From positions 1 to 64,000 of IMG/VR virus record IMGVR_UViG_3300012347_000338: DNA of 64,000 bases, one strand, 5' to 3'. Positions 1-64,000 of this stretch are shown here, in pieces. The stretch's first letter is position 1. Every line of letters starts with the position of its first letter. The notes under the pieces were generated by a model. The model was not told the origin of the DNA, did no database searches, and worked only from the letters and a program-made list of their open reading frames with translations. The stretch comes from a virus. Lineage: Duplodnaviria; Heunggongvirae; Uroviricota; Caudoviricetes. The translations under genes were made by a program, and so were the position numbers.

Positions 1-1
1 G

Positions 2-304
2 CAAGGCAGACGCCAAGGCGCGCGCGGCAGCAATTGGAGCCAAGCCATGGAACTACTGAAGAACCCGATTCACATTGAGCACCAGTGGCGAACCAGCTGG
101 AGCGACGGCCTCAACTGGAATTTCGTTGCCGACTTTGCCTCGCTTGAGCAAGCGCAGATCGGAATTCAGCGCATGAAGGACGCCAGGATTCTGCGCAATC
201 GTACGTGCCGAATTGTTGACACGCGAACAGATCAAGTCCTTTGGCTTGGGTCGATCATTCCAACCTCACACCCATGGGATCTGGCGCATGTGGTGGCTGC
301 ATGA
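2..304 (+). CDS. hypothetical protein, possibly 5'-partial (reading frame stays open to window edge)
   Basis: ORF 47..304 has no in-frame stop back to position 2; no recognisable motif. Confidence 0.25.
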   Translation, partial: QGRRQGARGSNWSQAMELLKNPIHIEHQWRTSWSDGLNWNFVADFASLEQAQIGIQRMKDARILRNRTCRIVDTRTDQVLWLGSIIPTSHPWDLAHVVAA

Positions 305-395
305 ACACCTGGCCATTCCCACCCTACCCAAACCCGCTGGACCGCGGCAACCGCGTGCCCAAGTTCAACCCAAACAACCACGAGGACGCACCAAT

Positions 396-677
396 ATGAT
401 CCCGAAGATCAGCCTCGTGGCCTTTGAGGACCGCGACCAGCCATTTATTTTCGTCGGCATTCCGAATCAGCGCGGTCGCTATCTGCGCACCGATAAGTCG
501 GTTGCACTCGTCCCATGCGCACAATGCGACGCCTTGGTGGGCGAGCCCTGCCGGTCACGCTATGGCGATGGCTACAGCGGCACGACTCATGTGGCACGCC
601 GAAGCGCAGCACAGCTAAACGGATTCCGCGGCACGGTTGTCGGAGACATCCTTTGCAAACTGAAGGAGCTCTTCTGA
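396..677 (+). CDS. small Cys-containing hypothetical protein (93 aa)
   Basis: internal ATG at 396 preceded by GAGGA; CxxC...C cluster; stop overlaps next start. Confidence 0.4.
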   Translation: MIPKISLVAFEDRDQPFIFVGIPNQRGRYLRTDKSVALVPCAQCDALVGEPCRSRYGDGYSGTTHVARRSAAQLNGFRGTVVGDILCKLKELF

Positions 678-1090
678 TGAACGGCGACACCGCAAAACAG
701 CTGCGCACCCTACTGCTGCAGCACCCAGAAGGTCTCGAGATCTGGGCAATCGCCAAGACGCTTGACCGCGAGTACACCAACATTGCCAAGCGCCTGCATG
801 CCACCTATGGCTGCTACGTCAAAGGCTGGAACGGCCAGCGCCAGGTCTGGGCGTGCATCCCAGAGCCAGCCAATGCGCCTCGCCCGCCGTATGTGCGCAA
901 GGTCTATGTGCCATTCAAGCCTGAGCGCCTGATCAAGGCATACAAGCCCAAACCAAAGCGCGAGAGCGCCACGGCCCGTGCCAACCGAGCCGAGCCCATC
1001 ACACAGGACATCTTGGAGGCGCCCGCCTACAAGCCACAAAAAACCGTTTGGGTGCCGGTTGCACCTTGGCCAACACAGGAGAGTTTATGA
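677..1090 (+). CDS. hypothetical DNA-binding-like protein, paralog of 3264..3731
   Basis: ATG 677 with GAAGGAG RBS; shares LLQHPEG...AP.PP motifs with 3264..3731 product. Confidence 0.5.
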   Translation: MNGDTAKQLRTLLLQHPEGLEIWAIAKTLDREYTNIAKRLHATYGCYVKGWNGQRQVWACIPEPANAPRPPYVRKVYVPFKPERLIKAYKPKPKRESATARANRAEPITQDILEAPAYKPQKTVWVPVAPWPTQESL

Positions 1091-1413
1091 GTATTGAATC
1101 AATGAATGGCACCCTGGAACAAGCCAAGCGCAAAGAGCGCCATCGCACAAATGCCGAAACGCGATACTGGTGCGACCAGTACAAGCAAATCGCCACCGAA
1201 GCGGTTAATGCCCTAGCCAAGCAAGGGCACACCAAGTCTTTGTATGGCGCCAACTGGTCTGTCTTCAACACAGGTGCGTGCGTGGCAGATGGCCTGACCA
1301 TGGAAGAGGCCAAGGAGTACATGACGCCTGAGCGAATCGCCCGCGGTTGGACTGCTGTCTACTGCGTTGTTGTGAAGTCTGATGACCAATGGCCAACACA
1401 GGAGGCGGCATGA
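1087..1413 (+). CDS. hypothetical protein
   Basis: ATG 1087 after AGGAG; translationally coupled; start context duplicated at 1410. Confidence 0.5.
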   Translation: MSIESMNGTLEQAKRKERHRTNAETRYWCDQYKQIATEAVNALAKQGHTKSLYGANWSVFNTGACVADGLTMEEAKEYMTPERIARGWTAVYCVVVKSDDQWPTQEAA

Positions 1414-1844
1414 GTATTGAGGCAATTAAGCAGATGGTGGGTGTATTGGCCAGCATTACCGGCGAGCCAGACCGAAACCTGCAGCAGCGACCAGAGCGGT
1501 ACGCCAAGGCAAGAGAAGCCATTGAAGCAGGCCGCCAAGCCATTGCAGAGGCAGAGAAGCAAGAGCGGGGTGAGCCTGTGGCGTGGATGGGAGAGATGCA
1601 TGGGCCTCGTGGTGGGCCGTGGACTGCCTTCATCGAACACAAGCCATCGTTGAATGTGATGGACGCCACCACCAAGTGGACACCTCTCTACACCACACCA
1701 CAACAACGCAAGCCGCTGACGGATGAGCAGGCTGACAGCATCATCAACGGACTGCGGACTTGCTTGCACCGTGATAGCAAGCGCCAGTTTCTGAAAACGT
1801 GGCTCCGTGACTGGGCCGCCCATGACATCAAGGGGCAAGCATGA
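1410..1844 (+). CDS. hypothetical protein
   Basis: ATG 1410 after AGGAGG; ATGA overlap with upstream gene. Confidence 0.5.
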   Translation: MSIEAIKQMVGVLASITGEPDRNLQQRPERYAKAREAIEAGRQAIAEAEKQERGEPVAWMGEMHGPRGGPWTAFIEHKPSLNVMDATTKWTPLYTTPQQRKPLTDEQADSIINGLRTCLHRDSKRQFLKTWLRDWAAHDIKGQA

Positions 1845-2050
1845 CCCGCAAGCCAATCGGCGTGACCGTGCCTTACCGCAAGTCGGCGACATCTGTGTCG
1901 TCGACACCACCAAAAGCATTACCTGCCAAGCGCGCATGGGTCGGACTGACTCTGGCGGACAAGCAGGCGTTCATTGACCAAGACTTCGGCGGCAACCGGC
2001 TGGATGCCATGGACTACGCCGAGAAAATCCTGAAAGAGAGAAACGCATGA
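1841..2050 (+). CDS. hypothetical protein
   Basis: coupled ORF, GC3-rich codon usage. Confidence 0.4.
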   Translation: MTRKPIGVTVPYRKSATSVSSTPPKALPAKRAWVGLTLADKQAFIDQDFGGNRLDAMDYAEKILKERNA

Positions 2051-2250
2051 CCACCTTCACAGAACTGCTTGACGAGTACCTTGATGCCAAGGCTAAGCAC
2101 GACGAGGCTCGCGCACGCTTCGGCGGATATGACTTTGACTACTTCCATCACAAGGAAGCGCAGCACCTACATGACGCACGTGCTGCTCTGAACATCGCCT
2201 TCATCCAAGCGTCAGCCGGCGCACCAGCGACATCCGGGAGCCTGCTATGA
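2047..2250 (+). CDS. hypothetical protein
   Basis: coupled ORF in operon. Confidence 0.4.
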   Translation: MTTFTELLDEYLDAKAKHDEARARFGGYDFDYFHHKEAQHLHDARAALNIAFIQASAGAPATSGSLL

Positions 2251-2477
2251 CCACAGCCAAATACGCATGCGTAAATTGCAAGGACCTATTCACCGCCCGC
2301 ATCGCTGACCGCAAGCGCGGCTGGGCACGCTACTGCTCCAAGTCCTGCAAGGCCAAGAAGCAGGAGGCACGCACCGGCCAGTACAAGGCCATGCTCCAGG
2401 GCGGCCGCGGCAGTAGCTGGGATCAAGCTATGGCCGACAACGAAGCTGGCTGGGATGGCCACAAGAACGCCTTCTAG
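2247..2477 (+). CDS. zinc-ribbon hypothetical protein
   Basis: CxxC...CxxxC motif (CVNCKD...CSKSCK). Confidence 0.45.
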   Translation: MTTAKYACVNCKDLFTARIADRKRGWARYCSKSCKAKKQEARTGQYKAMLQGGRGSSWDQAMADNEAGWDGHKNAF

Positions 2478-2517
2478 AAATGCCCGAGCGAAATTGAAGG
2501 TCTTTTTTTCGCTCTAG

Positions 2518-2547
2518 TTGCAACATTTTGTTTATTACACAATAATA
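2518..2547 (+). promoter_or_regulatory. sigma70-like promoter (TTGCAA-N17/18-ATAATA) preceded by inverted repeat GAGCGAAA/TTTCGCTC
   Basis: read directly; near-identical spacer/-10 to promoter at 4564. Confidence 0.4.
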
Positions 2548-2573
2548 TGTTTCATCAACAACGAAAGGGGAAT

Positions 2574-2849
2574 ATGAACTGCAAACCAAACGACATGGCC
2601 ATGGTCATTCGATCTCAATACCCAGACATGCTGGGACGCATCATCCGCGTCACTACGCTACTCAAGCTAAATGACGTACCAGATGAACAGGTTTACGCGT
2701 GGCTCTACGAGGGTGATCTTCGTACCGACACAGGCGGACGCATCGCCGCGGCAGAAGACTGCTGCCTAAAGCCGATCCGAGATCCGGGTGAAGACGCCGT
2801 CGACGAGATGGTCCAACTGTGCGGCAACGCGACTGCGAGGACCGCATGA
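2574..2849 (+). CDS. hypothetical first-gene protein, paralog of 15219..15545
   Basis: ATG 2574 after AAAGGGG; N-terminus MNCKPNDMAMVIR matches MNCQPGDLAFVIR of 15545 gene. Confidence 0.5.
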   Translation: MNCKPNDMAMVIRSQYPDMLGRIIRVTTLLKLNDVPDEQVYAWLYEGDLRTDTGGRIAAAEDCCLKPIRDPGEDAVDEMVQLCGNATARTA

Positions 2850-3094
2850 AGTCAACGCAACGCGACGCAATCAAGCTGGCCAAGCGGTTTGGCCTCGAGG
2901 TGCTCAGCCTCTCACACACTGGCGGCGACCACTACAAGCTCAACCTGAAGAACAGCCAAGGAAGCACAGCCTTCTTTGTGATGTCCAACACTGCCAGCGA
3001 CAAGAGGCACGCCACCAAGAACAACGAATCCCTGTTCCGTCGCTTTGCCGACGGCACATTCAACCCAGTCAAAGAACGAGGACAAAAGCGATGA
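2846..3094 (+). CDS. hypothetical protein
   Basis: internal ATG with ATGA overlap to upstream stop. Confidence 0.4.
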   Translation: MKSTQRDAIKLAKRFGLEVLSLSHTGGDHYKLNLKNSQGSTAFFVMSNTASDKRHATKNNESLFRRFADGTFNPVKERGQKR

Positions 3095-3267
3095 ACTGCG
3101 ATTTCACATTACTCAAAGAAGACACCAGCTGGCTGATGGCCATGATCTGTTTTGCGGCAGTGGTAACCGTGGCGCTTGACGTCGGCGTGTGGCGCAAGGA
3201 CTGCGAGGTCTTGTCTACGCGCAGCCAGGCTGCAATCAACGCTTACATGAAAGGCTGCGCGAAATGA
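3091..3267 (+). CDS. small membrane protein (58 aa)
   Basis: ATG after GAGGA; one hydrophobic helix. Confidence 0.4.
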   Translation: MNCDFTLLKEDTSWLMAMICFAAVVTVALDVGVWRKDCEVLSTRSQAAINAYMKGCAK

Positions 3268-3731
3268 CAGAGCCAGTCAAACGCAAGCGCGACAACCAGG
3301 GCGGCCTATTCCGCAAACAGATCCGCGCCCTGCTGCTACTGCACCCAGAAGGCATGACGCTCAAGCACATCAACGAAGTCATCCCAGGCAAGGGTCATAG
3401 CCTCTACCGCGCGCTCAAGCGCATGCCTGACGCGTATGTGTCGCACTGGATTGACCCAGTCGGCGAGAAGCAGCAGGCGGTCTACAAAGTTGTCCCAGTG
3501 CCAGCCGATGCGCCCAAGCCGCCGATGTCTAAGAAGTCAGCTGCCGAGCGCAATGCCTACCTGCGCGAGTACCGGCTGGCTCGCAAAGAAGCTGCCCGCA
3601 CTGGCAAGCCAGTAGAGCTCAAGGCGAGAGCGCCACGCATCACACACCTACCCCGCGAAGAAGCCTTGGCACGCGACGAGGCCATGCGCAATCGCTATTC
3701 CAACCCACCAACATACAAGCCACTCAAATGA
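3264..3731 (+). CDS. hypothetical DNA-binding-like protein, paralog of 677..1090
   Basis: ATG 3264; shared motifs with 677..1090. Confidence 0.5.
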   Translation: MTEPVKRKRDNQGGLFRKQIRALLLLHPEGMTLKHINEVIPGKGHSLYRALKRMPDAYVSHWIDPVGEKQQAVYKVVPVPADAPKPPMSKKSAAERNAYLREYRLARKEAARTGKPVELKARAPRITHLPREEALARDEAMRNRYSNPPTYKPLK

Positions 3732-4537
3732 ACACCACCAACACATTTAGCAAAGGCGATACCGTCTACAACGTCCACGGCCAGCAAGGCGCGTACATCG
3801 CCAGCTACGGCGGCTCGCATCTGGTAGCGCCAGAGTACGAGAGTGGAGAGTTTGGCGAGCCTCACTGGGGCACCCCAGAGGAGTGGCGCGAGATCTTCTC
3901 AAAGCCGCCAACCGTCAAACTCGAGGCCAAGGTCGACGAGCTTGACAAGCTGATCACCGAGAAGCGCGAGGAGCTCAAGCGCGTTAATGCGGAGCTCGAC
4001 CAGTCCGGCCGTCGCTACCAAGAGCAGCTGAAGAAAATGAAGCAGCACCAAGCCCTGAGCCGCATCGAAGACTACCTAGACGGCAAGTTCACTCACTTCT
4101 TGGATGTTGGCTACGGCGTCAAGCTGATCAGCAAAGAGGACGCACTGAAGAGTCCTGACAAATACGACCGCGACATGAAGCTACTCACCCTGTTTGGCCG
4201 CACCAACGGCGACCTGCAATGGCGCATCAACCGCTACTACGATGGCAGCGGCGGCAACACGGATGTCTACCCGTGCGAATCCGAAGAGGAGGCAATTGCG
4301 ATTGTGCGCAAGCTGTATGCCGAGGCCGTCGAAGAGTGGCGCGCTCAAGAAAAGAAGCACTACGGACGTGCACTTGAATGGGCGAGGACAGTCTCTTGGG
4401 ATTGGATTGACGTGCCGCAGGACGTGCGCGAATACATGAACCAGGCGCTGATTGACGCCCGCACAGCAACGCTTGAGAAAGCCAAAGAAGCTTTGGCTAA
4501 GGCTGAGGCCGAACTGCTTGATGCATTAACCAACTGA
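3728..4537 (+). CDS. hypothetical protein (269 aa)
   Basis: long ORF, good codon usage, coupled start. Confidence 0.55.
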   Translation: MNTTNTFSKGDTVYNVHGQQGAYIASYGGSHLVAPEYESGEFGEPHWGTPEEWREIFSKPPTVKLEAKVDELDKLITEKREELKRVNAELDQSGRRYQEQLKKMKQHQALSRIEDYLDGKFTHFLDVGYGVKLISKEDALKSPDKYDRDMKLLTLFGRTNGDLQWRINRYYDGSGGNTDVYPCESEEEAIAIVRKLYAEAVEEWRAQEKKHYGRALEWARTVSWDWIDVPQDVREYMNQALIDARTATLEKAKEALAKAEAELLDALTN

Positions 4538-4563
4538 TTCGCTTGGACATTTTTTTTCCTTAA

Positions 4564-4594
4564 TTGCCAACCGTTTGTTTGTTGTGCAATAATA
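4564..4594 (+). promoter_or_regulatory. sigma70-like promoter (TTGCCA-N18-AATAAT) upstream of dcm
   Basis: read directly; same family as 2518 promoter. Confidence 0.4.
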
Positions 4595-4619
4595 TGTTTA
4601 ACAACTTTTTAGGAGATCT

Positions 4620-5756
4620 ATGCGATTTGGTTCTGTTGCTTCTGGGATTGAGGCCGCGTCAGTAGCGTGGCGCCCGCTCGGCTGGGAGGCTGCATGGCTT
4701 TCCGAGATCGAGGCTTTCCCATCGGCCGTGCTTGCACACCACTACCCTGATGTCCCGAACCTCGGCGACATGACAACGCTGCCAGAGAAAATCCTCTCTG
4801 GCGAAGTCGAAGCCCCAGACCTGCTCTGCGGTGGCACACCCTGCCAATCATTTTCCGTAGCCGGTCTGCGCAAGTCCCTTGACGATGCTCGCGGCAACCT
4901 TTCACTCATGTTCTGCGAGATCGCAAATGCAATTGACACTACCCGGCGTGCCGCTAACAAGCCTCCTGCCATCATTTTTTGGGAAAACGTACCAGGAGTC
5001 CTCTCTACAAAAGACAACGCCTTTGGCTGCTTCCTTGCCGAGCTGGCCGGCGAAGTTGTACCACTCATCTCAGCAGGGGGCAAATGGCCGAACGCTGGTT
5101 TTATCTCTGGCCCCAAGAGAACAGTGGCGTGGCGAATCCTCGACGCCCAATATTTCGGAGTGGCCCAACGACGCCGTCGTGTGTTCGTTGTCGCAAGTGC
5201 TCGAGACGGGTTCGATCCCGCCTCGGTTCTTTTTGAGTTCGACGGCGTGCGCAGGGATTCTGCGCCGAGCCGAGAAGCGTGGGAAAGCATTACCCATCCA
5301 GCTGCTGCATGCCTTACAAGCAGTGGCAGGGGTGTTGAGCGAACCGGCGACACCCGCGGACAAGATCCAGTAGTCGCCACATTTGACTTCCAGTCATCTG
5401 GCGAATACGGCACCGCACCCGTTGCATCGACGATTGCGGCGCGAGACTACAAGAGCGCCAAAGACTTGGCTGTACATCTGGGTGGCATGCAAGTCCGCCG
5501 CTTGACACCCGTTGAGTGCGAACGCCTGCAAGGCTTTCCAGACAACTACACCGACATTCCCTGGCGCAAGAAGCCAATTGGAGAATGCCCCGATGGCCCA
5601 CGCTACAAGGCGCTAGGCAACAGCTGGGCGGTACCGGTGGTGCAGTGGATCGGAAGGCGAATTGACCAAGAGGTCAAGGCCATCCAGCCCGCGCCTGTTC
5701 GCTCGCTCAAAGACAAACTTTCTGTTTTCGCATCAACATTTTGGGGCGACAAATGA
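4620..5756 (+). CDS. dcm: DNA (cytosine-5)-methyltransferase (orphan Dcm-type)
   Basis: C5-MTase motifs: GGTPCQSFS (PCQ), FWENVPG (ENV), QRRRRVF, GNSW. Confidence 0.9.
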   Translation: MRFGSVASGIEAASVAWRPLGWEAAWLSEIEAFPSAVLAHHYPDVPNLGDMTTLPEKILSGEVEAPDLLCGGTPCQSFSVAGLRKSLDDARGNLSLMFCEIANAIDTTRRAANKPPAIIFWENVPGVLSTKDNAFGCFLAELAGEVVPLISAGGKWPNAGFISGPKRTVAWRILDAQYFGVAQRRRRVFVVASARDGFDPASVLFEFDGVRRDSAPSREAWESITHPAAACLTSSGRGVERTGDTRGQDPVVATFDFQSSGEYGTAPVASTIAARDYKSAKDLAVHLGGMQVRRLTPVECERLQGFPDNYTDIPWRKKPIGECPDGPRYKALGNSWAVPVVQWIGRRIDQEVKAIQPAPVRSLKDKLSVFASTFWGDK

Positions 5757-6034
5757 GCTCCAAAAAAGCACCCGTATACGCCCAGACCTTTCAGTTCCGC
5801 GAGTTTCTCTTTCGCCAGTGCCCGAACTGGGTGCGCGAATTCCCAGAGGGAAAACTCGCTGTGCACCTGATCGCTCAAGCGTTTGAAGACAACGCCTCTT
5901 GGTTCTTTTCGAAGGACACCGAGCGCTTCGTCCTGCTCTGCGAAAACCTCGGCTTAAACCCCGAAGCAATCGCCGAGACATACCGCAAGACATCGCGCAA
6001 ATACAACGCGTCAATTGGCTTGAGGTACATGTGA
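5753..6034 (+). CDS. hypothetical protein
   Basis: ATGA-coupled to dcm stop. Confidence 0.5.
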   Translation: MSSKKAPVYAQTFQFREFLFRQCPNWVREFPEGKLAVHLIAQAFEDNASWFFSKDTERFVLLCENLGLNPEAIAETYRKTSRKYNASIGLRYM

Positions 6035-6294
6035 TGACACTCACCAAAGAAGAAGCCGTCATGGCCTACCTGGCTGGCAACGTCGTCCAGTTCAAAGCCG
6101 GCGAGAAGTGGATGCTGGTCAACCAGTACTACTTGTTCGACCACTACAACACGTTCCGCATCAAGCCCGAGAAAGAAGAGCTCGTGCGCCAGTTGCGTGT
6201 GGACTGGGAAAAGTCCAGCAATTCAACACCAAACCTGCGCCTTGAATGGCACCCCGAAACATACGAACTTATCAAAGCGGAGATCATCAAATGA
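6034..6294 (+). CDS. hypothetical protein
   Basis: internal ATG 6034; coupled. Confidence 0.45.
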   Translation: MTLTKEEAVMAYLAGNVVQFKAGEKWMLVNQYYLFDHYNTFRIKPEKEELVRQLRVDWEKSSNSTPNLRLEWHPETYELIKAEIIK

Positions 6295-6497
6295 GCCAAA
6301 CCACAGACATTCTCGAGCACATGAAGCGCGAGCCAATCACAGCAATTGAAGCGCTGACCCAGTACGGCTGCTTCCGCCTGGCTGCTCGCATCAAAGACCT
6401 TCGCGAAGACGGTCATGAGATCGAGACCACCACCCTTGAATTGCCCAACGGCAAGTCAATCGCCAAATATTCACTCAAAGAAACGGAAGCAGCATGA
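6291..6497 (+). CDS. winged-helix HTH protein (HTH_39-like)
   Basis: ITAIEALTQYGCFRLAARIKDLREDGHEI resembles phage winged-helix family. Confidence 0.45.
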   Translation: MSQTTDILEHMKREPITAIEALTQYGCFRLAARIKDLREDGHEIETTTLELPNGKSIAKYSLKETEAA

Positions 6498-6682
6498 AGA
6501 AAAACAAGGCCGGTCGCCCGTCTATTGACGGCGCCAAGAACTGCACAGCACGCCTCAACGCGGCAATCACGCCAAAGCACAAGCGAATGCTGGACGAGCT
6601 CGCAAAAGTGTCTGGCGGCATCTCGCCGTGGCTGCGCTCAGCCATTGAATCAGCACACTCAACTCTGAAAGCCACCAAATGA
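6494..6682 (+). CDS. ribbon-helix-helix-like small protein
   Basis: AGRPSIDG...ITPKHKRMLDELA pattern typical of RHH/CopG-like. Confidence 0.4.
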   Translation: MKKNKAGRPSIDGAKNCTARLNAAITPKHKRMLDELAKVSGGISPWLRSAIESAHSTLKATK

Positions 6683-6957
6683 TTGACCCAACAAAAGCTT
6701 GGCCGGACGGCGCCCTAACCCCCACATTCCCGCCAGAAATTCTGCCAGTTCGCAGCGGCGTCTACTTCACTCGCGAGATTGATCCAGACACTGGCAAGGC
6801 TATGACTGAGATGTTTGTCTTCAGTTACTTCGATGCCACCGACCGCATCTGGGGATGCGCAGCATTTAACCGAGACGTCGCTTGGAAAGAACCAACTTAC
6901 GAGTTCGCCTCTCAGAACAAAGAGTGGATTGGTTTCACCGAGGAGCCACAGTCATGA
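6679..6957 (+). CDS. hypothetical protein
   Basis: coupled ORF. Confidence 0.45.
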   Translation: MIDPTKAWPDGALTPTFPPEILPVRSGVYFTREIDPDTGKAMTEMFVFSYFDATDRIWGCAAFNRDVAWKEPTYEFASQNKEWIGFTEEPQS

Positions 6958-7616
6958 GGGAATACCAATGCAGCCATGAGCAAGTGCTCAAAGACCTGGC
7001 CGGTCACGAGATGCAGATCATCAAGGACGACGGTGTGCACCGCCACATCCGCTTCAAGCGGTACGGCGACGGTTGCTACTGGTTTGATTTGATCACTTAC
7101 CCAGGTGCCTTGGTCATCGACGGCGACATGGGCACGTACGTGTTCCGCCGCCTTGACGACATGTTTGAGTTCTTCCGCACTGATCGCGTCGAAGGCAAGT
7201 TGCGCATTAACCCGAGCTATTGGGGCGAGAAGCTGACAGCCACAGCAAATCACGGCGGCTTCAAGGAGTTCGACGAGGATCGCTTTGCAGAGGTCATCAA
7301 AGAGTACTTGGTGCGCTGGGTCAAAGACAACCGCGACGACACCTCAGAAGAGCAGCGGCGCGAACTCTGGGACGCCGTGCAAGACGAGGTGCTGGACATT
7401 GAATGCGACAGGGATGGCAACCAAAAGACACATGCCGCGTACGGCTTCCATCACCTAGTCAGCCGCGAGTTTGGGGAGTTCTATTTCCAAGACCTGTGGG
7501 AATACAACTTTGAGCGCTACACCTACCACTTCATCTGGTGCTGCTACGCGATTGCCTGGGCGATTGAGCTCTATGACGAAACCAAAGCCTCGGAGCAGAA
7601 AGCAATTGCCGCATGA
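6954..7616 (+). CDS. hypothetical protein (220 aa)
   Basis: internal ATG 6954 overlapping upstream stop. Confidence 0.55.
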   Translation: MREYQCSHEQVLKDLAGHEMQIIKDDGVHRHIRFKRYGDGCYWFDLITYPGALVIDGDMGTYVFRRLDDMFEFFRTDRVEGKLRINPSYWGEKLTATANHGGFKEFDEDRFAEVIKEYLVRWVKDNRDDTSEEQRRELWDAVQDEVLDIECDRDGNQKTHAAYGFHHLVSREFGEFYFQDLWEYNFERYTYHFIWCCYAIAWAIELYDETKASEQKAIAA

Positions 7617-7816
7617 CCGCCGAAGTAATTCCATTTGATGAGCCCAAGCCAGAGCCCCGTGTAAAAGGCAAGTGCTCATTCTGCGGCAAATCCGAAGACA
7701 ACGCTGGCCGCCTATTCGGCAACAGCCAGCCAGGTAAGTACGCCCGCTGGGTGTGTGATGCCTGCATCCGCAAGTGCAAGGCGCTGATCTCTGAGCCAGA
7801 ACAGGTGACGTCATGA
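7613..7816 (+). CDS. ClpX-type C4 zinc-finger (ZBD-only) protein
   Basis: CSFCGKSEDNAGRLFG...WVCDACI matches ClpX N-terminal zinc-binding domain signature. Confidence 0.55.
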   Translation: MTAEVIPFDEPKPEPRVKGKCSFCGKSEDNAGRLFGNSQPGKYARWVCDACIRKCKALISEPEQVTS

Positions 7817-8058
7817 CCATGGGCGCACTACCCAAAGCAGGCGCACCTTTTCGCCGGCCACCAGTGCGCTCACTTGCCGAGATTGCCGATGAGTTCGGCA
7901 TGTCGCGTCACACGCTTCAGGCACACATGAGCAATTCGCGCAACGCACCGAAGCCAGAGTTCCAACACAAGTCCACACCGACTATGCCAGGTCGCAGCTA
8001 CTACCGGCTGAATGACATGCGCAAGTGGTGGGCTGAATATCAGAAAGAAACCGTATGA
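7813..8058 (+). CDS. HTH_17/excisionase-family DNA-binding protein
   Basis: SLAEIADEFGMSRHTLQAHM helix-turn-helix followed by YYRL..W. Confidence 0.4.
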   Translation: MTMGALPKAGAPFRRPPVRSLAEIADEFGMSRHTLQAHMSNSRNAPKPEFQHKSTPTMPGRSYYRLNDMRKWWAEYQKETV

Positions 8059-8240
8059 CCGACCAAGAAGAAATCCAACGCATGATTGCCAATGCCGCAC
8101 TAAAGCTCGCCGAGTTCGCATTTGAATGCGGATTCACTCTCACCATTGAGACCGTGCCACGAAAGCCGCTAGCCCTGGGCAACTACGACCTCGAGATTGA
8201 GGTCCGCGAGAGCCATGCCAACTACCGGAGCCAGTCATGA
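8055..8240 (+). CDS. hypothetical protein
   Basis: coupled ORF. Confidence 0.4.
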   Translation: MTDQEEIQRMIANAALKLAEFAFECGFTLTIETVPRKPLALGNYDLEIEVRESHANYRSQS

Positions 8241-8650
8241 ACTGCCTGACCAACCCTATTGAAGACCTGGCCGCAGCGGTTCATCACGCCTGCGCATTCG
8301 GCTTTGGTCCGATCTCCTATGAGGACCGCGACTGGGAGCAGTACAGCAAAGGCAACAAAGACGTGCGCATCTTGAAGGCTCGCCGCCCGAGCAAGTACGA
8401 CATTCAAGTCATCGCCATGTTCCCGCAGACGTGGGGCTCCACCGCCCTTGGCTTCGGCGGCATTGGCGGCCAAGCAATTACGACTGCCTACACAATTGTG
8501 ATTCGCCATGGCATTGAATTCTGCGTCTACTTTGGTGAGCAGTTTGCGTATCGCGTGAAGTGCCGCGGCCAGGAGATCTACGAGGACATCCACAAGCAGA
8601 GCATGGCCCGCGTCAGCGATGCATCTTCTCGCTACGAGGTGGACCTATGA
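8237..8650 (+). CDS. hypothetical protein
   Basis: coupled ORF 137 aa. Confidence 0.5.
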   Translation: MNCLTNPIEDLAAAVHHACAFGFGPISYEDRDWEQYSKGNKDVRILKARRPSKYDIQVIAMFPQTWGSTALGFGGIGGQAITTAYTIVIRHGIEFCVYFGEQFAYRVKCRGQEIYEDIHKQSMARVSDASSRYEVDL

Positions 8651-8838
8651 ACTGCTGCGACTCATACGGCAACTGCAACCAAGGGCGCGACTGCCCTGTG
8701 CGCTGCAAGCGCCACGAAACACCAAAGCCCATCGCGGCTTGGCGCATCAACCTGAAGGGTAAGCGCATCTCCTGGTGCCTGAAGAGCCCCGGCTGGGTTC
8801 GCATCGGCCGCCTGATTATCCGCTGGGAGGTTCAATGA
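8647..8838 (+). CDS. Cys-rich small protein
   Basis: internal ATG 8647 (MNCCDSYGNCNQGRDCPVRC). Confidence 0.4.
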   Translation: MNCCDSYGNCNQGRDCPVRCKRHETPKPIAAWRINLKGKRISWCLKSPGWVRIGRLIIRWEVQ

Positions 8839-9203
8839 CCCCAGAGAAAGCTCTCGAGCTAGTCGGCCGCTATGCGCGGCTGACGGCACAAATTAAAGAC
8901 TGCAAGGCCCGCATCGGTGATTCGCTAGAGCTATGCAACGGCATAAGCGGAAAGCGAAATGAGCCTATGGCCCATCGCGAAACGGACAGCAAGAATCGCG
9001 AGCTCGATGTCCACCTTACCCAGTGGTACACGCCGGATTGGCAAGGCGACTATGGCGATCAGCCTGTCTATGACGACATTGGCGAATGGAGCGCTGAGGA
9101 ATGCCCGCATTGCTACGCGGCACACCTTGCAATTCAAGAGCGCAAAGCTGCACGCAAAGCGCTTGGCTATGTCAAGGCAACAATCTCAAGGAGCCACAAA
9201 TGA
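8835..9203 (+). CDS. hypothetical protein
   Basis: ATG 8835 after GGGAGG. Confidence 0.45.
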   Translation: MTPEKALELVGRYARLTAQIKDCKARIGDSLELCNGISGKRNEPMAHRETDSKNRELDVHLTQWYTPDWQGDYGDQPVYDDIGEWSAEECPHCYAAHLAIQERKAARKALGYVKATISRSHK

Positions 9204-9303
9204 AGATCGCCCTCATCTGGCAGTCGCCTAAAATCTTTTGGCACGCAGGCTTGTACCTGAAAATCAACAACAAACGCTATCGCATAATCGCAGTGGGACC
9301 ACG

Positions 9304-9564
9304 ATGACTGAAGAAGTAGAACACAACTGGAAATTGGCTCAGGCCTTGTCTGAAGCGCTTGGCATCCCTGTGATGACCGAGAACGCTGTCGAGCTTGAGA
9401 ACCGCCTGACTTCCATGGGCAACAACGCCATGGCTCACGGCTTTGCGCTGGCTCGCGACATGTGCTTCCGAGCCGTGGCCACCCGCCCTATCAGCGACAA
9501 CGCCGAGGTTATGTGCGAGCGCATTGACATCGCCGAGGCGATTCAGAAAGTCGGTGCGGCATGA
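9304..9564 (+). CDS. hypothetical protein
   Basis: internal ATG 9304. Confidence 0.4.
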   Translation: MTEEVEHNWKLAQALSEALGIPVMTENAVELENRLTSMGNNAMAHGFALARDMCFRAVATRPISDNAEVMCERIDIAEAIQKVGAA

Positions 9565-9755
9565 GCCACATGACGAATGGCGAGAAGCTTGCAATCGCCG
9601 CCGGAGAAAACCTAGAGCTCGGGCTTGTCCGAGTGAGTGGCCGATACGCCAGCGGCGTGCCCTTCGAGCGCGAGTACACGATCAACGTCAACTTGCGTCA
9701 GGGCGACAACTTTTACTTTGACTTTGACCTAGCCTACCCAGAACACAAAGAATGA
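9561..9755 (+). CDS. hypothetical protein
   Basis: coupled ORF. Confidence 0.35.
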   Translation: MSHMTNGEKLAIAAGENLELGLVRVSGRYASGVPFEREYTINVNLRQGDNFYFDFDLAYPEHKE

Positions 9756-9949
9756 CCATCAAGACCACATCAGACGGAGCCGCCGCGGTAGACACCGAGG
9801 TGCGCTGGATTCCTATCGCTGAGCAAGCGCCGCCCTCTGGCGTCAAGCTGCTACTGATCAACCGCAAGTACGGCGTGGCACACCTGAGCATCTACCGAAA
9901 GGCTGATGACTGGTCGCACTGGGCTGGCCTGCCGAAGTTTAAGGACTGA
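9752..9949 (+). CDS. hypothetical protein
   Basis: coupled ORF. Confidence 0.35.
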   Translation: MTIKTTSDGAAAVDTEVRWIPIAEQAPPSGVKLLLINRKYGVAHLSIYRKADDWSHWAGLPKFKD

Positions 9950-9952
9950 CCT

Positions 9953-10219
9953 ATGACTACAGGCTACTTATTCCTAGGCGGACCGATTGATGGCCAGCGC
10001 CGTGTTGTTCAAGACTGCCTTCCTGTTTTTGCGGTCCGCGTTTATCCGCCATTCAAGGCTGGCTGTGAGCCAAATGACATCTCCAAGCTAACGTGCGAGG
10101 ATCACCACTACACCCGCCGTGAGATGTCTGGAGGCCATCGCGTTTACGCGCACACCTCCATCCCAACCCACGACATCTTGGCTCGCCTGCTACGCGGGTA
10201 TAGCCCTGATGCGCTCTAA
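9953..10219 (+). CDS. hypothetical protein
   Basis: last gene of rightward operon; converges with minus-strand operon. Confidence 0.4.
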   Translation: MTTGYLFLGGPIDGQRRVVQDCLPVFAVRVYPPFKAGCEPNDISKLTCEDHHYTRREMSGGHRVYAHTSIPTHDILARLLRGYSPDAL

Positions 10220-10585
10220 CGCCCACCAGGCAGCGTCGCGCTCTTTGGCTTTGGTCATCTGATACGCGACGATCTTCTCGAGCTCCTTCTCCATCCGCTT
10301 CATGGCGGTGTTGAAGGATGCGTCTTTCTCTTCCGTTGACGCCCTGCCCTGGTCGAGCCAGGTGTGGCACGTGTAGCAACCCCACACGCCTTTGAAGTCG
10401 CTTACCTTGTAGCCCTTGCCCTTGCCATCCGAAAGCTTGTTGGAATGGCACAGAACGGTCGTGGCGGGGTCAAAACAGCAAACCCCAGGCACACGTAGCG
10501 TGCAGTCCTTATCGCGCGCCAGAGCCCTGTAATTCGCGTTCTCTTCGCGCTTGTGCTTTGGGATGCCGATCATAGGGGCAGCCAA
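10190..10585 (-). CDS. YbcO-like putative nuclease (DUF1364 family)
   Basis: C..RVPGVC....T.VL.H...GKG.KV.D...C..CH pattern shared with lambdoid YbcO. Confidence 0.6.
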   Translation of the reverse strand: MAAPMIGIPKHKREENANYRALARDKDCTLRVPGVCCFDPATTVLCHSNKLSDGKGKGYKVSDFKGVWGCYTCHTWLDQGRASTEEKDASFNTAMKRMEKELEKIVAYQMTKAKERDAAWWALERIRAIPA

Positions 10586-11001
10586 TCCACCCCGTTGCCA
10601 GAGTAAATGTCAAAGCTGATGGAGACTTCTACCGCTTCAACTGCGCCCAACCCGGCAGCCATGGCGCCCAGTGCGAAGTCACGGCCTGACCCCATGGCGG
10701 CAAAGTCGTTCTCGTACTCCACCGGCAGGAAGCTCTTCTCATAGAACTGAATCTTTCCCGCGGGCGTGACGACCATCAGCATCCCGTTGTCGTCGTCCTT
10801 CTGGATGTCGGGGAAGTCTTCCGGCTTGGCGCCGTTGGTGAACCAGCGGATCATTTCCATGCACGCATGGCCATCGCCGGCACATCCGATCAGGTGGCTG
10901 TTGATCTTAAAGATCTTGGTCATCTTGCCGTGCTTGCAGCCAGAGCTTGTGGCCTGTTTGTCGGCGGCCATCACGCCGCCTCTGTAGCAAATCGTGGTCA
11001 T
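10570..11001 (-). CDS. HslV-like Ntn-hydrolase/proteasome beta-type peptidase
   Basis: N-terminal MTTI, GCAGDG and AAMGSGRDFALGAMAAGL motifs align with HslV. Confidence 0.6.
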   Translation of the reverse strand: MTTICYRGGVMAADKQATSSGCKHGKMTKIFKINSHLIGCAGDGHACMEMIRWFTNGAKPEDFPDIQKDDDNGMLMVVTPAGKIQFYEKSFLPVEYENDFAAMGSGRDFALGAMAAGLGAVEAVEVSISFDIYSGNGVDWLPL

Positions 11002-11507
11002 CGCACCAATCGCGACACCGCACGCTCCGTCATTGCGTCAATCGATTCCAAAATGCCGATGAGCTTGGTGATCTCTTCGCGGTGCTTGCGCTGCACCGGA
11101 CGGCGGCCATCGCCGTGGCAGTGTTTGCAAGCCTTGGCCGATAGCACGGGCGAGTTCTCTTGGAGCTCAAAGCCGCGGCCTTGGCAGTGCGGGCAGACTG
11201 GTGCGATGTGATGGGCAAGCGCGCGCTCAGCGATTGTGCGGATTGCCTGGCCATTGAGGCGCCAGTTCATCTTGGCGTCAATGCGACGCACGAGCGCTTC
11301 GACGGCCTTGTAGGCATCCTTGAGCGCCAGGCGTGACGTCGTGGTGTGCAAGTGCAGCAGCGCGCTGGCAATGGCTGGATTGCGCGCCTCGGCGACGCCG
11401 GCAGCCATCACATAGTCCAGGTCTGTGCGGTGGTCAAAGTCCAGCGACAGATCCGATGAGTTCATTGCGACACCTAGTCGCTCTAACGCAGACGGCCTTG
11501 AGCTCAT
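10998..11507 (-). CDS. putative zinc-finger antitermination protein Q-like
   Basis: CPHCQG...CKHCHG double CxxC zinc motif; position at end of early operon. Confidence 0.35.
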   Translation of the reverse strand: MSSRPSALERLGVAMNSSDLSLDFDHRTDLDYVMAAGVAEARNPAIASALLHLHTTTSRLALKDAYKAVEALVRRIDAKMNWRLNGQAIRTIAERALAHHIAPVCPHCQGRGFELQENSPVLSAKACKHCHGDGRRPVQRKHREEITKLIGILESIDAMTERAVSRLVR

Positions 11508-11857
11508 CGCACTTCCTTTACTTCGATTCCATGCACCACCTTCATGAGTCGGCGCTTGAGTTGGTACTCGCGAGTCTTCATGCCTTTGACGTCCTCGATG
11601 ATCTTGTTGCCGAGGTGGTCGAGGTACTCAAAGTCCGCGATGTATTTGATGACGCGCTGCTTCTTGCCATCCATCACCACCGACGGGATGATTTCAAAGG
11701 ACGGCTGCAGCTGCAGTTCACTGATGTGGCCCGCCTTCTCTAGCGTTTTGAGTTGCACGTAGCGCGCAGCCTCGCGCTTGCTGGCGAAGGTGATGCCGTC
11801 AACTTGAGTTTTTACTGCGCCGTACTTGCTACGGACGTTGCGAACCGGCAGCACCAT
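11504..11857 (-). CDS. DUF1064-family phage protein
   Basis: KYGAVKTQVDGITFASKREAARY...ELQLQ..FEI...GKKQR..KYIADFEY family signature. Confidence 0.7.
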   Translation of the reverse strand: MVLPVRNVRSKYGAVKTQVDGITFASKREAARYVQLKTLEKAGHISELQLQPSFEIIPSVVMDGKKQRVIKYIADFEYLDHLGNKIIEDVKGMKTREYQLKRRLMKVVHGIEVKEVR

Positions 11858-12135
11858 CAGGCTTCGTTCGCTGCCTGTGTCAGTGCAGTACTCGGCTGCA
11901 GGGTGACGACCTTGCGAGGCGGGACCATGACCGTCTCACCGGTATGCAGATTGCGAGCTCGCTTCTCGCCACGCTGGACGACCTTGATGATCCCCAGGCC
12001 AAACAGCGCAACGCTGTCGCCTTTGGAGACGGCCTTCTTGGTGACGGCAACAGCCGACGACAACACGGTGCGCACGGTGCCTGCGGATTCACCCGAGACA
12101 TACGCAACGCGCTTGATAAATTCTTGCTTGAGCAT
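11857..12135 (-). CDS. HU/IHF-family DNA-binding protein
   Basis: GDSVALFGLGIIKVVQRGEKRARNLHTGETVMVP arm motif. Confidence 0.85.
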   Translation of the reverse strand: MLKQEFIKRVAYVSGESAGTVRTVLSSAVAVTKKAVSKGDSVALFGLGIIKVVQRGEKRARNLHTGETVMVPPRKVVTLQPSTALTQAANEA

Positions 12136-12234
12136 TAAACGGTTCCAACAATTTGTTTGTACTGGAACCGTTTATAGCATCAAGCTATCGGTTTGCTCCG
12201 ATGATTAACTGCAATGAATTTTGTCCATTGCAGT

Positions 12235-12726
12235 TCAGGCGTAGCGAAGCACCGTGTCGACGTGTTCGCGCAGCTGGTCTTCTGTCATGGTCGACGACGT
12301 GAGGATCTTCTTCAGGATCACATTGATCACGTCGCTGTACAGGGTCTCAAACTCATCCTCGCTCATGTTCGCGAAGCTGATTGACTTGGCCTCTACCCTC
12401 ACCTCACCGCGGGCGTTGTACACCGCGTCAAAGCGACCGCTCATGATGATTAAGTCTTTGCGGAAGCGGTCGAAGTTCGGCTCAACCTGCACGCCGCGGT
12501 ACTCCTGCGGCTCAATGGTCTCGGTCCAGATGTCGAAGGCATACTTGGCTAGCGTGAAGAACTTCTGCAGGAACTTGTAGTTGCGGATCTGACGCACCTC
12601 AACGCGCACCATTGAGCCAGCCTTGATCTTGCGGATCATCTCGGCATCTTCATCGGTCGCTGGGGCGAAGCCGCCTGTCGGCAGGCGGACCATTAGAAGC
12701 TCAGCCACGGTACGGCTCCCACACAT
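12235..12726 (-). CDS. hypothetical phage protein (DUF1367-like)
   Basis: 163-aa ORF; weak resemblance to DUF1367. Confidence 0.4.
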   Translation of the reverse strand: MCGSRTVAELLMVRLPTGGFAPATDEDAEMIRKIKAGSMVRVEVRQIRNYKFLQKFFTLAKYAFDIWTETIEPQEYRGVQVEPNFDRFRKDLIIMSGRFDAVYNARGEVRVEAKSISFANMSEDEFETLYSDVINVILKKILTSSTMTEDQLREHVDTVLRYA

Positions 12727-13060
12727 TGACGCCGGCAGCCTTGGCGCGACTGGTCATGTCTGCGGTACCGGCGCCACCAGGAAAAGCCACGACGCCGTCG
12801 ACGACCATCTCGATCATCTTCTGGTTGCGCATAGGGCCGGCGGCCTTGCCGTGCTCGCCCCAGTTTGCCGGCACGCTCAGGCATGGGATGCAGCGCTGGA
12901 ATGCCCAGGCGGCAGCAAGCGTGTCAGCACCCTCTGCGCCGCCGTGGATGATCATGCCGATGTCGACCTTGTTGGCCAGCGCATCAAGTGCCTTGTACGC
13001 GGCACGCATGTCGAAGTAGTCGCGCCCTCCGCAGACGATGAAGTTCTTCGCCTCGGACAT
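12701..13060 (-). CDS. SLOG-family/DUF2493 protein
   Basis: VCGGRDY...IIHGGAEGADTLAA.WA...P..W..HGKAAGPMRN...VAFPGGAGT signature. Confidence 0.55.
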   Translation of the reverse strand: MSEAKNFIVCGGRDYFDMRAAYKALDALANKVDIGMIIHGGAEGADTLAAAWAFQRCIPCLSVPANWGEHGKAAGPMRNQKMIEMVVDGVVAFPGGAGTADMTSRAKAAGVNVWEPYRG

Positions 13061-13260
13061 CAGACCATTCCGAACAGGTCAATGCGGTCACGCAAGATTG
13101 ATGAGTACTCGCCCATGGCCACCATCTGGCGGCGCAAAAGGTACTGATCTTGGTGCGACAGCGTGTGGTAGATGGGCGTGCCGATGAAGTTGGTCAAAGC
13201 CTCGAGCTTGGTGTCGAGATCCTTCTTCTCGTCGATTACGCGTTTTTGATGTGGTTGCAT
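13060..13260 (-). CDS. hypothetical protein
   Basis: small coupled ORF. Confidence 0.3.
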   Translation of the reverse strand: MQPHQKRVIDEKKDLDTKLEALTNFIGTPIYHTLSHQDQYLLRRQMVAMGEYSSILRDRIDLFGMV

Positions 13261-13409
13261 TTGGGTACTCCTAGTTGAACAATTCCTACTCCGTCTCCCA
13301 GCACCCAGAGGGCGCGGTTGATTGCGGCTTGCGACACAGTCGCGCCGGCCTTGACCTGGTCAAGGATGTCGTGAGCCTCAAGCTCTTCCTGGTTGCAGTG
13401 GTCACGCAT
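13236..13409 (-). CDS. hypothetical protein
   Basis: internal ATG overlapping DnaC-like stop. Confidence 0.3.
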   Translation of the reverse strand: MRDHCNQEELEAHDILDQVKAGATVSQAAINRALWVLGDGVGIVQLGVPKCNHIKNA

Positions 13410-14256
13410 CGCGCATCTCCTTGCGGGCAGTTGTGCGGTACGAGCTCCAATCGAATGGCACCCAGCGGGCAACCTCAGTCAAGCGGTCAAACACCCGGTC
13501 GCCTACGGCCACACGGAAGTCGTCCTTGCCAAGGTTGGTCATCAGGATGGTCGGACGCACCTCGCGGTAGCGACGGTCCATCACGTCGAACAGAATCGAG
13601 CGCTCGCCATCGGTGCCGTACTGGACGCCGACCTCATCGATCACCAGAAGCGGGATCGCCTGCAGCTTGGTCAGCAGCTGCGACTCGGACATCTCACTGT
13701 CTCGGCGCCACGTGTCGCGCAGCTTGCGGATCAGATCCATCAGGGTGACGTACGCGCCGACATGCTTGGGCAGGATCTCTTGCAGGATCGCCGCGGCCAG
13801 GTGGCTCTTGCCGGTACCAGGGTTGCCAGACAGCACCAGCGACGCGCCTGTCTTCAGGTTGCGGTCAAACTCTTTCGCATAGGTGTAGCAGATGTCGCGG
13901 ACGTTGAACGCCTTGGTCCCCTGCTCTACCCGGTAGTTGTCGAAGGTGCGGCCGACAAAGCGCGGAGGGATCGCGGTGTGCTCGAGCAAGGCCTCAACCT
14001 GCAAGCGGCTGGCTTCTTGCTCAGCACGGATGCGCCTAGCCTCCAACTCAAACTCAGCGTCCTCAAGGCATGTTGGGCACTTGGACCAGACGTCGCGACT
14101 GAAGCCGCCGTAGTTGTGGCGCGTTCCAGTCGCCGTGTACTCGCCATGAGCCTCGCATGTGCGGATCTCGGTCGGCAATGCCGTGGCACCAATCGCACCG
14201 CCAGCCAGAGCCTTGGTGATGTTGCCCATCAGGTCAGCTGAAGGAGCCGTCATCAT
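13402..14256 (-). CDS. DnaC/IstB-like AAA+ replicative helicase loader
   Basis: Walker A GNPGTGKSHLA, Walker B LLVIDEVG; internal ATG 14256 preceded by GGGAGGG. Confidence 0.85.
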   Translation of the reverse strand: MMTAPSADLMGNITKALAGGAIGATALPTEIRTCEAHGEYTATGTRHNYGGFSRDVWSKCPTCLEDAEFELEARRIRAEQEASRLQVEALLEHTAIPPRFVGRTFDNYRVEQGTKAFNVRDICYTYAKEFDRNLKTGASLVLSGNPGTGKSHLAAAILQEILPKHVGAYVTLMDLIRKLRDTWRRDSEMSESQLLTKLQAIPLLVIDEVGVQYGTDGERSILFDVMDRRYREVRPTILMTNLGKDDFRVAVGDRVFDRLTEVARWVPFDWSSYRTTARKEMRDA

Positions 14257-14956
14257 TGATGCCCTCCCGGTAGTTGACCTGAGCGAAGCCAGCGTGCGAG
14301 CTCGGGCGTTTGGCGGATGAGCCGACCGCCTTGCTGTTGCGCACCCAGTTGCGCCAGGTTGCCTGCCAGTCCAGCTTGGCGCCGTCCTTGCCAGCCTTAG
14401 CAACCCAGAAGTCCTTGAACCGGTCTGCCACGTCCTGGATGTTCAGGTCTGGTCGCTCAGTGGTTGCCCAAGCAGCCCAGTCTTCTGGCAACACCCAGTC
14501 TTGCGCCAAGCGCGAAGCGCGGGGCTTACTAGCTTGTCCTGGTTCTTGGTTAGTGGTTCTTGGTTCTTGGTTAGGTGGCGCTTCGTCACCAACCTTGGGC
14601 GATTCGTTCACGGTACGAGCACGAGTCGTGCTCTTTTCCTTACGCTTCGCCTCCCTTTCGACAGCGATTCGTTTGTTCGTCTCGGCCTTTGAGTGGTACT
14701 CAGCGATCTCTTCCTTGATCCGGCTTTGCACGTAAACGCCGTCCTCAAGGGTGAAAAAGCGGGTCAAGACGAACTTGACGGCCTCGAGCTCCTCAGTGCT
14801 GGAGGCCCAAGTCCACTCGATTGCATCCTCAAGCGTGGGGAATCGCTCACGGTCGTAGCACGAGTCGATCAGAAGCGTGTACGCACCGTGCTGCAACATG
14901 GACAGCCGTCCAGTCTTCTTGGCGTAATCACCGATGTTCTTTTTGTAGTAGTGCAT
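14234..14956 (-). CDS. replication protein, YdaU/DUF1376 N-terminal domain
   Basis: MHYYKKNIGDYAKKTGRLSMLQHGAYTLLID matches DUF1376. Confidence 0.75.
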   Translation of the reverse strand: MHYYKKNIGDYAKKTGRLSMLQHGAYTLLIDSCYDRERFPTLEDAIEWTWASSTEELEAVKFVLTRFFTLEDGVYVQSRIKEEIAEYHSKAETNKRIAVEREAKRKEKSTTRARTVNESPKVGDEAPPNQEPRTTNQEPGQASKPRASRLAQDWVLPEDWAAWATTERPDLNIQDVADRFKDFWVAKAGKDGAKLDWQATWRNWVRNSKAVGSSAKRPSSHAGFAQVNYREGINDDGSFS

Positions 14957-15040
14957 CAGGCGCCAATCTCTTCAAGCGTCGGTTCCAAACCGCATGTCAT
15001 TGGAAATTTCACATCATCTTTCTTCCTCGGTGTCCGAGAA

Positions 15041-15124
15041 TAAAAAAAGCCTTAGTCGGGAATCTCATCAGCTTTCACTGACGTTGGCGGACTGGGTTGG
15101 TTCCAGCAGATTCCCGGCTAAGGC
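15041..15124 (-). terminator. candidate intrinsic terminator/attenuator inside leftward early operon
   Basis: 19-bp stem (1 mismatch) GCCTTAGCCGGGAATCT/AGATTCCCGACTAAGGC, about 45-nt loop, then UUUUUUUAUU on minus strand. Confidence 0.4.
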
Positions 15125-15218
15125 TTACCAACATCCCCGCCAAGGGATCTAACTTTCGGAGCGGATTGTAGCAACATTTTCTGCGCTCCCAACTTTTTGT
15201 TTGCTCCGACTGAAAAAT

Positions 15219-15545
15219 TTACGCGTGTTGTATGGCCGCAGCAGCCGGCGACGGTTGTTCCGTTTTCCGGAAATCTGCAGGCTCATCTTTTGCTGGCCGA
15301 ATCGGCCACAGGCATTCGTCAGCAATCGGCCCAGCCATCGTTCGGATGAAGTTGGTGCCGGCGAGATCACCCCAGATCAGCGGCGATCCAAGCGATTCGC
15401 ATAGCCAGACCTGCCTGGACTCGGTAGGCATCACGATCCCAATGTCAGCAGGGTCATAGGCTTTGAGCACCTCGACGATCCTCATCAGGTTCTCTGGGTT
15501 GGCCGCGCGTATGACAAACGCGAGGTCTCCGGGTTGGCAGTTCAT
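15219..15545 (-). CDS. first gene of leftward operon (cro position), paralog of 2574..2849
   Basis: divergent from repressor; MNCQPGDLAFVIR N-terminus paralogous. Confidence 0.5.
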   Translation of the reverse strand: MNCQPGDLAFVIRAANPENLMRIVEVLKAYDPADIGIVMPTESRQVWLCESLGSPLIWGDLAGTNFIRTMAGPIADECLWPIRPAKDEPADFRKTEQPSPAAAAIQHA

Positions 15546-15700
15546 GGGCTAATACCTTTCATCAAGTAGTGACAATTCACTTTAAGTGTTGCAACATTTT
15601 TGCTCGGTTGATTGTCGAAACAAACGATTGGCTTGTCAACGGATTGTTGACCGTGTATGTTGGTCTCTCGTGAACTTTTGTTTGCAACGGGAGACGATTC
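15546..15700. promoter_or_regulatory. divergent early promoter/operator region
   Basis: palindromes TGTTGCAACA and GTCAAC-N5-GTTGAC; TTGACC/TTGACA -35 boxes on both strands. Confidence 0.45.
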
Positions 15701-16198
15701 GTGAAGGTGAAAGATCAGATCAGGGCTAGGCGTGAGCAGCTTGGAATGACCATTGATGAGCTTGCCCGTCGTCTTGAGGTATCGGGCCAGGCGGTTCGTC
15801 ATTGGGAGAGTGGTCGCAGCTTCCCTGGCAAGTCCAAGGCAGGGGCGCTAGAGGCGGCACTGAGCATTACGCTCGACTGGACCGAGGGTGCTAGACCCGT
15901 TTCTAGCGGTAACGCGATGTCTGCCCTTGTGAACCGGTCAGACATCGACCTGTTGTTGTTGATCTGCCAGCTACCCGAGCAGGCTAAGGAGCTCATCGCA
16001 AACCTAGTACGTATGCATCTCACAGCCCTAGAGGGTGGTCGCAAGGCCTTCTCTGAGAAAGTCAGTCAAACGGGCGTGTCTTCGTTCACAGAGAAAAATG
16101 TTGCATCAGCAGCTGGAGAAGTAACGAATGCCAAACCAGACAGCAACTCAGCCAAGGGCTCCAACAAGCGTGCTGCGCCTCGTCGAAAAGCAGCCTGA
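15701..16198 (+). CDS. CI-like XRE-family HTH repressor
   Basis: GTG start after GGGAG; MTIDELARRLEVSGQAVRHWESG HTH_3 motif; divergent from early operon. Confidence 0.7.
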   Translation: MKVKDQIRARREQLGMTIDELARRLEVSGQAVRHWESGRSFPGKSKAGALEAALSITLDWTEGARPVSSGNAMSALVNRSDIDLLLLICQLPEQAKELIANLVRMHLTALEGGRKAFSEKVSQTGVSSFTEKNVASAAGEVTNAKPDSNSAKGSNKRAAPRRKAA

Positions 16199-16391
16199 CC
16201 CAACAATCGTTGAGCAACTTCGTGACCTGTTGCGAGACGCTGAGACCGGCAGGATTCGTGGCCTGCTCGCGTCAGCGCACTACGGCGGCAATCACTATGG
16301 GTACTACGGCGGCGGCACGATGTGCAGCAACCAGACCATCGGCCTAGCAGCGATTTACAATCTTGCAACAAAACTGTTGACAGACAACTGA
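16128..16391 (+). CDS. questionable ORF (Gly/Tyr-rich)
   Basis: overlaps repressor 3' end by 29-70 nt; mixed codon usage. Confidence 0.2.
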   Translation: MPNQTATQPRAPTSVLRLVEKQPDPTIVEQLRDLLRDAETGRIRGLLASAHYGGNHYGYYGGGTMCSNQTIGLAAIYNLATKLLTDN

Positions 16392-16404
16392 ATGTTGATA
16401 TACT
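16377..16404 (+). promoter_or_regulatory. near-consensus sigma70 promoter TTGACA-N16-TGaTATACT
   Basis: read directly; points into ORF-free region. Confidence 0.5.
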
Positions 16405-16559
16405 CGCTTCGCCACCTGGTACATGTGGTTCACTGATTGCTCGGTGTCTCCTGTTGAATGCGCTGGCATTCTCAATGTACCGACCAGCCGATTGGTGCCC
16501 GTAAGGCACCACTATCAAATCAGCGGCGGCGTGGATGGACGCGCTAGGCACGGTGCAGA

Positions 16560-18120
16560 AACATTCAATGCGGCGAGGGATTGATCTCCCGGCGGTCGCA
16601 CTGCGAAGGTGCTGATAGGAAAGTGGAGTGGGCTCTGTTGACGAACAACCCAACGCAAACGCTGGCAGTGTGCGGCAACCTGGAATCAAGCCCAGGCCGC
16701 TGATTTGATGGTGCGAGCGAGGTGCTGACTCGCAGGGCGTGGAACCCCCAGAAGCCTACTCCACGGTAGGCCATGCAATGAGAAGCCGGAGATCAGCGCC
16801 GGCCACCATCAACAAATTTCTCTCGCAGGTTCGCCTGTGACTTGTCGGCCCAAGAGACGGGGTGCCGCACAAGCTGGATTGTTAGTAATTTGCGACATGA
16901 GAACGCCTGGAGTCAGAAGTCCAGCAGAACGGCGTGACAACTCGGAGAGACGAGTACTTTCAAGTCAAGGGCTGAGCACATCATTGATGGAGCTACAGTA
17001 ACGGCCCTTGTCTTGATGGTGAATGCGCAGGCTGAGGCGACACACACAGTAGCGGGGCTCTGATAGGCGTGTAACACCGAAAGCTGGAGATCAGCGCCGG
17101 CCACCATCAACAAAAAGGCTGGATGACTTCATCCTTCAAGACGGCCTCTAAATGTCTAGAAGGGTCTCACTCGACAGTCGAGCGGTACTGGGCGGGCTGT
17201 GCAATTGAGCCACATCACAGAGTGCGAGGAGAACCGGCCAACAGGTCTCTGGCACCCCGGAAAGACGGGGACTTTCAAGTCTTTGCATACCGCGTGTGCA
17301 AAGACTTGATGGTCGTGAAGCAGCGGTGGGTCAGCGCCATCGCATGCGTTTGAAAATCAGCCTCTGCTTTATGAGAGTGCTTCACGACCAACAGACGACA
17401 TGGCCTAACCAGCCACCCTCTGGCATGCGGGGTCACGTATGCAAAGCGAGATGATCTGCTTGGCGTGGTGCCAAGTTGATGCCGGCGTAATCTCGTATGC
17501 TGCAAGACCTTAGTGCAGCACCTATACGCATGGAGATTGAGAACCGTCAGAGAGCGCGTCAGCAATCAATGGCAAACGTCATACAGTCTCCAGCCGTGTT
17601 GGTGAGTGGTAGTCGCTAGGCCCATAGCCTAGAAAGACGCCGATGAATATTGTTCTACCTCCGCTGTTCCGTCGGAGCCTGCGCTCAAAAATGAACGGAG
17701 CCACTGACACCCGAAACATCAGCGGGATACCCGGATGTGACCTGCACGGAGAGACGTGAGCGGAAACCCGCAAGGGCCGCTGGGACTGACGAGATTCAGC
17801 GGTCTGTGGAATTCAGACCACCAACACGCATGGAGATTGCAGTCCACGGTTGCGCCGTGACACGGATCACAGGGGTCGCTCCCTGGTCAGTCTCCAGCCG
17901 TGTTGGTTAAGCGCGATGACACTGTGCGTCCTTGCACGGAGGGTCGGCGTAGGGTTGGGGATTCCCGGCCGCCAACAACCTATTCATTGCGGCGACCTTT
18001 CGCCGAGCGTGGCACGACCTGTGGGCACAAGCCAGCACAGGGCTCGGTAAACAGCTTCTCATGCAATCGAAACTCGGGCCGCTTAGCATTTTTGCCGGGG
18101 ACGAATGAGAGGAACGTGCT
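16560..18120. repeat. tandem diverged repeat units of about 300 bp (two subfamilies)
   Basis: GCCGGAGATCAGCGCCGGCCACCATCAACAAA at 16785 and 17084 (299-bp spacing); ACGCATGGAGATTG at 17526 and 17826; GTCTCCAGCCGTGTTGGT at 17586 and 17890; ACTTTCAAGTC at 16956 and 17271. Confidence 0.6.
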
Positions 18121-18151
18121 AGAAAGCCCGGCATTTTTTGTCGGGCTTTCT
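18121..18151 (+). terminator. hairpin AGAAAGCCCG-loop-CGGGCTTTCT followed by T-rich tract
   Basis: 10-bp perfect stem, 11-nt loop; ACTTTCTGTTGTG downstream. Confidence 0.35.
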
Positions 18152-18159
18152 ACTTTCTG

Positions 18160-18187
18160 TTGTGCGCCCAACTTTTTGGTGCATAAT
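18160..18187 (+). promoter_or_regulatory. conserved phage promoter motif copy 1 (TTGTGC-N16-CATAAT)
   Basis: GCGCCCAACTTTTTGGTGCATAAT; near-identical copies at 21868 and 27592. Confidence 0.5.
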
Positions 18188-18214
18188 CGCCTCACTTAAA
18201 CACAGAGGCGGTTA

Positions 18215-18335
18215 TGGAAATTCATTGGGCTTGGTTGATTGTGGCGACGCAACTTGGTGTTGCCGTCGGCATCTTCCTTGTCGCGCTCATGCAGGCAAAT
18301 CGCGAGCGTCGCGATGAGTCAGAAAGGGGCCAATG
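18215..18335 (+). CDS. small membrane peptide (about 40 aa)
   Basis: ATG after AGAGGCGG; hydrophobic helix; below ORF-track cutoff. Confidence 0.3.
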
Positions 18336-18725
18336 AAGTGCACGAAGTGCGGACACGGTGACACCCAAGTCCTAGAAACACGCAAGATCCAAGGTGGCCA
18401 GGTAACACGGCGCCACCGAGCATGTGGTCAGTGCGGTCATACGTTCAACACGTACGAGATCGACGACACCCTCCTCAAGACGATCAAGAAGTACGCCCTC
18501 AATGAGGGCCGGGAGAAGGCGCTCACCAGGCGCAGCAACCTGCACGCTCGCAATGAGCAGATCTTGGCCATGCTCAAGAGTGGCGAGAAGCACTCTGTGG
18601 TGGCCAGCCAGTTTGGCCTCTCCGACAACATGATCTCGACGATTGCTCGCCGTGCAGGCGTGCCGTCGTATGCGCGTCAGCGCGGCTTGAAAGCGGAGGC
18701 GGCCAAGCCGAAGCACAAGAAATGA
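18333..18725 (+). CDS. Ogr/Delta-type zinc-finger protein fused to C-terminal HTH
   Basis: CTKCGH...RRHRACGQCGHTFNTYE matches Ogr/Delta CxxC-N-CxxC-F.TYE; C-terminal SQFGLSDNMISTIARRAG HTH. Confidence 0.55.
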   Translation: MKCTKCGHGDTQVLETRKIQGGQVTRRHRACGQCGHTFNTYEIDDTLLKTIKKYALNEGREKALTRRSNLHARNEQILAMLKSGEKHSVVASQFGLSDNMISTIARRAGVPSYARQRGLKAEAAKPKHKK

Positions 18726-19153
18726 AGTACCAGGTGCGCCAGGTTGACACACGGGACGCGGAGATTGCCGCGATCCTGGAGCGCCTGCAGCTGCAGTGCC
18801 TGCCAAACGACATCCCGCAGAAGACCGACAAGGGCTACTGGTGGCTCTGTTACACCGAGGCCAACATCCCAATCGGCTTCGCTGGCATGGTGCCTAGCAT
18901 CCGCTGGGAGCAGACCGGCTACCTATCCCGAGCAGGCGTACTCGAGGCGCACCAAGGCCGCGGGCTACAGAAGCGCCTGATCCGTGTGCGCATTCTGCGA
19001 GCCAAGCAGCTTGGCTGGCGCTACCTCCTCTCCGACACATCCGAGAACCCGGCATCGGCGAATTCGCTGATCAGCTGCGGCTTCAAGATGTACGAACCCA
19101 TGCGCCCGTACGGGCTCAAGACCAGCCTCTATTGGCGAAGAAAGCTCCCATGA
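18722..19153 (+). CDS. GNAT-family N-acetyltransferase
   Basis: motif A VLEAHQGRGLQKRLI. Confidence 0.7.
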   Translation: MKYQVRQVDTRDAEIAAILERLQLQCLPNDIPQKTDKGYWWLCYTEANIPIGFAGMVPSIRWEQTGYLSRAGVLEAHQGRGLQKRLIRVRILRAKQLGWRYLLSDTSENPASANSLISCGFKMYEPMRPYGLKTSLYWRRKLP

Positions 19154-19440
19154 AAATCAGCAAAAACATCGAGGCGCTCCTGCGTGGCTACGTCGTGTTC
19201 AACGTCAACGGCAAGCGCTTCTGGAACTACGAAGACGCCCGCGCTGAGCGCGTGCGAATCACCGACGCAAATCAGCCTGTTGAGTTCTCTGGCTGGCACG
19301 TGATCAAGGGTTGGCGCTGGTTCTACTACACCGCCTACATTGGCCCGTCGTTTGATGTGCACGTTGACTCAGAGGCGCATCCAGCACGCGCTCGCGCCTT
19401 GGCATCAACCCCAAACATTGTGGCGGTGGCTGAGGTATGA
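19150..19440 (+). CDS. hypothetical protein
   Basis: coupled ORF. Confidence 0.4.
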   Translation: MKISKNIEALLRGYVVFNVNGKRFWNYEDARAERVRITDANQPVEFSGWHVIKGWRWFYYTAYIGPSFDVHVDSEAHPARARALASTPNIVAVAEV

Positions 19441-19910
19441 GGGGCCTCGTTGACTTCGACGGCGAGAACCGCGCCGTGCGCAACTTTTTGATGTTCTACG
19501 GCGGTGGCCACGGCATCAACACCAAGAGCATGCGCTACACGATGACCATGTCCGGCTTCGATGGCGCCTGGCCAGATTGGGCCAATGACGACATGCATCT
19601 CACCAAGGCTGGCGCTCAGCTATGGCTGCGTCACTTGTTCGATTTAGAGAAGAAAACGAACACGTCCGAAAAACATGTATACGAATCGGACAAAAACGTA
19701 CACGTTCCGACCACGACTCGTGCTCTCAACGAGATCGAGTCAGCGCTTATCCGCAGCACCGGCCTCAAGCCAGAAAAGTTTGTTCGGGTGACCGCGTTCA
19801 ATGACAAGCCCGTCTCAATCCGCGACATGCCAGAAAGCTTCCGCGAGGCTGTTCGTAAGGGGTTAGCTAACGGCTCACTGCAGATCATGGGGTCAACCAA
19901 TGCCTCTTGA
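19437..19910 (+). CDS. hypothetical protein
   Basis: 157-aa ORF. Confidence 0.5.
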   Translation: MRGLVDFDGENRAVRNFLMFYGGGHGINTKSMRYTMTMSGFDGAWPDWANDDMHLTKAGAQLWLRHLFDLEKKTNTSEKHVYESDKNVHVPTTTRALNEIESALIRSTGLKPEKFVRVTAFNDKPVSIRDMPESFREAVRKGLANGSLQIMGSTNAS

Positions 19911-20178
19911 GCCGCACCCAACAGACCCAGACAAGATGGTCTACAAGCCACACCCTGCGGCGCTTGCTTTGCGCGAAGAGTTCAACAAAGACCTTCGGAT
20001 CGCCGAGCTCACGCGTGAGCGCGATGACGCGTTGCGCCTGCTGGCCATGGCCCACCTCAATCTGCGTCAGCACCTCGAGTACGGATTCAACCCAAAGACC
20101 GCCCGGAGCACGCTCATCAGCGTCGGGCAAATCGCACCGCTATTGCATGAGGCAATCAGCAAAGAAAGCACCACATGA
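19900..20178 (+). CDS. hypothetical protein
   Basis: coupled ORF. Confidence 0.4.
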   Translation: MPLEPHPTDPDKMVYKPHPAALALREEFNKDLRIAELTRERDDALRLLAMAHLNLRQHLEYGFNPKTARSTLISVGQIAPLLHEAISKESTT

Positions 20179-20310
20179 TTTCACCAATTGGCATTCACCT
20201 TGTAATCACAATCTCACAGGACACGATTGATGCGTGCCTGAAAATCGGCATTCTCATCTGCATCTGCCTCTTTGCAATCAAGGGTATGCGCATCATCAAG
20301 GAGCACGGCG

Positions 20311-20535
20311 ATGCGTGACCTGATGATCCTATTTGGCTCTGGCTTTGCTGTGTTTACGATCTACGTGATCTCCAAGGCAATTGACTTGGTCGGCCAGTGT
20401 CGCCATCACTGGGGCGCATGGGAAGCAAGCGAGACCGAGTGCGCGTATGTGCAGCGCCGCAAATGCACCAAGTGCGGATACGTGGAGACGGAGCAGTTCC
20501 GCAAGCTCAAAGAGAAGCGCGATGACGACAACTGA
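20311..20535 (+). CDS. small membrane/zinc-ribbon protein
   Basis: TM helix then CxxC...CxxC. Confidence 0.35.
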   Translation: MRDLMILFGSGFAVFTIYVISKAIDLVGQCRHHWGAWEASETECAYVQRRKCTKCGYVETEQFRKLKEKRDDDN

Positions 20536-20806
20536 AAAGCTTCAGGTGCTCAACGTGTTCCTGATTCTGATGATCCTGCTGCTGGTCGGCAAGCTGTACT
20601 CAGCCTACTGGCATTCAGAACAAGAGGCACGAGCGATACAGGAGCCGCCTGATCTGATGGAGCAGGCCTTGGTCAACATCTCCATGCGCAAGATGCAGCT
20701 GCAGCTGCGTGAGCTCCTGGTGTACAGCGAGCCCAATGAGATGCACGAATTGCTGCGCGAGTACATGCGCCTAAGAGACGAGCAAGACAAGAAAGAAGCT
20801 CAATGA
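20522..20806 (+). CDS. small membrane-anchored coiled-coil protein
   Basis: internal ATG; N-terminal TM helix. Confidence 0.4.
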   Translation: MTTTEKLQVLNVFLILMILLLVGKLYSAYWHSEQEARAIQEPPDLMEQALVNISMRKMQLQLRELLVYSEPNEMHELLREYMRLRDEQDKKEAQ

Positions 20807-20994
20807 GAACAACCAACCGACAAGCCACCGTGCACGTTGATGCGCAACACAAGTCCCATGAACAGCTGCGCAAAGAGCTCTGGATCGGCGTAGCTACGGC
20901 TGTCGCCCGCGCCGAAGGCGCCCGTAGCAGAAGCGCTCCAGGCGGATGGGCCGACGAGGTACTGAAAGACTTTGATAAGAAATTTCCAAAATGA
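20803..20994 (+). CDS. hypothetical protein
   Basis: coupled. Confidence 0.35.
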   Translation: MRTTNRQATVHVDAQHKSHEQLRKELWIGVATAVARAEGARSRSAPGGWADEVLKDFDKKFPK

Positions 20995-21176
20995 CACCAG
21001 AACTACAACTAACCGACAAGGAGCTCAAGGCTGTAGCCCAAAAGCTCTGTCAGATCCGCGGAATTGATCCCTACCACATGCTCGGCGCCACCGTTGCAAC
21101 AGACTTTGCAATGCTCGAGGTCAAGCGCTTCATTGAGATTGTCCAGGCCATTGACCACGTAAAGGAGATCCCATGA
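20991..21176 (+). CDS. hypothetical protein
   Basis: coupled. Confidence 0.35.
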   Translation: MTPELQLTDKELKAVAQKLCQIRGIDPYHMLGATVATDFAMLEVKRFIEIVQAIDHVKEIP

Positions 21177-21433
21177 CCGAACTTGAAAAAATGGTCAAGG
21201 CGACCGGCATCAACCACGCGCTCGAGTACGGCGAGAGCATCCCCGATGAAGTACTCACAGCGTTTGCAGAGTCGGTCATTGACTGGGTTGCGCGCCAGCA
21301 CTTCGAGCAGTGCAAAGAAGTCCGCCCTATTCAGCAATGGATCTTGGCCATCAAGCCACTTCTGCATCTTGAACTCACTTCATCCGTAACAACCAAGGAA
21401 ATCAAGGAGCACTCATGGGCCAGAACCGAGTAA
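21173..21433 (+). CDS. hypothetical protein
   Basis: coupled. Confidence 0.4.
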   Translation: MTELEKMVKATGINHALEYGESIPDEVLTAFAESVIDWVARQHFEQCKEVRPIQQWILAIKPLLHLELTSSVTTKEIKEHSWARTE

Positions 21434-21702
21434 TCAACGGCGAGATGACAGCCATGACGGCCGACCGAGAGACGGCGCCAGAAGCCGCTTCTGGTGGCTG
21501 GCGGCAGCATGTCATCACGCAGGTGGTTGAGATGCACAGGAGTGGCTGGCTGGGCGCTTGGGATGCGTTTGTGGCCGCCCTGCTACGCAAGCCGCGGCTC
21601 TCGGTTGCTCAGCCGATGACGCTGTCGGCGTGGGTGAAGGCGCCCAATGGGCACAAGACACAACTCTCCATCACCCAGACGCAACTCGAGACCCACCAAT
21701 GA
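21415..21702 (+). CDS. hypothetical protein
   Basis: coupled. Confidence 0.35.
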   Translation: MGQNRVINGEMTAMTADRETAPEAASGGWRQHVITQVVEMHRSGWLGAWDAFVAALLRKPRLSVAQPMTLSAWVKAPNGHKTQLSITQTQLETHQ

Positions 21703-21860
21703 AAAGACGCAGCGACGGCACGGCATTCGACTGGCGAAAGAAGCCACCAGTGATACCAGAGTTCGTGCCAGCGGAAGATCCGCCGCCCGAGGCCAGCGAG
21801 CGCATTGACGTTCTGTTGGCACGCAAGCCAAAAGACCCCAAGAAACAGTCGGACTCTTAA
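21699..21860 (+). CDS. hypothetical protein
   Basis: internal ATG 21699. Confidence 0.3.
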   Translation: MKRRSDGTAFDWRKKPPVIPEFVPAEDPPPEASERIDVLLARKPKDPKKQSDS

Positions 21861-21867
21861 ATTTTTG

Positions 21868-21895
21868 TTGGCGGACCAACTTTTTGTTGCATAAT
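21868..21895 (+). promoter_or_regulatory. conserved phage promoter motif copy 2 (TTGGCG-N16-CATAAT)
   Basis: GCGGACCAACTTTTTGTTGCATAAT. Confidence 0.5.
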
Positions 21896-21934
21896 ACAAC
21901 CGTTAGTTTTTAACGCTCGTAACAGGAGAATCCA

Positions 21935-23113
21935 ATGACAGAAGCAACCACCGCGGCCACCGCGGATTCATTCGTGGCACCAGCCACAGCACTCGTGCCA
22001 GTTGAGCAGCGCGCCGCGCTTGCACTTGGCAGCAGCAAGACAGAAGAGGACTTGAAGGCCCTGGCTGTCAAGCACTCAAACATCACCAAGGTCGTCGACA
22101 AGGCCGGCCGCGAGCAGGCGCACCGCGCCGCCATGGAGGTCCAGACAGCGCGCACGACCATCACGAAGGTTGCCAAGGCCGCCCGTGACGACGCCACCAA
22201 GTTCTCCAAGGCTGTCATCGCCGAAGAGAACCGCCTGCTACTCATCATCGACGCGGAAGAAGGGCGTCTGTTCGCCCTGCGCGATGCATGGGACGCAGAG
22301 CAAGAGCGTATCAAGGCCGAGAAGGCTGCAGCCGAGAAGGCTCGCATTGAGGCCATACAGACCTCCATTGCCAGCATCCGATCAATCCCAGCCACCGTGG
22401 CCAGCGCCAGCGCCGAGTCCGTCATGGCCGCCGGCAAGGCGTTGTACCAGTTAGAGATCACCGAGGAGCAGTACCAAGAGTTCGTAGAAGCCGCCCAAGC
22501 CGAGAAGGCCAAAGCGCTTGACGCACTGGGTGACATCCTCGATGCAGCCAAGTCTCGCGAGGCAGAAGCCGCACGCATTGAAGCCCAGCGCATTGAGAAC
22601 GAGCGCGTTGCTGCTGAGAACGCCCGTATCGCCGCAGATCTTGCGGCGCAACAAGCCGCAATCGCCGCACAAGCCGAAGCCCAGCGCATCGCCGCTCAGG
22701 CTGAAGCCCAGCGCGCAATTGACGAGGCCAACGCCAAGTCACGCCAGGAGGCTGCTGAGCGCGCCGAGATGCTGAAGAAGCAGGAAGACGCATTCGCCGC
22801 CGAGAAGGCTGCCGCCGAAGCGATCCTCAAAGAACAGCAAGACAAACTCAACGCAGAGATTGCCGTGATCGCCAAAGCCAATGCAGAGCGCGCAGCTGCT
22901 GAAGCCGCCGCCAAGGCCGCCAAAGAAGTCGAGGAAGCCAACGCCCGCCTCAAGGCGCAAGAGGAGGCGAAGGCTCTCCGTTTGGCCGAAGTGCGCGAGC
23001 GCTCTGACGCCATTGTGGATGCCATCTGCACCCAGTTCCAGGTTGAGCACAGCACCGCTGTTGAATTCCTGCTCGAGGCTGCCGACTACCTGCGTGATGA
23101 GGTGACTGCATGA
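21935..23113 (+). CDS. Ala/Glu-rich coiled-coil protein upstream of recT
   Basis: 392 aa, long heptad-like AEAQRIAAQAEAQRAI repeats. Confidence 0.55.
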   Translation: MTEATTAATADSFVAPATALVPVEQRAALALGSSKTEEDLKALAVKHSNITKVVDKAGREQAHRAAMEVQTARTTITKVAKAARDDATKFSKAVIAEENRLLLIIDAEEGRLFALRDAWDAEQERIKAEKAAAEKARIEAIQTSIASIRSIPATVASASAESVMAAGKALYQLEITEEQYQEFVEAAQAEKAKALDALGDILDAAKSREAEAARIEAQRIENERVAAENARIAADLAAQQAAIAAQAEAQRIAAQAEAQRAIDEANAKSRQEAAERAEMLKKQEDAFAAEKAAAEAILKEQQDKLNAEIAVIAKANAERAAAEAAAKAAKEVEEANARLKAQEEAKALRLAEVRERSDAIVDAICTQFQVEHSTAVEFLLEAADYLRDEVTA

Positions 23114-23388
23114 AGTTGTACAACCCTTTCAAGCTTCACATCGTGCAGTTCGCAGACGGTAGCTATGCCGTGCGCCAAATGCGCCGCAGGGCAATCATTG
23201 ACTTCCACTGGATCTACCTGACTGAAAATGCCAAAAGCTGGGAACGCTATGTGTACTCCTACTGCAAACACAAAACTTATGAGGACGCGTTCATGGCTCT
23301 GGCAAAGCGCTCATCGCTAGACGATGAGGATGCGCGGCAAGCCAAGCAATGGGCGCTTGGACGGAAAGTAACAAAGGTAATCGCATGA
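23110..23388 (+). CDS. hypothetical protein
   Basis: coupled. Confidence 0.4.
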   Translation: MKLYNPFKLHIVQFADGSYAVRQMRRRAIIDFHWIYLTENAKSWERYVYSYCKHKTYEDAFMALAKRSSLDDEDARQAKQWALGRKVTKVIA

Positions 23389-24302
23389 GCAAAATCGCAA
23401 TCGTAGAGAACCAGATTCTCTCCCTCGAGGTCGCCTTCAATGACGTCCTGTCTGACAAGGCAATCAAGTTCAAGGCCGAGGCTGAGTTCGCTGTTCAGGT
23501 CTTGATGAACAACGACTACTCGCTGGGCATCGCGGTCAAGAACCCTGACTCAGTGCGCAACGCGGTGATGAACCTGGCCGCCATCGGCCTGAGCCTGAAC
23601 CCGGCCAAGAAGCAGGCGTACCTGGTGCCGCGCAAGAACGCGATCTGCCTGGACATCAGCTACATGGGCCTGGTTGAACTGGCCATTGCCAGCGGCTCCG
23701 TGCGCATGGTCAAGGCTGAGCTCGTCAAGGCCACCGACACGTTTGAGATGAACGGCTTTGACCGTGAGCCAACTCACAAGTTCAACCCGTTTGCCAAAGA
23801 CCGCGGCGAGATTGTCGGCGTGTACTGCGTGGCCAAGACCAATCACGGCGACTGGGTCACGGACACGATGACCATTGATGAGGTCTACGCGATCCGCGAC
23901 CGCTCCGAGTCATACAAGGCCGGCAAGTCCACACCTTGGAAGACCGACCCCGGCGAGATGATCAAGAAAACCATCGTCAAGCGCGCCAGCAAGATGTGGC
24001 CGAAGACCGACCGTCTGGACGAGGCCATCCATCACCTGAACACCGACGGCGGCGAGGGTGTTGTGGAGATCGTCGGCGGCCGTGACACAGGCGTTGCAGC
24101 TTTTGACGTCGACCATTGGCTGGACGCTGTGCGCGCGGCCAACACAGACGAAGAGTTCATGACCCAGTACAAGGCAGCCGGCGCCGCGGCGCTCGCAGCC
24201 AAGGCTGGCCAGCAGCACGCCTACTTCAAGCAGCAGGCTGTGGACATCCGCACCCAATTGCACGCCCGTTTAAACCCAGAAGCCCAAGAGGAACAACAAT
24301 GA
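23385..24302 (+). CDS. recT: RecT-family single-strand annealing protein
   Basis: RecT-like conserved blocks (LNPAKKQAYLVPRKN, VKRASKMWP). Confidence 0.8.
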   Translation: MSKIAIVENQILSLEVAFNDVLSDKAIKFKAEAEFAVQVLMNNDYSLGIAVKNPDSVRNAVMNLAAIGLSLNPAKKQAYLVPRKNAICLDISYMGLVELAIASGSVRMVKAELVKATDTFEMNGFDREPTHKFNPFAKDRGEIVGVYCVAKTNHGDWVTDTMTIDEVYAIRDRSESYKAGKSTPWKTDPGEMIKKTIVKRASKMWPKTDRLDEAIHHLNTDGGEGVVEIVGGRDTGVAAFDVDHWLDAVRAANTDEEFMTQYKAAGAAALAAKAGQQHAYFKQQAVDIRTQLHARLNPEAQEEQQ

Positions 24303-25039
24303 TCTTTATCGACTGCGAACAAGGCACGCCTGAGTGGCACCAGGCCCGCGCTGGCGTCATCACCGCCAGCACCTACTCCGACGCGCTGTCTGTGCTCAAG
24401 CGCAAGTCTGGCGACAAGGATGTCGGCGACTTCACCGATGCATCCGACACGCTGGCCATTAACACGGCCATGGAGCGCATTTCAGGCGAGCCCTATGGCG
24501 ACACCTTCCAGACCTACGCAATGAAGCGTGGAAGCGAGCAGGAGGCCTTTGCGCGCATGCGTTACGAGGCCAACTACAGCACCATCGTGGACGAGTGCGG
24601 CATCGTGCTCACCGACGACCGCCTGTTCGGCTACTCCACCGATGGCTTCGTCGGGTTGGACGGAATGATCGAAGTGAAGACTCCAATCAACAGCCTGAAG
24701 ATCATGAAGATGATCCAGTCTGGCAACGTCGAAGAGTACATCCACCAGATTCAAGGTGGCCTCTGGATCACCGGCCGCCAGTGGTGCGACTTCATCATGT
24801 ACGTGCCGCCGCTCAAAAGCAAAGGCAACGACCTGTACGTCAAGCGCATCTTCCGTGACGAGGATTTCATTCACGAGCTCGAGACTGGTCTGCTGCGCTT
24901 CAACGAGCGCGTTGAGCACTACGTCAAGGTGCTGAGCACTCCGTACGTCTCTGTGCCTGTTGCCGCCCCCGTTGCCACTCAGGCGGAGGTCGCTGCTCCA
25001 GCGCCAGCGCTGTCCAAGAAAGCTTCGGTTTTTGCATGA
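24299..25039 (+). CDS. YqaJ-like viral recombinase exonuclease
   Basis: GTPEWHQARAGVITAS; PD-(D/E)xK-like; ATGA-coupled to recT. Confidence 0.75.
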   Translation: MIFIDCEQGTPEWHQARAGVITASTYSDALSVLKRKSGDKDVGDFTDASDTLAINTAMERISGEPYGDTFQTYAMKRGSEQEAFARMRYEANYSTIVDECGIVLTDDRLFGYSTDGFVGLDGMIEVKTPINSLKIMKMIQSGNVEEYIHQIQGGLWITGRQWCDFIMYVPPLKSKGNDLYVKRIFRDEDFIHELETGLLRFNERVEHYVKVLSTPYVSVPVAAPVATQAEVAAPAPALSKKASVFA

Positions 25040-25227
25040 AGCACTTGATCACAATCTGGGTCTTCACGGCTGCTCTCTATTTTGTGTGGAAGTCACTCTC
25101 GGCTGACGCAAAAAACTCGGCGAAGGAATTCGCCGGTCAACATGCCCCGTTCATTCTGGCGGGCATCTTTCTCGGCCTCGGCGCTCTCGTCGCGGTCTTC
25201 TATCTCGGCTCTACAAAACTCCTGTGA
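25036..25227 (+). CDS. two-TM small membrane protein
   Basis: two hydrophobic helices. Confidence 0.45.
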   Translation: MKHLITIWVFTAALYFVWKSLSADAKNSAKEFAGQHAPFILAGIFLGLGALVAVFYLGSTKLL

Positions 25228-25234
25228 GGAACCT

Positions 25235-26047
25235 ATGAAACGCATTATTTCCATCTTTGCGCTCGCGGCAATCTGCCTGCTGAACGCATGCTCTCAAATT
25301 GACACCGGCAACATCGGCGTTGAATCAACCCTTGGTCAGGTCAAGAAAGAGACCATGCCGCCAGGCGTGTACTTCACGCTGTTTAAGCGCGTGACCGAAG
25401 TGTCGGCCAAAGAGCTTCGCCTGTCCTTTGACGACATGAAGCCCCAGACCAGCGACAAGATCACGCTCGCTGACTTGGACGTGGACCTGTACATCCAAAT
25501 CGACCCAGGCAAAGCCGCGGACATCATGACTCGCTGGCCTGGTGACGTGACCCACGTGAGTGGCGAAGACGGCAACCGCATCGGCATGAACTACGTGCAG
25601 CGCCAAGCTCGCGAAAACATCTACAACACGATCACCAAGTACGGCTCGGCCACGGTGCACACCGAGCGCACGGCCATCGCTGCGGACATCGTCAAGAACC
25701 TGCAAGCGGATCTCGATGAATCTGCCGGCAAAGGCTGGTTCTTCGTGCGCTCAGCCAACGTGCGCAACTTGGTGACCGACCCGGCGCTCGAGAAGGCAAT
25801 CATGGAAGCAGCCAACCGCCAGTTCCAGATCAACGCCAAGCAGAAGGAAGTCGAGCTCGCACGCGCTGAAGCCGAGCGCCAACGCGTCGAAGCCCAGGGC
25901 CTTGCCGACGCTATCCGCATCAAAGCTCAAGCCGTATCCAGCCAAGGTGGCCAGCAGTTCGTCGACCTCGAGGCGATCAAAAAGTGGGACGGCAAGCTTC
26001 CGCAGACCATGTCCGGTAACGCTACCCCATTCATCCACGTCAAATAA
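25235..26047 (+). CDS. SPFH/band-7 (prohibitin-like) lipoprotein
   Basis: signal peptide with lipobox LLNAC; SPFH core; internal ATG after GAGGAA. Confidence 0.7.
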   Translation: MKRIISIFALAAICLLNACSQIDTGNIGVESTLGQVKKETMPPGVYFTLFKRVTEVSAKELRLSFDDMKPQTSDKITLADLDVDLYIQIDPGKAADIMTRWPGDVTHVSGEDGNRIGMNYVQRQARENIYNTITKYGSATVHTERTAIAADIVKNLQADLDESAGKGWFFVRSANVRNLVTDPALEKAIMEAANRQFQINAKQKEVELARAEAERQRVEAQGLADAIRIKAQAVSSQGGQQFVDLEAIKKWDGKLPQTMSGNATPFIHVK

Positions 26048-26079
26048 AGTTTGGCCGAAAGGCCAACAGAAAGTTTCCC

Positions 26080-26385
26080 ATGAAAGAAATTGTCCTCAAA
26101 ACCGTCACGTTCCTCGTCCTGTTCTGCGTCATCACGCCGCTGCTTTTGCTGTGGCAGGGCTGGTCCATCAGCACCCTATGGAACTGGTTTGTGGCGCCGC
26201 TGGGCGCGCCTGAGATCGGCATTGTTACCGCGACAGGCCTTGCCTTGGTTGTTGGTGCGTTGCGCATGCGCAAGTCCAAGAACCGCGATGAAACAAACGC
26301 CGACCGCTACGAGGCTATTGCATCTCTCGTAATCGTTCCTCCGGCCGCCGTTTTCATGGGCTGGATCATCAAGACGTTCGCATAA
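26080..26385 (+). CDS. polytopic membrane protein
   Basis: 3 predicted TM helices. Confidence 0.5.
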   Translation: MKEIVLKTVTFLVLFCVITPLLLLWQGWSISTLWNWFVAPLGAPEIGIVTATGLALVVGALRMRKSKNRDETNADRYEAIASLVIVPPAAVFMGWIIKTFA

Positions 26386-26398
26386 GAAAGGACAGCCA

Positions 26399-27358
26399 AT
26401 GACACTCGCAGTAATTGGCTTGGTCTCCGAGATCAAGCCCATCGAAGGCGCTGACCGTATTCAGCAAGCGTTTGTTGACTGCGGCGATGCCGGCGTCTGG
26501 TCCGGCGTTGTCGGCAAAGACATCGTCGTCGGCGACAAAACCATGGTCTTCCTACAAGACGCCATCCTGCCGCCAAGCGACCGCTGGGCATTCATGGAGA
26601 AGCACAAGTGGCGCGTGCGCATGGCTCGCTTCAAAGGCGCGCCCAGTGAGTGCGTGATCATTCCCGCGGGCAACACTGACCTTGAGCCTGGTGATGACCT
26701 CGCCGAGGCCTTGGGTGTCACCAAGTACGAGAAGAAGATCCCGGCGCAAATGGTTGGCCAAGCCAAAGGCAACTTCCCGGACTTCATTCCCAAGACCGAC
26801 GAGCCAAACTTCCAGCGCCTGCGCGACCTAGACGAAGCGCTCGAGTATGTGGACCTGTACGCCGCGATCAAGTACGACGGCACCAGCTGCACCACCTGGA
26901 ATGACAGCGACGGCAACTTGCACGTATGCAGCCGCAACTGGGAGCTTGATGAGTTCACACCCGAAGGCAAGTCAAATGTCTACTGGGAGATGGCTCGCAA
27001 GTACGGCATGGACCAGGTGCAAGAAGGCGTTGCGCTGCAATTCGAAATCATCGGCCCCGGCATTCAAGGTAACCCAGGCGGCCTGACCGAGAACGAGATC
27101 CGCGTCTTCACCGCATACAGCATTGAGAGGCGCGAGCGCCTACCCTTCGCTGCGTTGGTGGCTCTGTGCCAGAACCATAACTTGCCGATGGCAAAGGTGG
27201 TCAGCGCATTCCAAGGGCACCCAGGTGTCGACGCTCTGCGTACCCTCGCAGACAGCGTGCGCTACGGCAATGGCGCGCAGGCTGAAGGCGTCGTGATTCG
27301 CGATGTCGGCAATGGCGACATGAGCTTCAAAGTAATTTCACTCAACTATAAGGACTGA
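26399..27358 (+). CDS. ATP-dependent RNA ligase (Rnl5/DraRnl-like) with N-terminal tRNA-binding OB fold
   Basis: N-terminus resembles tRNA_bind/CsaA OB domain; KYDGTS nucleotidyltransferase motif I; EGVVIR motif. Confidence 0.55.
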   Translation: MTLAVIGLVSEIKPIEGADRIQQAFVDCGDAGVWSGVVGKDIVVGDKTMVFLQDAILPPSDRWAFMEKHKWRVRMARFKGAPSECVIIPAGNTDLEPGDDLAEALGVTKYEKKIPAQMVGQAKGNFPDFIPKTDEPNFQRLRDLDEALEYVDLYAAIKYDGTSCTTWNDSDGNLHVCSRNWELDEFTPEGKSNVYWEMARKYGMDQVQEGVALQFEIIGPGIQGNPGGLTENEIRVFTAYSIERRERLPFAALVALCQNHNLPMAKVVSAFQGHPGVDALRTLADSVRYGNGAQAEGVVIRDVGNGDMSFKVISLNYKD

Positions 27359-27362
27359 CCCT

Positions 27363-27584
27363 ATGAACGGAAAAATGGCCAAGCGCTTGCGCAAGATGGC
27401 AAAACTCGAGATGTCGAGCAACGCAACAACGGTTGACCGCGAGCTCGTATTGGCACGTGTGCACAACGGCGACCGCGTGATCAACGAGCCGATGTCGGTG
27501 CGTGCGATGTACTTGAAGCTCAAGTGGGCGCTCAAGGAATCGGTGCGCAATCCGCAAGCCCGAGTAATTTCGTCGGATATGTAA
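27363..27584 (+). CDS. hypothetical protein
   Basis: 73-aa ORF. Confidence 0.4.
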   Translation: MNGKMAKRLRKMAKLEMSSNATTVDRELVLARVHNGDRVINEPMSVRAMYLKLKWALKESVRNPQARVISSDM

Positions 27585-27591
27585 CTTTTAG

Positions 27592-27619
27592 TTGGCGCAC
27601 CAACTTTTTGTAGCATAAT
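27592..27619 (+). promoter_or_regulatory. conserved phage promoter motif copy 3 (TTGGCG-N16-CATAAT)
   Basis: GCGCACCAACTTTTTGTAGCATAAT; -10 ends 7 nt before ATG 27626 (possible leaderless mRNA). Confidence 0.5.
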
Positions 27620-27625
27620 CACCGC

Positions 27626-27832
27626 ATGGATACAAACGAGCAATTAGCGTTTTACACGCAAAAGATCAAAACCATGCTGACCCGCGTTCCACAGAAAGTG
27701 AACGCGGGCTCCTACGACGGCGCTGTCGCATACAAAAAGTGTGTGATGGCTGCCCGAAAAGCGATTGAGACCAGTCGCCCCAACCTGACCAAAGTGATCA
27801 GCGCCCATAACCAACTCAACAGCTATTACTAA
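27626..27832 (+). CDS. hypothetical protein
   Basis: 68-aa ORF. Confidence 0.4.
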   Translation: MDTNEQLAFYTQKIKTMLTRVPQKVNAGSYDGAVAYKKCVMAARKAIETSRPNLTKVISAHNQLNSYY

Positions 27833-27855
27833 CCCACCGGGCAAGAAAGAAAGAA

Positions 27856-28452
27856 ATGGCATCCGTAAACAAAGTAATCCTCGTCGGCAACTGTGGCCGC
27901 GATCCTGAAGTCCGTTATCTGCAAAGCGGTCAAGCCGTGGCCAACGTCAGCGTTGCGACCTCGATGCGCCGCAAGAACAAAGACACGGGCGAAATCGTCG
28001 AAGACACCCAATGGCACCGCGTCACCTTCTACGACCGCTTGGCTGAAATTGCCGGCGAGTACGTCAAGAAGGGCCGCCCGATCTACGTCGAAGGCCGCCT
28101 CAAGTACGGCGTCTACACAGACAAGACAACCGGCGTCGAGAAGCCTACCTGCGACATCATCGCAACCGAACTGCAATTGCTTGGTGGCCGTGAAGATGGA
28201 CAACAAGGTGGCGGTCAACAAGGTGGCGGACAACGCGCTCAAGGCAACCAGCAACAACGCCCCGCACAAGGCGGCCAGCAACGCCAAGCTCCACAAGGGC
28301 AGCAGCGCCAAGCCCCGCAGAACAACGGCGGCGGCGGCGGACATGGGGGCGGATTCCAGGACATGGACGATGACATCCCGTTCATCTCCTGTGCTGCTGA
28401 GTTCGATATGGAGTCGCGCCTTGAGCGCCGAATCCGCCGAGGCCGCGTCTAA
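27856..28452 (+). CDS. ssb: single-stranded DNA-binding protein with 22-aa extension beyond DDDIPF tail
   Basis: OB-fold N-terminus, Gly/Gln-rich linker, DDDIPF followed by ISCAAEFDMESRLERRIRRGRV. Confidence 0.9.
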   Translation: MASVNKVILVGNCGRDPEVRYLQSGQAVANVSVATSMRRKNKDTGEIVEDTQWHRVTFYDRLAEIAGEYVKKGRPIYVEGRLKYGVYTDKTTGVEKPTCDIIATELQLLGGREDGQQGGGQQGGGQRAQGNQQQRPAQGGQQRQAPQGQQRQAPQNNGGGGGHGGGFQDMDDDIPFISCAAEFDMESRLERRIRRGRV

Positions 28453-28882
28453 GACGTGCTTCAAGTGTCTGATCTGCAAACCCCTTAGCGAGTTTTACAA
28501 GCACAAGGCAATGGCAGACGGACACTTGAACAAGTGCAAAGAATGCACAAAGGAAGATGTTGGTGAGCACCGAGAAAAGAACATTACGCGAATACGCGAG
28601 TACGACAGGGCAAGGTCAAAAACCCCAGCACGTCTTGCGCAAAATCGCCGTGTTTCAAGCCAATGGCGTGCCAACAACCCAATCCGGCGTGCTGCGCAAA
28701 TTGCTGTTGGGAATGCTGTCCGTGATGGGCGGCTCATTCCAACTGCATGCGTTGAGTGCGGAGCTAAAGCTGAAGCCCATCACCCGGACTACAGCAGGCC
28801 ACTCGATGTGGTTTGGCTCTGCCCACCGCACCACAAGCAGGCTCATGCCTTGTTTGCCCGCCTAACCAAGGCACAACACTGA
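28421..28882 (+). CDS. HNH endonuclease with N-terminal zinc finger
   Basis: TTG start after GGAG; CFKCLICK...C..C finger; AHHPDYSRPLDVVWLCPPHH HNH motif. Confidence 0.6.
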   Translation: MSAESAEAASKTCFKCLICKPLSEFYKHKAMADGHLNKCKECTKEDVGEHREKNITRIREYDRARSKTPARLAQNRRVSSQWRANNPIRRAAQIAVGNAVRDGRLIPTACVECGAKAEAHHPDYSRPLDVVWLCPPHHKQAHALFARLTKAQH

Positions 28883-28891
28883 AAGAAAACC

Positions 28892-29320
28892 ATGTCAGAA
28901 AAAATCATCCCCACCGTCGGCCGCATTGTCTGGTTCACACCCGCTGATCACGACGGCATTGGCCGCTTGAATGGCCAGCCACTGGCAGCGATTGTTGCCG
29001 GCGTGCACAGCGACAACTTGGTCAACCTGGCCGTCTTTGACGCCTACGGCAATACGCAGCAGCGCAGCAATGTGCGCTTGGTGCAGCCAGGCGAAGCAAC
29101 CCCAGACGGCGCGCCGTACGCAGCTTGGATGCCCTACCAGGTCAAAGCCGCTGGCATTGAGTTGCCTGTGGTTGAGGCCCCTGCTCCCGCAAGCGACACG
29201 CCTGCAACAGAGGAAGTCGAAGCAACTGGCGACACCACTGCAGTGACCGATGCGGTCGGCGTTGTGGAAGGCGTAGCCGACGAAGCTGGTGCCCAGGTGC
29301 CAGCAGTGAAAGTCAAGTAA
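28892..29320 (+). CDS. hypothetical protein
   Basis: 142-aa ORF. Confidence 0.5.
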   Translation: MSEKIIPTVGRIVWFTPADHDGIGRLNGQPLAAIVAGVHSDNLVNLAVFDAYGNTQQRSNVRLVQPGEATPDGAPYAAWMPYQVKAAGIELPVVEAPAPASDTPATEEVEATGDTTAVTDAVGVVEGVADEAGAQVPAVKVK

Positions 29321-29376
29321 GTAAGTAAAGGTCTGCGCTGGGTTCGCTCAGCGCAGATTGCAACAGGATTCAAAAA

Positions 29377-30285
29377 ATGAAAGCACGTTTAATTCGCAAT
29401 GCCTTGGTCTACAAGGCATCGCTACCCAGTGTTGAGGCACTGACAAAACACCTCGAAGAGCGCCCGTTCACGGAGGCTCTGCCAGGCCAGCCCGGCTCAA
29501 TCGGCTTCATCCCACGTGATGGCTACACGCTGATCGACACGTTCCATGGTGGCTTTGCCTTCACGGTGCGCATCGACGAGAAGATCGTCCCCGCGGGAGC
29601 CGTCCGCACAGAGCTCGAGAAGCGCTGCAAGGAAGCCTGTGATGCCATGGGTCTGCGCCGTGTTGGCAAGAGGCTCAAGGCCGAGATCAAGGACAACATC
29701 ATCCTTGAGTTCCGCGCCAAGGCTTTGGTCCGCACGAATCACATTACGTGCTTCTACGACACCAAGAACGGCTACCTGGTTATCCCAACCACGAGCCGCA
29801 CGACAGCTGGACACATCACCAGCTTGTTGGTGCACTGCGTCGGCAGCATCAAGACCGAGACCATCAACATCAGCGACGTGAAGAACGGCCTGACCACGCG
29901 CCTGACCGCCTGGATGGACGACGACACCGACGCCTTTGGTGAGTTCGCGCCGTGCGATGAAGTGGCTATGACCTGCGGCAACGAGAAGCTGACCGTGAAG
30001 ATGGACCGCTTGGCCAACGCCGAAGACGCACTGCGCGAAGCCATCAAGCGCAACTTCACCATCAAGTCCATGCGCTTCATGGCAGGCACCGAGGTCAAGT
30101 TCGGCTTGACGTCTGACTTCGCCTTCAAGGGCGTCGACTTCCCCGTGTCCGACGCAGCGCAAGCCGACGACGACATGTGGCTGCACGAGGCATCTGTCCA
30201 GCTGCTGAGCTTCTCGGCGATTGTCAAAGACCTCTGCGACCTGCTTGGCTACAAAGAGCCAGAGCAAGAGAAGGAGGCCGCATGA
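29377..30285 (+). CDS. rdgC: RdgC-like recombination-associated protein
   Basis: 302 aa; blocks FTEALPGQPGSIGFIPR, IDEKIVPAGAV, FYDTKNGYLVIP parallel E. coli RdgC. Confidence 0.65.
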   Translation: MKARLIRNALVYKASLPSVEALTKHLEERPFTEALPGQPGSIGFIPRDGYTLIDTFHGGFAFTVRIDEKIVPAGAVRTELEKRCKEACDAMGLRRVGKRLKAEIKDNIILEFRAKALVRTNHITCFYDTKNGYLVIPTTSRTTAGHITSLLVHCVGSIKTETINISDVKNGLTTRLTAWMDDDTDAFGEFAPCDEVAMTCGNEKLTVKMDRLANAEDALREAIKRNFTIKSMRFMAGTEVKFGLTSDFAFKGVDFPVSDAAQADDDMWLHEASVQLLSFSAIVKDLCDLLGYKEPEQEKEAA

Positions 30286-30734
30286 GCATCGACATCGTCA
30301 AACAAATCGACGACCTAGTTGCGTCTAAGACCTTCAGTCTGGATGCGCTCGAGGGCATCAAGGCCATCAAGGACGAGCACCAGCGCGTCTTGCGTGACTT
30401 GCAGACCAAGACTGAGATGCTTGATCTCAAGCGAGAGCAGATCGTGGCTATGGGCGAAGATCTCAATCGCAAGCAAGCGCAAATCGAAGAGCTCCAGACC
30501 AAGGTTGAAGGCATGGCATTGCAGGCTTCGACCGGTGCCGCGGCGATCTGGGAAAAGAAGATCGCCGAGGCCAGCGCCGCCGCCTACAAGGACGCGCTGT
30601 ACACCGTGTTTAAGCCAAGCGCCGTGCGCGAGACCATCCAGCGCAACCACACAGTCATGGTTCCGACCGGTAACGGCGGAGGCTATCCTCAAGCCGTGTC
30701 AAATCAAGACATCATCGTGCGGGAGGATGCATGA
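30282..30734 (+). CDS. coiled-coil hypothetical protein
   Basis: ATG after AAGGAGG. Confidence 0.45.
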   Translation: MSIDIVKQIDDLVASKTFSLDALEGIKAIKDEHQRVLRDLQTKTEMLDLKREQIVAMGEDLNRKQAQIEELQTKVEGMALQASTGAAAIWEKKIAEASAAAYKDALYTVFKPSAVRETIQRNHTVMVPTGNGGGYPQAVSNQDIIVREDA

Positions 30735-31297
30735 CCAAGCCGCTACTCATTGGCCTGACTGGCCTCGCGGGTAGCGGCAAGGACACCGTTCGCGGTGTTC
30801 TTGAGCGTGACCACGACTTCAACGGCATCGCCTTTGCCGACCCCATCCGAGACATGCTCAGCGCTTTGTTCGCAAGCTGCGGCGTGAGTGATGAGTGGAT
30901 GACTGAACGCGACCTTAAAGAGCGAGACATTCCTGCAATCGGCGCGAGCTACCGCAAGATGGCTCAGATGCTCGGCACTGAATGGGGGCGTCAGATTGAC
31001 CCTAACTTCTGGCTCAAGATCACGGAGGCCAAGGTCAAGTACATCAACGAGATTGACTCTGGCGCGATTGTCATCAGTGATGTCCGCTTCCCAAATGAGG
31101 CGGAGTGGATTCAGTCTCAAGGCGGCATGATCTGGAAGATTATTCGCCCAGGTATTGAGTCCGTGCGCGAGCATGCGAGCGAGGCCTTGGTCAACCAGCT
31201 GCCATACGACTGGGTCATTGACAACCGAGGCTCAATTGAAGAACTGAGCCATGCGGCTGATGTGGCCCTAGACTTCTGCCTGACGAAGGCTGAGTGA
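30731..31297 (+). CDS. deoxynucleoside monophosphate kinase (T4 gp1-like)
   Basis: P-loop GLTGLAGSGKDT; VISDVRFPNE and GSIEEL blocks. Confidence 0.6.
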   Translation: MTKPLLIGLTGLAGSGKDTVRGVLERDHDFNGIAFADPIRDMLSALFASCGVSDEWMTERDLKERDIPAIGASYRKMAQMLGTEWGRQIDPNFWLKITEAKVKYINEIDSGAIVISDVRFPNEAEWIQSQGGMIWKIIRPGIESVREHASEALVNQLPYDWVIDNRGSIEELSHAADVALDFCLTKAE

Positions 31298-31608
31298 TGC
31301 TGACCACTCTTGGCATCGTCTCGTTCCTGTTCGTTGCGGGCTTCACGGCCCGTGCGTACAGCAACAACAGCGGCATTGGCCAGACACCTCGCGGAGCAAT
31401 CATTGAGGCCTGGCTCAATATCGCCGTGGGCTTCTCCGTGAATTTTGTGGCCAACCTCTTCCTGCTCCCGCTGGTTGGGGCGAGCTTCACGGCCATGGAG
31501 AACTTCTGGCTGGGCTGGACTTACACGGCGATTTCGATTGTTCGCAGCTACGCGATTCGCCGCTGGTTTAATGGGCTACAATTTGTTGGCCACAAAACAC
31601 AAAGTTAA
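31294..31608 (+). CDS. membrane protein
   Basis: 3 TM helices. Confidence 0.4.
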   Translation: MMLTTLGIVSFLFVAGFTARAYSNNSGIGQTPRGAIIEAWLNIAVGFSVNFVANLFLLPLVGASFTAMENFWLGWTYTAISIVRSYAIRRWFNGLQFVGHKTQS

Positions 31609-31609
31609 C

Positions 31610-32071
31610 ATGACAATTCAATCAAACAAAACCAACTTCAAGCGCACGGCTGACTGGCTCGCAGCATGCGGCAAGACGCCCAGCGAGAAGAATCTTTCTG
31701 TGCAGTTCGGCTGCCACCTCGAGGAGCTATGCGAACAGCTGGACGAAATCATCATCGTGGGCTCAGTCTCTGACAACGACGCGCTTGAGCTCTGCTCTAC
31801 CCGCCTCAAAGGCATCGCGCACCGTCTGAAGCAAGGCGCCACAGGCATCCGCATCAAGAACCGCGAGAAGTTCCTCGACGCCCTGTGCGACGGCGAAGTG
31901 ACCGGCAACGGCGTGGCCTACCAGGCCGGGTTCGACAAAGACGAAGCCGACCGCCGCGTGCTGTTCTCCAATGACGCCAAGCTGGTTGACGGCAAGCCCG
32001 TGATCCTGCCAGGCGGCAAGATCGGCAAGCCAACCGGATGGGTCGCTCCATACCTGGGCGACTGCGTATGA
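31610..32071 (+). CDS. hypothetical protein
   Basis: internal ATG 31610. Confidence 0.45.
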   Translation: MTIQSNKTNFKRTADWLAACGKTPSEKNLSVQFGCHLEELCEQLDEIIIVGSVSDNDALELCSTRLKGIAHRLKQGATGIRIKNREKFLDALCDGEVTGNGVAYQAGFDKDEADRRVLFSNDAKLVDGKPVILPGGKIGKPTGWVAPYLGDCV

Positions 32072-32229
32072 CGGCTCCGGCCGCTCTTCCTGGAAGCATG
32101 CAGAACACACGCCCTTTCAAGGTGTGCTCCAAGTGCAGCAAGCCATCGGAGCCATCCGGTGGCGTGCAGTTTTCATCAACCAAGTGGCGTTGTGCAGCCT
32201 GCTGGCGCTCGTTTCAATTCAAGAAGTAA
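32068..32229 (+). CDS. small zinc-ribbon protein
   Basis: CSKCSK...CAAC. Confidence 0.3.
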   Translation: MTAPAALPGSMQNTRPFKVCSKCSKPSEPSGGVQFSSTKWRCAACWRSFQFKK

Positions 32230-32447
32230 TGCTCGCTTTTCTCACCTTCATCTACCTTCTGTCGGCAGGCATCGTCGGCTATGCGCTCTACCGCCTCTTA
32301 CGCAATGAACGATACGTCACAGCACAAGAGGCAGTGAAGTACCTGCTGATCGTCGCAACCCCCGTTCTGAACACGGTCATTGCTTGCGTGGCTTTCTGGG
32401 AAGCAATCGAAGACATCGTCATCTGGAGCCGCAATGACCAAGCGTGA
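32229..32447 (+). CDS. small membrane protein
   Basis: two TM helices. Confidence 0.35.
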   Translation: MLAFLTFIYLLSAGIVGYALYRLLRNERYVTAQEAVKYLLIVATPVLNTVIACVAFWEAIEDIVIWSRNDQA

Positions 32448-32655
32448 CCTGCCCATCAAGGAAGTGAAGTCCAGCAACGTGCACGGCTATCACTACGACC
32501 CTGCGAATCAGCAGCTGCACATCAAGTTCAAGACCGGCAAGACGTACTGCTACGGCGGCGTTCCTCAGACCGCCATCGACATCCTGCTGAAGGCTGACTC
32601 GTTCGGCTCACACGTGTCCCGCCACATCATCCCGCACTTCAAGGTGATCAAATGA
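32434..32655 (+). CDS. KTSC-domain protein
   Basis: VKSSNVHGYHYDPANQQLHIKFKTGKTYCYGGVP typical KTSC. Confidence 0.55.
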   Translation: MTKRDLPIKEVKSSNVHGYHYDPANQQLHIKFKTGKTYCYGGVPQTAIDILLKADSFGSHVSRHIIPHFKVIK

Positions 32656-32999
32656 CGCCATACGAACATGCTGTCAAAGCCGGTGGCGAGCTCGCAGAAA
32701 GCGTCCAAGAGGTGATCGCCAACCTCAAGTCTGTGCGTGGTGAGATCTTCTCCAATGCGGTTGCGGCTGCGTTTGAGGCCCGCCAGCTGGCCGATGTGTT
32801 GGCTCGCATCGCGCACGAGAACAAGACCAATGAGTTCGTGGTCAGCTTGACCATGGCCGGCATTGAGCTCGGCGCCAGCATCGCATCAAAGACCATTTAC
32901 ACACTGACCGACGAGCAGGTTGAGGAGGTGATCAAGATTGCCGATCAGCTTCACGAGCGTCGTATGCGCCTGATGCGACAAGCTCAGAAGGGTGGCTAA
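32652..32999 (+). CDS. hypothetical protein
   Basis: coupled. Confidence 0.45.
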   Translation: MTPYEHAVKAGGELAESVQEVIANLKSVRGEIFSNAVAAAFEARQLADVLARIAHENKTNEFVVSLTMAGIELGASIASKTIYTLTDEQVEEVIKIADQLHERRMRLMRQAQKGG

Positions 33000-33559
33000 T
33001 GCTTGAGCGAATCATGACCACACCGACGAATCAACTTGCGAACCCGACTGCTGTCGGGCCTTTGCCTGACTTCTTGGACCCGTCAGTGCTAGGCGGGCTT
33101 GACCCGTTTGAGGACTGGTTGACTTGGCCTGGTGTAGACGTCCCGCCTATGCCTTTGCGCATGGGTATCGACGACCCGCGTCGCGACCGCCTATCTGTTG
33201 CTGTCACCGCGGCGACTGTCTACGCCTTGCGCACGGTCACCAACAACGGCGAGGTCATGGACTTCGATCCCGATGAGTTGGTCATGCGTGTGCAGGTCGG
33301 CATGTTCGGCTACTTCTCGCCTGACGGCCTCGGCTTCTCTGAGCGCGACAACCCAGAGGACTCTGGCCACTGCCTTGACATGCTCGGCGAGCCAGATCCC
33401 AACGCGGCTTGGCTGAGCCTGGCGCACGTGATCTGCACCGAGATGGGTATCCCAGAGGGTCACATCAATGACCGCATGCCAATCCTGCGCGACATCCTCG
33501 AAGGTCAGCGCAAGGGCACGAGCGACGTCGGGATAGTTGGAAAGACAGGTGACTGGTAA
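32999..33559 (+). CDS. hypothetical protein
   Basis: 186 aa. Confidence 0.5.
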   Translation: MLERIMTTPTNQLANPTAVGPLPDFLDPSVLGGLDPFEDWLTWPGVDVPPMPLRMGIDDPRRDRLSVAVTAATVYALRTVTNNGEVMDFDPDELVMRVQVGMFGYFSPDGLGFSERDNPEDSGHCLDMLGEPDPNAAWLSLAHVICTEMGIPEGHINDRMPILRDILEGQRKGTSDVGIVGKTGDW

Positions 33560-33816
33560 TGAAAACAGCAATCTACATTGAAGACGGCGTGGTGCAGCTG
33601 GTGCTCACGCCCGAGGGTGAGTTTGAGAACAACGCCCTGTGCAGCTTTGAGAATCAGGCAACACGGACGCAGATCAAAGTTGGCCAGTTCTACAGCTGCA
33701 AAGGCGGATGGACGCGCCACCAAGACATGGAAATGACGGGGTACGGCAAAGACGACCGTGACCGCAGCTTGATCATCCGCATCGAAAAAACCAATGAAAC
33801 TAATCCGACTTCCTGA
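33559..33816 (+). CDS. hypothetical protein
   Basis: coupled. Confidence 0.4.
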   Translation: MKTAIYIEDGVVQLVLTPEGEFENNALCSFENQATRTQIKVGQFYSCKGGWTRHQDMEMTGYGKDDRDRSLIIRIEKTNETNPTS

Positions 33817-33991
33817 AGTGCTCGAGCGCGTGTCACTCAAGAAGACCAAGGTCTACAGCTTGATCGCCGAGGATGAGTTCCCGCGGCCGGTCAAGCTTGG
33901 GGCTGCGAGTGCGTGGGTTGAGGCCGAGATTGACGAGTGGCTTGCCGAGCGTGCATGTGCTCGCACACCCAGTCCGACCAACGCTGCATGA
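33794..33991 (+). CDS. alpA: AlpA-family transcriptional regulator/excisionase
   Basis: LIRLPEVLERVSLKKTKVYSLIAEDEFPRPVKLG signature. Confidence 0.8.
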   Translation: MKLIRLPEVLERVSLKKTKVYSLIAEDEFPRPVKLGAASAWVEAEIDEWLAERACARTPSPTNAA

Positions 33992-35165
33992 GCTCGACGC
34001 GGTCATCCCAGAACTCGGTCCGGTCGTAGGCGCCGTCCAGGCCGCTCTCGTCGGTCTTATGCGACAACTGTTTCTCAATGTAGTCTTTGTCTAGTTTGAG
34101 GCGCTCTGCAATGACCGTTCTCGCCGTGGCGCGAAAGCCGTGGTGGCAGTGCAGACCCTTGTAGCCGAGCGAGTCCAGCGCCTCGCCCACGGCGCCCTCG
34201 CTGAGTGGCTGGTCGTAGCGCTTACCGGGGAAGAGCCAACCCTCGGTGCCCACAATGCCTTGGTGCTGCTTCAGGATCTCAACGACCTGCCGTGACAGCG
34301 GCACCCAGTGCTCGCGGTCCTTCTTCATCTTGTCTTTGGTCAGGCGCCAGACACCCTCCTCCAGATCAAACGCATCCCACTTGGCCGCGCGCAACTCCGT
34401 GGGCCGCTGAAAGAGGTGCGCTGACAGGATCATCAGGTTGCGCACGATGGGGCTTCCGTAGCCAGCAATCGCCTTGAACAGCACCGACACCTCTTTGTGC
34501 CTGGTGACCGCCGGGAAGTGCCCGCGCTCGGCCGCGATGAAGCTGCGCAGCTGGTTGGTCGGCACGGGCGAGTGCTCCACGGTACCGACCTCCATGCCGT
34601 ACTCGTACATCTGCTTCATGTACATGCGCACTCGGCGCAGCATCACCGGAGCGTTGCGCGATTCGATGGTCCGCAGGATGTCCATGACCTCGTCGCGGGT
34701 CACCTCGGACGGATGCTTGGCGCCAATGGCGGGCAGCACATCCTTGATGAACGCCGCGGTGATGTTGCCGCGGTAGACCTCTGAGGTGCGCTTCTTCTTG
34801 AGCCAGTCTTCGAAGAGCGTGCGCACCGTGACCTTGCCAGCCTTGATGGCCGTCTTGACTGCGGCGCGGTCAGCGCGTCGCTTGGCCACCAGGTCGATGC
34901 CGCCGGCAGACTCGTTGCGTGCCGCCTTGGCCAGGTCGCGTGCGCGCTTGAGTGTGACGTGCGGATAGGCGCCCAGCGTGACCGGCTTGCGCTTACCGTC
35001 AACCCAAGTAAGCAGCTGCCAAGAGGCGCCGCCGTTCTCGCGCACAACCAGGTGCAGGTTGTTGCCGTCAGCGATTCGCACCCGCGTTTGCTTGGTCGCG
35101 GCGTCTGCGCAGGCCTTCTTGAACTTGGCCTCGAGGCCGGTCGCTGTGAGGAGCTCTTTTGCCAT
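33891..35165 (-). CDS. int: tyrosine integrase with N-terminal arm-binding (DUF4102) domain
   Basis: R...HGFRATART...Y catalytic blocks; start likely ATG 35165 (alt 35189). Confidence 0.9.
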   Translation of the reverse strand: MAKELLTATGLEAKFKKACADAATKQTRVRIADGNNLHLVVRENGGASWQLLTWVDGKRKPVTLGAYPHVTLKRARDLAKAARNESAGGIDLVAKRRADRAAVKTAIKAGKVTVRTLFEDWLKKKRTSEVYRGNITAAFIKDVLPAIGAKHPSEVTRDEVMDILRTIESRNAPVMLRRVRMYMKQMYEYGMEVGTVEHSPVPTNQLRSFIAAERGHFPAVTRHKEVSVLFKAIAGYGSPIVRNLMILSAHLFQRPTELRAAKWDAFDLEEGVWRLTKDKMKKDREHWVPLSRQVVEILKQHQGIVGTEGWLFPGKRYDQPLSEGAVGEALDSLGYKGLHCHHGFRATARTVIAERLKLDKDYIEKQLSHKTDESGLDGAYDRTEFWDDRVELMQRWSDWVCEHMHARQATRQSRPQPTHSQPQA

Positions 35166-35185
35166 GGTTTTCTCTCTGAGAAACG

Positions 35186-35435
35186 CCACGGTATCACAGC
35201 ACTTGCTGGTATCACGTGTGGTACCACACGGTGGTACGGATGCCCGCGGACAATGACGGAAGCCCGCGAACGGGCAATCGCTTCGAAATCAATCACTTAC
35301 GGGGGCTTGCGGAATCCGGCGGACCTCTGCGGAGGCCACCTTGGCGGAGACGGAGGGATTCGCAGAGCGAGACGTGGCGCGGTTCTTCAGGGTGCTTCCG
35401 GTGTGGTATCACTGCCAGTATCACTGGCGATGCCC
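35186..35435. other. candidate attP: arm-type repeats flanking core
   Basis: GGTATCAC at 35190, 35208, 35404; AGTATCAC 35417; GGTACCAC/GTGGTACC inverted 35220-35238. Confidence 0.45.
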
Positions 35436-35572
35436 TGCTAGGAAGTGCGCCAGATTGCGACCAGTAGGCCGATGACGACGAGGGCAATGATCGGGTGCGC
35501 TCCCGCTGCGACCAGTAGGCCGAGCAGCACGAGGGGTCCAACAATCAAATGCACGCGCGCATCATAAGGGCT

Positions 35573-44600: not shown

Positions 44601-47426
44601 TGTCCAGCCCTTCTCGTAGTTGGCCAGATAGCCTTCGCGGGCGGCCTCTTCCGAGGTGAAGCCCATCATGACTTTGTGCTCGTCGAATGAGCCGTCTTGC
44701 TTCAGCTGGTCAATGACGAAAATCTTGTTGGTGTCGGGGCGTGGGCCGATGAAGACGTCAACCTTGTCGCCATCTGCGCCGCTAGTGCGCTCAATGTCAC
44801 CGTAGTGGTGAACCATCGTCGACTCCCACACGACGCCATCTGGAGACGTGCCTGTGCGGGTTGATCCCTCTGGGTTCTCAATCTTGATCTTGACGCCATT
44901 GAGGTCAAGGATGTCGCCCTTCTTGTATCGGTCGGCGGCCGTGGCGCGCGGACCTGGGATCTTGAGGTCGTTCTTGGGGCTTGTTGCGGCGGTGTGCGCC
45001 TTTGCGTCGACGTGATCTTTGATCGCTTTGCGAGCCAGCTGCGAGTCGGCCATGCCGGTCAGCTTGAAGCGCTGGCCGGTCTTGCTGTTGATCAGGAGGA
45101 ACTCGGAGCCGTTGCGCTCAACGGACTCAAAGCCCATCTCTACGAGCTGCTTGATCTCAGCTGCGCGCTTACGGATGAACGCAGGCGTCTTGCCTTCTGG
45201 GATCTTCACGCTTGGCGCATCAACGTCCGTCAGGAAGTCGGATTCCTGAATAGCGCCTGTTGCCGGGTTAACAAATTGTTGGCCTACAGGCGCGGCTTTG
45301 TTCTCGGGGGTCTGGGTGAGGCTGGCCGCTGGGGTTGCGAGCGCAGGCGTGGTCTGGCCACTGGCCTGGCCTTGTGGCGCTTGGTAGCGACCGACGATGC
45401 CCTTGGCTTCAGCTGCCGCTTCTTGGCGCGTGCGCATGGGCAACTGCTTGTTGCCTGCGTCGCCCAGCAAGCGAGAGATGTTCTCGCGATCCGCATCGGA
45501 GATGAGGCGGCTGATCTGGTCATCGCGCAAGGCGGCAACCACGGCGTCAACGGAAGGCGCCTCGTTGTTCACGGCCGGAGCGACAGAGCGCTCCATGGCT
45601 GCCGGCGTCTCGATGTTGTCCATCGGCTCGGCTGGGCGCTTGTTCTGCTTGGCCCATGCGAGGAGCTCTTCAACAGCAGACAGGGCTTCTTGACGTACCT
45701 CAAGCGGTGCATTCAGGCTGCGTGCGGCATTCAAGTCATCAAAGACTTGGGCTGCGTTCACGCCGTCTTCGCGCAGGGTGTCCAGCAAGCCTGAGCCGCG
45801 GAACTCTGATTCGATCTGGCGAACGCGCTCGCCCATTGCATCCGTGGCAGGCAGTTGCTTCTGCTCAGCAGCGGGCGCAGCTGGGGCTGCGGTCAGTGTG
45901 GGGGCGATGCCGGTGTTGTCAGGGGTGGTGGCAGCGGCGGCAGCTTGAGCGATGACGCCAGCGTTGCCAGCGACCGCAGCTTTGGACAGTGGGCTGTTGC
46001 CCTCTTTGGCCTTGTCGATGACGGGCTGCAAAGCGGGCGGAGCCTTGGGTGCTGCGGGCATACCGCGATCCAGCGCACCAAAGGCAGCGCCACCAGGTGC
46101 GGATGCGAGTGCTTCACCAGCGGCTTGGCCAGCGACACCTTGGAATGTGGGAACGTCAAAGCCTTCGTTTTGAAGTGCGACGTTGCTTGTGTAGCGCTCT
46201 TGGCCGCCTTGGAATCCCTCGACAGGAGCTTCCTTGACGACGCCCATGGCTGCACGACCAGCGATGCCGCGAGTCGTTTCTTGACCAGCCTTCTTGCCAG
46301 CCAAACGGGCGGCAGCGGATTCAACGCCAGATGTGCCAGCGACTGCGCCGATCAAAGCGGAGGCCGCAATGTTGCCGCCGTTCTGGCCGTCATAGGCTTG
46401 GGCACCGGCTGCCACCTTGGCTGCGACATCAGGGCTCTCGCCTTGGTCGATCAGCTTCTGCATGACAGCTTCGTAGATGGAGCCCTTGGCAGCGCCTGCG
46501 CCTTGAGCAGCGCCCATGGCGCCCTGCATGATTAGACGTGCAGCACCAGCTTGGCCAAGGCCAGGGATGACGCCCATTAGGATCGTAGGCGCACTTGTGC
46601 CCAACGCATTCAGCGTGGTCTCAACGGGGGCTTCAGCGAAAGCGCCAGCGTTGGCGACGATTTCGTTCCAAGTGCTGCCAGAGGCTTCGGCGTCTTTGAT
46701 TGCAAACGAACGCTCAGTGCGTTGGTCTTTGCGGTATTGGGATTGAGAGTCGGTCAGTGTCTTGGCGACAGCGTCTGCACCGCGTGCAACCGGGTTGTCG
46801 GCACCGAAGGCGCCAGCCAGCATGCCAACGCCTTGCACCACACCAGCGCCAGCGCCGAGTGCGACGTCAGCCACGGCTTCACCCGTGGTGCGGTCTTTGA
46901 CCAAAGGGCGCGCGTTGGAGTAGCTGCCAACTTCTTGTTGCTGCGTGCGACCGGCGCGACCCATGATTGCAGGCACGTAGGCTTGCGTTTCAGCTGGCAG
47001 GTAGCGCAGCCAAGCGCTAGGGTTGCCCGCTTTCTCGGCGCGAGCAATGGCGGAATCGACCGCACCAGGCCCAGCGTTGTAGGCGGCCAGCGCCTTTGCA
47101 GGATCTTCGTACGTCTCGTACTGCTTCTTTAGGTACGCCTTGCCAAGGAGTGAGTTGTACTCACCGTCGGTGCGGTACTTGGTGTCATCAAACTCAACGC
47201 CGGCCAGTTTTGCTGCTTCTGGCGCTGTGCCAGGCATAACCTGCCACTTGCCGATTGCACCCTTTTTGCTTGTGACAGGCGTGCCGTCTGGGCGCAGCTG
47301 CTTCCCACCAGACTCGCGATTCTCGAGGGCGGACCCAATGGTTGAAACAAAGGAGTCCGCATCAGTTGCTGCAGGCGCAGCATCAGGAGCGAGATTCAGG
47401 AGTAGTGAAAAGTCTTGTTGAGCCAT
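35640..47426 (-). CDS. giant multidomain virion/ejection protein (3928 aa)
   Basis: N-terminal SLT lytic transglycosylase (ES...AYNAG), HELFH zincin motif about aa 1167, two PARP-like HGS/Y/E repeats, hydrophobic C-terminus. Confidence 0.9.
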   Translation of the reverse strand: MAQQDFSLLLNLAPDAAPAATDADSFVSTIGSALENRESGGKQLRPDGTPVTSKKGAIGKWQVMPGTAPEAAKLAGVEFDDTKYRTDGEYNSLLGKAYLKKQYETYEDPAKALAAYNAGPGAVDSAIARAEKAGNPSAWLRYLPAETQAYVPAIMGRAGRTQQQEVGSYSNARPLVKDRTTGEAVADVALGAGAGVVQGVGMLAGAFGADNPVARGADAVAKTLTDSQSQYRKDQRTERSFAIKDAEASGSTWNEIVANAGAFAEAPVETTLNALGTSAPTILMGVIPGLGQAGAARLIMQGAMGAAQGAGAAKGSIYEAVMQKLIDQGESPDVAAKVAAGAQAYDGQNGGNIAASALIGAVAGTSGVESAAARLAGKKAGQETTRGIAGRAAMGVVKEAPVEGFQGGQERYTSNVALQNEGFDVPTFQGVAGQAAGEALASAPGGAAFGALDRGMPAAPKAPPALQPVIDKAKEGNSPLSKAAVAGNAGVIAQAAAAATTPDNTGIAPTLTAAPAAPAAEQKQLPATDAMGERVRQIESEFRGSGLLDTLREDGVNAAQVFDDLNAARSLNAPLEVRQEALSAVEELLAWAKQNKRPAEPMDNIETPAAMERSVAPAVNNEAPSVDAVVAALRDDQISRLISDADRENISRLLGDAGNKQLPMRTRQEAAAEAKGIVGRYQAPQGQASGQTTPALATPAASLTQTPENKAAPVGQQFVNPATGAIQESDFLTDVDAPSVKIPEGKTPAFIRKRAAEIKQLVEMGFESVERNGSEFLLINSKTGQRFKLTGMADSQLARKAIKDHVDAKAHTAATSPKNDLKIPGPRATAADRYKKGDILDLNGVKIKIENPEGSTRTGTSPDGVVWESTMVHHYGDIERTSGADGDKVDVFIGPRPDTNKIFVIDQLKQDGSFDEHKVMMGFTSEEAAREGYLANYEKGWTGLGAITEMGVDEFKSWVKSPAAKKPVADTQDKPAAKVAEKAAAAPEKAVDLEEKPDAANDAPPTSFSTYAEAKSYIVAQRRNGSDLSALPYPNEDGTFGIAVKGTPGYTKAEKYAADQQKKAKKAKKPAAKKGESFTIKDGDKNVELQKVAKSDLPNESSSIARGGNERQLTQSDASLLERLASALGKQIQIFSGDGGDGFVRPDDPGTIYINESTSINPLAIFGHELFHQIKRENPQAWKSIAKVVKANISQAAYDQMVEVGYKKSQALEEIVSDLGGDFLSDGAFWRDVFAQIEADHGKDAKGIIAKLVAYLNNLVEQLINDIKQPGFNAASLVKDVRAVRAAYKEGITQYLKDSSLTRPALQAQILREEQGVKKSLARAGDPQAQYDAVVAKYKDTAEWLKAPNGSDSNLSERQWVQVRTPAFKKWFGDWEKFAKLPGGVWNDDKGAVSKVVDNNGEPMVVYHGSSKGGFSEFKTPGGTKRGDLGIFTTPNLEMAKSYVSRRGGEIQYADMEPEAIEGGDQPGYYANFVNIRNPLESDFEGAHWNGERPGRYQVMNQDGELQRDQNGKAYFDMFDDANEFAKTVEDGEVQPADEHYETTDSVVREARSDDNDGAIIRNVVDSGSGAYTNYIDEASDVFVALDPSQIKSATQNTGEFGTGTADMRFSRKRDQIKQANEFAKENGILPYVSSGAQAVPVSIQKSIKREGKYGNHPVLGIPVNANGTVTLYYPTTNADARRIVRERSLKGTGERVYLTNESGVANVMAKRGNIEQKIDGANVLLQINPDLLQIDTEHEDGRKDFFVQITEGSEFRKKMSQVKLFTQNAPRDKGLSEKTTINDITSGITDAIEEMAGLNFAGRRARVKEARLALKAKHNVGTLLSVNGKLEKTNVGGYGLDYDGKDVMSMGLGLASAQKINDEQKLTTCPQSAICQSLCLGETSGQNLLYGGEGQFKSGPRMSQYLKTEAMVQSPEDFATVLFAEIDRFARNAKRDDYQATVRLNVTSDFPPKVFEALIKAFPDVMFYDYTKLNNKVIAENHHLTYSSTGASQIVDGKTIVNPESNWDAMVTKLNRGSNVAMAFTDKNEMPAFVIDGKTGQKFQVWNGDNYDARFLDPKREDGIGMIVGLTNKDRTTKPEEAAVKHKGFFVDYNPARDGDTVVIQDQEALASGKKVIPIKVMKFSRKRNLGENFERWSRGAPLIELGDPHDFMPGEPVVVEALHGSTNADITEFKRSRANVESDWGAGFYASNTPEDVATNYANVNGPDLTARIERETERLADSMEFDDELASTLISEYLKDTGSKEKVTEDTLDDLKEEYVGVAADHAARKRHSEGAPNTMKLFMRMLNPVVIGNNETRLDYSEEYNEETDDYEEPTGKLVEFTGAIRDIAPDYGVRDEDIETAIGKIFEQGIDGDMKVSDVSNIIKQDFVDAFDDDGNSASHEIVRRALSDIGFDGIIDTTVSEKFGPKVVRNGQTYDRTGGMKGMSEDTVHFIAFEPTQIKSATGNDGGFDPTDPDIRKSRKRDEKSESKFPNTPEFSRFRRPEFYSQLQRAIEGVPERLATMSAPAWKQWIEANAAKLGVKKDEVEWSGIKDYLDLQGKAKLAKGDVAAYLAESGVNVQDVMKGDIKNFDAMSDEQLRKEYARIRGYEAEAYGEPMDREEILDELEGMLDEDGDDTKYGKYVLPGGENYRELLITLPTKNTVAGISPAQAARVLYNKEYANLTPEQQADVKRRIADEDSSPAYMSSHWSEANILAHIRVNDRTDADGNRVLFVEEVQSDWGQEGLKSGFAESMGDMPNMSADELLRKHEHSMTESQREYLQDFSERWDNADSDEEIDDLTNEYQQWIPQQRLKGLPKAPFITKTEGWLNLALKRIAMMAVDGGYDKVAFVNGQQSADRYDMAKQVDAIRVNLNPDGTYQLGVQPIGMRMQRHDTSVPANKLSDMIGKELAEKAIAEVTEAGVDGGKVYSGLDLKVGGEGMTKFYDQILPQNLSKLLPKLGGEKAGAVDAGNAAEIERIALTAKIRNLPFESKERAALTKELHALEQGYSPLEQLGFDVTDKMRETVSGGVPLFSRARKPWFEDINSIKLASGYQVGDFITSSKKVTWWDKSVGTMYNLAEKHPEFKRVFDAVQRFIDDVSVYANKAADLAPNILPKLESWKDIAKTPMSAEDVAALRDPIFQGTLSFSRDENGDLQPEDDVEKAGVVFSNQELRDYFQLDDRQIALYREFRAAVNQSITTLNASDMLRYLGEDGDAIRDQVMAAKTVKQSERIISAHLDLLIEQQPGRAEVLTNTKEVISEKVGQAIGLMARGYAPLSRYGEFTVYVVGKDGEQQYFSMFESQAEANKMAREMREQYPDSEVTTGTMSKESYKLFSGVTPESLALFGEALGLEENGVDEKSQAYQQYLKLAKSNRSAMKRLIQRKGIDGFSEDAGRVLAGFVYSNARQVSTNLHAGEIGKAAAAVKSGDLKDMAIKLMNYIQNPQEEAQAIRGLMFAQFIGGSIASALVNMTQPFTMTMPYLSQFVGATGAAARMADAVKLVSKGIKDDDELAKALKRAEADGVVSPQEVHQLMAQSQGKGALKSGDGTKSGDALAKANNTLAKISLGWGKLFGTAEQFNRRVTFIAAYKVARDQKMADPFAFAENAIRETQGVYNKGNKPAWARGAVGATLFTFKQYSIAYVEFLQRMWGNGPEGKKAVGMALLVLFAVSGLGGMPGADDLDDVIDGIAQRVFNKSFDSKQAKKEFLSGFVGDGFADFLMGGITSIPGSPIDLSGRMGLGNLVPGTGFFTKKSSYTRDLAEIGGPAFSMAANWLVAGGQVAQGDIAKAAKTVSPQAAQNLIKASDMWTMGMYRDEKGRKVVDVDAWEGVVKAIGFQPASVKKIQEATSTQQNLIGQNKLRETEIADLWTAGRVERDQDKIAKAKEQIAQWNKDNPQSKIEIDPKQIDKRVQKANQSKAQRIAATAPKEIRGSVTKELDYLNR

Positions 47427-47456
47427 GTGTCGATTATCTCTTATTGCCGGACGTCT

Positions 47457-49205
47457 TTAGCGAATAGTTCGTTCGATGCGCTGCAATTCGGCAGCGTCGG
47501 CGGTTGGCAGCTGGAAGCGTGAATCTTGGTACTTCTGCGCAAGCTCGAGCGCGCCCAAAGTCTTCTTGTCAGCTTGGAACTGCCTGCCCAGAGCTTGCGA
47601 TGCGGCCAGCTTTTGCTGGTCCTTCGCTTCAGCGTCAGCGCGCAACTGCGCTTGACGCGCCTGGCTGCGACCCGCCGGAGAAGTGGGGTCAACGACGTTG
47701 CCACCCAAGCCGCCAACGGCTGGAACTTTCTTTGCGCCTGCGGGCTCTGGAGGAGCCACGTAGCGACCAATCAGTTCAAGCTGACGAGTCAGTGCGGTCG
47801 TGTCTTTGCCAGCCTCTTGTGCGGCGGCGAGATAGGCTCGGCGCTGCTCAGGGTTGGATGCCACGGCAATCAACTGCTGACGTGCAGTGCCTTGTTGCTC
47901 TTGGGGCAATGCGCCGATCATGGAGTCAACCAGGTCGGTCGCAACGCCGGTCATGCCGGACTTGCCGACGACCTTCTCCATCTCTTCGGGAGTTGCGCTG
48001 CCTGGGGCTAGATTGAATTGGCGACCGCCTTCAAAATCTGGATTGCGATAGACCTTGCCGATCAGGCCGGTTTTCTTGTCCAGTTGCATAGTGACCTTTG
48101 TGGGGTCGGCTGCAGCATCGGCGGCGATTGCCGCGGCAGTGCGTGGCGACATGCCTGGGTTGGCTTGGTACAGCGGATCAAGCAGGCTCACGGCGCGAGC
48201 TTGGCGCGCAGCGCCTTCGGGTGAACCGTCGGACTTACCAAGGAACTCGGTCAGCAACTTGGTTGCGCCACCGATGTCGTTGCCATCACCCTTGCCTGCT
48301 TTGCCTGCACCAGCACCAGAGCCAGCGCCGCCACCGCCTGAGCCAGCGCGCACGTAGCGTGGTTGACCGTCAGCCCCTTCGCCGTCGTAGACGAAGCCAG
48401 GAGGCACTGGGCCTTCCTTGAACGTCGAGGTGGCAGTGTCGTACACGCTGTTGCCCACGCGCATGTAGCGCTTGCTTGGGTCCATGGCGTTTTCTTGCGC
48501 CTTGATGCGTGCCTCTTGAATCTTGGCGTACATCTCGGGCGAGTAGTAGGCCTGAAGCGATTCAGCCAGTTGCGTCTTGCTGCCAAATACGCGCTCGACT
48601 TCCTTCTGGGTGTCCTTGTTGAACATCTTGACGGTGACCGTACCGTTGTCGTTCTCGGTAACGCCTTTGATGCCGCCGCCGAATGGGTCGTTGTGGAAGA
48701 TCTCGCCAGCACGCTTGGCCATATCAGCCAAGGTGACGTTGGCGCCTGAGCTCGAGGCGATTAGCTCCTGAGCCTGGCGGCCCGAGCGCTGGAAGCCGTA
48801 CTTGTCGGCCTTCTCGTTGAGCTCGGCGGCCTTGGCGACATCGCCCTGCGCCTGATACGCCTTGGCGTAATCGCGGAAGATGGCGTCTTGTGTGCGCTCG
48901 CGAGTGGTCGTGATCGTCTTGGGCTGAGCGGGCGCAGCCGGCATGTCATTGCCGTCGTCATCCTTAAGAACCGGGTTCTCGATGTAGCTCGGGTTCTCCG
49001 TTTCCACCGTCTCGGTGGACGCTACGCCTTGTAGATCTTTGCGAAGCTTGTCTTCGCGACCTTGCTCTTGTAGCGTGCGCTCGCGCTGAGTCTTCTGAAA
49101 CTCGGCGGTGTCTTGTTGGTTCTGCAGTTGAACACCCTGCTGATAGCCTTGCATAAAGCCACCAGCGGCGGAGCCCATGCCCCCCAAAAATCCTAGTCCT
49201 GCCAT
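47457..49205 (-). CDS. Gly/Gln-rich internal virion protein
   Basis: 582 aa low-complexity G/A/Q-rich, adjacent to giant protein. Confidence 0.55.
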   Translation of the reverse strand: MAGLGFLGGMGSAAGGFMQGYQQGVQLQNQQDTAEFQKTQRERTLQEQGREDKLRKDLQGVASTETVETENPSYIENPVLKDDDGNDMPAAPAQPKTITTTRERTQDAIFRDYAKAYQAQGDVAKAAELNEKADKYGFQRSGRQAQELIASSSGANVTLADMAKRAGEIFHNDPFGGGIKGVTENDNGTVTVKMFNKDTQKEVERVFGSKTQLAESLQAYYSPEMYAKIQEARIKAQENAMDPSKRYMRVGNSVYDTATSTFKEGPVPPGFVYDGEGADGQPRYVRAGSGGGGAGSGAGAGKAGKGDGNDIGGATKLLTEFLGKSDGSPEGAARQARAVSLLDPLYQANPGMSPRTAAAIAADAAADPTKVTMQLDKKTGLIGKVYRNPDFEGGRQFNLAPGSATPEEMEKVVGKSGMTGVATDLVDSMIGALPQEQQGTARQQLIAVASNPEQRRAYLAAAQEAGKDTTALTRQLELIGRYVAPPEPAGAKKVPAVGGLGGNVVDPTSPAGRSQARQAQLRADAEAKDQQKLAASQALGRQFQADKKTLGALELAQKYQDSRFQLPTADAAELQRIERTIR

Positions 49206-49214
49206 ATCTAATCC

Positions 49215-50171
49215 TTAAAAATCGAGGTTCTCGTAGCCGCCAGCATTTGCTGGTGGGCTGGAAAACGTATTCTTAAACCAGTCGCCAATGCCTGTCGCGG
49301 CCTTGCCAATCGACTCTTGAGCGTTCTTGTTTCCGAGCAAGCCGCCCGTGAATGCGCCGAGGCCGGATGCTTGGTTGTTGAAAGCGTTTGCCGACGTTTG
49401 GTAGGCGCTCGCCAGGCCGGAGCCAATGCCGGTCGTGTTGGCGATGTTTGTCTGATAGGCGCTGTTCATGAAGTTCGCGCCAGTGATAGCCGAGTTCAGA
49501 CCCGCGGTGCCTGCTCCGCTTGCGACGCCGGCAGACTGGTTGCCGACCGCACTGAAGGTGGCTGCCGTGTTGGCCATGTTGCGGCCGAAGTTCGCAGCGC
49601 CAGCGCGCAAGGCGAGGCCTTTGTCCATGGTGTCGAATGCTGCGCCGGTCGATGCGCCAGCTGTGCCCAGCGCTTGTGCGCGCTCGGATGCGCCTGCGGG
49701 ACCAGACAGAGCCGTGGAGCCAAGGCCGTAGCGACCAGCAAGTCGAGCGCTTTGGCCGCGGGCATTGGAGAACTGCTGATTGACGTTGGCAGCTGCGATG
49801 CCCGAGCGTCGATCTACGTTCTCTTGCGAGTCGTAGTTCTTTGCCTCTTCCACCATCTGCTTTTCGATGGGCTGGAAGGTGTTCTCGTAGTACTTCTTCT
49901 GGTCGGTCGCGAACTGTCGCTGCTGCTGAGACGCGGCAAGAGACTCTTCGCCAATGCGGCTTTGAAGCTCCTGAGCTCGCTGCTGCGCAGGTCGAACGTC
50001 GTTCTCGTACGTAGTCTTGTCGAATTCAAACTTCTCGCGGTTGAGCTTATTGGCCTCATTGGCCGCGCGCTCTGATGCGGTCGTCGCGTTATTTTGGGCG
50101 TCAGCGGCGTTACCTGACGCCTCCATCGCTCCGTATGCAGTTACAGCTGCCGCTGCTACACCCCAAGGCAT
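49215..50171 (-). CDS. Gly/Asn/Ala-rich internal virion protein
   Basis: 318 aa, compositional bias typical of ejection proteins. Confidence 0.55.
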   Translation of the reverse strand: MPWGVAAAAVTAYGAMEASGNAADAQNNATTASERAANEANKLNREKFEFDKTTYENDVRPAQQRAQELQSRIGEESLAASQQQRQFATDQKKYYENTFQPIEKQMVEEAKNYDSQENVDRRSGIAAANVNQQFSNARGQSARLAGRYGLGSTALSGPAGASERAQALGTAGASTGAAFDTMDKGLALRAGAANFGRNMANTAATFSAVGNQSAGVASGAGTAGLNSAITGANFMNSAYQTNIANTTGIGSGLASAYQTSANAFNNQASGLGAFTGGLLGNKNAQESIGKAATGIGDWFKNTFSSPPANAGGYENLDF

Positions 50172-50518
50172 TATTCGTTCTCCTCGACCAGCGTGTGGTC
50201 AATCTTTTCTGGATCTGTTTCGTCGGATGCGTGAACGCAGAACCAGACGATGTCTGTCAGGGCTACAACTTTGTGTTGCACGCCCTTCTCGATGGTCAGC
50301 ACGGCTGGGCCGCGGTAGACCATTGACTCACCGTCGGCAGTCACGCGGGCCATGCCCGACGCAAGAATCGACTTGTGAGTGAATGTGTGTTTGTGGTTGT
50401 GAAGCTCGACGCCAACAGGGACATCGACGCGCTTCATGTAGACGCCGTCCGACTCGGGCATGTGGTGATGCACCTTGATGCCGGTCTCGTCGAAGCCCTT
50501 GTTGAATTCGTTCACCAC
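50171..50518 (-). CDS. cupin-domain protein
   Basis: G..HNHKH....E....G cupin motif. Confidence 0.5.
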   Translation of the reverse strand: MVNEFNKGFDETGIKVHHHMPESDGVYMKRVDVPVGVELHNHKHTFTHKSILASGMARVTADGESMVYRGPAVLTIEKGVQHKVVALTDIVWFCVHASDETDPEKIDHTLVEENE

Positions 50519-51090
50519 GCTGGGCCTTTCGAGTGTTTGATGCAGACGATCATCGAGATGCGCTCGTCGTCGCTGTCGTTGATGACCCAGTGCGGCACGT
50601 CATTGCGAAACCAGAAGACATCGCCGTCACGGCCAGGGATCTCGCCGTCCGGAAACCCGAAGAGAGACTTGGCTGGTGCCTTCACGGCCACGTAGTACTT
50701 GTCGTAGTAGCCCGCATGCCAACCATGGTCGACGTGGGACTCAATACGGCCACCAGGCGGCAGCTTCGTGATCAACACGCCACCCAGGCGCTCACCTTGC
50801 ACACGAGCCATCAGGTCGAATACAAGCGGGCGAACTTCAGGGATGCATGCGGACTCGGGATACCAGACGGCATCATGCGAATCATTGAATCGCGACCAGT
50901 CTCCAGATTGCTCATGAGGTCGGCAATCGTTGTAGCGAACCCAGATGTCTGTCATGCCAGTGTGAGGCGAGCCGGGTGCATACTGACGCTGGCCTCGGCG
51001 GCCAAACAATTCAGGCTGGCGCTGCAAAGCTAGCTGCAGTGGCAGCACGTCAACGCGTTCAGCAATCTTCAGAAAATTCTGCATGGGCAC
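50512..51090 (-). CDS. cupin-fold 2OG/Fe(II) oxygenase-like (Asp/Asn beta-hydroxylase-like)
   Basis: HVDHG ... PHW H-x-D...H facial triad candidates. Confidence 0.45.
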   Translation of the reverse strand: MPMQNFLKIAERVDVLPLQLALQRQPELFGRRGQRQYAPGSPHTGMTDIWVRYNDCRPHEQSGDWSRFNDSHDAVWYPESACIPEVRPLVFDLMARVQGERLGGVLITKLPPGGRIESHVDHGWHAGYYDKYYVAVKAPAKSLFGFPDGEIPGRDGDVFWFRNDVPHWVINDSDDERISMIVCIKHSKGPAW

Positions 51091-51211
51091 CCGGTCGGAT
51101 TTGGTGCCCGATTTTACCAGAAAGTCAACATTTTGTTGACAACTATTTGTTGGTCTGCTATACGCGTGTGCGAGCCGAATGGCTTTTCATTGATGAATCA
51201 ACGAAAGCTTG

Positions 51212-51616
51212 TTACGGCTTTGCTGGCCAAGCAATGTTGTGTGGGTCAGTTTGGTTGGTGACATCGCGCAAGGCCTGGCGATATTCCTGCCAATCTGCCG
51301 GTACCGGCGTGCCTTGGTCCATTGCCTTGGTGACAACCCAATCTGACTCGGCAAGCAATTCCGAGCGGCGCTTGCGCACACGGGTCCATGCGATCTCGGC
51401 GATTTCATCGGGCGTCAGCTGGATGGTCATGAATCCAGAGGACTGGCGCTCGGGTGGCTTTTCTGTAAGCAGGCCCGTGTAGCGAACCGCCTCGGCATCC
51501 GTCAGCGCAAGCGTTGTCGCAAGGTACCCATCGGCATCGACCGTGTAGTACTCCCTGCGAATTTCTGGTGGCGGAAGCTCGCGCTCCCTCACTACGTTAC
51601 TTTGTTCATTGACCAT
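51212..51616 (-). CDS. tail fibre assembly chaperone (Tfa-like)
   Basis: C-terminal RSELLAESDWVVTKA...W.EYRQALRD signature. Confidence 0.55.
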   Translation of the reverse strand: MVNEQSNVVRERELPPPEIRREYYTVDADGYLATTLALTDAEAVRYTGLLTEKPPERQSSGFMTIQLTPDEIAEIAWTRVRKRRSELLAESDWVVTKAMDQGTPVPADWQEYRQALRDVTNQTDPHNIAWPAKP

Positions 51617-53274
51617 GTGACAGAGTCCAGTCGAAGTTGATAGATTGAGGCTTGCACGTTGCGCGGGCCATGCACGCGAACACGAATGTAGAGGCGGCCG
51701 CCAGGCACCGCTCCAGATGCGCCTGTGGAGTAGAAGTCGATATCTGAGATAACGCTTGCCTCAATAGGCCAATCGCAATGCTTTGCGCTGCCAGGACCGC
51801 CTCCGCCGTACCATGCCCGGCCCGTAGCAGCGATCACTTTGGCTGTGAAGACGGGACGGCTGGTTGACGTGATCGCGTCGTAGTCGTTGAACCCGGTGTC
51901 GATGTAGAACTCGCCAACAGCTGCCGTAAAACCGTTAGCACTCTCACCAACGGTGGGGTTCCAAAAGCTCCCATCCGACGTCGCGTAAATCTGGTTTGCA
52001 AGGCTGTAGGTGCCGCCGGCAATTCGGGTGGTGCGCGTGAGCGTCAGTTCACCGATGTACAGGTTTCCGTTGACGATAGAAAAGCTGGGGGCGTATATCT
52101 GACCGCCGCTCGTGATCTGGATGTACTTGCCGCCGTAGTAATCACCCATCAGCAGGCCGCTGGAGCCTAGATGAAAGCCGGTCTTTCCGGATGGCCATGG
52201 CCACGAGTACGAGCTGTTGTAATCGCCCGCATAGACCGTCAGGTTCTGGCCGTTAATTTGAGAGGCGGTCAGTAGCCCTGTAATCTGTGCGGTTCCGATT
52301 GTCGCGTTGGAAATTGATGCGGTGTTGATGCGCGCCGCGTCAATAAAGCCTGACGCGATCTGCGCTGCTGTAATGTTTGCGTTGGCAATGGAGGCTGTGT
52401 TGATACGCGCCGCGCCGATATAGCCACTGGTGATTACGGCCGCGTCAATGTTGGCGATCTTTGCGTCAATCGTACCGGTTTGAATTCGATCTGCACTCAG
52501 GAAGCCGGTATTGATTTTGGCTGCATCGAGCGTCGCGATCTTGGCGTTGTCGACGGCCAGGTTGGCAATCTTGGCATTGGTGATCGTGGCGTCGGCGATG
52601 AATGCCGACTTGATGTATGTGCCCGCCGCGATGGTGACACCGTTAATGACGGTGGGCGCATCTAGCTGAAAGAACGGGGCTAGGCTGGTTGAGCCGTAGG
52701 CGTCAGACAGCACGCCAATGACGTAAGCCGGATCATCGCCGGCAGTGCCCGCGGCGCCGCTCGTGGCGTTGTATGACCCCTTGATATCAGCCTGGCTAAC
52801 GAAGCGAATCCAGTAGTACTTAGTCGAGCTCGTGCCCAGCTGGTCCACATAGAAGCGCGTGTCTGACGTGCCCAGCAAGACGGCATTACCAATCACGTTG
52901 TCGCTTGATCGCCAGATCTCGGCGTAGGCAAAGTTTCGCTGCGCAGGCAGATCCCACTGCAGCTGCACCGCGGAGAAAAGGCTCGTCACCGTGAAGTTGA
53001 CAGGCTTGTCTGGTGGGGTCAGGTCAGCAATCGGGTCGTAGCCGTCTGGATTGGCCCACGTTGGGATGACGGGCGTAAGGCCTGAGCTTGTTGTCCAGTT
53101 CGGACGCGCAGAGACCGCGCCAGCTTCGACCAGGTCGCGGTAGGTGACGTTCTGGTCAAGCTGGTCACCTATGACGCCCTCTCGCACATCCAGAATGCCC
53201 TTGACGGCCTTAGCCACCTCAAGCAGGTTCTCTGCGCGCGGCAGAGGAATCGCGGGTACTTTGGTCTTACTCAT
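51592..53274 (-). CDS. tail fibre / host-specificity protein
   Basis: FN3-like N-terminal region, repeated IDAAKINTG/ARINTASI beta-helix repeats. Confidence 0.65.
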   Translation of the reverse strand: MSKTKVPAIPLPRAENLLEVAKAVKGILDVREGVIGDQLDQNVTYRDLVEAGAVSARPNWTTSSGLTPVIPTWANPDGYDPIADLTPPDKPVNFTVTSLFSAVQLQWDLPAQRNFAYAEIWRSSDNVIGNAVLLGTSDTRFYVDQLGTSSTKYYWIRFVSQADIKGSYNATSGAAGTAGDDPAYVIGVLSDAYGSTSLAPFFQLDAPTVINGVTIAAGTYIKSAFIADATITNAKIANLAVDNAKIATLDAAKINTGFLSADRIQTGTIDAKIANIDAAVITSGYIGAARINTASIANANITAAQIASGFIDAARINTASISNATIGTAQITGLLTASQINGQNLTVYAGDYNSSYSWPWPSGKTGFHLGSSGLLMGDYYGGKYIQITSGGQIYAPSFSIVNGNLYIGELTLTRTTRIAGGTYSLANQIYATSDGSFWNPTVGESANGFTAAVGEFYIDTGFNDYDAITSTSRPVFTAKVIAATGRAWYGGGGPGSAKHCDWPIEASVISDIDFYSTGASGAVPGGRLYIRVRVHGPRNVQASIYQLRLDSVTWSMNKVT

Positions 53275-54896
53275 GGCAGCACCTTCAGTTCATCCATGCT
53301 GGACGCCAAGCGCACGCGCTCGACTTCGTTGCTGGTGTACAGGTCAATCACCCAGTCGCGAGCCTTGAAGCCATTGCTCAGGCGAAACGGTTGGTCATCC
53401 TCGACGGTGATCTGATCTGTCTGCTCGCCGTCGGCATAGACGGTCAGAACAACCGGATAGCCCTTCGAATTGACTGCTGCCCAGCCAATGTTCAGCGGAA
53501 CGCCCATGCGGAAAGTTTTGCTGGTCCACTTCGCATTGAGCGGGCTGCCTTGGTTGTAGCGCACGATGTTCGTGCCCTGCGCCAGGTACAGCGTGTCGGT
53601 GCGGTTGTCGGCATAGGCGGCCGTGATTGCCGTGGTGGCATTCAGATCGCTCACGGTCCAGAACGGACCTGAGCCGCTGAAGTCCAGGATCAGGACGCCG
53701 CGGGCGCCGTCGGTCTTCGTGAACAGGGCGATGTAGCGACCCTCTTGCACGTAGGCCTTGAACGAGCTCGGATTCAGATCCTGCCATTGCTTGCGCGTGG
53801 CGTGCTTGGAGGTGATGACGCTCATGCCGCCCGCGCCAATGCTCACCAAACCATCAGGAGAGGCGTACAGCACGCCGTCGCCGGTATCGACGATGGAAGT
53901 CTTGGACACGCACGATTGAGGCAGCTGCATGCGTCCTGGTGTCATGGCTTGCGGGTCAACGCCAGCGAGGGCGACGGGGTATGAATTGGTCAGCGCCACA
54001 ACCATCTGGCCAAAGACACCAAGGCCCACGATGTTGAATTCGATGGGGTACTTGTGTGGCCAGGCGTGAGGCAGGTTTGGCTCGGAGAAGTAGACCGTGT
54101 TACCCACGAAGCCGACGCATGCGCCGCTGTCCATCATCTTGAGACCCTTGAGGCCGTCAGGAGGGGCTGTCCACGTCTCGCTTGGCAAGATCTCGCCGAG
54201 GTTGGCTTGAGGGATGTTGTCGGTGTAGCTCGTATTGGCCACGGGGATCTCAGCCACGAACTGGAATTGAGCGGAACTACCGACAGTCGAAGACCGATAG
54301 ATTCTCTTGAGGGTGATGTTGTACGCGCCAGCTGGTGCGACAGACATACCAGCAACAGTCACCGAGGCGGCCGGGTTGATCACCGCAGGCGTCGAGGTTG
54401 CAGAAGGCGGCCCCTCTTCGCCGTAGGCGCTGACGTATGTATAGACGTAGGTGCGCGTCTCGCCATTGGCTGCGATGCTAGGTGCACTGCCGCTCATGGT
54501 CGGCGTGGCGGCCGGCACGGGGATGCCGAGGTCATAGCTGGCACCTGGGTAGCTCGAGCCACTCAGGAACACAGAGCTCGGCGCGTACTTTGGCTTGACG
54601 CCATCAGCCCAATAGGCGCGTGCCCATTGGTCGTTGGGCAATGGTGAGTTGATGACGTCGGTGTCGTCGGCGAACTCGAGCCAGTAATTGGTCTCGGTGT
54701 CGGACGTGCCAAATCGCCAGATTGTCTTTGGCGCCGTCTTGGTCAGCGCCTTGAGCGTGGTCGTACCCAAAAGTGGTGCGAGCGTACCCGAACCGAGGTA
54801 GACGTTGCGGGCCAACACCGCCTTGTTGGCGGCCAGCAGTATCGGATCGACAACGGGCTGCATCCCGTCGAAGCTGTTGATGTCAATTGATGCCAT
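53271..54896 (-). CDS. virion structural (tail-associated) protein
   Basis: 541 aa within structural operon. Confidence 0.45.
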   Translation of the reverse strand: MASIDINSFDGMQPVVDPILLAANKAVLARNVYLGSGTLAPLLGTTTLKALTKTAPKTIWRFGTSDTETNYWLEFADDTDVINSPLPNDQWARAYWADGVKPKYAPSSVFLSGSSYPGASYDLGIPVPAATPTMSGSAPSIAANGETRTYVYTYVSAYGEEGPPSATSTPAVINPAASVTVAGMSVAPAGAYNITLKRIYRSSTVGSSAQFQFVAEIPVANTSYTDNIPQANLGEILPSETWTAPPDGLKGLKMMDSGACVGFVGNTVYFSEPNLPHAWPHKYPIEFNIVGLGVFGQMVVALTNSYPVALAGVDPQAMTPGRMQLPQSCVSKTSIVDTGDGVLYASPDGLVSIGAGGMSVITSKHATRKQWQDLNPSSFKAYVQEGRYIALFTKTDGARGVLILDFSGSGPFWTVSDLNATTAITAAYADNRTDTLYLAQGTNIVRYNQGSPLNAKWTSKTFRMGVPLNIGWAAVNSKGYPVVLTVYADGEQTDQITVEDDQPFRLSNGFKARDWVIDLYTSNEVERVRLASSMDELKVLP

Positions 54897-54905
54897 GGGT
54901 TTCTT

Positions 54906-56228
54906 TCAGAGAATGCGGGCTGGGACGGATGCGTCGAGCTCATCCTCGTTGCGGTAGTAGAACTTGCCGCCAGACACAGCGAAGTCGGCCACGCTGATGT
55001 AGTCAAAGGCTGTGGAACGAGTCTGTGTGTCGAGGTTGATCAGCGCGAAGCCGTTGTGCCACTTCTCGCCTTCGCAATAAGACGCAGAGCGTTTGTGGCC
55101 AGAGCCGAGTTGGTGCCATTCGTAGGCGCCGTAGACTGGGTTGAATTCGCTCCAGACGATGTGCTTGTGATGGTGGCCATTAACGCCCGGGAGGCCCATG
55201 TTGCGCGCATGCGGGAAGTGATGGCAGAGGACTGTGTCCCAATAGATCTTGTAATTGGTCGCGAGCTCTTTGTTGAAGTCGCGCTTGGTGAATGATCCAA
55301 GGTCAGCCTTTGCGATGTAGTTGATTTCGAACTGGTCAAGACCAAACAGCTTGGCCACGGTGAAGCCGTGCAGGTCGCTTAGGACCGCTCGCAGTGCAGG
55401 AGTTGCATCAGCAAGTTGACGGAGCAGGCGGGCTTCGTGATTCCCTTCGATGAAGTCAATCTGGACATCAGGGCAGGCGTCACGTAAAGGTCCGAGAATG
55501 TTGTCGTGCGCGAACCGGATGCGGCCGACGACGTCCCATTCGCGTGGGTCCACTCCGTACTTGCCGAACTCGGGGAGATCGAAAATGTCTCCAACAAGAG
55601 AGATGACATCAGGCTGGACTCGTCGTGCTGTGTCGATGAGGACGCGCAGGTAGAAGGGGTCGATCTCAATGTCATGCAGGTCCGATGCAACGAGGATGGT
55701 CTTGAAGCGCTTGCCGTTCTCGCGCAGATACTTGGTGTCCCAGTCCTGGCGGTCGATGTTCATGCGGCGGTAGTGATCCACCGAAGCATGCTTCGCGATG
55801 TGTCGCTCGTGCTGGTGCTGCTGGCGCGACAACGTGATGTTGGCCTGGCGCTTGAACTCTTCGAACGTGCCGAAGTAGCGGTTCCAAGTCGACTCGGAGA
55901 TCTGGCTGTGAGTGCGGAAGTAGTTGCGCGTGACGACCTTGTCTTCGTCGATCTTGGCAATGCGGCGTAGCTCGGCGATGCACTCCTCTGGGCCCCAGTG
56001 CTCCATGAACCGTGACTGGTCTTCCGACATGGGCACCGCAGCGGCTTCTCGGATTGAGTGCTGAGGCGCATCCCATGTTGGGAGCTTGATGTCGTACTTT
56101 GATTCGATGCTTGCGCGTCGCGAGTAGACGCTGCGGATGTTGACGCCCAGGGCTTGCGCCACTTTGTTTGGACTACCGAGTTTTTTGAAGAGCTCCATGA
56201 ACTCGACGTCTGAACAAACTGCTGCCAT
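54906..56228 (-). CDS. calcineurin-like metallophosphoesterase with N-terminal HTH
   Basis: ILVASDLHD, VGDIFD, GNHE, GHHH motifs; internal ATG 56228 downstream of terminator. Confidence 0.6.
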   Translation of the reverse strand: MAAVCSDVEFMELFKKLGSPNKVAQALGVNIRSVYSRRASIESKYDIKLPTWDAPQHSIREAAAVPMSEDQSRFMEHWGPEECIAELRRIAKIDEDKVVTRNYFRTHSQISESTWNRYFGTFEEFKRQANITLSRQQHQHERHIAKHASVDHYRRMNIDRQDWDTKYLRENGKRFKTILVASDLHDIEIDPFYLRVLIDTARRVQPDVISLVGDIFDLPEFGKYGVDPREWDVVGRIRFAHDNILGPLRDACPDVQIDFIEGNHEARLLRQLADATPALRAVLSDLHGFTVAKLFGLDQFEINYIAKADLGSFTKRDFNKELATNYKIYWDTVLCHHFPHARNMGLPGVNGHHHKHIVWSEFNPVYGAYEWHQLGSGHKRSASYCEGEKWHNGFALINLDTQTRSTAFDYISVADFAVSGGKFYYRNEDELDASVPARIL

Positions 56229-56264
56229 GTACTTCTTTCTGCCGGCACTCCCAGCCAGCGCAAA

Positions 56265-56300
56265 ACAAAAAAATGCCCTCCGAAGAGGGCTGGGTGGCTG
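56265..56300 (-). terminator. intrinsic terminator (GCCCTC-TTCG-GAGGGC + U-run)
   Basis: hairpin plus AUUUUUUUGUUUUG on minus strand. Confidence 0.55.
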
Positions 56301-56301
56301 A

Positions 56302-56496
56302 TTAGGCCTGAGCGGGCTTGGCTGCTTCCTCGGCAGCTTTCTGTGCTGCACTCTCGGCTTCCAGTTGCGCATTGAACTGCTCAGAGGCCTGAGCGCGCAC
56401 ACGGTTGGCGACTTGAGCGGCGTTGTCTTGAATGCGACCGAGGCCTTCAAGAATCGTGTTGACGTCGGAAACTTCGACTGTGAGTTGGATTGACAT
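56302..56496 (-). CDS. small coiled-coil protein (64 aa)
   Basis: ATG 56496 after GGAG; followed by terminator. Confidence 0.4.
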   Translation of the reverse strand: MSIQLTVEVSDVNTILEGLGRIQDNAAQVANRVRAQASEQFNAQLEAESAAQKAAEEAAKPAQA

Positions 56497-56572
56497 GGAG
56501 AGCTCCAAAGGTTGTTGTTTACAAAAGCCAGGCGATTGTAACAACAATTTGTTGTCCTCCAACCAGTTTCTT

Positions 56573-57205
56573 TTACGCCAGATGTGCCGAAGGATCGAAC
56601 ACGCCCAGAGCCAACTCCGTGTGGTGCACGCGGTCTGCAAAGCCTAGCTGGCCACCGTTAATGACCTGGGTCAGCTTCACCCAGTTCTGAGCTTCTGCGA
56701 GCTCATTGCAGCCATGGGTCTTCCAGAACCAGCCAGCGGTCTGCATCGCGTATTCAGGCGTGCGCACCAGGTCTGGGTTCTTCATGAAGTCCACGCCGAG
56801 GGCCTTGCCGGCATGGAAGAAATTCGCCGCGCCGGTCAATTGCAAATATCCAGATCCGCGGTACAGCCAGCCGTCACCGGACTTCTCGTCGCGGTTGTTC
56901 ATTCGACCGCCGTAGATGCGCGATGCGATGCGCTCTGGGTGGCCTTCGTAGGCCTTGGCCTCTTCGACCGATGCGAAGCCCCACTTACGCTTTGGCGTCA
57001 GCGGGAACATCTTGAAGAGCGTGGCGCCGCGGTAGCGCAGGTCTTCCTCGAGCACCGTGAAGTTGCGTGACTCATGGCCACACTGGGCGATGAACGCGGC
57101 TTGCTTCTTGGGTGTGTCGATGTCCCAGCGCAGGAACGTCGCGTTGAGCGGCGCGGCCAGGAGCGGGTTGATCTTCAGCTGTTTGAGTTGATCAGTGGTC
57201 ACCAT
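56573..57205 (-). CDS. endolysin, glycoside hydrolase family 19
   Basis: GHESRNF...YRGSGYLQLTG GH19 catalytic blocks. Confidence 0.85.
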   Translation of the reverse strand: MVTTDQLKQLKINPLLAAPLNATFLRWDIDTPKKQAAFIAQCGHESRNFTVLEEDLRYRGATLFKMFPLTPKRKWGFASVEEAKAYEGHPERIASRIYGGRMNNRDEKSGDGWLYRGSGYLQLTGAANFFHAGKALGVDFMKNPDLVRTPEYAMQTAGWFWKTHGCNELAEAQNWVKLTQVINGGQLGFADRVHHTELALGVFDPSAHLA

Positions 57206-57662
57206 TTACTTGGCTCCTGACTTGGTTGTAGGCGTCGACGCAGGCGTTGAGTTGGACGATGGCTCGGTCTCCGTCGGCTGCGATTTGAGCAATAAGTCGG
57301 AGAGTCTCTCGGTCAGATTCGCTTCCATCTTGTTGATTCCCGCCGGCAGCGGGGGCACTTGGACTGGCTTGTACGCAACGGGCGGCGGGGAGGCGCACCC
57401 TGCCAGCACTGATAGCGCGATCCAGAGCAGACTGTTTTTGAGTGATTGAATCATTGGCTGTCTTCAGTTCGATTGATGTTTGGTTGAGCTCCTCGCTGAG
57501 CTTCTGCTCCCGCTGGCGAGACTCCTCGTTCTTGATGCTGATCTCGGCTTGCATCTCCAGATCTCGCTGCACAAAACCGGCATGGTGGCCGTAGAAATAT
57601 GCAGTTAAGACGGCACACAGCGCCCCGAGAATGATCCACGGGTTCCTGAGTAGGGCCAGCAT
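57192..57662 (-). CDS. i-spanin (Rz-like)
   Basis: N-terminal TM + coiled coil; position after holin. Confidence 0.65.
   Translation of the reverse strand: MLALLRNPWIILGALCAVLTAYFYGHHAGFVQRDLEMQAEISIKNEESRQREQKLSEELNQTSIELKTANDSITQKQSALDRAISAGRVRLPAARCVQASPSAPAAGGNQQDGSESDRETLRLIAQIAADGDRAIVQLNACVDAYNQVRSQVNGDH
57206..57454 (-). CDS. o-spanin (Rz1-like) embedded in +1 frame of Rz
   Basis: lipobox LAGC, Pro-rich mature region, fully embedded. Confidence 0.6.
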   Translation of the reverse strand: MIQSLKNSLLWIALSVLAGCASPPPVAYKPVQVPPLPAGINKMEANLTERLSDLLLKSQPTETEPSSNSTPASTPTTKSGAK

Positions 57663-57664
57663 CG

Positions 57665-58213
57665 TTAGCCTCGCTGCTCGGCGCGTGCATGGGCTAGCGC
57701 TTCACGCTCGTCTTCGTCTTCCATGTGGCCGGCTGGTGTGGTCGGTGGAGGTGGAGGCGTCCAGTTCTCATCAAACTGTGGATTCGTCCAGCCCATCCAG
57801 TTGAAGTCGGGCATGGCCGAGCTCGCAGCTGGCGCTGGTGTAGTCACAGGCGCTACAGGCGCAGCAGCGGGCGCACAAGGCGCTGGCGTTGGCGTTCCTA
57901 CCAACGTGCCAGACACCTTCGCTGAGATCGCTTCTGAGGCCTTCTTGGCCACGCGCATGCCGATCAGAGTCGTGATTGACCCGGTCATCAGCAGGACGAT
58001 GTCGTTGAGCATCTTCGTGTAGGCCATGTCAATCGGAGCCATGGTCTTCATGGGCTGGCCAACGAAGGTCACGGAATAGAGCATGGTGAACACCAGGCCG
58101 CCAAACACGAGCATGACGATGCCGACCACGAAGGCCCAGACCATCACCTCGCAGAAGGCGATTAGCTCATCAGTTGTTTGGAACAGTGCTCGAGGCGGGT
58201 TGAGTGGGTTCAA
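57665..58213 (-). CDS. putative holin
   Basis: 2-3 TM helices then Pro/Ala-rich tail; start may be internal ATG 58144. Confidence 0.5.
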   Translation of the reverse strand: MNPLNPPRALFQTTDELIAFCEVMVWAFVVGIVMLVFGGLVFTMLYSVTFVGQPMKTMAPIDMAYTKMLNDIVLLMTGSITTLIGMRVAKKASEAISAKVSGTLVGTPTPAPCAPAAAPVAPVTTPAPAASSAMPDFNWMGWTNPQFDENWTPPPPPTTPAGHMEDEDEREALAHARAEQRG

Positions 58214-58391
58214 TTTTCTTCTCCAGAACGGGTGCTACTAAGTACTCAGGACAGTCCTGTGTGAATTGGCATTCGGGTTTTTGGCATCGCTTCGCTGTGA
58301 AGTTGGCCGGGTCTTGGCAGAAGTACCGATAGCGGTCTTTGCAGGCCACTAGGCACAACAGCACGAGGCTAGTCAGCAGTAGTTTTTTCAT
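58170..58391 (-). CDS. Cys-rich lipoprotein
   Basis: signal peptide with lipobox LVAC. Confidence 0.45.
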   Translation of the reverse strand: MKKLLLTSLVLLCLVACKDRYRYFCQDPANFTAKRCQKPECQFTQDCPEYLVAPVLEKKIEPTQPASSTVPNN

Positions 58392-58671
58392 TTCTTTCTT
58401 TCAACATGCCCTCGACTTGAGAGCGCAGCTTGTGAAGCTCTCTGGCTTCTTGCTTGATCTCGGCCTTCATCCACTTCGTCTCGATGTAGGCCAAGAATGA
58501 GGTCACGACAAATATTGCGATGGCCAAGTAGATGAGGACACGCGCCAGAAGTTGGAGCGTGCGGTACTCTGACTGTGCAGATCTGCCGCTATTGCCGCCA
58601 CCAGCAGGACCAGCAGCACCGTTGCGGTTATTTCCACCGCCATTTCGATTCGTCTGTCCCGCAGTAGCCAT
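58369..58671 (-). CDS. small membrane protein, start uncertain
   Basis: first 35 codons have non-genomic codon usage; possible GTG start overlapping upstream TGA (GTGA). Confidence 0.25.
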   Translation of the reverse strand: MATAGQTNRNGGGNNRNGAAGPAGGGNSGRSAQSEYRTLQLLARVLIYLAIAIFVVTSFLAYIETKWMKAEIKQEARELHKLRSQVEGMLKERNEKTTAD

Positions 58672-59309
58672 CGGCGCGCCTCGTCGTCTTTTTGTTTTTT
58701 CTTGCGCACTAGGCGTTCGAACTCTTGTTCTTCGATGATCTTTCCGTACATCTGCAGGAAGCGGCTGTAGATGTCTTTGAGCTCGGATGGCGCGTAGACC
58801 ATGGCCTCGCGGATCTGCACGGTCATGTTCTCAAGCTGTAGCTCGATCTCAACGCGGTCAATGGCGCTGCTCTCGATGTTGTCGGTGTCCTTGGACTCCT
58901 CCTCGAGCTCGTGGCAGTGAGCCTTGAGCGTGCGGCGGATCTCGAAGAAGGTCTTCAGCTGCTCGCACACCTGGTGGATGGCGCGGGTCTGGTATTCCTC
59001 GTAGCTGAGCTCGGGTTCCGGCGCTGGCTTCTTTTTGGTCGGCTTGACGGAAACCGGTTGTGGAGCGGCTGGGCTCTGCAACGCTGGTTGTGGAGCGGGA
59101 GCGGCTTTTGGCGCTCCACTAATCAAGCCTTTGAACCAGCCCCACAGGCCGGTGATCTCTTTGTAGACCGCCTTGGCGTCTCCGATGCCCTGCTCTACCG
59201 TCTTCTTCAGCGCCCCGATTTCAGCCTTGCCCTGAGAGAGCATCTCGCAACCCTTGCGGACCGCGGCAACAGCGGCCTGAGCCGCCATGAGTAGGCTTAT
59301 AGGGTCCAC
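58503..59309 (-). CDS. coiled-coil protein with C-terminal TM helix
   Basis: 268 aa; good codon usage to stop. Confidence 0.5.
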   Translation of the reverse strand: MDPISLLMAAQAAVAAVRKGCEMLSQGKAEIGALKKTVEQGIGDAKAVYKEITGLWGWFKGLISGAPKAAPAPQPALQSPAAPQPVSVKPTKKKPAPEPELSYEEYQTRAIHQVCEQLKTFFEIRRTLKAHCHELEEESKDTDNIESSAIDRVEIELQLENMTVQIREAMVYAPSELKDIYSRFLQMYGKIIEEQEFERLVRKKKQKDDEARRWLLRDRRIEMAVEITATVLLVLLVAAIAADLHSQSTARSNFWRVSSSTWPSQYLS

Positions 59310-59315
59310 ACAGCG

Positions 59316-59480
59316 TTATGCCTCGTCGGCTGGCTCGGGTGTGTTGCCCTCTTCCAGCCACTTTAGGTAGACCTGGTAGTCCGTATTGGCTGGGTCAAAC
59401 GGTATGAAGGCGTCGTCTGCAATGCGCTTGATGCAAGCAGGCTCTTGGCCCTCAAACGATAGTCGTATTTGTTGGTACAT
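59316..59480 (-). CDS. conserved small protein paired with tail fibre C (54 aa)
   Basis: [36 protein letters not shown]; GGAG RBS inside fibre stop region. Confidence 0.55.
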
Positions 59481-59482
59481 GG

Positions 59483-60553
59483 TTAAAGCTCCGCTGATGC
59501 TTTGTATGAAAAATCGCGCGGCTGCGCAATAGTCCCGCCGGCATCTGATGTTGCTACATAATAATCAACATAAAAACTGCGAGTGCCGCCTGAACCTATG
59601 GTTTTTGACACTATTGCATCGTAGCGGATGTTTGGCTTATGCAAGTCCGTTTCTGTTGTTGTTACAGTCGGAGCGGTTCGCATAGGAACAGGTAAATCGA
59701 CATACATATAGTAGTCTCGCGCAACTGTTGACCCTCCGATAATTGCCTTATACATAAGACTTGGAACTTCATAGACAAAATACCGCTGGCACAAAGCCAA
59801 TTCGACGCTGTAAGGCCTGAACTCAAATGGCGTGGCCACGGAGCCGGCTTCAACTTGCACGCCAGTCACGTACAGGTAGTTGCCAACAGTACCCAGCAGC
59901 GATGTACCGCCAGTCACGTTGGTGTAATTGCCCGCGCCCCATGAGCCTGCGGTTGTGGAGATTGTTGAGCCTTGGCCAAAGCCGAGCGTCAAGAACATGC
60001 CAACGCCGTTGTCCGAGTACCAAGTGCCAGTCGTGTCGCCAGGGATGGTGACCGTCTTGTATTCCCAGGTGTTGGCCGCGTTGATTGTGTAGCTGAAGAC
60101 GCAAGAGCGGTTGGCTGCACCGTTGCGCAGCGAGCCGCCAAATGTACCTATGTTTGAGCTGCGCACCCAAAAGCTCAGCGTGACTGGCGACGCACCAACT
60201 GCGCCGAATCCAAAGTCAGCGACGTTGAATCCTTCGATGGCCTGGCCAACAGAGAACGAATCGCCAGAGCCAACGGTGGCCGTGGCTGCAACAGTGACTC
60301 CGAGATACTTTTTGAATCCAGCCGGAGGTGTAACTGCGCCAGCGTTTTGTTGAACCGTGATCTTGCTCGCTTGGGATGCGTAGGCCCAGAATCGATCAAG
60401 AACGTACGTCACATTGGACGTGTCGGTGATTGACTTACTTGCGCCACTAAAGCGTTGATCAATTCGGCAGTCACCGTTGATGATGCGGTTGCGGAACATC
60501 AGCCCGCCAGACGCCACTGCGCCTAAATTTGCAAGGTCTCTTGCTTTTGTCAT
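59483..60553 (-). CDS. tail fibre paralog C
   Basis: shares N-terminal [13 protein letters not shown] and C-terminal [25 protein letters not shown] with two paralogs. Confidence 0.65.
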
Positions 60554-60564
60554 TGGTACTCCAG

Positions 60565-60597
60565 AAAAACAAAAACCCGCCGAAGCGGGTCATATAT
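60565..60597 (-). terminator. intrinsic terminator (ACCCGC-TTCG-GCGGGT + UUUUUGUUUUU)
   Basis: read directly on minus strand between small ORF B and fibre C. Confidence 0.55.
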
Positions 60598-60608
60598 GCG
60601 TGTGGCGA

Positions 60609-60770
60609 TTACTCGTCAGCTGGGAGGGGTGTGTTGCCTTCGGCGAGCCAGGCTAGGTATTCCTGGTAGTCAGTGTTGGCCTCGTCGAAGGGGATGAAGG
60701 CGTTGTCGGCCAGGCGCTTTACGTAATTAGCTTTGATGCCGGTCGGCGAATCTTGAATTGCTTGATACAT
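60609..60770 (-). CDS. conserved small protein paired with tail fibre B (53 aa)
   Basis: [37 protein letters not shown]. Confidence 0.55.
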
Positions 60771-62063
60771 TTAAAGCTCCGAACTTGCGCTAAAGTTGAT
60801 ATATGCCAAAGCGTACGGGTAGTTTGTGTAGCTATTGATTGTCAACGTAAAACAAAACGAATCACCCGAGTCTTGGCCGCCCGTTGCGTAAATGCCAGCA
60901 TTACTCGCGTTGTCGATGTTGTTGAAGCCGTTCATTGTCATCGTCGGGCTCGCTCGCTTGACTTGCTTAAATGAGTAGGAGCCAGTTCCGGTGTTGGTGT
61001 ACGCGCCCAAAGCGTAAGTACCGTTCACGAAAACCTTCGGATTACCACGCTCAAAGTACCGCTGACAAAGCGCCAACTCGGCCCCGTACGGGCGGAAGTC
61101 AAACGGCGTTGCGTAGGAGCCTTTTTCAAGCTGGACGCCGGTGATGTTGAACGTGGCGCCAGTGGTGGCGCACACCTTTGTTCCGCCTGTAAGGCCATAC
61201 CGTGTGGATGTGCCCCAAACAGTATCGGCAGCGGCGCTGTAGCTTGTGCCGCAGCCCATGTCCCAGCAAACGCCAAGGCCAATGCCGTTGTCAACGCGCC
61301 AAGTTCCGTCGGTGCAGCCTGGAATGACAATTGTTTTTTGCTCCCAGGTATTTGCCTGGGTAATTGTGTACGATGTCGTGTAGCGGCGGTCTTGCCCATC
61401 ATTGAGCACAGTGAGGCCGAATGTGCCGGTAAGCGAGGAGCGCGCCCAAAATGAGATCGTAACCGGAGCGGCGGCAGATGTTCCCCAGTTCAGGTCTGAG
61501 GTGTTCAGACCCTCAACTCGATGAATGACGAGCCCAATGTCTCCAGCGCCCACAGCGCCTGTTCCGGTCTGCGTGTATTGAAGCGACTTAGAAAAGCCGG
61601 ACGGCGCGACGCTTGACTGCGATACCGTGCACGCATTGGTGGCGGAGTAGGCAGCAAAGCGGTCAACGCTAAAGCCTCGTGTGCCGCCGCCGTTGACAGT
61701 GGTGGATGCGCCATACTGGGCCACACTCATAGCGCCGTTGATCACCCGATTGCGCATAGCCCAGCCACCAGCACCGACAATGCTGTTGATCTCACCGCGG
61801 CGCATAGTGTCAATGAGAGACACAGGCCAGTAAGCCTTGGTGCGGAACAAGCTGCCAGCGCCAGCCTTCTGGGCGAGCACAACGCTCAAGCCGTCAGTGG
61901 CTGTGAAGTCTTGGCTGCCGAGATCCGAGCCGTCGAGCTCGACGTCAATGTAGCCTGGCAGGTAGCCACCGTCCGGATAGAAGATGGTCTGGTCTTGCTG
62001 GGCGATTCGCTCAGTGACTGTGCGGACTGTTTGTCCGAATGGTGGGACGCCTACGTAGGACAT
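60771..62063 (-). CDS. tail fibre paralog B
   Basis: conserved N/C termini with A and C; variable centre. Confidence 0.65.
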   Translation of the reverse strand: MSYVGVPPFGQTVRTVTERIAQQDQTIFYPDGGYLPGYIDVELDGSDLGSQDFTATDGLSVVLAQKAGAGSLFRTKAYWPVSLIDTMRRGEINSIVGAGGWAMRNRVINGAMSVAQYGASTTVNGGGTRGFSVDRFAAYSATNACTVSQSSVAPSGFSKSLQYTQTGTGAVGAGDIGLVIHRVEGLNTSDLNWGTSAAAPVTISFWARSSLTGTFGLTVLNDGQDRRYTTSYTITQANTWEQKTIVIPGCTDGTWRVDNGIGLGVCWDMGCGTSYSAAADTVWGTSTRYGLTGGTKVCATTGATFNITGVQLEKGSYATPFDFRPYGAELALCQRYFERGNPKVFVNGTYALGAYTNTGTGSYSFKQVKRASPTMTMNGFNNIDNASNAGIYATGGQDSGDSFCFTLTINSYTNYPYALAYINFSASSEL

Positions 62064-62069
62064 TCATTC

Positions 62070-62100
62070 TCCAATGAAAAAAGCCCGCCGTAGCGAGCTT
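62070..62100 (-). terminator. intrinsic terminator (GCUCGC-UACG-GCGGGC + U6)
   Basis: read directly. Confidence 0.5.
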
Positions 62101-62118
62101 TCTGGGTGTTGCTGGGTG

Positions 62119-62289
62119 TTACTCGCCTACAGGGGCGTCTGCTGGCTCTGGCGTATTGCCTTCTTCCAGCCATTTCAAATAGGCTTGGTAGTCTGTGTTG
62201 GCGGGGTCGAAGGGGATAAATGCGTTGTCTGCAATACGCTTTACGCAGGCTGCTGCAGCCATGACTGCGCTAGGTTGTAGTTTGTACAT
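62119..62289 (-). CDS. conserved small protein paired with tail fibre A (56 aa)
   Basis: [37 protein letters not shown]. Confidence 0.55.
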   Translation of the reverse strand: MYKLQPSAVMAAAACVKRIADNAFIPFDPANTDYQAYLKWLEEGNTPEPADAPVGE

Positions 62290-62291
62290 CG

Positions 62292-63329
62292 TTAAAGCTC
62301 CGCAGATGCTGTGATTTTGTCGTCAGAAGTATTGGGGTGATACTGGACAAGAGTCTGGCCAGACCCTTGTGTAAGAATGGAGAACCCCTGCTCACTAATA
62401 AAACGAGGCGTAAGAGAAGTCCAGCCGCTTCCTCCCCAGGCACCAACGAGGCTCACCGTGGGCGCGGCTCTCTTTGTCACCTTAAAAACCATTAGCGTGT
62501 CTGTTGTCCCGCTAGCGTCTGCAGCCCAAGTTGTTACCAATGGAAATACGTTTGAGCTGCCGCCAATGACTTCGTAATACCGCTGACACAAAGCCAACTC
62601 AGCACCGTAATGACGAAACTCAAATGGAGTGGCTTGTGAGCCTTTTTCTAGCTGAACACCAGTGATGTAAAGTGTTGCACCATTTGTTGACATCAGTTGA
62701 ACTGAGCCAGTCAAGTTGTAATTATTTGCAGACAGCCATGCGTTCGTCACGGATGTTGCATTGACAGAGCCTCCTAGCGACCACTCAAGAATGAGTGCAT
62801 AGCTGTTTGCTGTGTTAATGCTCCCGCTTGTTTCGCCGGGGATTGTGATTGTTTTGTATTCCCAAGTATTTGCAGCACTGATGTTGTATGTTGTCAGGTA
62901 TGAGCGAGCACCGCCTGTTGTGCGCAAGATAAAAGGAAAGTTCCCGGTGACGCTTGATTTTACCCAAAAGGAAATAGTGATAGGTTTTGCGTTGGCAGTG
63001 CCATACCCAAAGTCTGCGCAGTTATAGCCCTCAATGTACTGGACAATCCCGCTTTCTCCGGGGATTCCGGCAGACGTGATAGTGGCCACCATTGAGCTTG
63101 AGAAGCCGACTGGCGCGTCTGACGATTGTTGAAGCGTCCATGTGCCGCCAGCACCACTGTTGTAGGCGCGCCATCTGTCACAAGCAAATGCTGACGTGGA
63201 GGAGATAACCAAAGCTCCAGCATTGCGCTGGTCAATTCGCATATCTCCGTTGATGATGCGATTGCGCATCCCGAGCTCAGCGCCCGAGTTACCCAGTGCG
63301 GGCGTTTGAATTCTGCTCAGTGATGGCAT
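62292..63329 (-). CDS. tail fibre paralog A
   Basis: conserved N/C termini. Confidence 0.65.
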   Translation of the reverse strand: MPSLSRIQTPALGNSGAELGMRNRIINGDMRIDQRNAGALVISSTSAFACDRWRAYNSGAGGTWTLQQSSDAPVGFSSSMVATITSAGIPGESGIVQYIEGYNCADFGYGTANAKPITISFWVKSSVTGNFPFILRTTGGARSYLTTYNISAANTWEYKTITIPGETSGSINTANSYALILEWSLGGSVNATSVTNAWLSANNYNLTGSVQLMSTNGATLYITGVQLEKGSQATPFEFRHYGAELALCQRYYEVIGGSSNVFPLVTTWAADASGTTDTLMVFKVTKRAAPTVSLVGAWGGSGWTSLTPRFISEQGFSILTQGSGQTLVQYHPNTSDDKITASAEL

Positions 63330-63337
63330 GTGTTCTT

Positions 63338-63372
63338 TCTAAAACAAAAAGCCCTCCGAAGAGGGCTTGGTT
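63338..63372 (-). terminator. intrinsic terminator (GCCCTC-TTCG-GAGGGC + UUUUUGUUUU)
   Basis: identical stem to 56265 terminator. Confidence 0.55.
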
Positions 63373-63386
63373 TTGTGTGGGGTGGC

Positions 63387-63662
63387 TTACTGAGCGGCGG
63401 CGCGTTCGGCCATCTCGGCTGCACGTGCGGCCTGCTCTGCCTGGTAGGCGGCGATGACTTCGGGCGTATGAACGGCAGCGCAGATTGCGATGACCTTGGG
63501 GTCCATGTCCTGCGTTGCTTGGCCGGGCGCTATTACAAAGCGATGGAAGTTCTGGGCGATGACTTCGCCGTCACGGAGAACGCGCAGTGCTTCGCGCACT
63601 TGAACACTGTTGTTCTCCAACACTTCAATTTTGTCGATGACTTTGGTTTCTGAGAGAGACAT
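63387..63662 (-). CDS. hypothetical protein
   Basis: 91-aa ORF upstream of fibre cassettes. Confidence 0.45.
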   Translation of the reverse strand: MSLSETKVIDKIEVLENNSVQVREALRVLRDGEVIAQNFHRFVIAPGQATQDMDPKVIAICAAVHTPEVIAAYQAEQAARAAEMAERAAAQ

Positions 63663-63664
63663 TT

Positions 63665-63997
63665 TTATGATCCTGTGTGGTATGTGATACTGACAATGAT
63701 TTCGTTTGCTGCACCGCCAAAGGCACTGTTTGGCACCGTGCCCGTTGAATTGTTGTAGTGGAAGTAAAACGTGGTGCTTCCTGCCGTCAAGGTTGGGCCG
63801 TGCCAGTTTGCAGCATTAAGACTTCCCGTATATCCAATTGTTCCTGCGACATAACAGCTACTGGCTCCGTTATTCACAAATGGAACCCCGCCAATCTCAA
63901 AACGGTTGCTGTTATTTGTAGGCGTACAGGTGAAATAGCAGTTAATCGTTACCAATCTACCGACTTTGACGTATGTCGCATAGAGCACCGCGCCCAT
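63665..63997 (-). CDS. structural protein, probably N-terminally truncated by window edge
   Basis: Gly/Thr/Asn-rich fibre-like C-terminus; ORF reaches window end. Confidence 0.35.
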   Translation of the reverse strand: MGAVLYATYVKVGRLVTINCYFTCTPTNNSNRFEIGGVPFVNNGASSCYVAGTIGYTGSLNAANWHGPTLTAGSTTFYFHYNNSTGTVPNSAFGGAANEIIVSITYHTGS

Positions 63998-64000
63998 GGT

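Follow-up and report, generated by a model that had tools for sequence, protein, structure and literature searches.

The tRNA cluster of phage T4 and other phage tRNA arrays are gene-free, run in one orientation and contain several small structured RNAs, features that they share with the locus described here. Directly beside tRNA-Arg, the T4 cluster carries rnaC and rnaD (stable RNAs C and D, species 1 and 2), the first with a T-arm-like hairpin; we know of no function for either. In lambdoid phages, tRNA genes occupy the gap between NinG and holin, whereas the c4 and CI RNAs are found in immunity and leader regions. In rRNA operons, processing stalks enclose their cargo at the tip, within a polycistronic transcript. 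N4-like phages transcribe their early and middle genes with polymerases of their own. In one of them, Pseudomonas phage LUZ7, the gap between orf69 and orf70 gives abundant RNAs shorter than 250 nt, at least one of which arises by processing (PMC9163698). Two RNAs of other origin are also relevant: YrlA, which mimics the T and D arms (PMC4201824), and the put RNA of HK022, about 70 nt long, which has a triplex and two stem-loops arranged as a V (PMC9378689).

The block under study (16392-18213) is part of an N4-like phage; the window, that is, the whole stretch of DNA that was analysed, is 64 kb long, and all features below lie on its plus strand unless stated otherwise. The block is non-coding and lies between a strong predicted promoter and a predicted terminator. 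It is a mosaic of different RNA modules, two types of which occur twice each, and most likely forms one transcript of several structured small-RNA modules. The two types represent very widespread phage RNA families that are annotated in no database. Annotation pipelines leave gene-free stretches of phage genomes blank or add tiny spurious ORFs, as in Magnus, nithesis and PB119; the block shows that at least some such stretches are reusable RNA modules under strong structural selection.

Boundaries and layout of the block

None of the ORFs wholly within 16392-18213 exceeds 99 aa, and a 207-aa minus-strand ORF (16066-16689) overlaps the left edge. Pfam and PHROGs searches with the four longest ORFs that lie in the block or reach into it gave no match; for the block as a whole, Rfam, ARAGORN, Pfam and PHROGs all came back empty. 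These results agree with the first-pass annotation, made from the sequence alone, which had described an ORF-free stretch of 1.8 kb without a credible gene.

The same annotation had proposed a near-consensus sigma70 promoter at the left end, and this site stood up to scrutiny. The sequence (16377-16404; TTGACA-16-(TG)n-TATACT, with a TG extension) agrees at 11 of 12 positions, has a predicted start near 16411 and is the best site in the 10 kb between 12000 and 22000. It overlaps the stop codon of an upstream 87-aa ORF and is kept in two relatives, L005 and L008, with both of which the region aligns (83% identity to L008); L005 has TTGACG-16-TATACT at the same place. At the right end, an inverted-repeat and terminator scan identified an intrinsic-terminator-like hairpin (18120-18152) with a GC-rich core (GCCCGGCA/UGUCGGGC) and a U-rich tail. 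The hairpin had been noticed before, with a stem given as 10 bp; its stem is in fact 14 bp. It is kept in L005, with a better T-run, and elicits only weak terminator-type matches from Rfam. No other promoter-like or terminator-like site was found on the plus strand between these two signals. A separate promoter-like motif follows the terminator, and the layout of the window reads XRE-type gene, block, terminator, genes. G.U pairs and covariance-model scores agree with the rightward strand only.

Rfam 15 (4227 models) gave no match at gathering scores in the whole window. Lowering the threshold to E≤10 produced only weak terminator-like or chance matches in the block, none of them to tRNA, and scanning 15 related loci produced tRNA matches and no other family. 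The Rfam scan, which had been suggested as a check, is in line with the original statement that the block matches no RNA family that its author could name, tRNAs in the relatives aside.

Repeat searches confirmed that the repeated blocks are real. Four pairs were found, with 81-100% identity: 34 nt at 16783/17081 (97%), 32 nt at 16935/17250 (81%), 21 nt at 17519/17819 (90%) and 20 nt at 17584/17888 (100%). Reading them as four or five diverged copies of a unit of about 300 bp, arranged in tandem, had to be abandoned. Tandem Repeats Finder returned no rows at a minimum score of 30, and a sensitive self-BLAST of the stretch detected short repeat blocks, one 90-nt pair at 68% and nothing else, which rejects any head-to-tail array, whether CRISPR-like, ToxI-like or made of 300-bp units. 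The spacing of about 300 nt arises because two module types each occur twice. Rather than one large ncRNA or an array of one unit, the block strings together autonomous modules of at least six kinds; these are reordered between close relatives and also occur singly, in quite different phages and prophages. Of three complementary pairs pointed out at first, TGGAGA/TCTCCA and TTGATGGTG/CACCATCAA are real helices that covary in homologues. The third, GATCTCCCGG/CCGGAGATC, is no more than chance would give: by hand arithmetic, about 1.5 inverted pairs of ten nucleotides should turn up in 1.75 kb, and inspection of L005 by eye revealed no counterpart.

RNA modules and their distribution

A kissing-loop tRNA-like module is present at 16707-16813 (copy A; model R1, 41.9 bits, E=2e-7) and, in canonical form, at 17015-17111 (copy B; 69.9 bits, E=8e-14), with no other significant R1 match in the window. 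The family is defined by P1, AAU, P2 (loop AGGCUGAU), a variable centre, P3 (loop AGAUCAGYR), the 3′ strand of P1 and complementarity between the two loops. Both window copies have this arrangement, copy A with a variant P2, and both have GAUGGUG/CACCAUC as P1. In copy A, P2 reads GCGAG-GUGCUGA-CUCGC and P3 reads GCCGG-AGAUCAGCG-CCGGC, and the loops are able to pair (GCUGA with UCAGC); the fold z-score is -3.0 (16703-16816), and up to 31 loci share the 31 nt at its 3′ end. In copy B, P1 is followed by AAU, P2 (GCGC, loop AGGCUGAG), a 42-nt centre and P3 (GCUGG-AGAUCAGCG-CCGGC); this is the most widely conserved segment of the block, found in up to 45 loci.

The geometry is tRNA-like, a 7-bp P1 being continuous with a 5-bp P3 (12-bp minihelix) next to a 4-bp P2 with an 8-nt loop. 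The minihelix and D-like arm hold in both window copies and in 116 instances, which were chosen with fixed 7-, 4- and 5-nt stem slots; these slots prove to be 95-100% paired. The closing stem, which lay outside the search pattern, is 95-100% paired in these instances, with up to five standard pair types per position. Across 35 sequences, 98.7% of cells are paired, as compared to 30-51% in slid controls, and 12 of the 22 pairs vary in both partners; the covariation score of 0.374 (0.115 in shuffles) is reached by none of 500 shuffles. The loop-loop pairing extends over 6 bp (GCUGAU with AUCAGC), and its free position covaries (G-C 93, A-U 12, G.U 10, A.C 1). The centre is hypervariable, ranging from 38 to 178 nt.

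We reject a tRNA identity for the module: ARAGORN found no gene in the 64-kb window, nor anything with relaxed thresholds down to 90% of normal, and the block had no tRNA match at E≤10. An elbow made of a T-loop (UUCRANY) and a D-loop GG, with a 3′ NCCA, is ruled out, the loops AGAUCAGYR and AGGCUGAU pairing with each other; the T-like loop is 9 nt long and not a T-loop. CCA occupies tail positions 3-5 in 19 of 116 instances (5 expected), and the window copies end in AACAAA. True T-arm hairpins are found inside the inserts of 6/116 tRNA-like and 4/122 hairpin instances. Complementarity of the inserts to the rest of the window does not go beyond chance and yielded no target sites.

The second recurrent module, a hairpin (model R2), is defined by an 8-bp P1 and a 9-bp P2 separated by a 2x2 internal loop (CA/GC), together with a variable insert, all read on the sense strand; both window copies show these features. 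Copy 1 (17521-17602; 54.5 bits, E=1e-14; 15.5 bits on the reverse strand) has a weakened 8-bp P1 (CCUAUACG), the CA/GC internal loop, P2 UGGAGAUUG/CAGUCUCCA and a 44-nt insert. Copy 2 (17821-17906; 61.4 bits, E=9e-17; reverse 30.9 bits) has canonical arms (CCAACACGCAUGGAGAUUG/CAGUCUCCAGCCGUGUUGG) and a 48-nt insert. Fold z-scores are -4.3 (17519-17607) and -4.7 (17819-17911), respectively. In the family at large, a 19-position stem with an invariant 2x2 internal loop carries an insert of 3-81 nt, some versions having a mere 3-4-nt loop; 96.5% of cells are paired and five pairs change on both sides (0/500 shuffles). G.U wobbles at position 14 (55/122) and position 17 (115/122) suit the sense strand only, because the other strand would have A.C mismatches. 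Identical scaffolds occur with unrelated inserts, and identical inserts in different contigs.

The stems thus covary across hundreds of unrelated phage sequences and are therefore selected RNA structures. This supports the initial proposal that conserved stems around variable inserts denote structured RNA; in the suggested test of covariation in homologues, two of the three paired blocks are supported and none of 500 shuffles reaches the score of either module. The two covariance models and their covariation tables could seed RNA family entries and improve phage annotation.

Other elements surround these copies. A leader hairpin (16494-16510; GGUGCC-CGUAA-GGCACC), read from the sequence, recurs ahead of a hairpin module in viral contig L067. 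Next comes a long-range stem module (16510-16713), formed by an 18-nt arm (16510-16527) and its complement (16696-16713; inverted repeat I3, 94% complementary) around some 170 nt. The stem forms in the minimum-free-energy fold, and its 5′ arm motif, ATCA[A/C]ATCAGCGGCGGCGTGGA, recurs in L005, L006 and L017; its 3′ arm overlaps the closing stem of tRNA-like copy A, and the two pairings are therefore mutually exclusive. A small hairpin is found as ACUCG-GAGAGA-CGAGU (16940-16966; direct repeat D3 to 17250-17281) and as CCCCG-GAAAGA-CGGGG (17255-17281; conserved in 7-8 loci), each followed by ACUUUCAAGUC. The copies differ at three pairs (A-U to C-G, U-A to C-G, G-U to G-G), two of these changes being compensatory, and other contigs have NCCGG-AAAGA-CGGGN hairpins upstream of their hairpin modules. 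Cassette C (17307-17393; z-score -3.8 over 17303-17397) has a 16-bp stem, UGAUGGUCGUGAAGCA/UGCUUCACGACCAACA (inverted repeat I7, 94% complementary), enclosing GCAUGCGUUUGAAAAUCAGCC..CUGCUUUAUGAGAG. Its homologue in L005 (1179-1253) is flanked by TTGATGGTG/CACCATCAA, and its CTGCTTTATG motif recurs in L048, L052 and L114. Two more cassettes, read by eye, are putative. In cassette D (17598-17825), GUUGGUG (17598-17604) would pair with CACCAAC (17819-17825), a pairing that no model supports; the hairpin GGUCUG-UGGAAUU-CAGACC abuts its 3′ strand, and its interior is 88% identical to L005 (17709-17840) and 91% to L008 (17644-17718). The tRNA-sized cassette E (77 nt, 17901-17977; UGUUGGU/GCCAACA) may be a degenerate tRNA or tRNA-like module, judging from its sequence; R1 does not match it, and ARAGORN reports a tRNA-Gly nearby, differently placed (17930-18013), only at 80% of the normal threshold. 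The 3′ segment (17978-18119) falls in a region (17965-18245) about 80% identical to L005.

An ultraconserved 47-nt core (17119-17165), CUGGAUGACUUCAUCCUUCAAGACGG-N4-6-UAAAUGUCYA(N)GAAGGGU, is present in single copy in the window and, save for variable spacer positions, is invariant in an alignment of ten sequences; exact search patterns drawn from it recur in the 8 viral and 11 metagenome contigs retrieved by them. The core is not coding, because it tolerates 1-nt and 2-nt indels. It shows no covariation, and the L021 variant breaks its first hairpin. An extended element (17117-17239), closed by GGCUGG/CCGGCC, was predicted around the core in closer relatives only (alignment A3, RNAalifold); its z-score is only -0.8 and the sequences are too similar for real covariation. 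Among related Schitoviridae, the Xanthomonas/Stenotrophomonas phages Pokken, RiverRider and PB119 have the core within their tRNA arrays; in L011 it comes directly after tRNA-Gln, and in L017 directly after a 3′ end that is T-arm-like. L011 also has modules interspersed with tRNA-Gln and tRNA-Arg, hairpin modules directly precede tRNA-model matches in L092, L047 and L050, and a module adjoins tRNA genes in the E. coli N4-like phage nithesis. No tRNA is detectable in the 64-kb window by Rfam or ARAGORN. The link to tRNA arrays rests on the shared core and not on neighbours, because flanking gene order differs from that of Pokken-type phages.

Both families extend well beyond these phages. The tRNA-like module was found in at least 120 viral contigs and in 136-208 cultured phage records, whose stated hosts span at least 23 genera. 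Stx2-converting phages carry it too, as do 707 of 5426 complete E. coli genomes (13%); RefSeq annotation was absent at 30/30 among the E. coli matches listed. The hairpin module was found in at least 119 viral contigs, and searching 185,579 bacterial and archaeal genomes with the two-arm hairpin pattern gave no match.

Proposed maturation of the transcript and alternatives

By a slight balance of probability, we interpret the non-coding unit as a processed operon of scaffold-plus-cargo small RNAs that shares a landmark with the tRNA arrays of its relatives. Host sigma-70 RNA polymerase would start near 16411 and stop at the 18120-18152 hairpin; as N4-like phages have polymerases of their own, use of the sigma-70 promoter is an assumption here. 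The resulting RNA of about 1.75 kb would fold into a chain of self-contained modules, each with a conserved scaffold and a fast-changing insert. In the tRNA-shaped scaffold, a variable domain of 38-178 nt would replace the anticodon arm and loop-loop pairing the tRNA elbow; the hairpin scaffold would present an insert of 3-81 nt at its tip. Enzymes of host tRNA and rRNA-precursor maturation would then cut the transcript into stable small RNAs, with RNase P presumably acting on the acceptor-like stems and RNase III on the long hairpins. The working parts would be the variable inserts, which may act in trans on molecules of the host or of rival phages. The tRNA-size stems (7, 4 and 5 bp), the CCA excess and the likeness to LUZ7 are suggestive of processing; compatibility of the modules with RNase P and RNase III is one of geometry only, and recognition by RNase P is made uncertain by the 9-nt loop that is not a T-loop, by the lack of CCA in most copies and by rejection by the tRNA model and ARAGORN.

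More tentatively, the two scaffolds, uncurated until now, might constitute a natural display system of a tRNA-shaped minihelix locked by its loop-loop pairing and a long internal-loop hairpin, in which precisely excised, nuclease-resistant small RNAs would present fast-evolving inserts against host or rival-phage targets. Were this true, the inserts could be decoys or antisense RNAs against defence systems, and the scaffolds would be in use by phages and prophages including Stx2 phages and those of 13% of complete E. coli genomes. The window would then be the richest known example, a cassette-only operon where relatives' tRNA genes sit. The tRNA-shaped dimensions point to maturation by the tRNA machinery, and the centre is hypervariable; what a phage gains from a tRNA-shaped carrier RNA without an anticodon is a question testable in E. 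coli.

Modules usually lie in the leaders of long operons and are oriented as the downstream genes; a cis-acting role therefore suits their position equally well. The modules could act on their own transcript or its polymerase, by rendering polymerase resistant to Rho and intrinsic terminators, like put RNA, or by stabilising or processing the mRNA for the genes from 18214 onward. In temperate phages, the tRNA-like module lies downstream of NinG, a median 238 nt upstream of the holin gene. It follows a CI-type repressor gene in 9 loci (the repressor gene a median 733 nt upstream) and precedes holin in 12 and large terminase in 16. In E. coli prophages, a PL-like promoter lies before it and two terminator hairpins lie after it, ahead of yfdPQR. 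Terminator-like hairpins are found within 120 nt downstream in 26% of cases (12% in controls), the window has the same layout, and Rho would otherwise have access to 1.75 kb of untranslated RNA. Still, we deem this explanation unlikely. Three quarters of the modules have no terminator nearby, the window terminator is followed by a promoter-like motif of its own, and in the Q-to-holin gap antitermination is already provided by Q. Several copies and module types per block, with hypervariable inserts, would be unexpected for a polymerase-binding element, and the architecture is unlike that of put RNA, with its two stem-loops and triplex in about 70 nt (PMC9378689).

It is less probable still that the elements function as DNA, with any RNA structure incidental. 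They could then be cassettes for recombination or shuffling, miniature mobile elements bounded by terminal inverted repeats, or sites where proteins bind, for instance an origin. Changes in module order between close relatives, scaffolds with unrelated inserts, inserts shared by different contigs and the unusual conservation of the stem sequences themselves would fit such a scheme, as would the core, with its lack of covariation and its broken hairpin in L021. It is at odds with the frequent strand-specific G.U pairs, which would read as A.C mismatches on the other strand, and likewise in a cruciform, with the 30-39 bits by which the covariance model prefers the sense strand and with compensatory changes that preserve pairing while sequence changes. 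Furthermore, orientation is always that of the neighbouring genes, and the two-arm hairpin pattern is absent from the bacterial and archaeal genomes searched.

We give even less credence to a decayed tRNA array, made of pseudogenes and spacers with no present function, to which one might ascribe the core shared with relatives' arrays, a window devoid of tRNA, tRNA-sized cassettes with acceptor-like stems (17901-17977) and the occasional T-arm hairpins in inserts elsewhere. Decay would not be expected to leave modules that form separate families, in which loops are invariant and substitutions compensatory in hundreds of unrelated phages, together with single-module fold z-scores of -3 to -4.7 and an intact, conserved promoter and terminator. 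Finally, very small proteins or recoded ORFs are highly improbable: ORFs of 76-99 aa exist (e.g., 17123-17353) and public annotations place tiny hypothetical proteins in the homologous regions of PB119, Magnus and nithesis, but these annotated ORFs lie on both strands across the same RNA modules, the four longest ORFs here match no Pfam or PHROG entry, 1-nt and 2-nt indels shift the frame between homologues in the most conserved stretch, and conservation tracks paired stems, not codons.

Comparison with known systems

The likeness to the T4 cluster is one of analogy, not homology, since R1 finds nothing there (best score 5.2 bits with filters off). Unlike the T4 cluster, the window has no tRNA; unlike tRNA arrays in general, its tRNA-like modules are hypervariable in the centre and have loop-loop pairing where a tRNA has the T-loop/D-loop elbow. 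What the block has in common with the tRNA arrays of related Schitoviridae is the 47-nt core, its only shared landmark.

tRNA-like RNAs that RNase P excises (P1/P7 c4 antisense RNA, P4 CI RNA, tmRNA and YrlA) resemble the module in their acceptor-like closing stem and tRNA-like proportions. In tmRNA and YrlA, as in the module, the anticodon arm is replaced by other sequence; the position of the module just after CI-type repressor genes in 9 loci recalls the setting of c4 and CI. The module differs in its loop sequences and in the mutual pairing of its two loops, and no complementary target sites were found in the window. Rfam detected no family of the c4, CI, tmRNA or YrlA type in the window (gathering scores) or the block (E≤10), and nothing but tRNA in the 15 related loci. 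Y RNA and YrlA are recognised by a tRNA-like domain and a Ro-binding helix beside a Ro60 (TROVE) gene.

The RNase III hairpins of T7 early RNA and of rRNA operons share with the hairpin module a stem of about two helical turns and a small internal loop; like rRNA processing stalks, the module stands between functional RNAs of a polycistronic transcript with "cargo" at its tip. Unlike them, its stem sequence is conserved across unrelated phages far more than RNase III should need, and some hairpin modules have a loop of just 3-4 nt. HK022 put RNA resembles the tRNA-like module in its setting: both are found shortly after an early promoter and ahead of terminators, in lambdoid prophages with no N gene seen between the promoter and the first gene. 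By its published description, put RNA is set apart by having neither closing stem nor loop-loop pairing (PMC9378689).

LUZ7, like the phage studied here, is an N4-like phage with a gene-free stretch. R1 scores 11.6 bits at best (E=2.1) on the LUZ7 locus, outside the orf69-70 gap, and R2 finds nothing. Unlike the LUZ7 cluster, the window block lies elsewhere in the genome. The LUZ7 cluster has the ssb-side replication genes on one side and the gene for the virion RNA polymerase on the other, the same slot that in nithesis is occupied by a stretch of tRNA genes plus module.

The block and its surroundings

The gene-free stretch studied here (the block, 16392-18213) extends from the stop codon of an 87-aa ORF at 16391 to the next start codon at 18214. 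The first-pass annotation had seen no credible ORF in it; indeed, ORFs contained entirely within these limits do not exceed 99 aa, and Pfam and PHROGs matched none of the four longest ORFs that the block contains or overlaps, while they did match the flanking genes. These encode an HTH_3/XRE regulator upstream (15701-16198, plus strand) and, downstream, an NrdR-type zinc-ribbon protein and a GNAT acetyltransferase. The block is non-coding. The promoter noticed at its left edge (16377-16404), a TG-extended TTGACA-16-TATACT, outscores every other sigma-70 candidate in 10 kb and is retained in L005 and L008, two related contigs. At the other end, the hairpin reported earlier is present (18120-18152), conserved and followed by a U-rich tail; its stem, however, measures 14 bp rather than 10 bp. 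No further plus-strand promoter-like or terminator-like site was detected between the promoter and this terminator hairpin. A terminator hairpin followed by a promoter-like motif, TTG...CAACTTTTTGGTGCATAAT, occurs three times in the window (18120-18200, 21848-21895 and 27568-27622) and is kept in L005 (2616-2670). The combination may represent a class of phage promoters separating operons.

The window phage is an N4-like phage (Schitoviridae). Its minus strand encodes a 3928-aa protein (35640-47426) of the size of the virion RNA polymerase, and DNA matches around the block are confined to N4-like phages of Xanthomonas and Stenotrophomonas. Megablast with a 12-kb query identified no close cultured relative; the sole matches were short pieces (47-146 nt, within 14538-14951) showing 80-96% identity to "primosomal protein" genes of 45-kb Acinetobacter baumannii phages. 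This similarity may reflect a common domain or recent exchange. A 430-aa ORF considered as a marker turned out to be an uninformative tail fibre and was set aside. The nearest relatives are uncultured contigs, L005, L008 (77 kb) and L011 (82 kb). L005 is syntenic with the window, the flanking genes showing 71-84% nucleotide identity, and a search for syntenic loci with the downstream NrdR-like protein returned L005 again and nothing else. Within 10000-16400, a minus-strand gene block (approximately 10570-15802) faces the plus-strand XRE/HTH_3 regulator gene, an arrangement reminiscent of an immunity region, and the RNA block starts directly afterwards.

Two RNA families with covarying helices

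The proposal that the block specifies structured RNA outside the curated families was correct, and the feature is real and unusual. Rfam gave no match in the window at the gathering threshold and, in the block at E<=10, nothing beyond weak terminator-like or chance matches; a scan of 15 related loci returned tRNAs only, and ARAGORN, under default and relaxed thresholds, found no credible tRNA. The repeat architecture put forward with this proposal, four to five tandem units of 300 bp, is wrong: Tandem Repeats Finder returned nothing and self-BLAST no tandem unit. All four of the repeated blocks that had been listed are present, and a sensitive self-comparison yielded short blocks and one 90-nt pair at 68%, nothing more. 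The pair GATCTCCCGG/CCGGAGATC, cited as complementary, is expected at chance level in 1.75 kb.

Comparison with more than 260 loci from phage, viral, metagenome and E. coli collections revealed widely conserved segments at 16783-16813, 17014-17115, 17116-17182, 17249-17271, 17526-17608 and 17821-17910, which resolve into distinct modules. One of these is tRNA-shaped, and its stretch GTGAATGCGCAGGCTGA...GGAGATCAG..CCGGCCACCA is not peculiar to the window phage. As drawn from 116 distinct instances, it comprises a 7-bp closing stem (P1), an AAU linker, a 4-bp stem (P2) with an 8-nt loop AGGCUGAU, a variable center of 38-178 nt (median 56), a 5-bp stem (P3) with a 9-nt loop AGAUCAGYR and, directly after P3 with zero spacer, the 3′ strand of P1. 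Although the search pattern excluded P1, its pairing reaches 95-100% at each position; at position 2 the pairs are G-C (59), U-A (37), A-U (12) and C-G (4). The P1 covariation score is 0.666, against a shuffled maximum of 0.225. In an alignment of 35 sequences, 98.7% of cells are paired (30-51% in slid-alignment controls), 12 of the 22 pairs show changes on both sides, and the covariation score (0.374 vs 0.115 shuffled) is reached by none of 500 shuffles. The P2 and P3 loops are complementary (GCUGAU and AUCAGC), and the sole loop-loop position left free by the search pattern covaries (G-C 93, A-U 12, G.U 10, A.C 1); a 6-bp kissing interaction thus joins them.

The module shares with tRNA its 7/4/5-bp dimensions and an unbroken 12-bp P1-P3 stack, corresponding to an acceptor/T minihelix, plus a D arm. 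It departs from tRNA in carrying kissing loops at the elbow position and a variable domain in the position of the anticodon arm. P1 is lengthened by one U-A pair in 74% of the instances. CCA at tail positions 3-5 is enriched yet present in a minority (19 of 116; 5 expected), so encoded CCA ends were rejected as a general feature. Canonical T-arm hairpins (5-bp stem, UUCRANN loop) occur in about 5% of module centers and about 3% of the inserts of the hairpin module described below, roughly ten times the shuffled expectation (for example in loci L021, L074, L080, L150 and L180); at 5%, true T arms hidden in the centers are not the rule. In L180, most of a tRNA lies within the tRNA-shaped module. 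With a covariance model of this module, R1, the 64-kb window yields two copies and no more, at 17015-17111 (69.9 bits) and 16707-16813 (41.9 bits), the latter with a variant P2 that retains a loop able to pair with that of P3.

This module is widespread. A 40-nt probe matched 208 cultured phage records, phages of Klebsiella, Pseudomonas, Escherichia, Salmonella and Burkholderia among them, and the viral contigs recognized by a degenerate pattern number at least 120. A Salmonella phage copy of 116 nt, used as query, matched 136 records, which include Stx2-converting phages, mEp460, HK633, a P1-like phage, Ackermannviridae and E. coli N4-like phages. The same query matched 707 of 5426 complete E. 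coli genomes (13%); all 30 of the E. coli matches listed are unannotated.

The other module is a hairpin whose 3′ arm, GTCTCCAGCCGTGTTGG, was found in at least 119 viral contigs, with the partner arm 3-81 nt upstream in nearly all of them. Its consensus consists of an 8-bp P1, an invariant 2x2 internal loop (C.C, A.G), a 9-bp P2 and a very diverse insert, reduced to a 3-4-nt loop in minimal versions. Pairing in P2 reaches 98-100%, with G.U, A-U and G-C interchanging, and the L005 copies show double compensatory changes (e.g., GAGGAUUG/CAGUCCUC). The alignment is 96.5% paired, with five pairs altered on both sides, most 3′ arms being fixed by the search pattern; as with the tRNA-shaped module, none of 500 shuffles scored as high. 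Covariation, named in the first-pass annotation as a check, thus supports the module helices in both families. Two window copies are recognized by the hairpin model, R2 (61.4 bits at 17821-17906, 54.5 bits at 17521-17602), with far lower scores on the reverse strand. Two RNA families with helices under selection on the rightward strand are represented in the block at least four times in all.

The two-arm hairpin pattern had no match in 185,579 bacterial and archaeal genomes. Among 122 hairpins, 11 precede a tRNA-shaped module, 8 a tRNA-like D arm and 16 another recurrent hairpin. At three loci (L092 2352-2459, L047 606-713, L050 653-756), matches of 104-108 nt to the Rfam tRNA model start inside the hairpin 3′ arm; they have normal acceptor, D and T arms and about 35 extra nt in the anticodon region, and ARAGORN makes no call on them. 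A diverged hairpin, CACAACAGGUAAGAGCAUUGA...UCAGUGCUCUUGCCGUUGUGG, which R2 does not detect, lies directly 5′ of the tRNA-shaped module and overlaps it in enterobacterial phages (L143 1380-1530, L145 1370-1515), and a similar 3′ arm precedes the module in the E. coli prophage L262. Judging from these pairings, hairpin and tRNA-shaped module may form an old unit.

The 47-nt core and other elements

A 47-nt core (17119-17165), present once in the window, is invariant among 10 aligned sequences except at variable spacer positions; its search patterns recur in the 19 contigs that those patterns retrieved. Homologues differ by 1-nt and 2-nt indels, showing that the core is not coding. Covariation is absent from it, and sequence rather than structure seems to have been kept. 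RNAalifold gave no useful covariation for the surrounding 190-nt element, as the sequences are too similar. The core lies within the tRNA gene arrays of the related phages Pokken, RiverRider and PB119, and within a few bases 3′ of a tRNA-Gln (L011) or of a T-arm-like 3′ end (L017). Unrelated contigs (L012/L018, L007, L010/L014/L019) carry it outside tRNA arrays, about 60-110 nt 5′ of ssb and of other genes. The core itself may be a mobile element, either regulatory or RNA-based.

The block also carries two copies of a small GARAGA-loop hairpin differing at three stem pairs, two of them compensatory, a long-range stem formed by an inverted repeat (16510-16713) and a cassette, C (17307-17393; fold z-score of -3.8 for 17303-17397). 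On a reading of the sequence, 17598-17825 and 17901-17977 are putative cassettes with acceptor-like closing stems. The modules are arranged differently in the window than in L005 or L008 despite collinear flanking genes, and in L011 the modules are interleaved with tRNA-Arg and tRNA-Gln.

Possible function and relation to known RNAs

We lean towards the idea that the block is a scaffold-and-cargo operon of small RNAs. A single sigma-70 transcript of about 1.75 kb would be cleaved by host enzymes at module borders, with the acceptor-like stems of 7 bp as possible sites for RNase P and the hairpins of about two turns for RNase III; the freed scaffolds would then protect and present the variable inserts. 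Complementarity of the inserts to the rest of the window does not exceed that of shuffles.

The main rival, to which we give a modest chance, is a cis-acting leader involved in antitermination, Rho resistance or mRNA processing. It draws on the position of the modules. Around 115 loci of the tRNA-shaped module, recurrent same-strand neighbors are, upstream, a CI-type repressor (9 loci, median 733 nt) and NinG (9, 1498 nt) and, downstream, holin (12, 238 nt), lysozyme (6, 444 nt), Rz (6, 1018 nt), HNH endonuclease (9, 929 nt) and large terminase (16, 889 nt); these neighborhoods are leaders of early-left, late and packaging operons. tRNA genes are present in the late leader of lambdoid phages. 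The approximately 720-nt gap that follows cI in E. coli JJ1886 and in an Stx2a phage contains the module, 3′ of a PL-like promoter and 5′ of two terminator hairpins; the window has the same layout (XRE gene, block, terminator, genes), its RNA block following the XRE/HTH_3 regulator as the module follows cI in E. coli prophages. Terminators just 3′ of the module are enriched only two-fold. Against a leader role stand the multiple copies per block, the hypervariable inserts and an architecture unlike that published for put RNA, the polymerase-bound antiterminator of HK022.

Cassettes acting at the DNA level are improbable: G.U pairs are frequent in the hairpin and strand-specific, as the opposite strand would give A.C mismatches. 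Still less probable is a decayed tRNA array, which is at odds with the family-wide covariation. Hidden genes are scarcely credible in view of the frame-breaking indels. Hypothetical proteins of 29-57 aa are annotated across RNA modules in Klebsiella phage Magnus (21212-24241 of the phage; locus L145), PB119 (L003) and the E. coli N4-like phage nithesis (33073-38205 of the phage; locus L266), in the latter on both strands; they are probably spurious calls over non-coding RNA.

Beyond the block itself, its two building blocks prove to be phage RNA scaffolds that are very common, show strong covariation and lack annotation. No paper found shows the module sequences, which may be among the 10,006 candidates of a viral RNA catalogue (PMC10690425). 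Of the known RNAs compared with the modules, YrlA, which also requires a Ro60 gene (PMC4201824), and HK022 put RNA, whose published architecture differs, seem unlikely identities. Rejected were svsR/C0293, located inside cI or at its 3′ end, and the small RNAs of LUZ7, a phage with neither module by R1 and R2.

We file the block with phage clusters of stable tRNA-like RNAs. In the T4 tRNA cluster, stable RNAs C and D stand beside tRNA-Arg; R1 matches neither, and they offer an analogy only. No Rfam model of P1 c4, P4 CI, tmRNA or YrlA matches the block; like the tRNA-shaped module, these RNase P-processed RNAs join an acceptor-like stem to foreign sequence where tRNA has its anticodon arm. The N4-like phage LUZ7 produces processed small RNAs from an intergenic cluster late in infection (PMC9163698). 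That region (LUZ7 42644-43041; locus L264) separates ssb-side replication genes from the gene for the virion RNA polymerase. In nithesis, a stretch of tRNAs and modules fills this very slot.

Follow-up and report, generated by a model that had tools for sequence, protein, structure and literature searches.

Candidate sigma70-type promoters carrying a 13-bp palindrome in an undescribed temperate phage family

Genome context and the P1, P2 and P3 motifs

The window, i.e. the whole stretch of DNA that was analysed (IMGVR_UViG_3300012347_000338:1-64000), is 64,000 nt long, and all positions are counted from its first letter. It represents most of the genome of a temperate phage with a G+C content of about 57%. 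Besides the features listed here, a rightward block of genes encodes an NrdR-like Zn-ribbon/HTH protein, a GNAT protein, RecT, a YqaJ exonuclease, an SPFH protein, an RNA ligase, SSB, RdgC and a dNMP kinase.

10190-15545, minus strand: leftward replication operon (DUF1376, DnaC-like and HU-like proteins)
33891-35189, minus strand: integrase
35640-47426: polyvalent virion protein of 3,928 aa (SLT, InPase, ART-PolyVal and GP88 domains)

A megablast search with positions 15000-28000 against 50,697 phage records returned nothing, and there is no close isolate. The nearest cultured relatives are Bcep22-like Burkholderia and Ralstonia phages, with about 46% identity over half of a 392-aa early protein. 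Two IMG/VR contigs containing the exact motif described below are true relatives of the window (L001 with approximately 87% and L002 with 70-84% DNA identity), and a protein-anchored search with the gene behind P2 delivered the more distant members L026/27, L028/29, L030 and L032 (about 54% amino-acid identity). The cassettes described below are also carried by a relative with 64% G+C (L045) and by a syntenic prophage of Polynucleobacter sp. UK-Kesae-W10 (L044), from which it follows that the phage family lysogenises; this strain is a lysogen of the family in culture, and its prophage is situated at about 1.096-1.117 Mb of JACVQB010000001.1 in assembly GCA_018881575.1. A scan for the exact motif in one genome per GTDB species gave only chance matches in low-GC genomes (Crocosphaera, Acholeplasmataceae).

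The first-pass annotation of the window had described three near-identical 28-bp motifs, and these are indeed present, intergenic and in the same direction as the genes downstream. They share the 20-mer CCAACTTTTTGNNGCATAAT, with three exact matches on the plus strand (at 18168, 21876 and 27600) versus 0.04 expected from 100 dinucleotide shuffles, none of which reached three; beyond these three there is no further match in the window when up to three mismatches are allowed. The pattern TTGnnn-N16-CATAAT fits P1, P2 and P3 alike, and the latter two were independently listed as TTGGCG-N16-CATAAT by a simple sigma70 consensus scan.

18120..18152, plus strand: intrinsic terminator directly 5' of P1 (14-bp stem, -23.7 kcal/mol), closing the upstream ORF-less unit
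18150..18187, plus strand: P1 cassette, predicted promoter and two palindromes
18150-18162, plus strand: P1 distal imperfect palindrome CTAC-TTTCT-GTTG
18160-18187, plus strand: P1 28-mer, TTGTGCGCCCAACTTTTTGGTGCATAAT
18160-18165, plus strand: P1 -35-like TTGTGC
18169-18181, plus strand: P1 proximal predicted operator CAAC-TTTTT-GGTG
18182-18187, plus strand: P1 -10 CATAAT
21858..21895, plus strand: P2 cassette, including a T-rich distal element
21868-21895, plus strand: P2 28-mer, TTGGCGGACCAACTTTTTGTTGCATAAT
21868-21873, plus strand: P2 -35-like TTGGCG
21877-21889, plus strand: P2 predicted operator CAAC-TTTTT-GTTG, perfect
21890-21895, plus strand: P2 -10 CATAAT
27582..27628, plus strand: P3 cassette and predicted leaderless start
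27582-27594, plus strand: P3 distal TAAC-TTTTA-GTTG
27592-27619, plus strand: P3 28-mer, TTGGCGCACCAACTTTTTGTAGCATAAT
27592-27597, plus strand: P3 -35-like TTGGCG
27601-27613, plus strand: P3 predicted operator CAAC-TTTTT-GTAG
27614-27619, plus strand: P3 -10 CATAAT
27626-27628, plus strand: start codon ATG behind P3, its A being the predicted +1

Behind P1 lie genes for a 40-aa membrane peptide, the NrdR-like Zn-ribbon/HTH protein, the GNAT protein and others; P2 is followed by genes for the 392-aa protein, RecT, the YqaJ exonuclease, the SPFH protein and the RNA ligase, and P3 by a 68-aa gene, SSB, RdgC and the dNMP kinase. The earlier assignments of the GNAT, RecT, exonuclease, SSB, RdgC and kinase genes stand, whereas that of Ogr does not. 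A domain search found no HNH domain in the product of 28892-29320, and the product of 18333-18725, once regarded as Ogr/Delta-like, carries an NrdR-type zinc ribbon according to both Pfam (Zn_ribbon_NrdR, 1.7e-15) and PDB (NrdR structures). As this product gave NrdR matches instead of any match to Ogr/Delta, the idea of Ogr/Delta-activated promoters was dropped.

Judged by their sequence, P1, P2 and P3 look like sigma70-type promoters fused to palindromic operators. Inspection by eye spoke against sigma54 promoters (TGGC...TTGCA), as the distance from GG to GC is off by about 7 nt. It is extremely improbable that the motifs are terminator-promoter junctions, in which a GTTGG-N4-CCAAC mini-hairpin and the following T-run would end the upstream module: although a scan lists GTTGGCGGACCAAC+TTTTTG and AGTTGGCGCACCAACT+TTTTG as terminator-like (P2, P3), the mini-hairpins reach only -1.3 to -7.9 kcal/mol, compared to -23.7 kcal/mol for the terminator before P1, they are absent in several orthologues (P3 of L001; P2-P3 of L026, L028 and L029), and the region holds 21 terminator-like matches versus 20.0 in shuffles.

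Distribution and conservation of the cassettes

The three motifs had been taken to head the modules of one rightward operon; instead, the window contains at least seven cassettes on both strands, each with a TTG, 16-17 nt containing the palindrome and a TAnnnT-type hexamer. The units that carry them include the replication operon, a non-coding RNA region and one unit of the virion region.

15165..15202, minus strand: P_rep element, TTGGGA-N16-TACAAT (15192->15165) with upstream AAAC-AAAAA-GTTG
16364..16404, plus strand: Pnc cassette, leading into a 1.7-kb ORF-less region
within 16364..16404, plus strand: Pnc distal perfect CAAC-AAAACT-GTTG
16377-16382, plus strand: Pnc -35 TTGACA, consensus
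16385-16397, plus strand: Pnc predicted operator CAAC-TGAAT-GTTG
16399-16404, plus strand: Pnc -10 TATACT, N16 spacing
51111..51152, minus strand: element with tandem perfect palindromes (51126-51138 and 51140-51152, 14 bp apart)
51119->51111, minus strand: extended -10 TGGTAAAAT, downstream of the tandem palindromes
56535..56562, minus strand: virion-region cassette, TTGGAG (56562->56557), N16, TACAAT (56540->56535)
56554->56542, minus strand: virion-region palindrome CAAC-AAATT-GTTG

P_rep heads the DUF1376/DnaC-like replication genes, and its orthologue in L044 has a perfect tandem pair of CAAC-N5-GTTG followed by TAGAAT. A degenerate motif copy reported for 15180-15207 exists (CCAACTTTTTG at 15189) but is better read as the upstream part of leftward P_rep, on the minus strand with TACAAT. 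Pnc matches the sigma70 consensus at 11 of 12 positions and has orthologues in L002, L026, L030 and L044. The virion-region cassette lies upstream of a 514-aa gene (54906-56450), and the palindromes at 51111-51152 have a geometry to the -10 that is unlike that of the other cassettes.

Exact CAAC-N5-GTTG occurs 12 times in the window versus 1.66 expected, and 21 of the 63 palindromes with at most one mismatch are intergenic, an approximately 3-fold enrichment for intergenic DNA, which makes up 11.5% of the window. A dyad-symmetric site occupies -25 to -13 of P1, P2, P3, Pnc, P_L (see below) and the promoter at 56562. In half of 28 distinct cassettes a second palindrome (one mismatch at most) is situated 19-20 bp further upstream, and its GTTG provides the TTG of the -35.

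In approximately ten related phage contigs and the Polynucleobacter prophage the conserved element is a 13-bp palindrome, CAAC-N5-GTTG, which fills the spacer and abuts the -10 hexamer. The 16-nt spacer had been called almost invariant, which is true within this genome and fails among the relatives, where only CAAC and GTTG are kept while the central five nucleotides vary (TTTTT, ATTTT, ACTTT, AAACT, AAAAT, CTTTT, TGAAT, TAAAA, AAGAT). Because the relatives keep the half-sites only, the evolutionary constraint falls on an A/T-centred 13-bp palindrome and not on a T-rich spacer. The accompanying suggestion, that the spacer is constrained beyond the needs of sigma70 and that this points to a bound factor, is supported. 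Identity among repeats within one genome can thus mislead as to the functional bases, and it was the comparison between genomes that found the real constraint.

Over 22 cassette instances the half-sites hold 1.6-2.0 bits of information, the -10 positions A-11, A-9 and T-7 hold 2.0 bits each and the central N5 only 0.6-1.4 bits; part of the half-site invariance is due to ascertainment, since the search patterns behind many of the relatives' sites demand CAAC, and the gene-anchored orthologues of P1-P3 form the unbiased subset of the conservation evidence. In every clade member the 200 nt upstream of the orthologue of the gene behind P2, chosen by gene position and protein homology only, contain CAAC-N5-GTTG followed by a TAnnnT-type hexamer (for example TTTGCGCGTCAACATTTTGTTGGCATAAT, TTGACGCGCCAACAAAATGTTGCATAAT and TTGAGTGTCCAACTTTTTGTTGTACACT). 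Orthologues of P1 precede the same membrane-peptide gene in L002, L026, L030 and L032, the equivalent cassette of L044 is located directly 5' of the Zn-ribbon gene, and the arrangement is also found upstream of orthologues of the P3 gene. The imperfect right half-sites of P1 (GGTG) and P3 (GTAG) are common to the close relatives L002 and L001, whereas those of deeper relatives are perfect; these imperfect half-sites would probably set graded affinities.

Among the orthologues the -10 hexamer varies (CATAAT, TACACT, GATAAT, TAGAAT, TATACT, TACAAT), with A-11 and T-7 unchanged throughout. A TTG 16-17 bp 5' of the hexamer is kept in most of them, a result that is confounded with the distal half-site GTTG, since these bases also belong to the right half-site of the distal palindrome. 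There is little conservation in the 3' half of the -35 hexamer (TTGTGC in P1, TTGGCG in P2 and P3, all at 16 nt). Where one extra base separates GTTG from the -10, the TTG shifts as well and its distance to the hexamer stays at 16-17 nt, a compensation that is what a working sigma70 promoter needs.

The density of cassettes in the three sets of DNA was as follows, the 871-kb negative control consisting of distant phages returned by a search with a 345-aa structural protein that was aimed at the start of the late operon.

Clade members, 188,550 bases: 15.4 cassettes per 100 kb
Other phage DNA, 871 kb: 0.11 per 100 kb
Distant relatives and isolates including BcepIL02 and Gerry, 159 kb: 0 per 100 kb

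Strong promoters of the plain host type that had arisen as copies within the genome, with the spacer as a by-product of duplication or gene conversion and with no ligand, would account for the differences at only 2-5 of 28 positions among P1-P3 and for a central T-run that is common within the genome and different between genomes, as concerted evolution gives. This reading is nonetheless very unlikely: in orthologous promoters of phages whose neighbouring proteins have only about 50% identity, CAAC and GTTG persist amid changes in N5, the flanks and the 3' half of the -35, and the palindrome is found at further registers (15635-15651; 51126/51140) and as the second upstream copy.

At P3 the last base of CATAAT is 27619 and the A of the ATG is 27626; 6 nt lie between them, and this A occupies the canonical +1. 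The gene (27626-27832) has an in-frame TAG upstream at 27611-27613, and neither a start codon nor a Shine-Dalgarno sequence is found between this TAG and the ATG; the N-terminal residues of the product are conserved from ATG 27626 onward. The distance of 6-7 nt from the -10 to the ATG is common to the window, L001/L031 (CATAAT-7-ATG), L030 (GATAAT-7-ATG) and L044 (GATAAT-7-ATG), i.e. four of five lineages, the exception being L029 with a short leader and a Shine-Dalgarno sequence. The leaderless mRNA that had been proposed for ATG 27626 is therefore a reasonable inference from the position of the A at the predicted +1, the missing Shine-Dalgarno sequence and the conserved spacing, and the P3 gene would be a conserved example of a predicted leaderless phage gene.

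Pnc leads into 16392-18119, a 1.7-kb stretch that lacks a convincing ORF and is closed by the terminator before P1. In all relatives the corresponding place holds 0.7-2.1 kb free of genes. In the comparison of the window with L044 the ORF-less blocks are the most conserved DNA (92-97% identity, versus 64-90% for genes), and the order of the blocks differs. The full conserved element comprises about 440 nt and is contiguous in L044 (10737-11175). A hairpin at 17116-17147 shows double (compensatory) changes in 3 of 10 pairs with 98% of cells paired, and its covariation score was reached by none of 500 shuffles. At gathering thresholds Rfam assigned no family in the window, and within the ORF-less region none at E<=1; on the homologous region of L044, which ends in a tRNA, only the tRNA was reported. 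The ORF-less region looks like the site of an undescribed structured RNA with no Rfam family, probably the more novel object in the region. A 17-mer from one conserved block of this RNA has an exact match in viral contigs, and a 34-mer from another has none.

Two further observations concern this region. The motif of the 17116-17147 hairpin was also seen inside or beside tRNA arrays of unrelated phage contigs, and ...GCCACCATCAAC... junctions are repeated in the ORF-less region.

Switch region and candidate regulator

Between the replication operon and Pnc lies a switch region with back-to-back promoters, adjoined by the gene for an Xre-family protein.

15611..15661, both strands: switch region, predicted back-to-back promoters
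15639->15634 and 15616->15611, minus strand: P_L, TTGACA, N17, GACAAT
15633-15638 and 15656-15661, plus strand: P_HTH, TTGTCA, N17, TATGTT
15635-15651: perfect palindrome GTCAAC-GGATT-GTTGAC with 6-bp arms, common to P_L and P_HTH
15701..16198, plus strand: Xre-family HTH protein of 165 aa (Pfam HTH_3, 2.7e-11)

The palindrome at 15635-15651 is the best in the window and covers both -35 boxes. This arrangement is kept in L002, L026, L030 and L044, and the Xre gene beside a divergent promoter pair with palindromes is syntenic in L002, L026, L030, L032, L044 and L045. Matches of the Xre protein in PDB are the 434 repressor and dh434. It has at least 134 homologues, of which 120 were aligned (45-100% identity overall); Q30, R33, W35, E36, R39 and S40 of the HTH region are invariant in all 120, matching the invariance of the operator half-sites. 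With regulator and operator both invariant over the aligned homologues, no signal of specificity co-variation is available. Its C-terminal half varies, apart from a conserved ...RRKAA tail at the end; Pfam gives HTH families only for this protein, with no S24 peptidase or LexA-like autocleavage domain, and a tblastn search against phage isolates gave no match.

The earlier nomination of this CI-like protein as a ligand of the motifs is reasonable in view of its place beside divergent promoters with the best palindrome, and the 434-repressor-like Xre protein is the most likely candidate for the palindrome ligand. The same promoter-palindrome anatomy might serve another ligand, i.e. the NrdR-like Zn-ribbon/HTH protein, an HTH_39 protein, an HU-like protein or a host factor. 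Candidates of this kind are encoded within the window (besides the Zn-ribbon protein, a wHTH HTH_39 protein at 6246-6497 and an HU-like protein at 11857-12135), the clade conserves the N-terminal zinc ribbon of NrdR, a DNA-binding domain, and by eye the T-rich versions of the site in this genome resemble the IHF core CAA-N4-TTG. We regard such a ligand as rather unlikely: L026, L030 and L032 have a strongly divergent C-terminal HTH in their Zn-ribbon protein and yet an unchanged palindrome, the sites of L030 and of Pnc misfit the IHF core, and the Xre gene is the only one that adjoins divergent promoters with a common perfect palindrome. A reading of the motifs as IHF sites (CAA-N4-TTG) was rejected by eye on the same misfit of the L030 and Pnc sites.

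As to the direction of regulation, promoters of the phage P1 late type would depend on an activator that is encoded by the phage and recruited by the palindrome, so that the modules are switched on. The 0-1 nt between palindrome and -10 in nearly all instances, the poorly conserved 3' half of the -35 hexamer and the tandem at 51126/51140, which by hand count puts one palindrome near -42, the classic activator position, are in line with this. Activation is nevertheless quite improbable, as most instances still have a TTG at 16-17 bp, Pnc with its consensus TTGACA/TATACT needs no activator yet has the same site, the cassettes head replication and early-type genes and the gene of the regulator itself and not late genes only, and the palindrome of the switch region, at another register over both -35 boxes, fits repression. 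Because Pnc is near-consensus and carries the same palindrome in the same place, the palindrome would repress rather than replace a -35; a bound dimer would block RNA polymerase, since the palindrome spans -25 to -13 and the second one lies over the -35.

Starting from the sequences, positions, statistics and conservation observed here, we infer promoter activity, ligand and direction of regulation as follows. The cassettes would combine a sigma70-type promoter with a CAAC-N5-GTTG operator, through which an Xre protein co-represses many units, with a leaderless mRNA from P3; we give this reading slightly better than even chances. The A/T-centred 13-bp palindrome at -25 to -13, directly against the -10, would be the operator, often accompanied by a weaker copy 19-20 bp upstream, the right half of which (GTTG) doubles as the TTG of the -35. 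A dimeric DNA-binding protein encoded by the phage, presumably the Xre product of 15701-16198, would occupy the palindromes and occlude RNA polymerase. The replication operon, the non-coding RNA unit, the three rightward modules and at least one unit of the virion region would thereby be shut off jointly, either in the lysogen state or as a temporal shut-off. Transcription from P3 would begin at the A of ATG 27626 and give the leaderless mRNA.

A wider and doubtful, though not far-fetched, reading is that one invariant pair of Xre protein and operator gates essentially every non-late unit in a large uncultured family of freshwater Burkholderiales temperate phages of about 80 kb, including replication, recombination, some virion-region genes and the structured non-coding RNA of at least 1.4 kb. 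If so, the family would share a single immunity specificity, or the protein would be a conserved timing or activating factor acting from the spacer, because neither the DNA-binding domain of the Xre protein nor the operator diversifies. Immunity repressors normally diversify, and a DNA-binding domain without variation across a large family is unusual among them; the protein may instead be a conserved timing regulator. The result is a testable regulatory map (at least seven predicted promoters, one 13-bp operator and one candidate regulator) for a family with no cultured isolate.

Comparison with known systems

The Bcep22-like podophages (Lessievirus; Ralstonia phages Gerry, Claudette and others) are the nearest cultured phages by similarity of the 392-aa protein. 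Like the window they have a giant polyvalent/DarB-like virion protein, a cI-like regulator beside a tRNA, and SSB and DnaC-like genes; they differ in that the identity is 45-50% over half of one protein and that the sampled 18-kb regions contain no CAAC-N5-GTTG cassette.

The predicted system resembles the switch of phages 434 and lambda in its HTH_3/Xre regulator, which is similar to the DNA-binding domain of the 434 repressor, in dyad operators with A/T-rich, probably uncontacted centres that overlap the -35 or the spacer, and in a regulator gene located at a divergent promoter pair with common operators. The 434 operator is 14 bp long (ACAA-N6-TTGT), whereas the site described here has 13 bp and half-sites of 4 bp. 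In contrast to 434 and lambda, at least seven dispersed promoters carry the site and not PL and PR alone, an S24/LexA-like domain was not detected in the Xre protein, and DNA-binding domain and operator are invariant over a large family and not split into immunity types.

The C1 repressor of phage P1 is not known to be of the Xre type and its operators are asymmetric with a length of 17 bp, unlike the palindromic sites and the Xre-type candidate regulator of the window. This one repressor has operators at many separate promoters of a large temperate phage genome with dozens of transcription units (PMC8198154, PMC10695390), and predicted operators are likewise dispersed over many promoters here. 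In the Lpa-dependent late promoters of phage P1 the -10 is preceded by a short, conserved inverted repeat to which a phage factor binds, and the -35 is replaced (PMC10695390). An inverted repeat next to the -10 is common to both; the cassettes, however, still have a TTG at 16-17 nt, include a promoter close to the sigma70 consensus (Pnc) and are not confined to late genes. A homologue of Lpa was not identified.

Stoperators of cluster A mycobacteriophages (L5 gp71-type) are repressor sites in many intergenic copies, oriented with transcription (PMC9283540, PMC6550527). The presence of one site in many intergenic copies across the genome, aligned with the direction of transcription, is shared with them; stoperators are asymmetric sites of 13-14 bp that are bound by a monomer and mostly block elongation away from promoters, whereas the sites of the window are palindromic and lie inside the promoter spacer. 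The cassettes represent a known type of system in an undescribed phage family.

The ORF-less region downstream of Pnc

Downstream of Pnc, the near-consensus promoter cassette at 16364-16404 (+), lies a stretch that contains a conserved hairpin motif:

16392-18119 (+), ORF-less stretch of 1.7 kb, no convincing ORF, bounded by Pnc and the terminator at 18120-18152
17116-17147 (+), hairpin motif, N4-UGGAUGACUUCAUCC-UUCAAGAC-N4', then UAAAUGUC..GAAGGGU

Blocks of this region share 92-97% identity with the syntenic prophage L044 of Polynucleobacter sp. UK-Kesae-W10, and the flanking genes share 64-90%. Positions 10737-11175 of L044 are matched by the window blocks 16514-16716, 17100-17279 and 17644-17703, the order of the conserved blocks being rearranged between the two. 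A repeat of 31-34 nt (...GGAGATCAGCGCCGGCCACCATCAACAAA) occurs within the region in copies at about 16783 and 17081. The hairpin motif is present also in L047, L048, L049, L051, L052, L056, L057 and L059, and in otherwise unrelated phage contigs it is located inside or directly after tRNA gene arrays. Its outer helix covaries, with double changes at three pairs and a score reached by none of 500 shuffles. A search of 16392-18119 against Rfam (E<=1) delivered no match. The region is a candidate for a new large structured RNA.

The Xre regulator and the overlapping ORF

The 165-aa 434-repressor-like Xre protein (15701-16198, +), the proposed ligand of the CAAC-N5-GTTG palindrome in the promoter cassettes, ends in a basic-Ala-Ala tail (...RRKAA) that is conserved in most of 120 aligned homologues, whereas the preceding approximately 40 residues are variable. 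Two further small reading frames belong to this context:

7613-7816, phage-encoded ClpX-type C4 zinc finger protein, 67 aa, nothing beyond the finger
16128-16391 (+), 87-aa ORF, overlaps the last 71 nt of the Xre gene in a different frame

The conserved tail, together with the phage ClpX-type zinc finger protein, hints that the regulator may be controlled by ClpXP-type proteolysis and not by RecA-mediated cleavage. The 87-aa ORF is kept in relatives with 47-68% identity, a family search with it gave no match, and the -35 element of Pnc is located inside its last codons.

Further promoter-like sites and leaders

A second promoter-like class is represented in the left block by a pair of intergenic sites:

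2515-2560 (+), promoter-like site
4562-4610 (+), promoter-like site

Common to both is the pattern TTGC(C)AAC-N5-GTTT, followed after a gap of 6-7 nt by (A/C)AATAATATGTTT, in which the CAAC half-site overlaps the -35.

At 15043-15144 (-), a leader of approximately 200 nt separates the leftward promoter cassette P_rep (15165-15202, -) from the DUF1376 replication gene. This leader shares 81% identity with the Polynucleobacter prophage, and sequence resembling it (...CCCTTGGCGGGG...) lies downstream of the orthologous promoters in the related phage contigs L030 and L032. A role as regulatory RNA or as origin element is possible.

Between the -10 of the promoter cassette P1 (18150-18187, +) and the ATG at 18214, inspection by eye of 18188-18213 (+) revealed that the Shine-Dalgarno region GAGGCG is complementary to CGCCTC; the pairing, likewise seen by eye, is kept in relatives despite base changes (CACCTC/GAGGTG in L026 and L032). 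The 5' arm coincides with the discriminator (-6 to -1) and would therefore occur only in read-through transcripts from upstream.

Genome size, putative attP region and giant virion protein

The L044 prophage (JACVQB010000001.1, approximately 1,096,090-1,116,590), a member of the phage family to which the window belongs, resides in a cultured freshwater strain of the Burkholderiales. Many homologues of the Xre regulator are carried by metagenomic contigs of 77-86 kb, which suggests a genome size of about 80 kb for this phage family; the 64-kb window is therefore probably an incomplete genome.

The stretch 35190-35640, flanked by the integrase and the giant gene, contains several copies of GGTATCAC / AGTATCAC and of GGTACCAC, which are likely integrase arm-type sites of an attP region. 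The giant gene itself is:

35640-47426 (-), 3,928-aa ORF with SLT transglycosylase, InPase, ART-PolyVal and GP88 domains

Its product is a polyvalent, DarB-like virion protein, probably injected; Bcep22-like phages likewise possess a polyvalent DarB-like virion protein.

Follow-up and report, generated by a model that had tools for sequence, protein, structure and literature searches.

T4 gp57A and gp38 are small accessory proteins that are required for, or attached to, fibre tips. T4 gp57A serves as one general chaperone and its gene lies away from the fibre genes, whereas at the phage locus described here one small gene accompanies each fibre; we found no sequence or fold relation between proteins of the gp57A/gp38 type and these small proteins. 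Similar in gene order are TfaMu/Mu U, Pam3 gp25 and the DUF4376 (PF14301) chaperones (Alteromonas V22 gp27 and A5 gp9, Campylobacter CJIE1 H-fibre chaperone), which are likewise encoded just past the fibre. DUF4376 and Phage_tail_APC domains both occur in tail-fibre assembly chaperones, and DUF4376 proteins have been shown by experiment to be required chaperones of fibres (PMC10579305, PMC7882524). TfaMu and Pam3 gp25 are described as two-domain proteins of which the N-terminal domain binds the distal part of the fibre and the C-terminal domain multimerises (PMC7882524 citing North 2019; PMC9608196). On the fibre side, the comparison is with CBM-bearing receptor-binding proteins (CBA120 TSP4, Pa193 gp46, Kp7 gp52, the phi812 CBM-cenC protein) and bacterial CBM4/CBM22 modules. 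The fibres share only 10-19% identity with these, and neither an ...AEL end nor a coupled small gene is mentioned in the descriptions returned for these matches.

The locus lies on the minus strand of a 64,000-nt stretch of a Caudoviricetes genome (IMG/VR record IMGVR_UViG_3300012347_000338, positions 1 to 64,000), here called the window. Three fibre genes (345, 430 and 356 aa) are each followed after 0-2 nt by a gene of 53-56 aa, and all six ORFs were located where an earlier note on this DNA had placed them. In the direction of transcription, the genes of the region are:

63665 to beyond 64000, minus strand: 354-aa fibre-like ORF, leaving the window end (ORF call)
63387..63662, minus strand: 91-aa gene, phrog_6228 (unknown function), 2 nt past the 354-aa ORF
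62292..63329, minus strand: fibre A, 345 aa (ORF call)
62119..62289, minus strand: small gene a, 56 aa, acidic (ORF call; phrog_20370, E 3e-14)
60771..62063, minus strand: fibre B, 430 aa, with an extra ~100-aa N-terminal extension and the end SSEL (phrog_4492, E 5e-52)
60609..60770, minus strand: small gene b, 53 aa (ORF call; identical to P0002)
59483..60553, minus strand: fibre C, 356 aa, with a short N-terminus and the end ASAEL (phrog_4492, E 4e-47)
59316..59480, minus strand: small gene c, 54 aa (ORF call; identical to P0001)

P0001 and P0002 both lie on one 80,257-bp JGI contig, on which P0002 is called as a gene. The 91-aa gene and the 354-aa ORF form a fourth pair of fibre and small gene, of a different family. 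Near-identity DNA searches with the fibre region and positions 20001-44000 returned no match in INPHARED, and the phage is therefore without a close sequenced relative in that collection. Scanning the window for Rfam families and tRNAs also gave nothing. A 3,928-aa ORF had suggested an N4-like phage; its product is a polyvalent protein rather than a virion RNA polymerase, and this assignment was dropped.

The fibres match the PHROG 4492 tail fibre profile, and structure comparison identified their core as a CBM4-CBM22-like jelly-roll fold. No match was obtained in Pfam or NCBIfam. In fibre A an N-terminal peptide of ~20 aa is followed by the jelly roll (about aa 22-240), a helix (ELALCQRYY), a variable beta-sandwich C-terminal domain and the terminal ASAEL; fibres B and C have the same architecture. 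Overall pairwise identity is 42-44%. The central regions had been described as divergent and as the swapped receptor-binding part, which is the wrong way round: the sugar-binding jelly roll in the centre is 47-49% identical among the three fibres, and it is the ~90 aa from CQRY to ASAEL that diverge, with 18-24% identity. The N-termini diverge as well; the N-terminal motif RNR.ING..RIDQR is common to the fibres in general, except that fibre B deviates from it (MRNRVINGAMSVAQY). The segment ITGVQLE...CQRY, formerly assigned to the C-terminal region, is situated about two-thirds along the protein.

The fibre terminus itself is strongly conserved. Fibres of this module nearly always end in x-A/S-E-L, and the final E-L was invariant in all 78 unique fibre/small-protein pairs. 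This conservation acts at the protein level, because the Ser and Leu codons come from different codon families. Residues R287 and P290 are conserved too. Rather than forming a docking site, the terminal E-L and R287/P290 may have no more than a structural role inside the C-terminal domain.

The three small proteins are 69-75% identical, in agreement with the proposal of a conserved gene of about 55 aa behind each fibre, and all carry the motif IKRIAD.AFIPFD.ANTDYQ.YL.WL.EGNTP.PAD. Pairwise comparison of the three genes gave pS values of 0.55-0.90, near saturation, and pN values of 0.03-0.17; a pN/pS ratio of 0.23 was obtained with a saturated pS of 0.75 and a pN of 0.17. Such saturated synonymous change with low pN means that the small genes are real, old and under purifying selection, and are neither chance ORFs nor recent duplicates. 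The earlier note did not recognise the family, and indeed Pfam and NCBIfam contain no match to the three proteins; they do belong to PHROG families of 'unknown function', namely phrog_20370 (E 3e-14 to 9e-14, at positions 3-48 of the 148-position profile) and phrog_34019 (E 2e-7 to 9e-6). A divergent GenBank member (Melnitz_178) is labelled 'tail assembly chaperone'. Literature searches returned no paper on the family. The AF2 monomer model of small protein a (pLDDT 77) has three predicted beta-strands and one helix. Foldseek comparison of this model with the PDB gave chemokine-like matches alone, which were not significant (E at least 0.4), and with BFVD uncharacterised homologues alone. Sequence searches of the PDB found no match, and hhalign detected no similarity of the small-protein profile to lambda Tfa or Mu U.

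At each fibre/small-gene boundary a GGAG ribosome-binding site is embedded in the last codons of the fibre, as had been claimed:

62287..62303, minus strand: junction A/a, GCG GAG CTT TAA CG ATG; stop 2 nt ahead of the ATG, GGAG within the Ala-Glu codons of the fibre
60768..60782, minus strand: junction B/b, TCG GAG CTT TAA ATG; stop adjoining the start
59478..59494, minus strand: junction C/c, GCG GAG CTT TAA CC ATG; 2-nt gap

The codons that form this site are under selection. The Ala codon is GCG in 89% of junctions versus 15.5% in fibre bodies (p 5e-46), and the Glu codon is GAG in 86% of junctions versus 37% in fibre bodies (p 3e-21). Where a junction has GCA GAA instead, the gap grows to 11 nt and contains a GGAG of its own. 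A fusion of fibre and small ORF by stop-codon read-through or frameshifting was rejected: the gap can be 0, 1, 2 or 3 nt, which leaves no single frame relation.

The pairing extends far beyond this phage. Eighty-six small-gene homologues are preceded by an ORF of 100 aa or more, and 84 of them directly follow a homologue found with the fibre HMM, mostly with a gap of 0-3 nt; in related loci the pairing is thus almost universal. Thirteen phage and metagenome loci that were annotated or that we inspected show the same order; they cover T7-like, T4-like, P2-like, SU10-like and HMO-2011-type phages. In total the module comprises at least 5,000 clusters at 50% identity, from podo- and myophages of very different hosts. 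Carriers of the small-protein family include phages of cyanobacteria, SAR11/SAR116, methylotrophs, Pseudomonas, Ralstonia and Acidovorax. Tandem arrays of two or three cassettes were present in 16 of 80 IMG/VR loci fetched, and no co-variation was seen between the variable C-terminal domain and the CBM or the rest of the fibre. Both observations fit the modular multi-receptor-binding-protein system suggested before.

In some phages the small domain is the N-terminal part of a longer protein whose C-terminal part is DUF4376 (P0385, E 9e-19; Ralstonia phage YO033_1, E 5e-11) or Phage_tail_APC (P0384, E 1e-15; P0311, E 2e-13). The hhalign probability for the small-protein profile against the long forms was 97.7-98%. 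Two of these four, P0385 and P0384, were checked in their contigs, and both stand behind CBM-type fibres ending in SIEL or QSEL; the fibre preceding the YO033_1 protein is of the same type but ends in ARL, not E-L. The DUF4376 long forms thus have an N-terminal domain homologous to the small protein and occupy the same place after the same fibre type. In the Phage_tail_APC (PF16778) forms the small domain is joined to a 60-aa C-terminal domain, before which the window proteins stop. A 123-aa protein of P. putida Autographiviridae phages is a weaker match to the same combination; a protein-database search with it returned only the protein itself.

The small genes of the window thus have the Tfa-type position directly downstream of the fibre (gaps of 2, 0 and 2 nt). 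According to Pfam, NCBIfam and hhalign they lack a Tfa-type C-terminal multimerisation domain (DUF4376 or Caudo_TAP, PF02413) and end after the ~50-aa domain. Two further differences from the two-domain chaperones named above concern the N-terminal domain, which is variable in them and highly conserved here, and the client, which is a CBM jelly-roll protein and not an intertwined beta-helical or TNF-like tip. Mirror-tree/Mantel analysis revealed no co-variation of the small protein with the fibre variable domain or the CBM (r about 0, n=78). A cognate chaperone would not usually combine this absence with the high conservation of the small protein, and the presence of a separate small-gene copy for each fibre is left without explanation.

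From gene order and homology we consider it fairly probable that the small protein is a minimal, translationally coupled chaperone or cap that binds the fibre, one per fibre. The 84/86 pairing and the fusions to DUF4376 and Phage_tail_APC are consistent with the dedicated chaperone or adaptor that the earlier note envisaged. Each cassette would encode a receptor-binding protein with a CBM4/22-type core, a short helix, a hypervariable beta-sandwich of ~90 aa and the invariant A/S-E-L, and the small protein would be a stand-alone version of the N-terminal domain of two-domain Tfa-type chaperones. We infer the latter correspondence by analogy, from position and domain architecture, and not from homology to TfaMu or Pam3 gp25. 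Because the ribosome-binding site lies in the last two sense codons of the fibre and the ATG 0-3 nt past the stop, the same ribosomes would make the small protein beside the just-released fibre C-terminus, and the two proteins are probably made in about equal amounts. The small protein may then bind a conserved fibre surface, with the C-terminal tail as candidate site, and aid folding or oligomerisation or remain as a cap. The three cassettes are old modules that diverged independently and probably provide the virion with three sugar-binding specificities.

The tight translational coupling and the single copy per fibre would equally suit a permanent structural subunit of the fibre, a distal cap or strand-complementing piece present at ~1:1 in the virion. 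Its very high conservation across hosts favours a conserved fibre surface as target, TfaMu is reported to be still bound to its own fibre (PMC7882524), and transient caps have been proposed for Alteromonas phage chaperones (PMC10579305). An acidic 55-aa protein with almost no variation between hosts is, however, unlikely to be the adhesin itself, and the homologous long forms carry chaperone-type C-terminal domains. We therefore regard a permanent subunit as rather unlikely and prefer the chaperone or cap.

Expression of the cassettes may also be influenced by terminator-like hairpins ahead of each fibre gene:

63339..63368, minus strand: hairpin AAGCCCTC-UUCG-GAGGGCUU plus UUUUGUUUU; fold -16 kcal/mol, z -3.7
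62073..62100, minus strand: hairpin AAGCUCGC-UACG-GCGGGCUU plus UUUUCAUU, in the gap between small gene a and fibre B; fold -17.1 kcal/mol, z -2.9
60563..60591 (stem 60591-60574), minus strand: hairpin GACCCGC-UUCG-GCGGGUU plus UUUGUUUUU, in the gap between small gene b and fibre C (sequence and folding)

The stem of the first (63368-63349) begins 19 nt past the stop of the 91-aa gene and ends 19 nt short of the fibre A ATG; the fourth gene pair thus sits just upstream of it. These elements had been described as near-identical TTCG-tetraloop hairpins. Hairpin and U-tract do fold in the minus-strand RNA, but the middle one (stem 62100-62081) has a UACG loop and one G-U pair, the stems are similar rather than identical, and the positions first given were about 10-20 nt off. 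The same design, expected near 56265 and 35573, was found at 56290-56275 and 35618-35593 (minus-strand RNA), giving five minus-strand sites in the window with a GC-rich stem-loop followed by a U-tract, all 11-21 nt past stops. No hairpin follows cassette C, and a terminator stands after the small gene in only one of 86 other loci; judged by these loci, the hairpins are a feature of this genome and not, as had been thought, of the fibre/small-gene module.

The canonical hairpin and U-tract design, and two sigma-70-like matches within upstream coding sequence (63696-63667 and 62750-62721), would suit efficient terminators that make each cassette a transcription unit with its own promoter and leave no room for attenuation. 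We consider this improbable. Only 14-19 nt separate a hairpin from the next start codon, the two promoter-like matches compare with 3.8 expected in shuffled sequence, the U-tracts are interrupted and the stems only 7-9 bp long, and lysis genes downstream on the same strand need transcription too. As no promoter fits between hairpin and next start, leaky terminators or stabilisers of RNA 3' ends are most likely. Graded read-through is plausible, attenuation being suggested by the lack of promoter room, and expression could then be graded over the late operon, from the fibre genes to the lysis genes.

Two other explanations separate the small gene from fibre assembly. Its product could act as a regulator or in host interaction and merely accompany the fibre genes, as the missing family annotation, the lack of a solved homologue and the absent co-variation with the fibre would allow; near-universal adjacency to a single fibre type in unrelated phage lineages, a ribosome-binding site shared with it, and fusion to fibre-chaperone domains make this very unlikely. 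That the gene matters mainly as DNA, a homology arm at the cassette boundary for fibre swaps encoding a peptide of little function, is hardly credible: fibre domains seem shuffled (CBM and C-terminal domain do not co-vary), tandem cassettes are common, and two of the three window cassettes have identical junction DNA (GCGGAGCTTTAA), from which the third differs at one base, but the small domain is fused to chaperone domains elsewhere, and the saturated pS of 0.75 against a pN of 0.17 places selection on the peptide, with long identical DNA stretches absent, and so largely refutes it.

Beyond the chaperone or cap role at this locus, we tentatively propose that the ~55-aa proteins form a new class of single-domain fibre partners, very abundant, which recognise the invariant A/S-E-L tail of CBM-type receptor-binding proteins or the conserved patch surrounding it. 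They would be a universal 'plug' that works without the oligomerisation domain, which is regarded as the conserved core of Tfa chaperones. If this is true, hypervariable receptor-binding domains could be swapped freely while one assembly interface is kept. The CBM-type fibres of the family belong to the most common receptor-binding proteins of environmental phages, including cyanophages, pelagiphages and phages of soil and plant-pathogenic bacteria. The last codons of the fibre also serve as the ribosome-binding site of its partner, a clear overlap of coding and translational constraints that is conserved in unrelated phage lineages. If the fibres depend on the conserved 55-aa partner for folding or function, recombinant expression and engineering should include it, annotation pipelines would gain a new family that marks receptor-binding genes, and the small protein would be a minimal model for Tfa-type chaperones in which only the fibre-binding half is kept.

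The three fibre cassettes lie in tandem on the minus strand, each with its own small gene. The order of genes and hairpins along this strand, read 5' to 3', is as follows.

63665 to beyond 64000, minus strand: fibre-like ORF running past the window end; its length in Logan contig L088, which is longer, is 354 aa
63387-63662, minus strand: 91-aa gene, downstream of the fibre-like ORF and upstream of hairpin 1
Between the 91-aa gene and fibre A, minus strand: hairpin 1
63329-62292, minus strand: fibre A, 345 aa
62289-62119, minus strand: small gene a, 56 aa
Between small gene a and fibre B, minus strand: hairpin 2
62063-60771, minus strand: fibre B, 430 aa
60770-60609, minus strand: small gene b, 53 aa
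Between small gene b and fibre C, minus strand: hairpin 3
60553-59483, minus strand: fibre C, 356 aa
59480-59316, minus strand: small gene c, 54 aa
After small gene c, minus strand: 268-aa ORF, then an apparent lysis cassette

Fibre A, small gene b and small gene c exactly matched called genes of an 80,257-bp JGI contig. A fourth pair of a fibre and a small gene, from another family that is likewise uncharacterised, occupies 63387-64000 on the minus strand (8601-9943 in L088). Its 354-aa fibre-like ORF belongs to phrog_17970 and weakly matched phrog_18673 ('tail fiber'); the 91-aa gene (phrog_6228, unknown function) lies 2 nt after it and is followed by the first hairpin.

The three fibres are 42-44% identical in pairwise comparisons. 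Between RNRIING and CQRY, the core, identity was 47-49%; it fell to 18-24% in the next ca. 90 aa and rose again in the last residues, which read ...(A/S)SAEL or SSEL. The variable part is therefore C-terminal, and not central as had been claimed earlier. N-terminal lengths also differ, with ca. 100 aa before the core in fibre B and only ca. 20 aa ahead of the CBM-type core in fibres A and C. All three fibres matched the C-terminal part of PHROG 4492 'tail fiber protein' (E 1e-47 to 1e-54); profile and PDB sequence searches assigned them to neither a Pfam nor an NCBIfam family and gave no relative in the PDB. Homologues annotated as tail fibre were found by tblastn in T7-like and T4-like cyanophages, in Methylophilales, Pelagibacter and Puniceispirillum phages, in Pseudomonas putida Autographiviridae, and in Ralstonia, Acidovorax, Stenotrophomonas and Rhizobium phages. 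Longer relatives have the unit found in the window as the distal end of a fibre with a proper N-terminal anchor, for example the T7 tail-fibre N-domain in the P. putida phages. Divergence of the CBM core and of the fibre C-terminal domain was uncorrelated (Mantel r 0.03, n = 78; IMG/VR loci L005-L084), which suggests that recombination has often taken place at the ELALCQRY helix, a possible domain-swap joint.

The small proteins share 69-75% mutual identity. Searches of Pfam, NCBIfam and the PDB gave no match, and the only PHROGs recovered, 20370 and 34019, are both labelled 'unknown function'. The family is nevertheless large: a word-indexed search returned at least 8,000 candidates, and exhaustive HMMER analysis of 1.84 billion representatives gave 5,028 clusters (50% identity) at E ≤1e-3 and 912 at E ≤1e-10. 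Most members are 50-60 aa long; one metagenomic protein of 109 aa (P0242) carries three tandem small domains within a single polypeptide. The AF2 model (pLDDT 77) consists of three short strands and one helix. A structure search with this model found no significant PDB neighbour, and its BFVD neighbours were uncharacterised viral proteins only. In the 32-codon core of 90 small-gene sequences pS was saturated at 0.75 and pN was 0.17; within the window, the corresponding values for genes a, b and c were 0.55-0.90 and 0.03-0.17. By this measure the small genes are genuine and under strong purifying selection, and the cassettes a, b and c are not recent duplicates.

The pairing of fibre and small gene was followed in 80 fetched IMG/VR loci and four loci fetched earlier. 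Where a small-gene homologue had an ORF of 100 aa or more upstream, it directly followed a fibre-HMM homologue in 84 of 86 cases, the exceptions being artefacts of ORF-start calling or contig ends. Two or three tandem cassettes occurred in 16 of the 80 IMG/VR loci. The same adjacency was found in MW202481, P. putida phage Kaagvere, Prochlorococcus phage P-TIM68, Synechococcus phage S-SRM01, Ralstonia phage YO033_1, a Mediterranean uvMED phage and a SU10-like contig. It was also seen in the P2-like Acidovorax phage Alfacinha1, where the small homologue stands at the position that the fibre chaperone gene has in P2. Outside the tblastn matches, HMO-2011, HTVC100P, WH11-B and Melnitz possess a divergent small homologue with the common motif (V/I)P.D..N..Y, following a fibre that ends in SAEL, DSEL, NAEI or EAEL; that of Melnitz is annotated 'tail assembly chaperone'. 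This Methylophilales phage has a second pair beside the CBM-fibre pair (L097, the Melnitz locus, 2734-3857), composed of a 272-aa protein and, downstream of it, a 102-aa 'tail assembly chaperone' with a Phage_tail_APC-like C-terminal motif, W..YR..LRD...WP. By these sequence features, Melnitz shows both chaperone types adjacent in one phage.

Analysis of 90 fibre/small-gene junctions showed that the fibres end in S/T-A/S-E-L, with E-L invariant in all 78 unique pairs. The Ser (TCN and AGT) and Leu (TTA, CTT, CTA and CTG) of the tail are drawn from different codon families, so it is the amino acid sequence that is conserved here. The stop codon is TAA in 80 of the 90 junctions and is separated from the ATG of the small gene by 0-3 nt in most of them. 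Codon choice for the two residues in between is strongly biased: the junction Ala is GCG in 89% as compared to 15.5% in fibre bodies (p 5e-46), and the junction Glu is GAG in 86% as compared to 37% (p 3e-21). Together these codons provide a GGAG 6-9 nt upstream of the ATG. Loci that use GCA GAA have the spacer extended to 11 nt, with its own GGAG inside. The ribosome binding site that the earlier note placed in the last fibre codons is thus real and under selection, which implies translational coupling of fibre and small gene. Gap lengths of 0, 1, 2 and 3 nt are all represented, which rules out production of a fusion by read-through or frameshifting.

Small gene c ends in ...GAC GAG GCA TAA (59288-59320, minus strand), and its GAGG lies ca. 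7 nt upstream of the GTG (59309) of the 268-aa ORF, an arrangement that suggests further translational coupling from the last cassette into this ORF. This ORF encodes a coiled-coil and, towards the C-terminal end, a hydrophobic segment. The apparent lysis cassette downstream (56573-58213, same strand) comprises an ORF for a 182-aa membrane protein, a spanin-like arrangement in which an 82-aa ORF with a possible lipobox is embedded in a 156-aa ORF, and a 210-aa ORF, endolysin-like by eye. None of the four has a family assignment, a scan of the 182-aa ORF giving a PHROG of unknown function. The cassette is followed by a metallophosphoesterase gene (54906-56198, phrog_20266) and a UUCG terminator (56290-56275).

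The hairpins fold with energies of -14 to -17 kcal/mol (z-scores -2.8 to -3.7). The TTCG tetraloops described earlier are present in hairpins 1 and 3 (UUCG), but hairpin 2 has a UACG loop. The recurrence of the design elsewhere was borne out, with copies after the ORFs ending at 56302 and 35640. A window-wide scan for tetraloop hairpins followed by a T-tract recovered four of the five sites and one other on the plus strand; the UACG hairpin (62100-62081) was absent from the scan and was confirmed by folding. Every hairpin starts 11-21 nt past a stop codon, and those in the fibre region end 14-19 nt upstream of the next start codon. No hairpin follows cassette C. Among the other loci, a terminator-like structure within 90 nt past the small gene was found in only 1 of 86, as compared to 4 of 2,000 random control windows. 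The hairpins, canonical in form, are a habit of this genome and not part of the module. No sigma-70-like promoter was found between any hairpin and the next gene, and promoter-like matches in the fibre region were no commoner than in shuffled sequence, which makes leaky termination or stabilisation of 3' ends, with graded expression as the result, a plausible possibility. Each of the four short minus-strand hairpins is preceded by a C/A-rich stretch, which may be a shared upstream element of the terminators of this phage or a processing signal:

63385-63370, minus strand: GCCACCCCACAC
62115-62101, minus strand: CAACACCCAG
60605-60592, minus strand: GCCACACGCA
56300-56291, minus strand: GCCACCCAG

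A strong UUCG terminator (35618-35593) also follows the 3,928-aa ORF (35640-47426, minus strand), which at first sight resembles an N4 virion RNA polymerase. An N4-like phage was ruled out since this ORF encodes a polyvalent protein, with SLT transglycosylase (aa 51-133), InPase (829-960), ART-PolyVal ADP-ribosyltransferase (1398-1601) and GP88 (1852-2067) domains, and with tblastn matches to methyltransferase, DarB-like and NUDIX segments of unrelated phages. The head and neck genes are SU10-type.

In longer members of the small family, the small domain leads through a Pro-rich linker into a C-terminal extension. For four of them this extension scored above the gathering threshold of a Pfam family: DUF4376 in family member P0385 (E 9e-19) and Ralstonia YO033_1 (E 5e-11), and Phage_tail_APC in family members P0384 (E 1e-15) and P0311 (E 2e-13). 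P0385 and P0384, the two checked in their contigs, directly follow CBM-type fibres ending in SIEL or QSEL; the same-type fibre preceding the YO033_1 long form ends in ARL, not E-L. The small-protein profile aligned to the long forms of YO033_1 and Alfacinha1 with an hhalign probability of 97.7-98%. DUF4376 occurs in the experimentally required fibre chaperones Alteromonas V22 gp27 and A5 gp9 (PMC10579305) and in that of Campylobacter CJIE1 (PMC7882524). In the model for TfaMu and Pam3 gp25, as outlined in PMC7882524 (citing North et al. 2019) and PMC9608196, the N-terminal domain binds the distal part of the fibre and the C-terminal domain mediates multimerisation. The long-form fusions and this model suggest that the small proteins of the window would correspond to the fibre-binding half alone. 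The idea of a dedicated chaperone for each fibre is thus well supported by comparative genomics, both by the gene pairing and by the long forms with DUF4376 or Phage_tail_APC. Tfa proteins proper possess a C-domain, whereas the small proteins do not, and hhalign found no similarity of their profile to lambda Tfa or Mu U. For these reasons we file them as a putative variant working like a Tfa, and not as members of the Tfa family.

Normalised similarity was 0.76 for the small core as compared to 0.10 for the variable fibre domain, and neither of the two fibre domains co-varied with the small core (Mantel r about 0, n = 78). The small protein probably contacts a conserved fibre surface, the candidates being the C-terminal tail, the ELALCQRY helix and the conserved R287/P290 motif, and it would be delivered stoichiometrically and co-translationally to its own fibre. 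The tandem cassettes described earlier are real, and they are ordinary examples of a module that is extraordinarily common though unnamed. What is new is the recognition of the module and of its relation to the Tfa chaperones, and not any peculiarity of the window.
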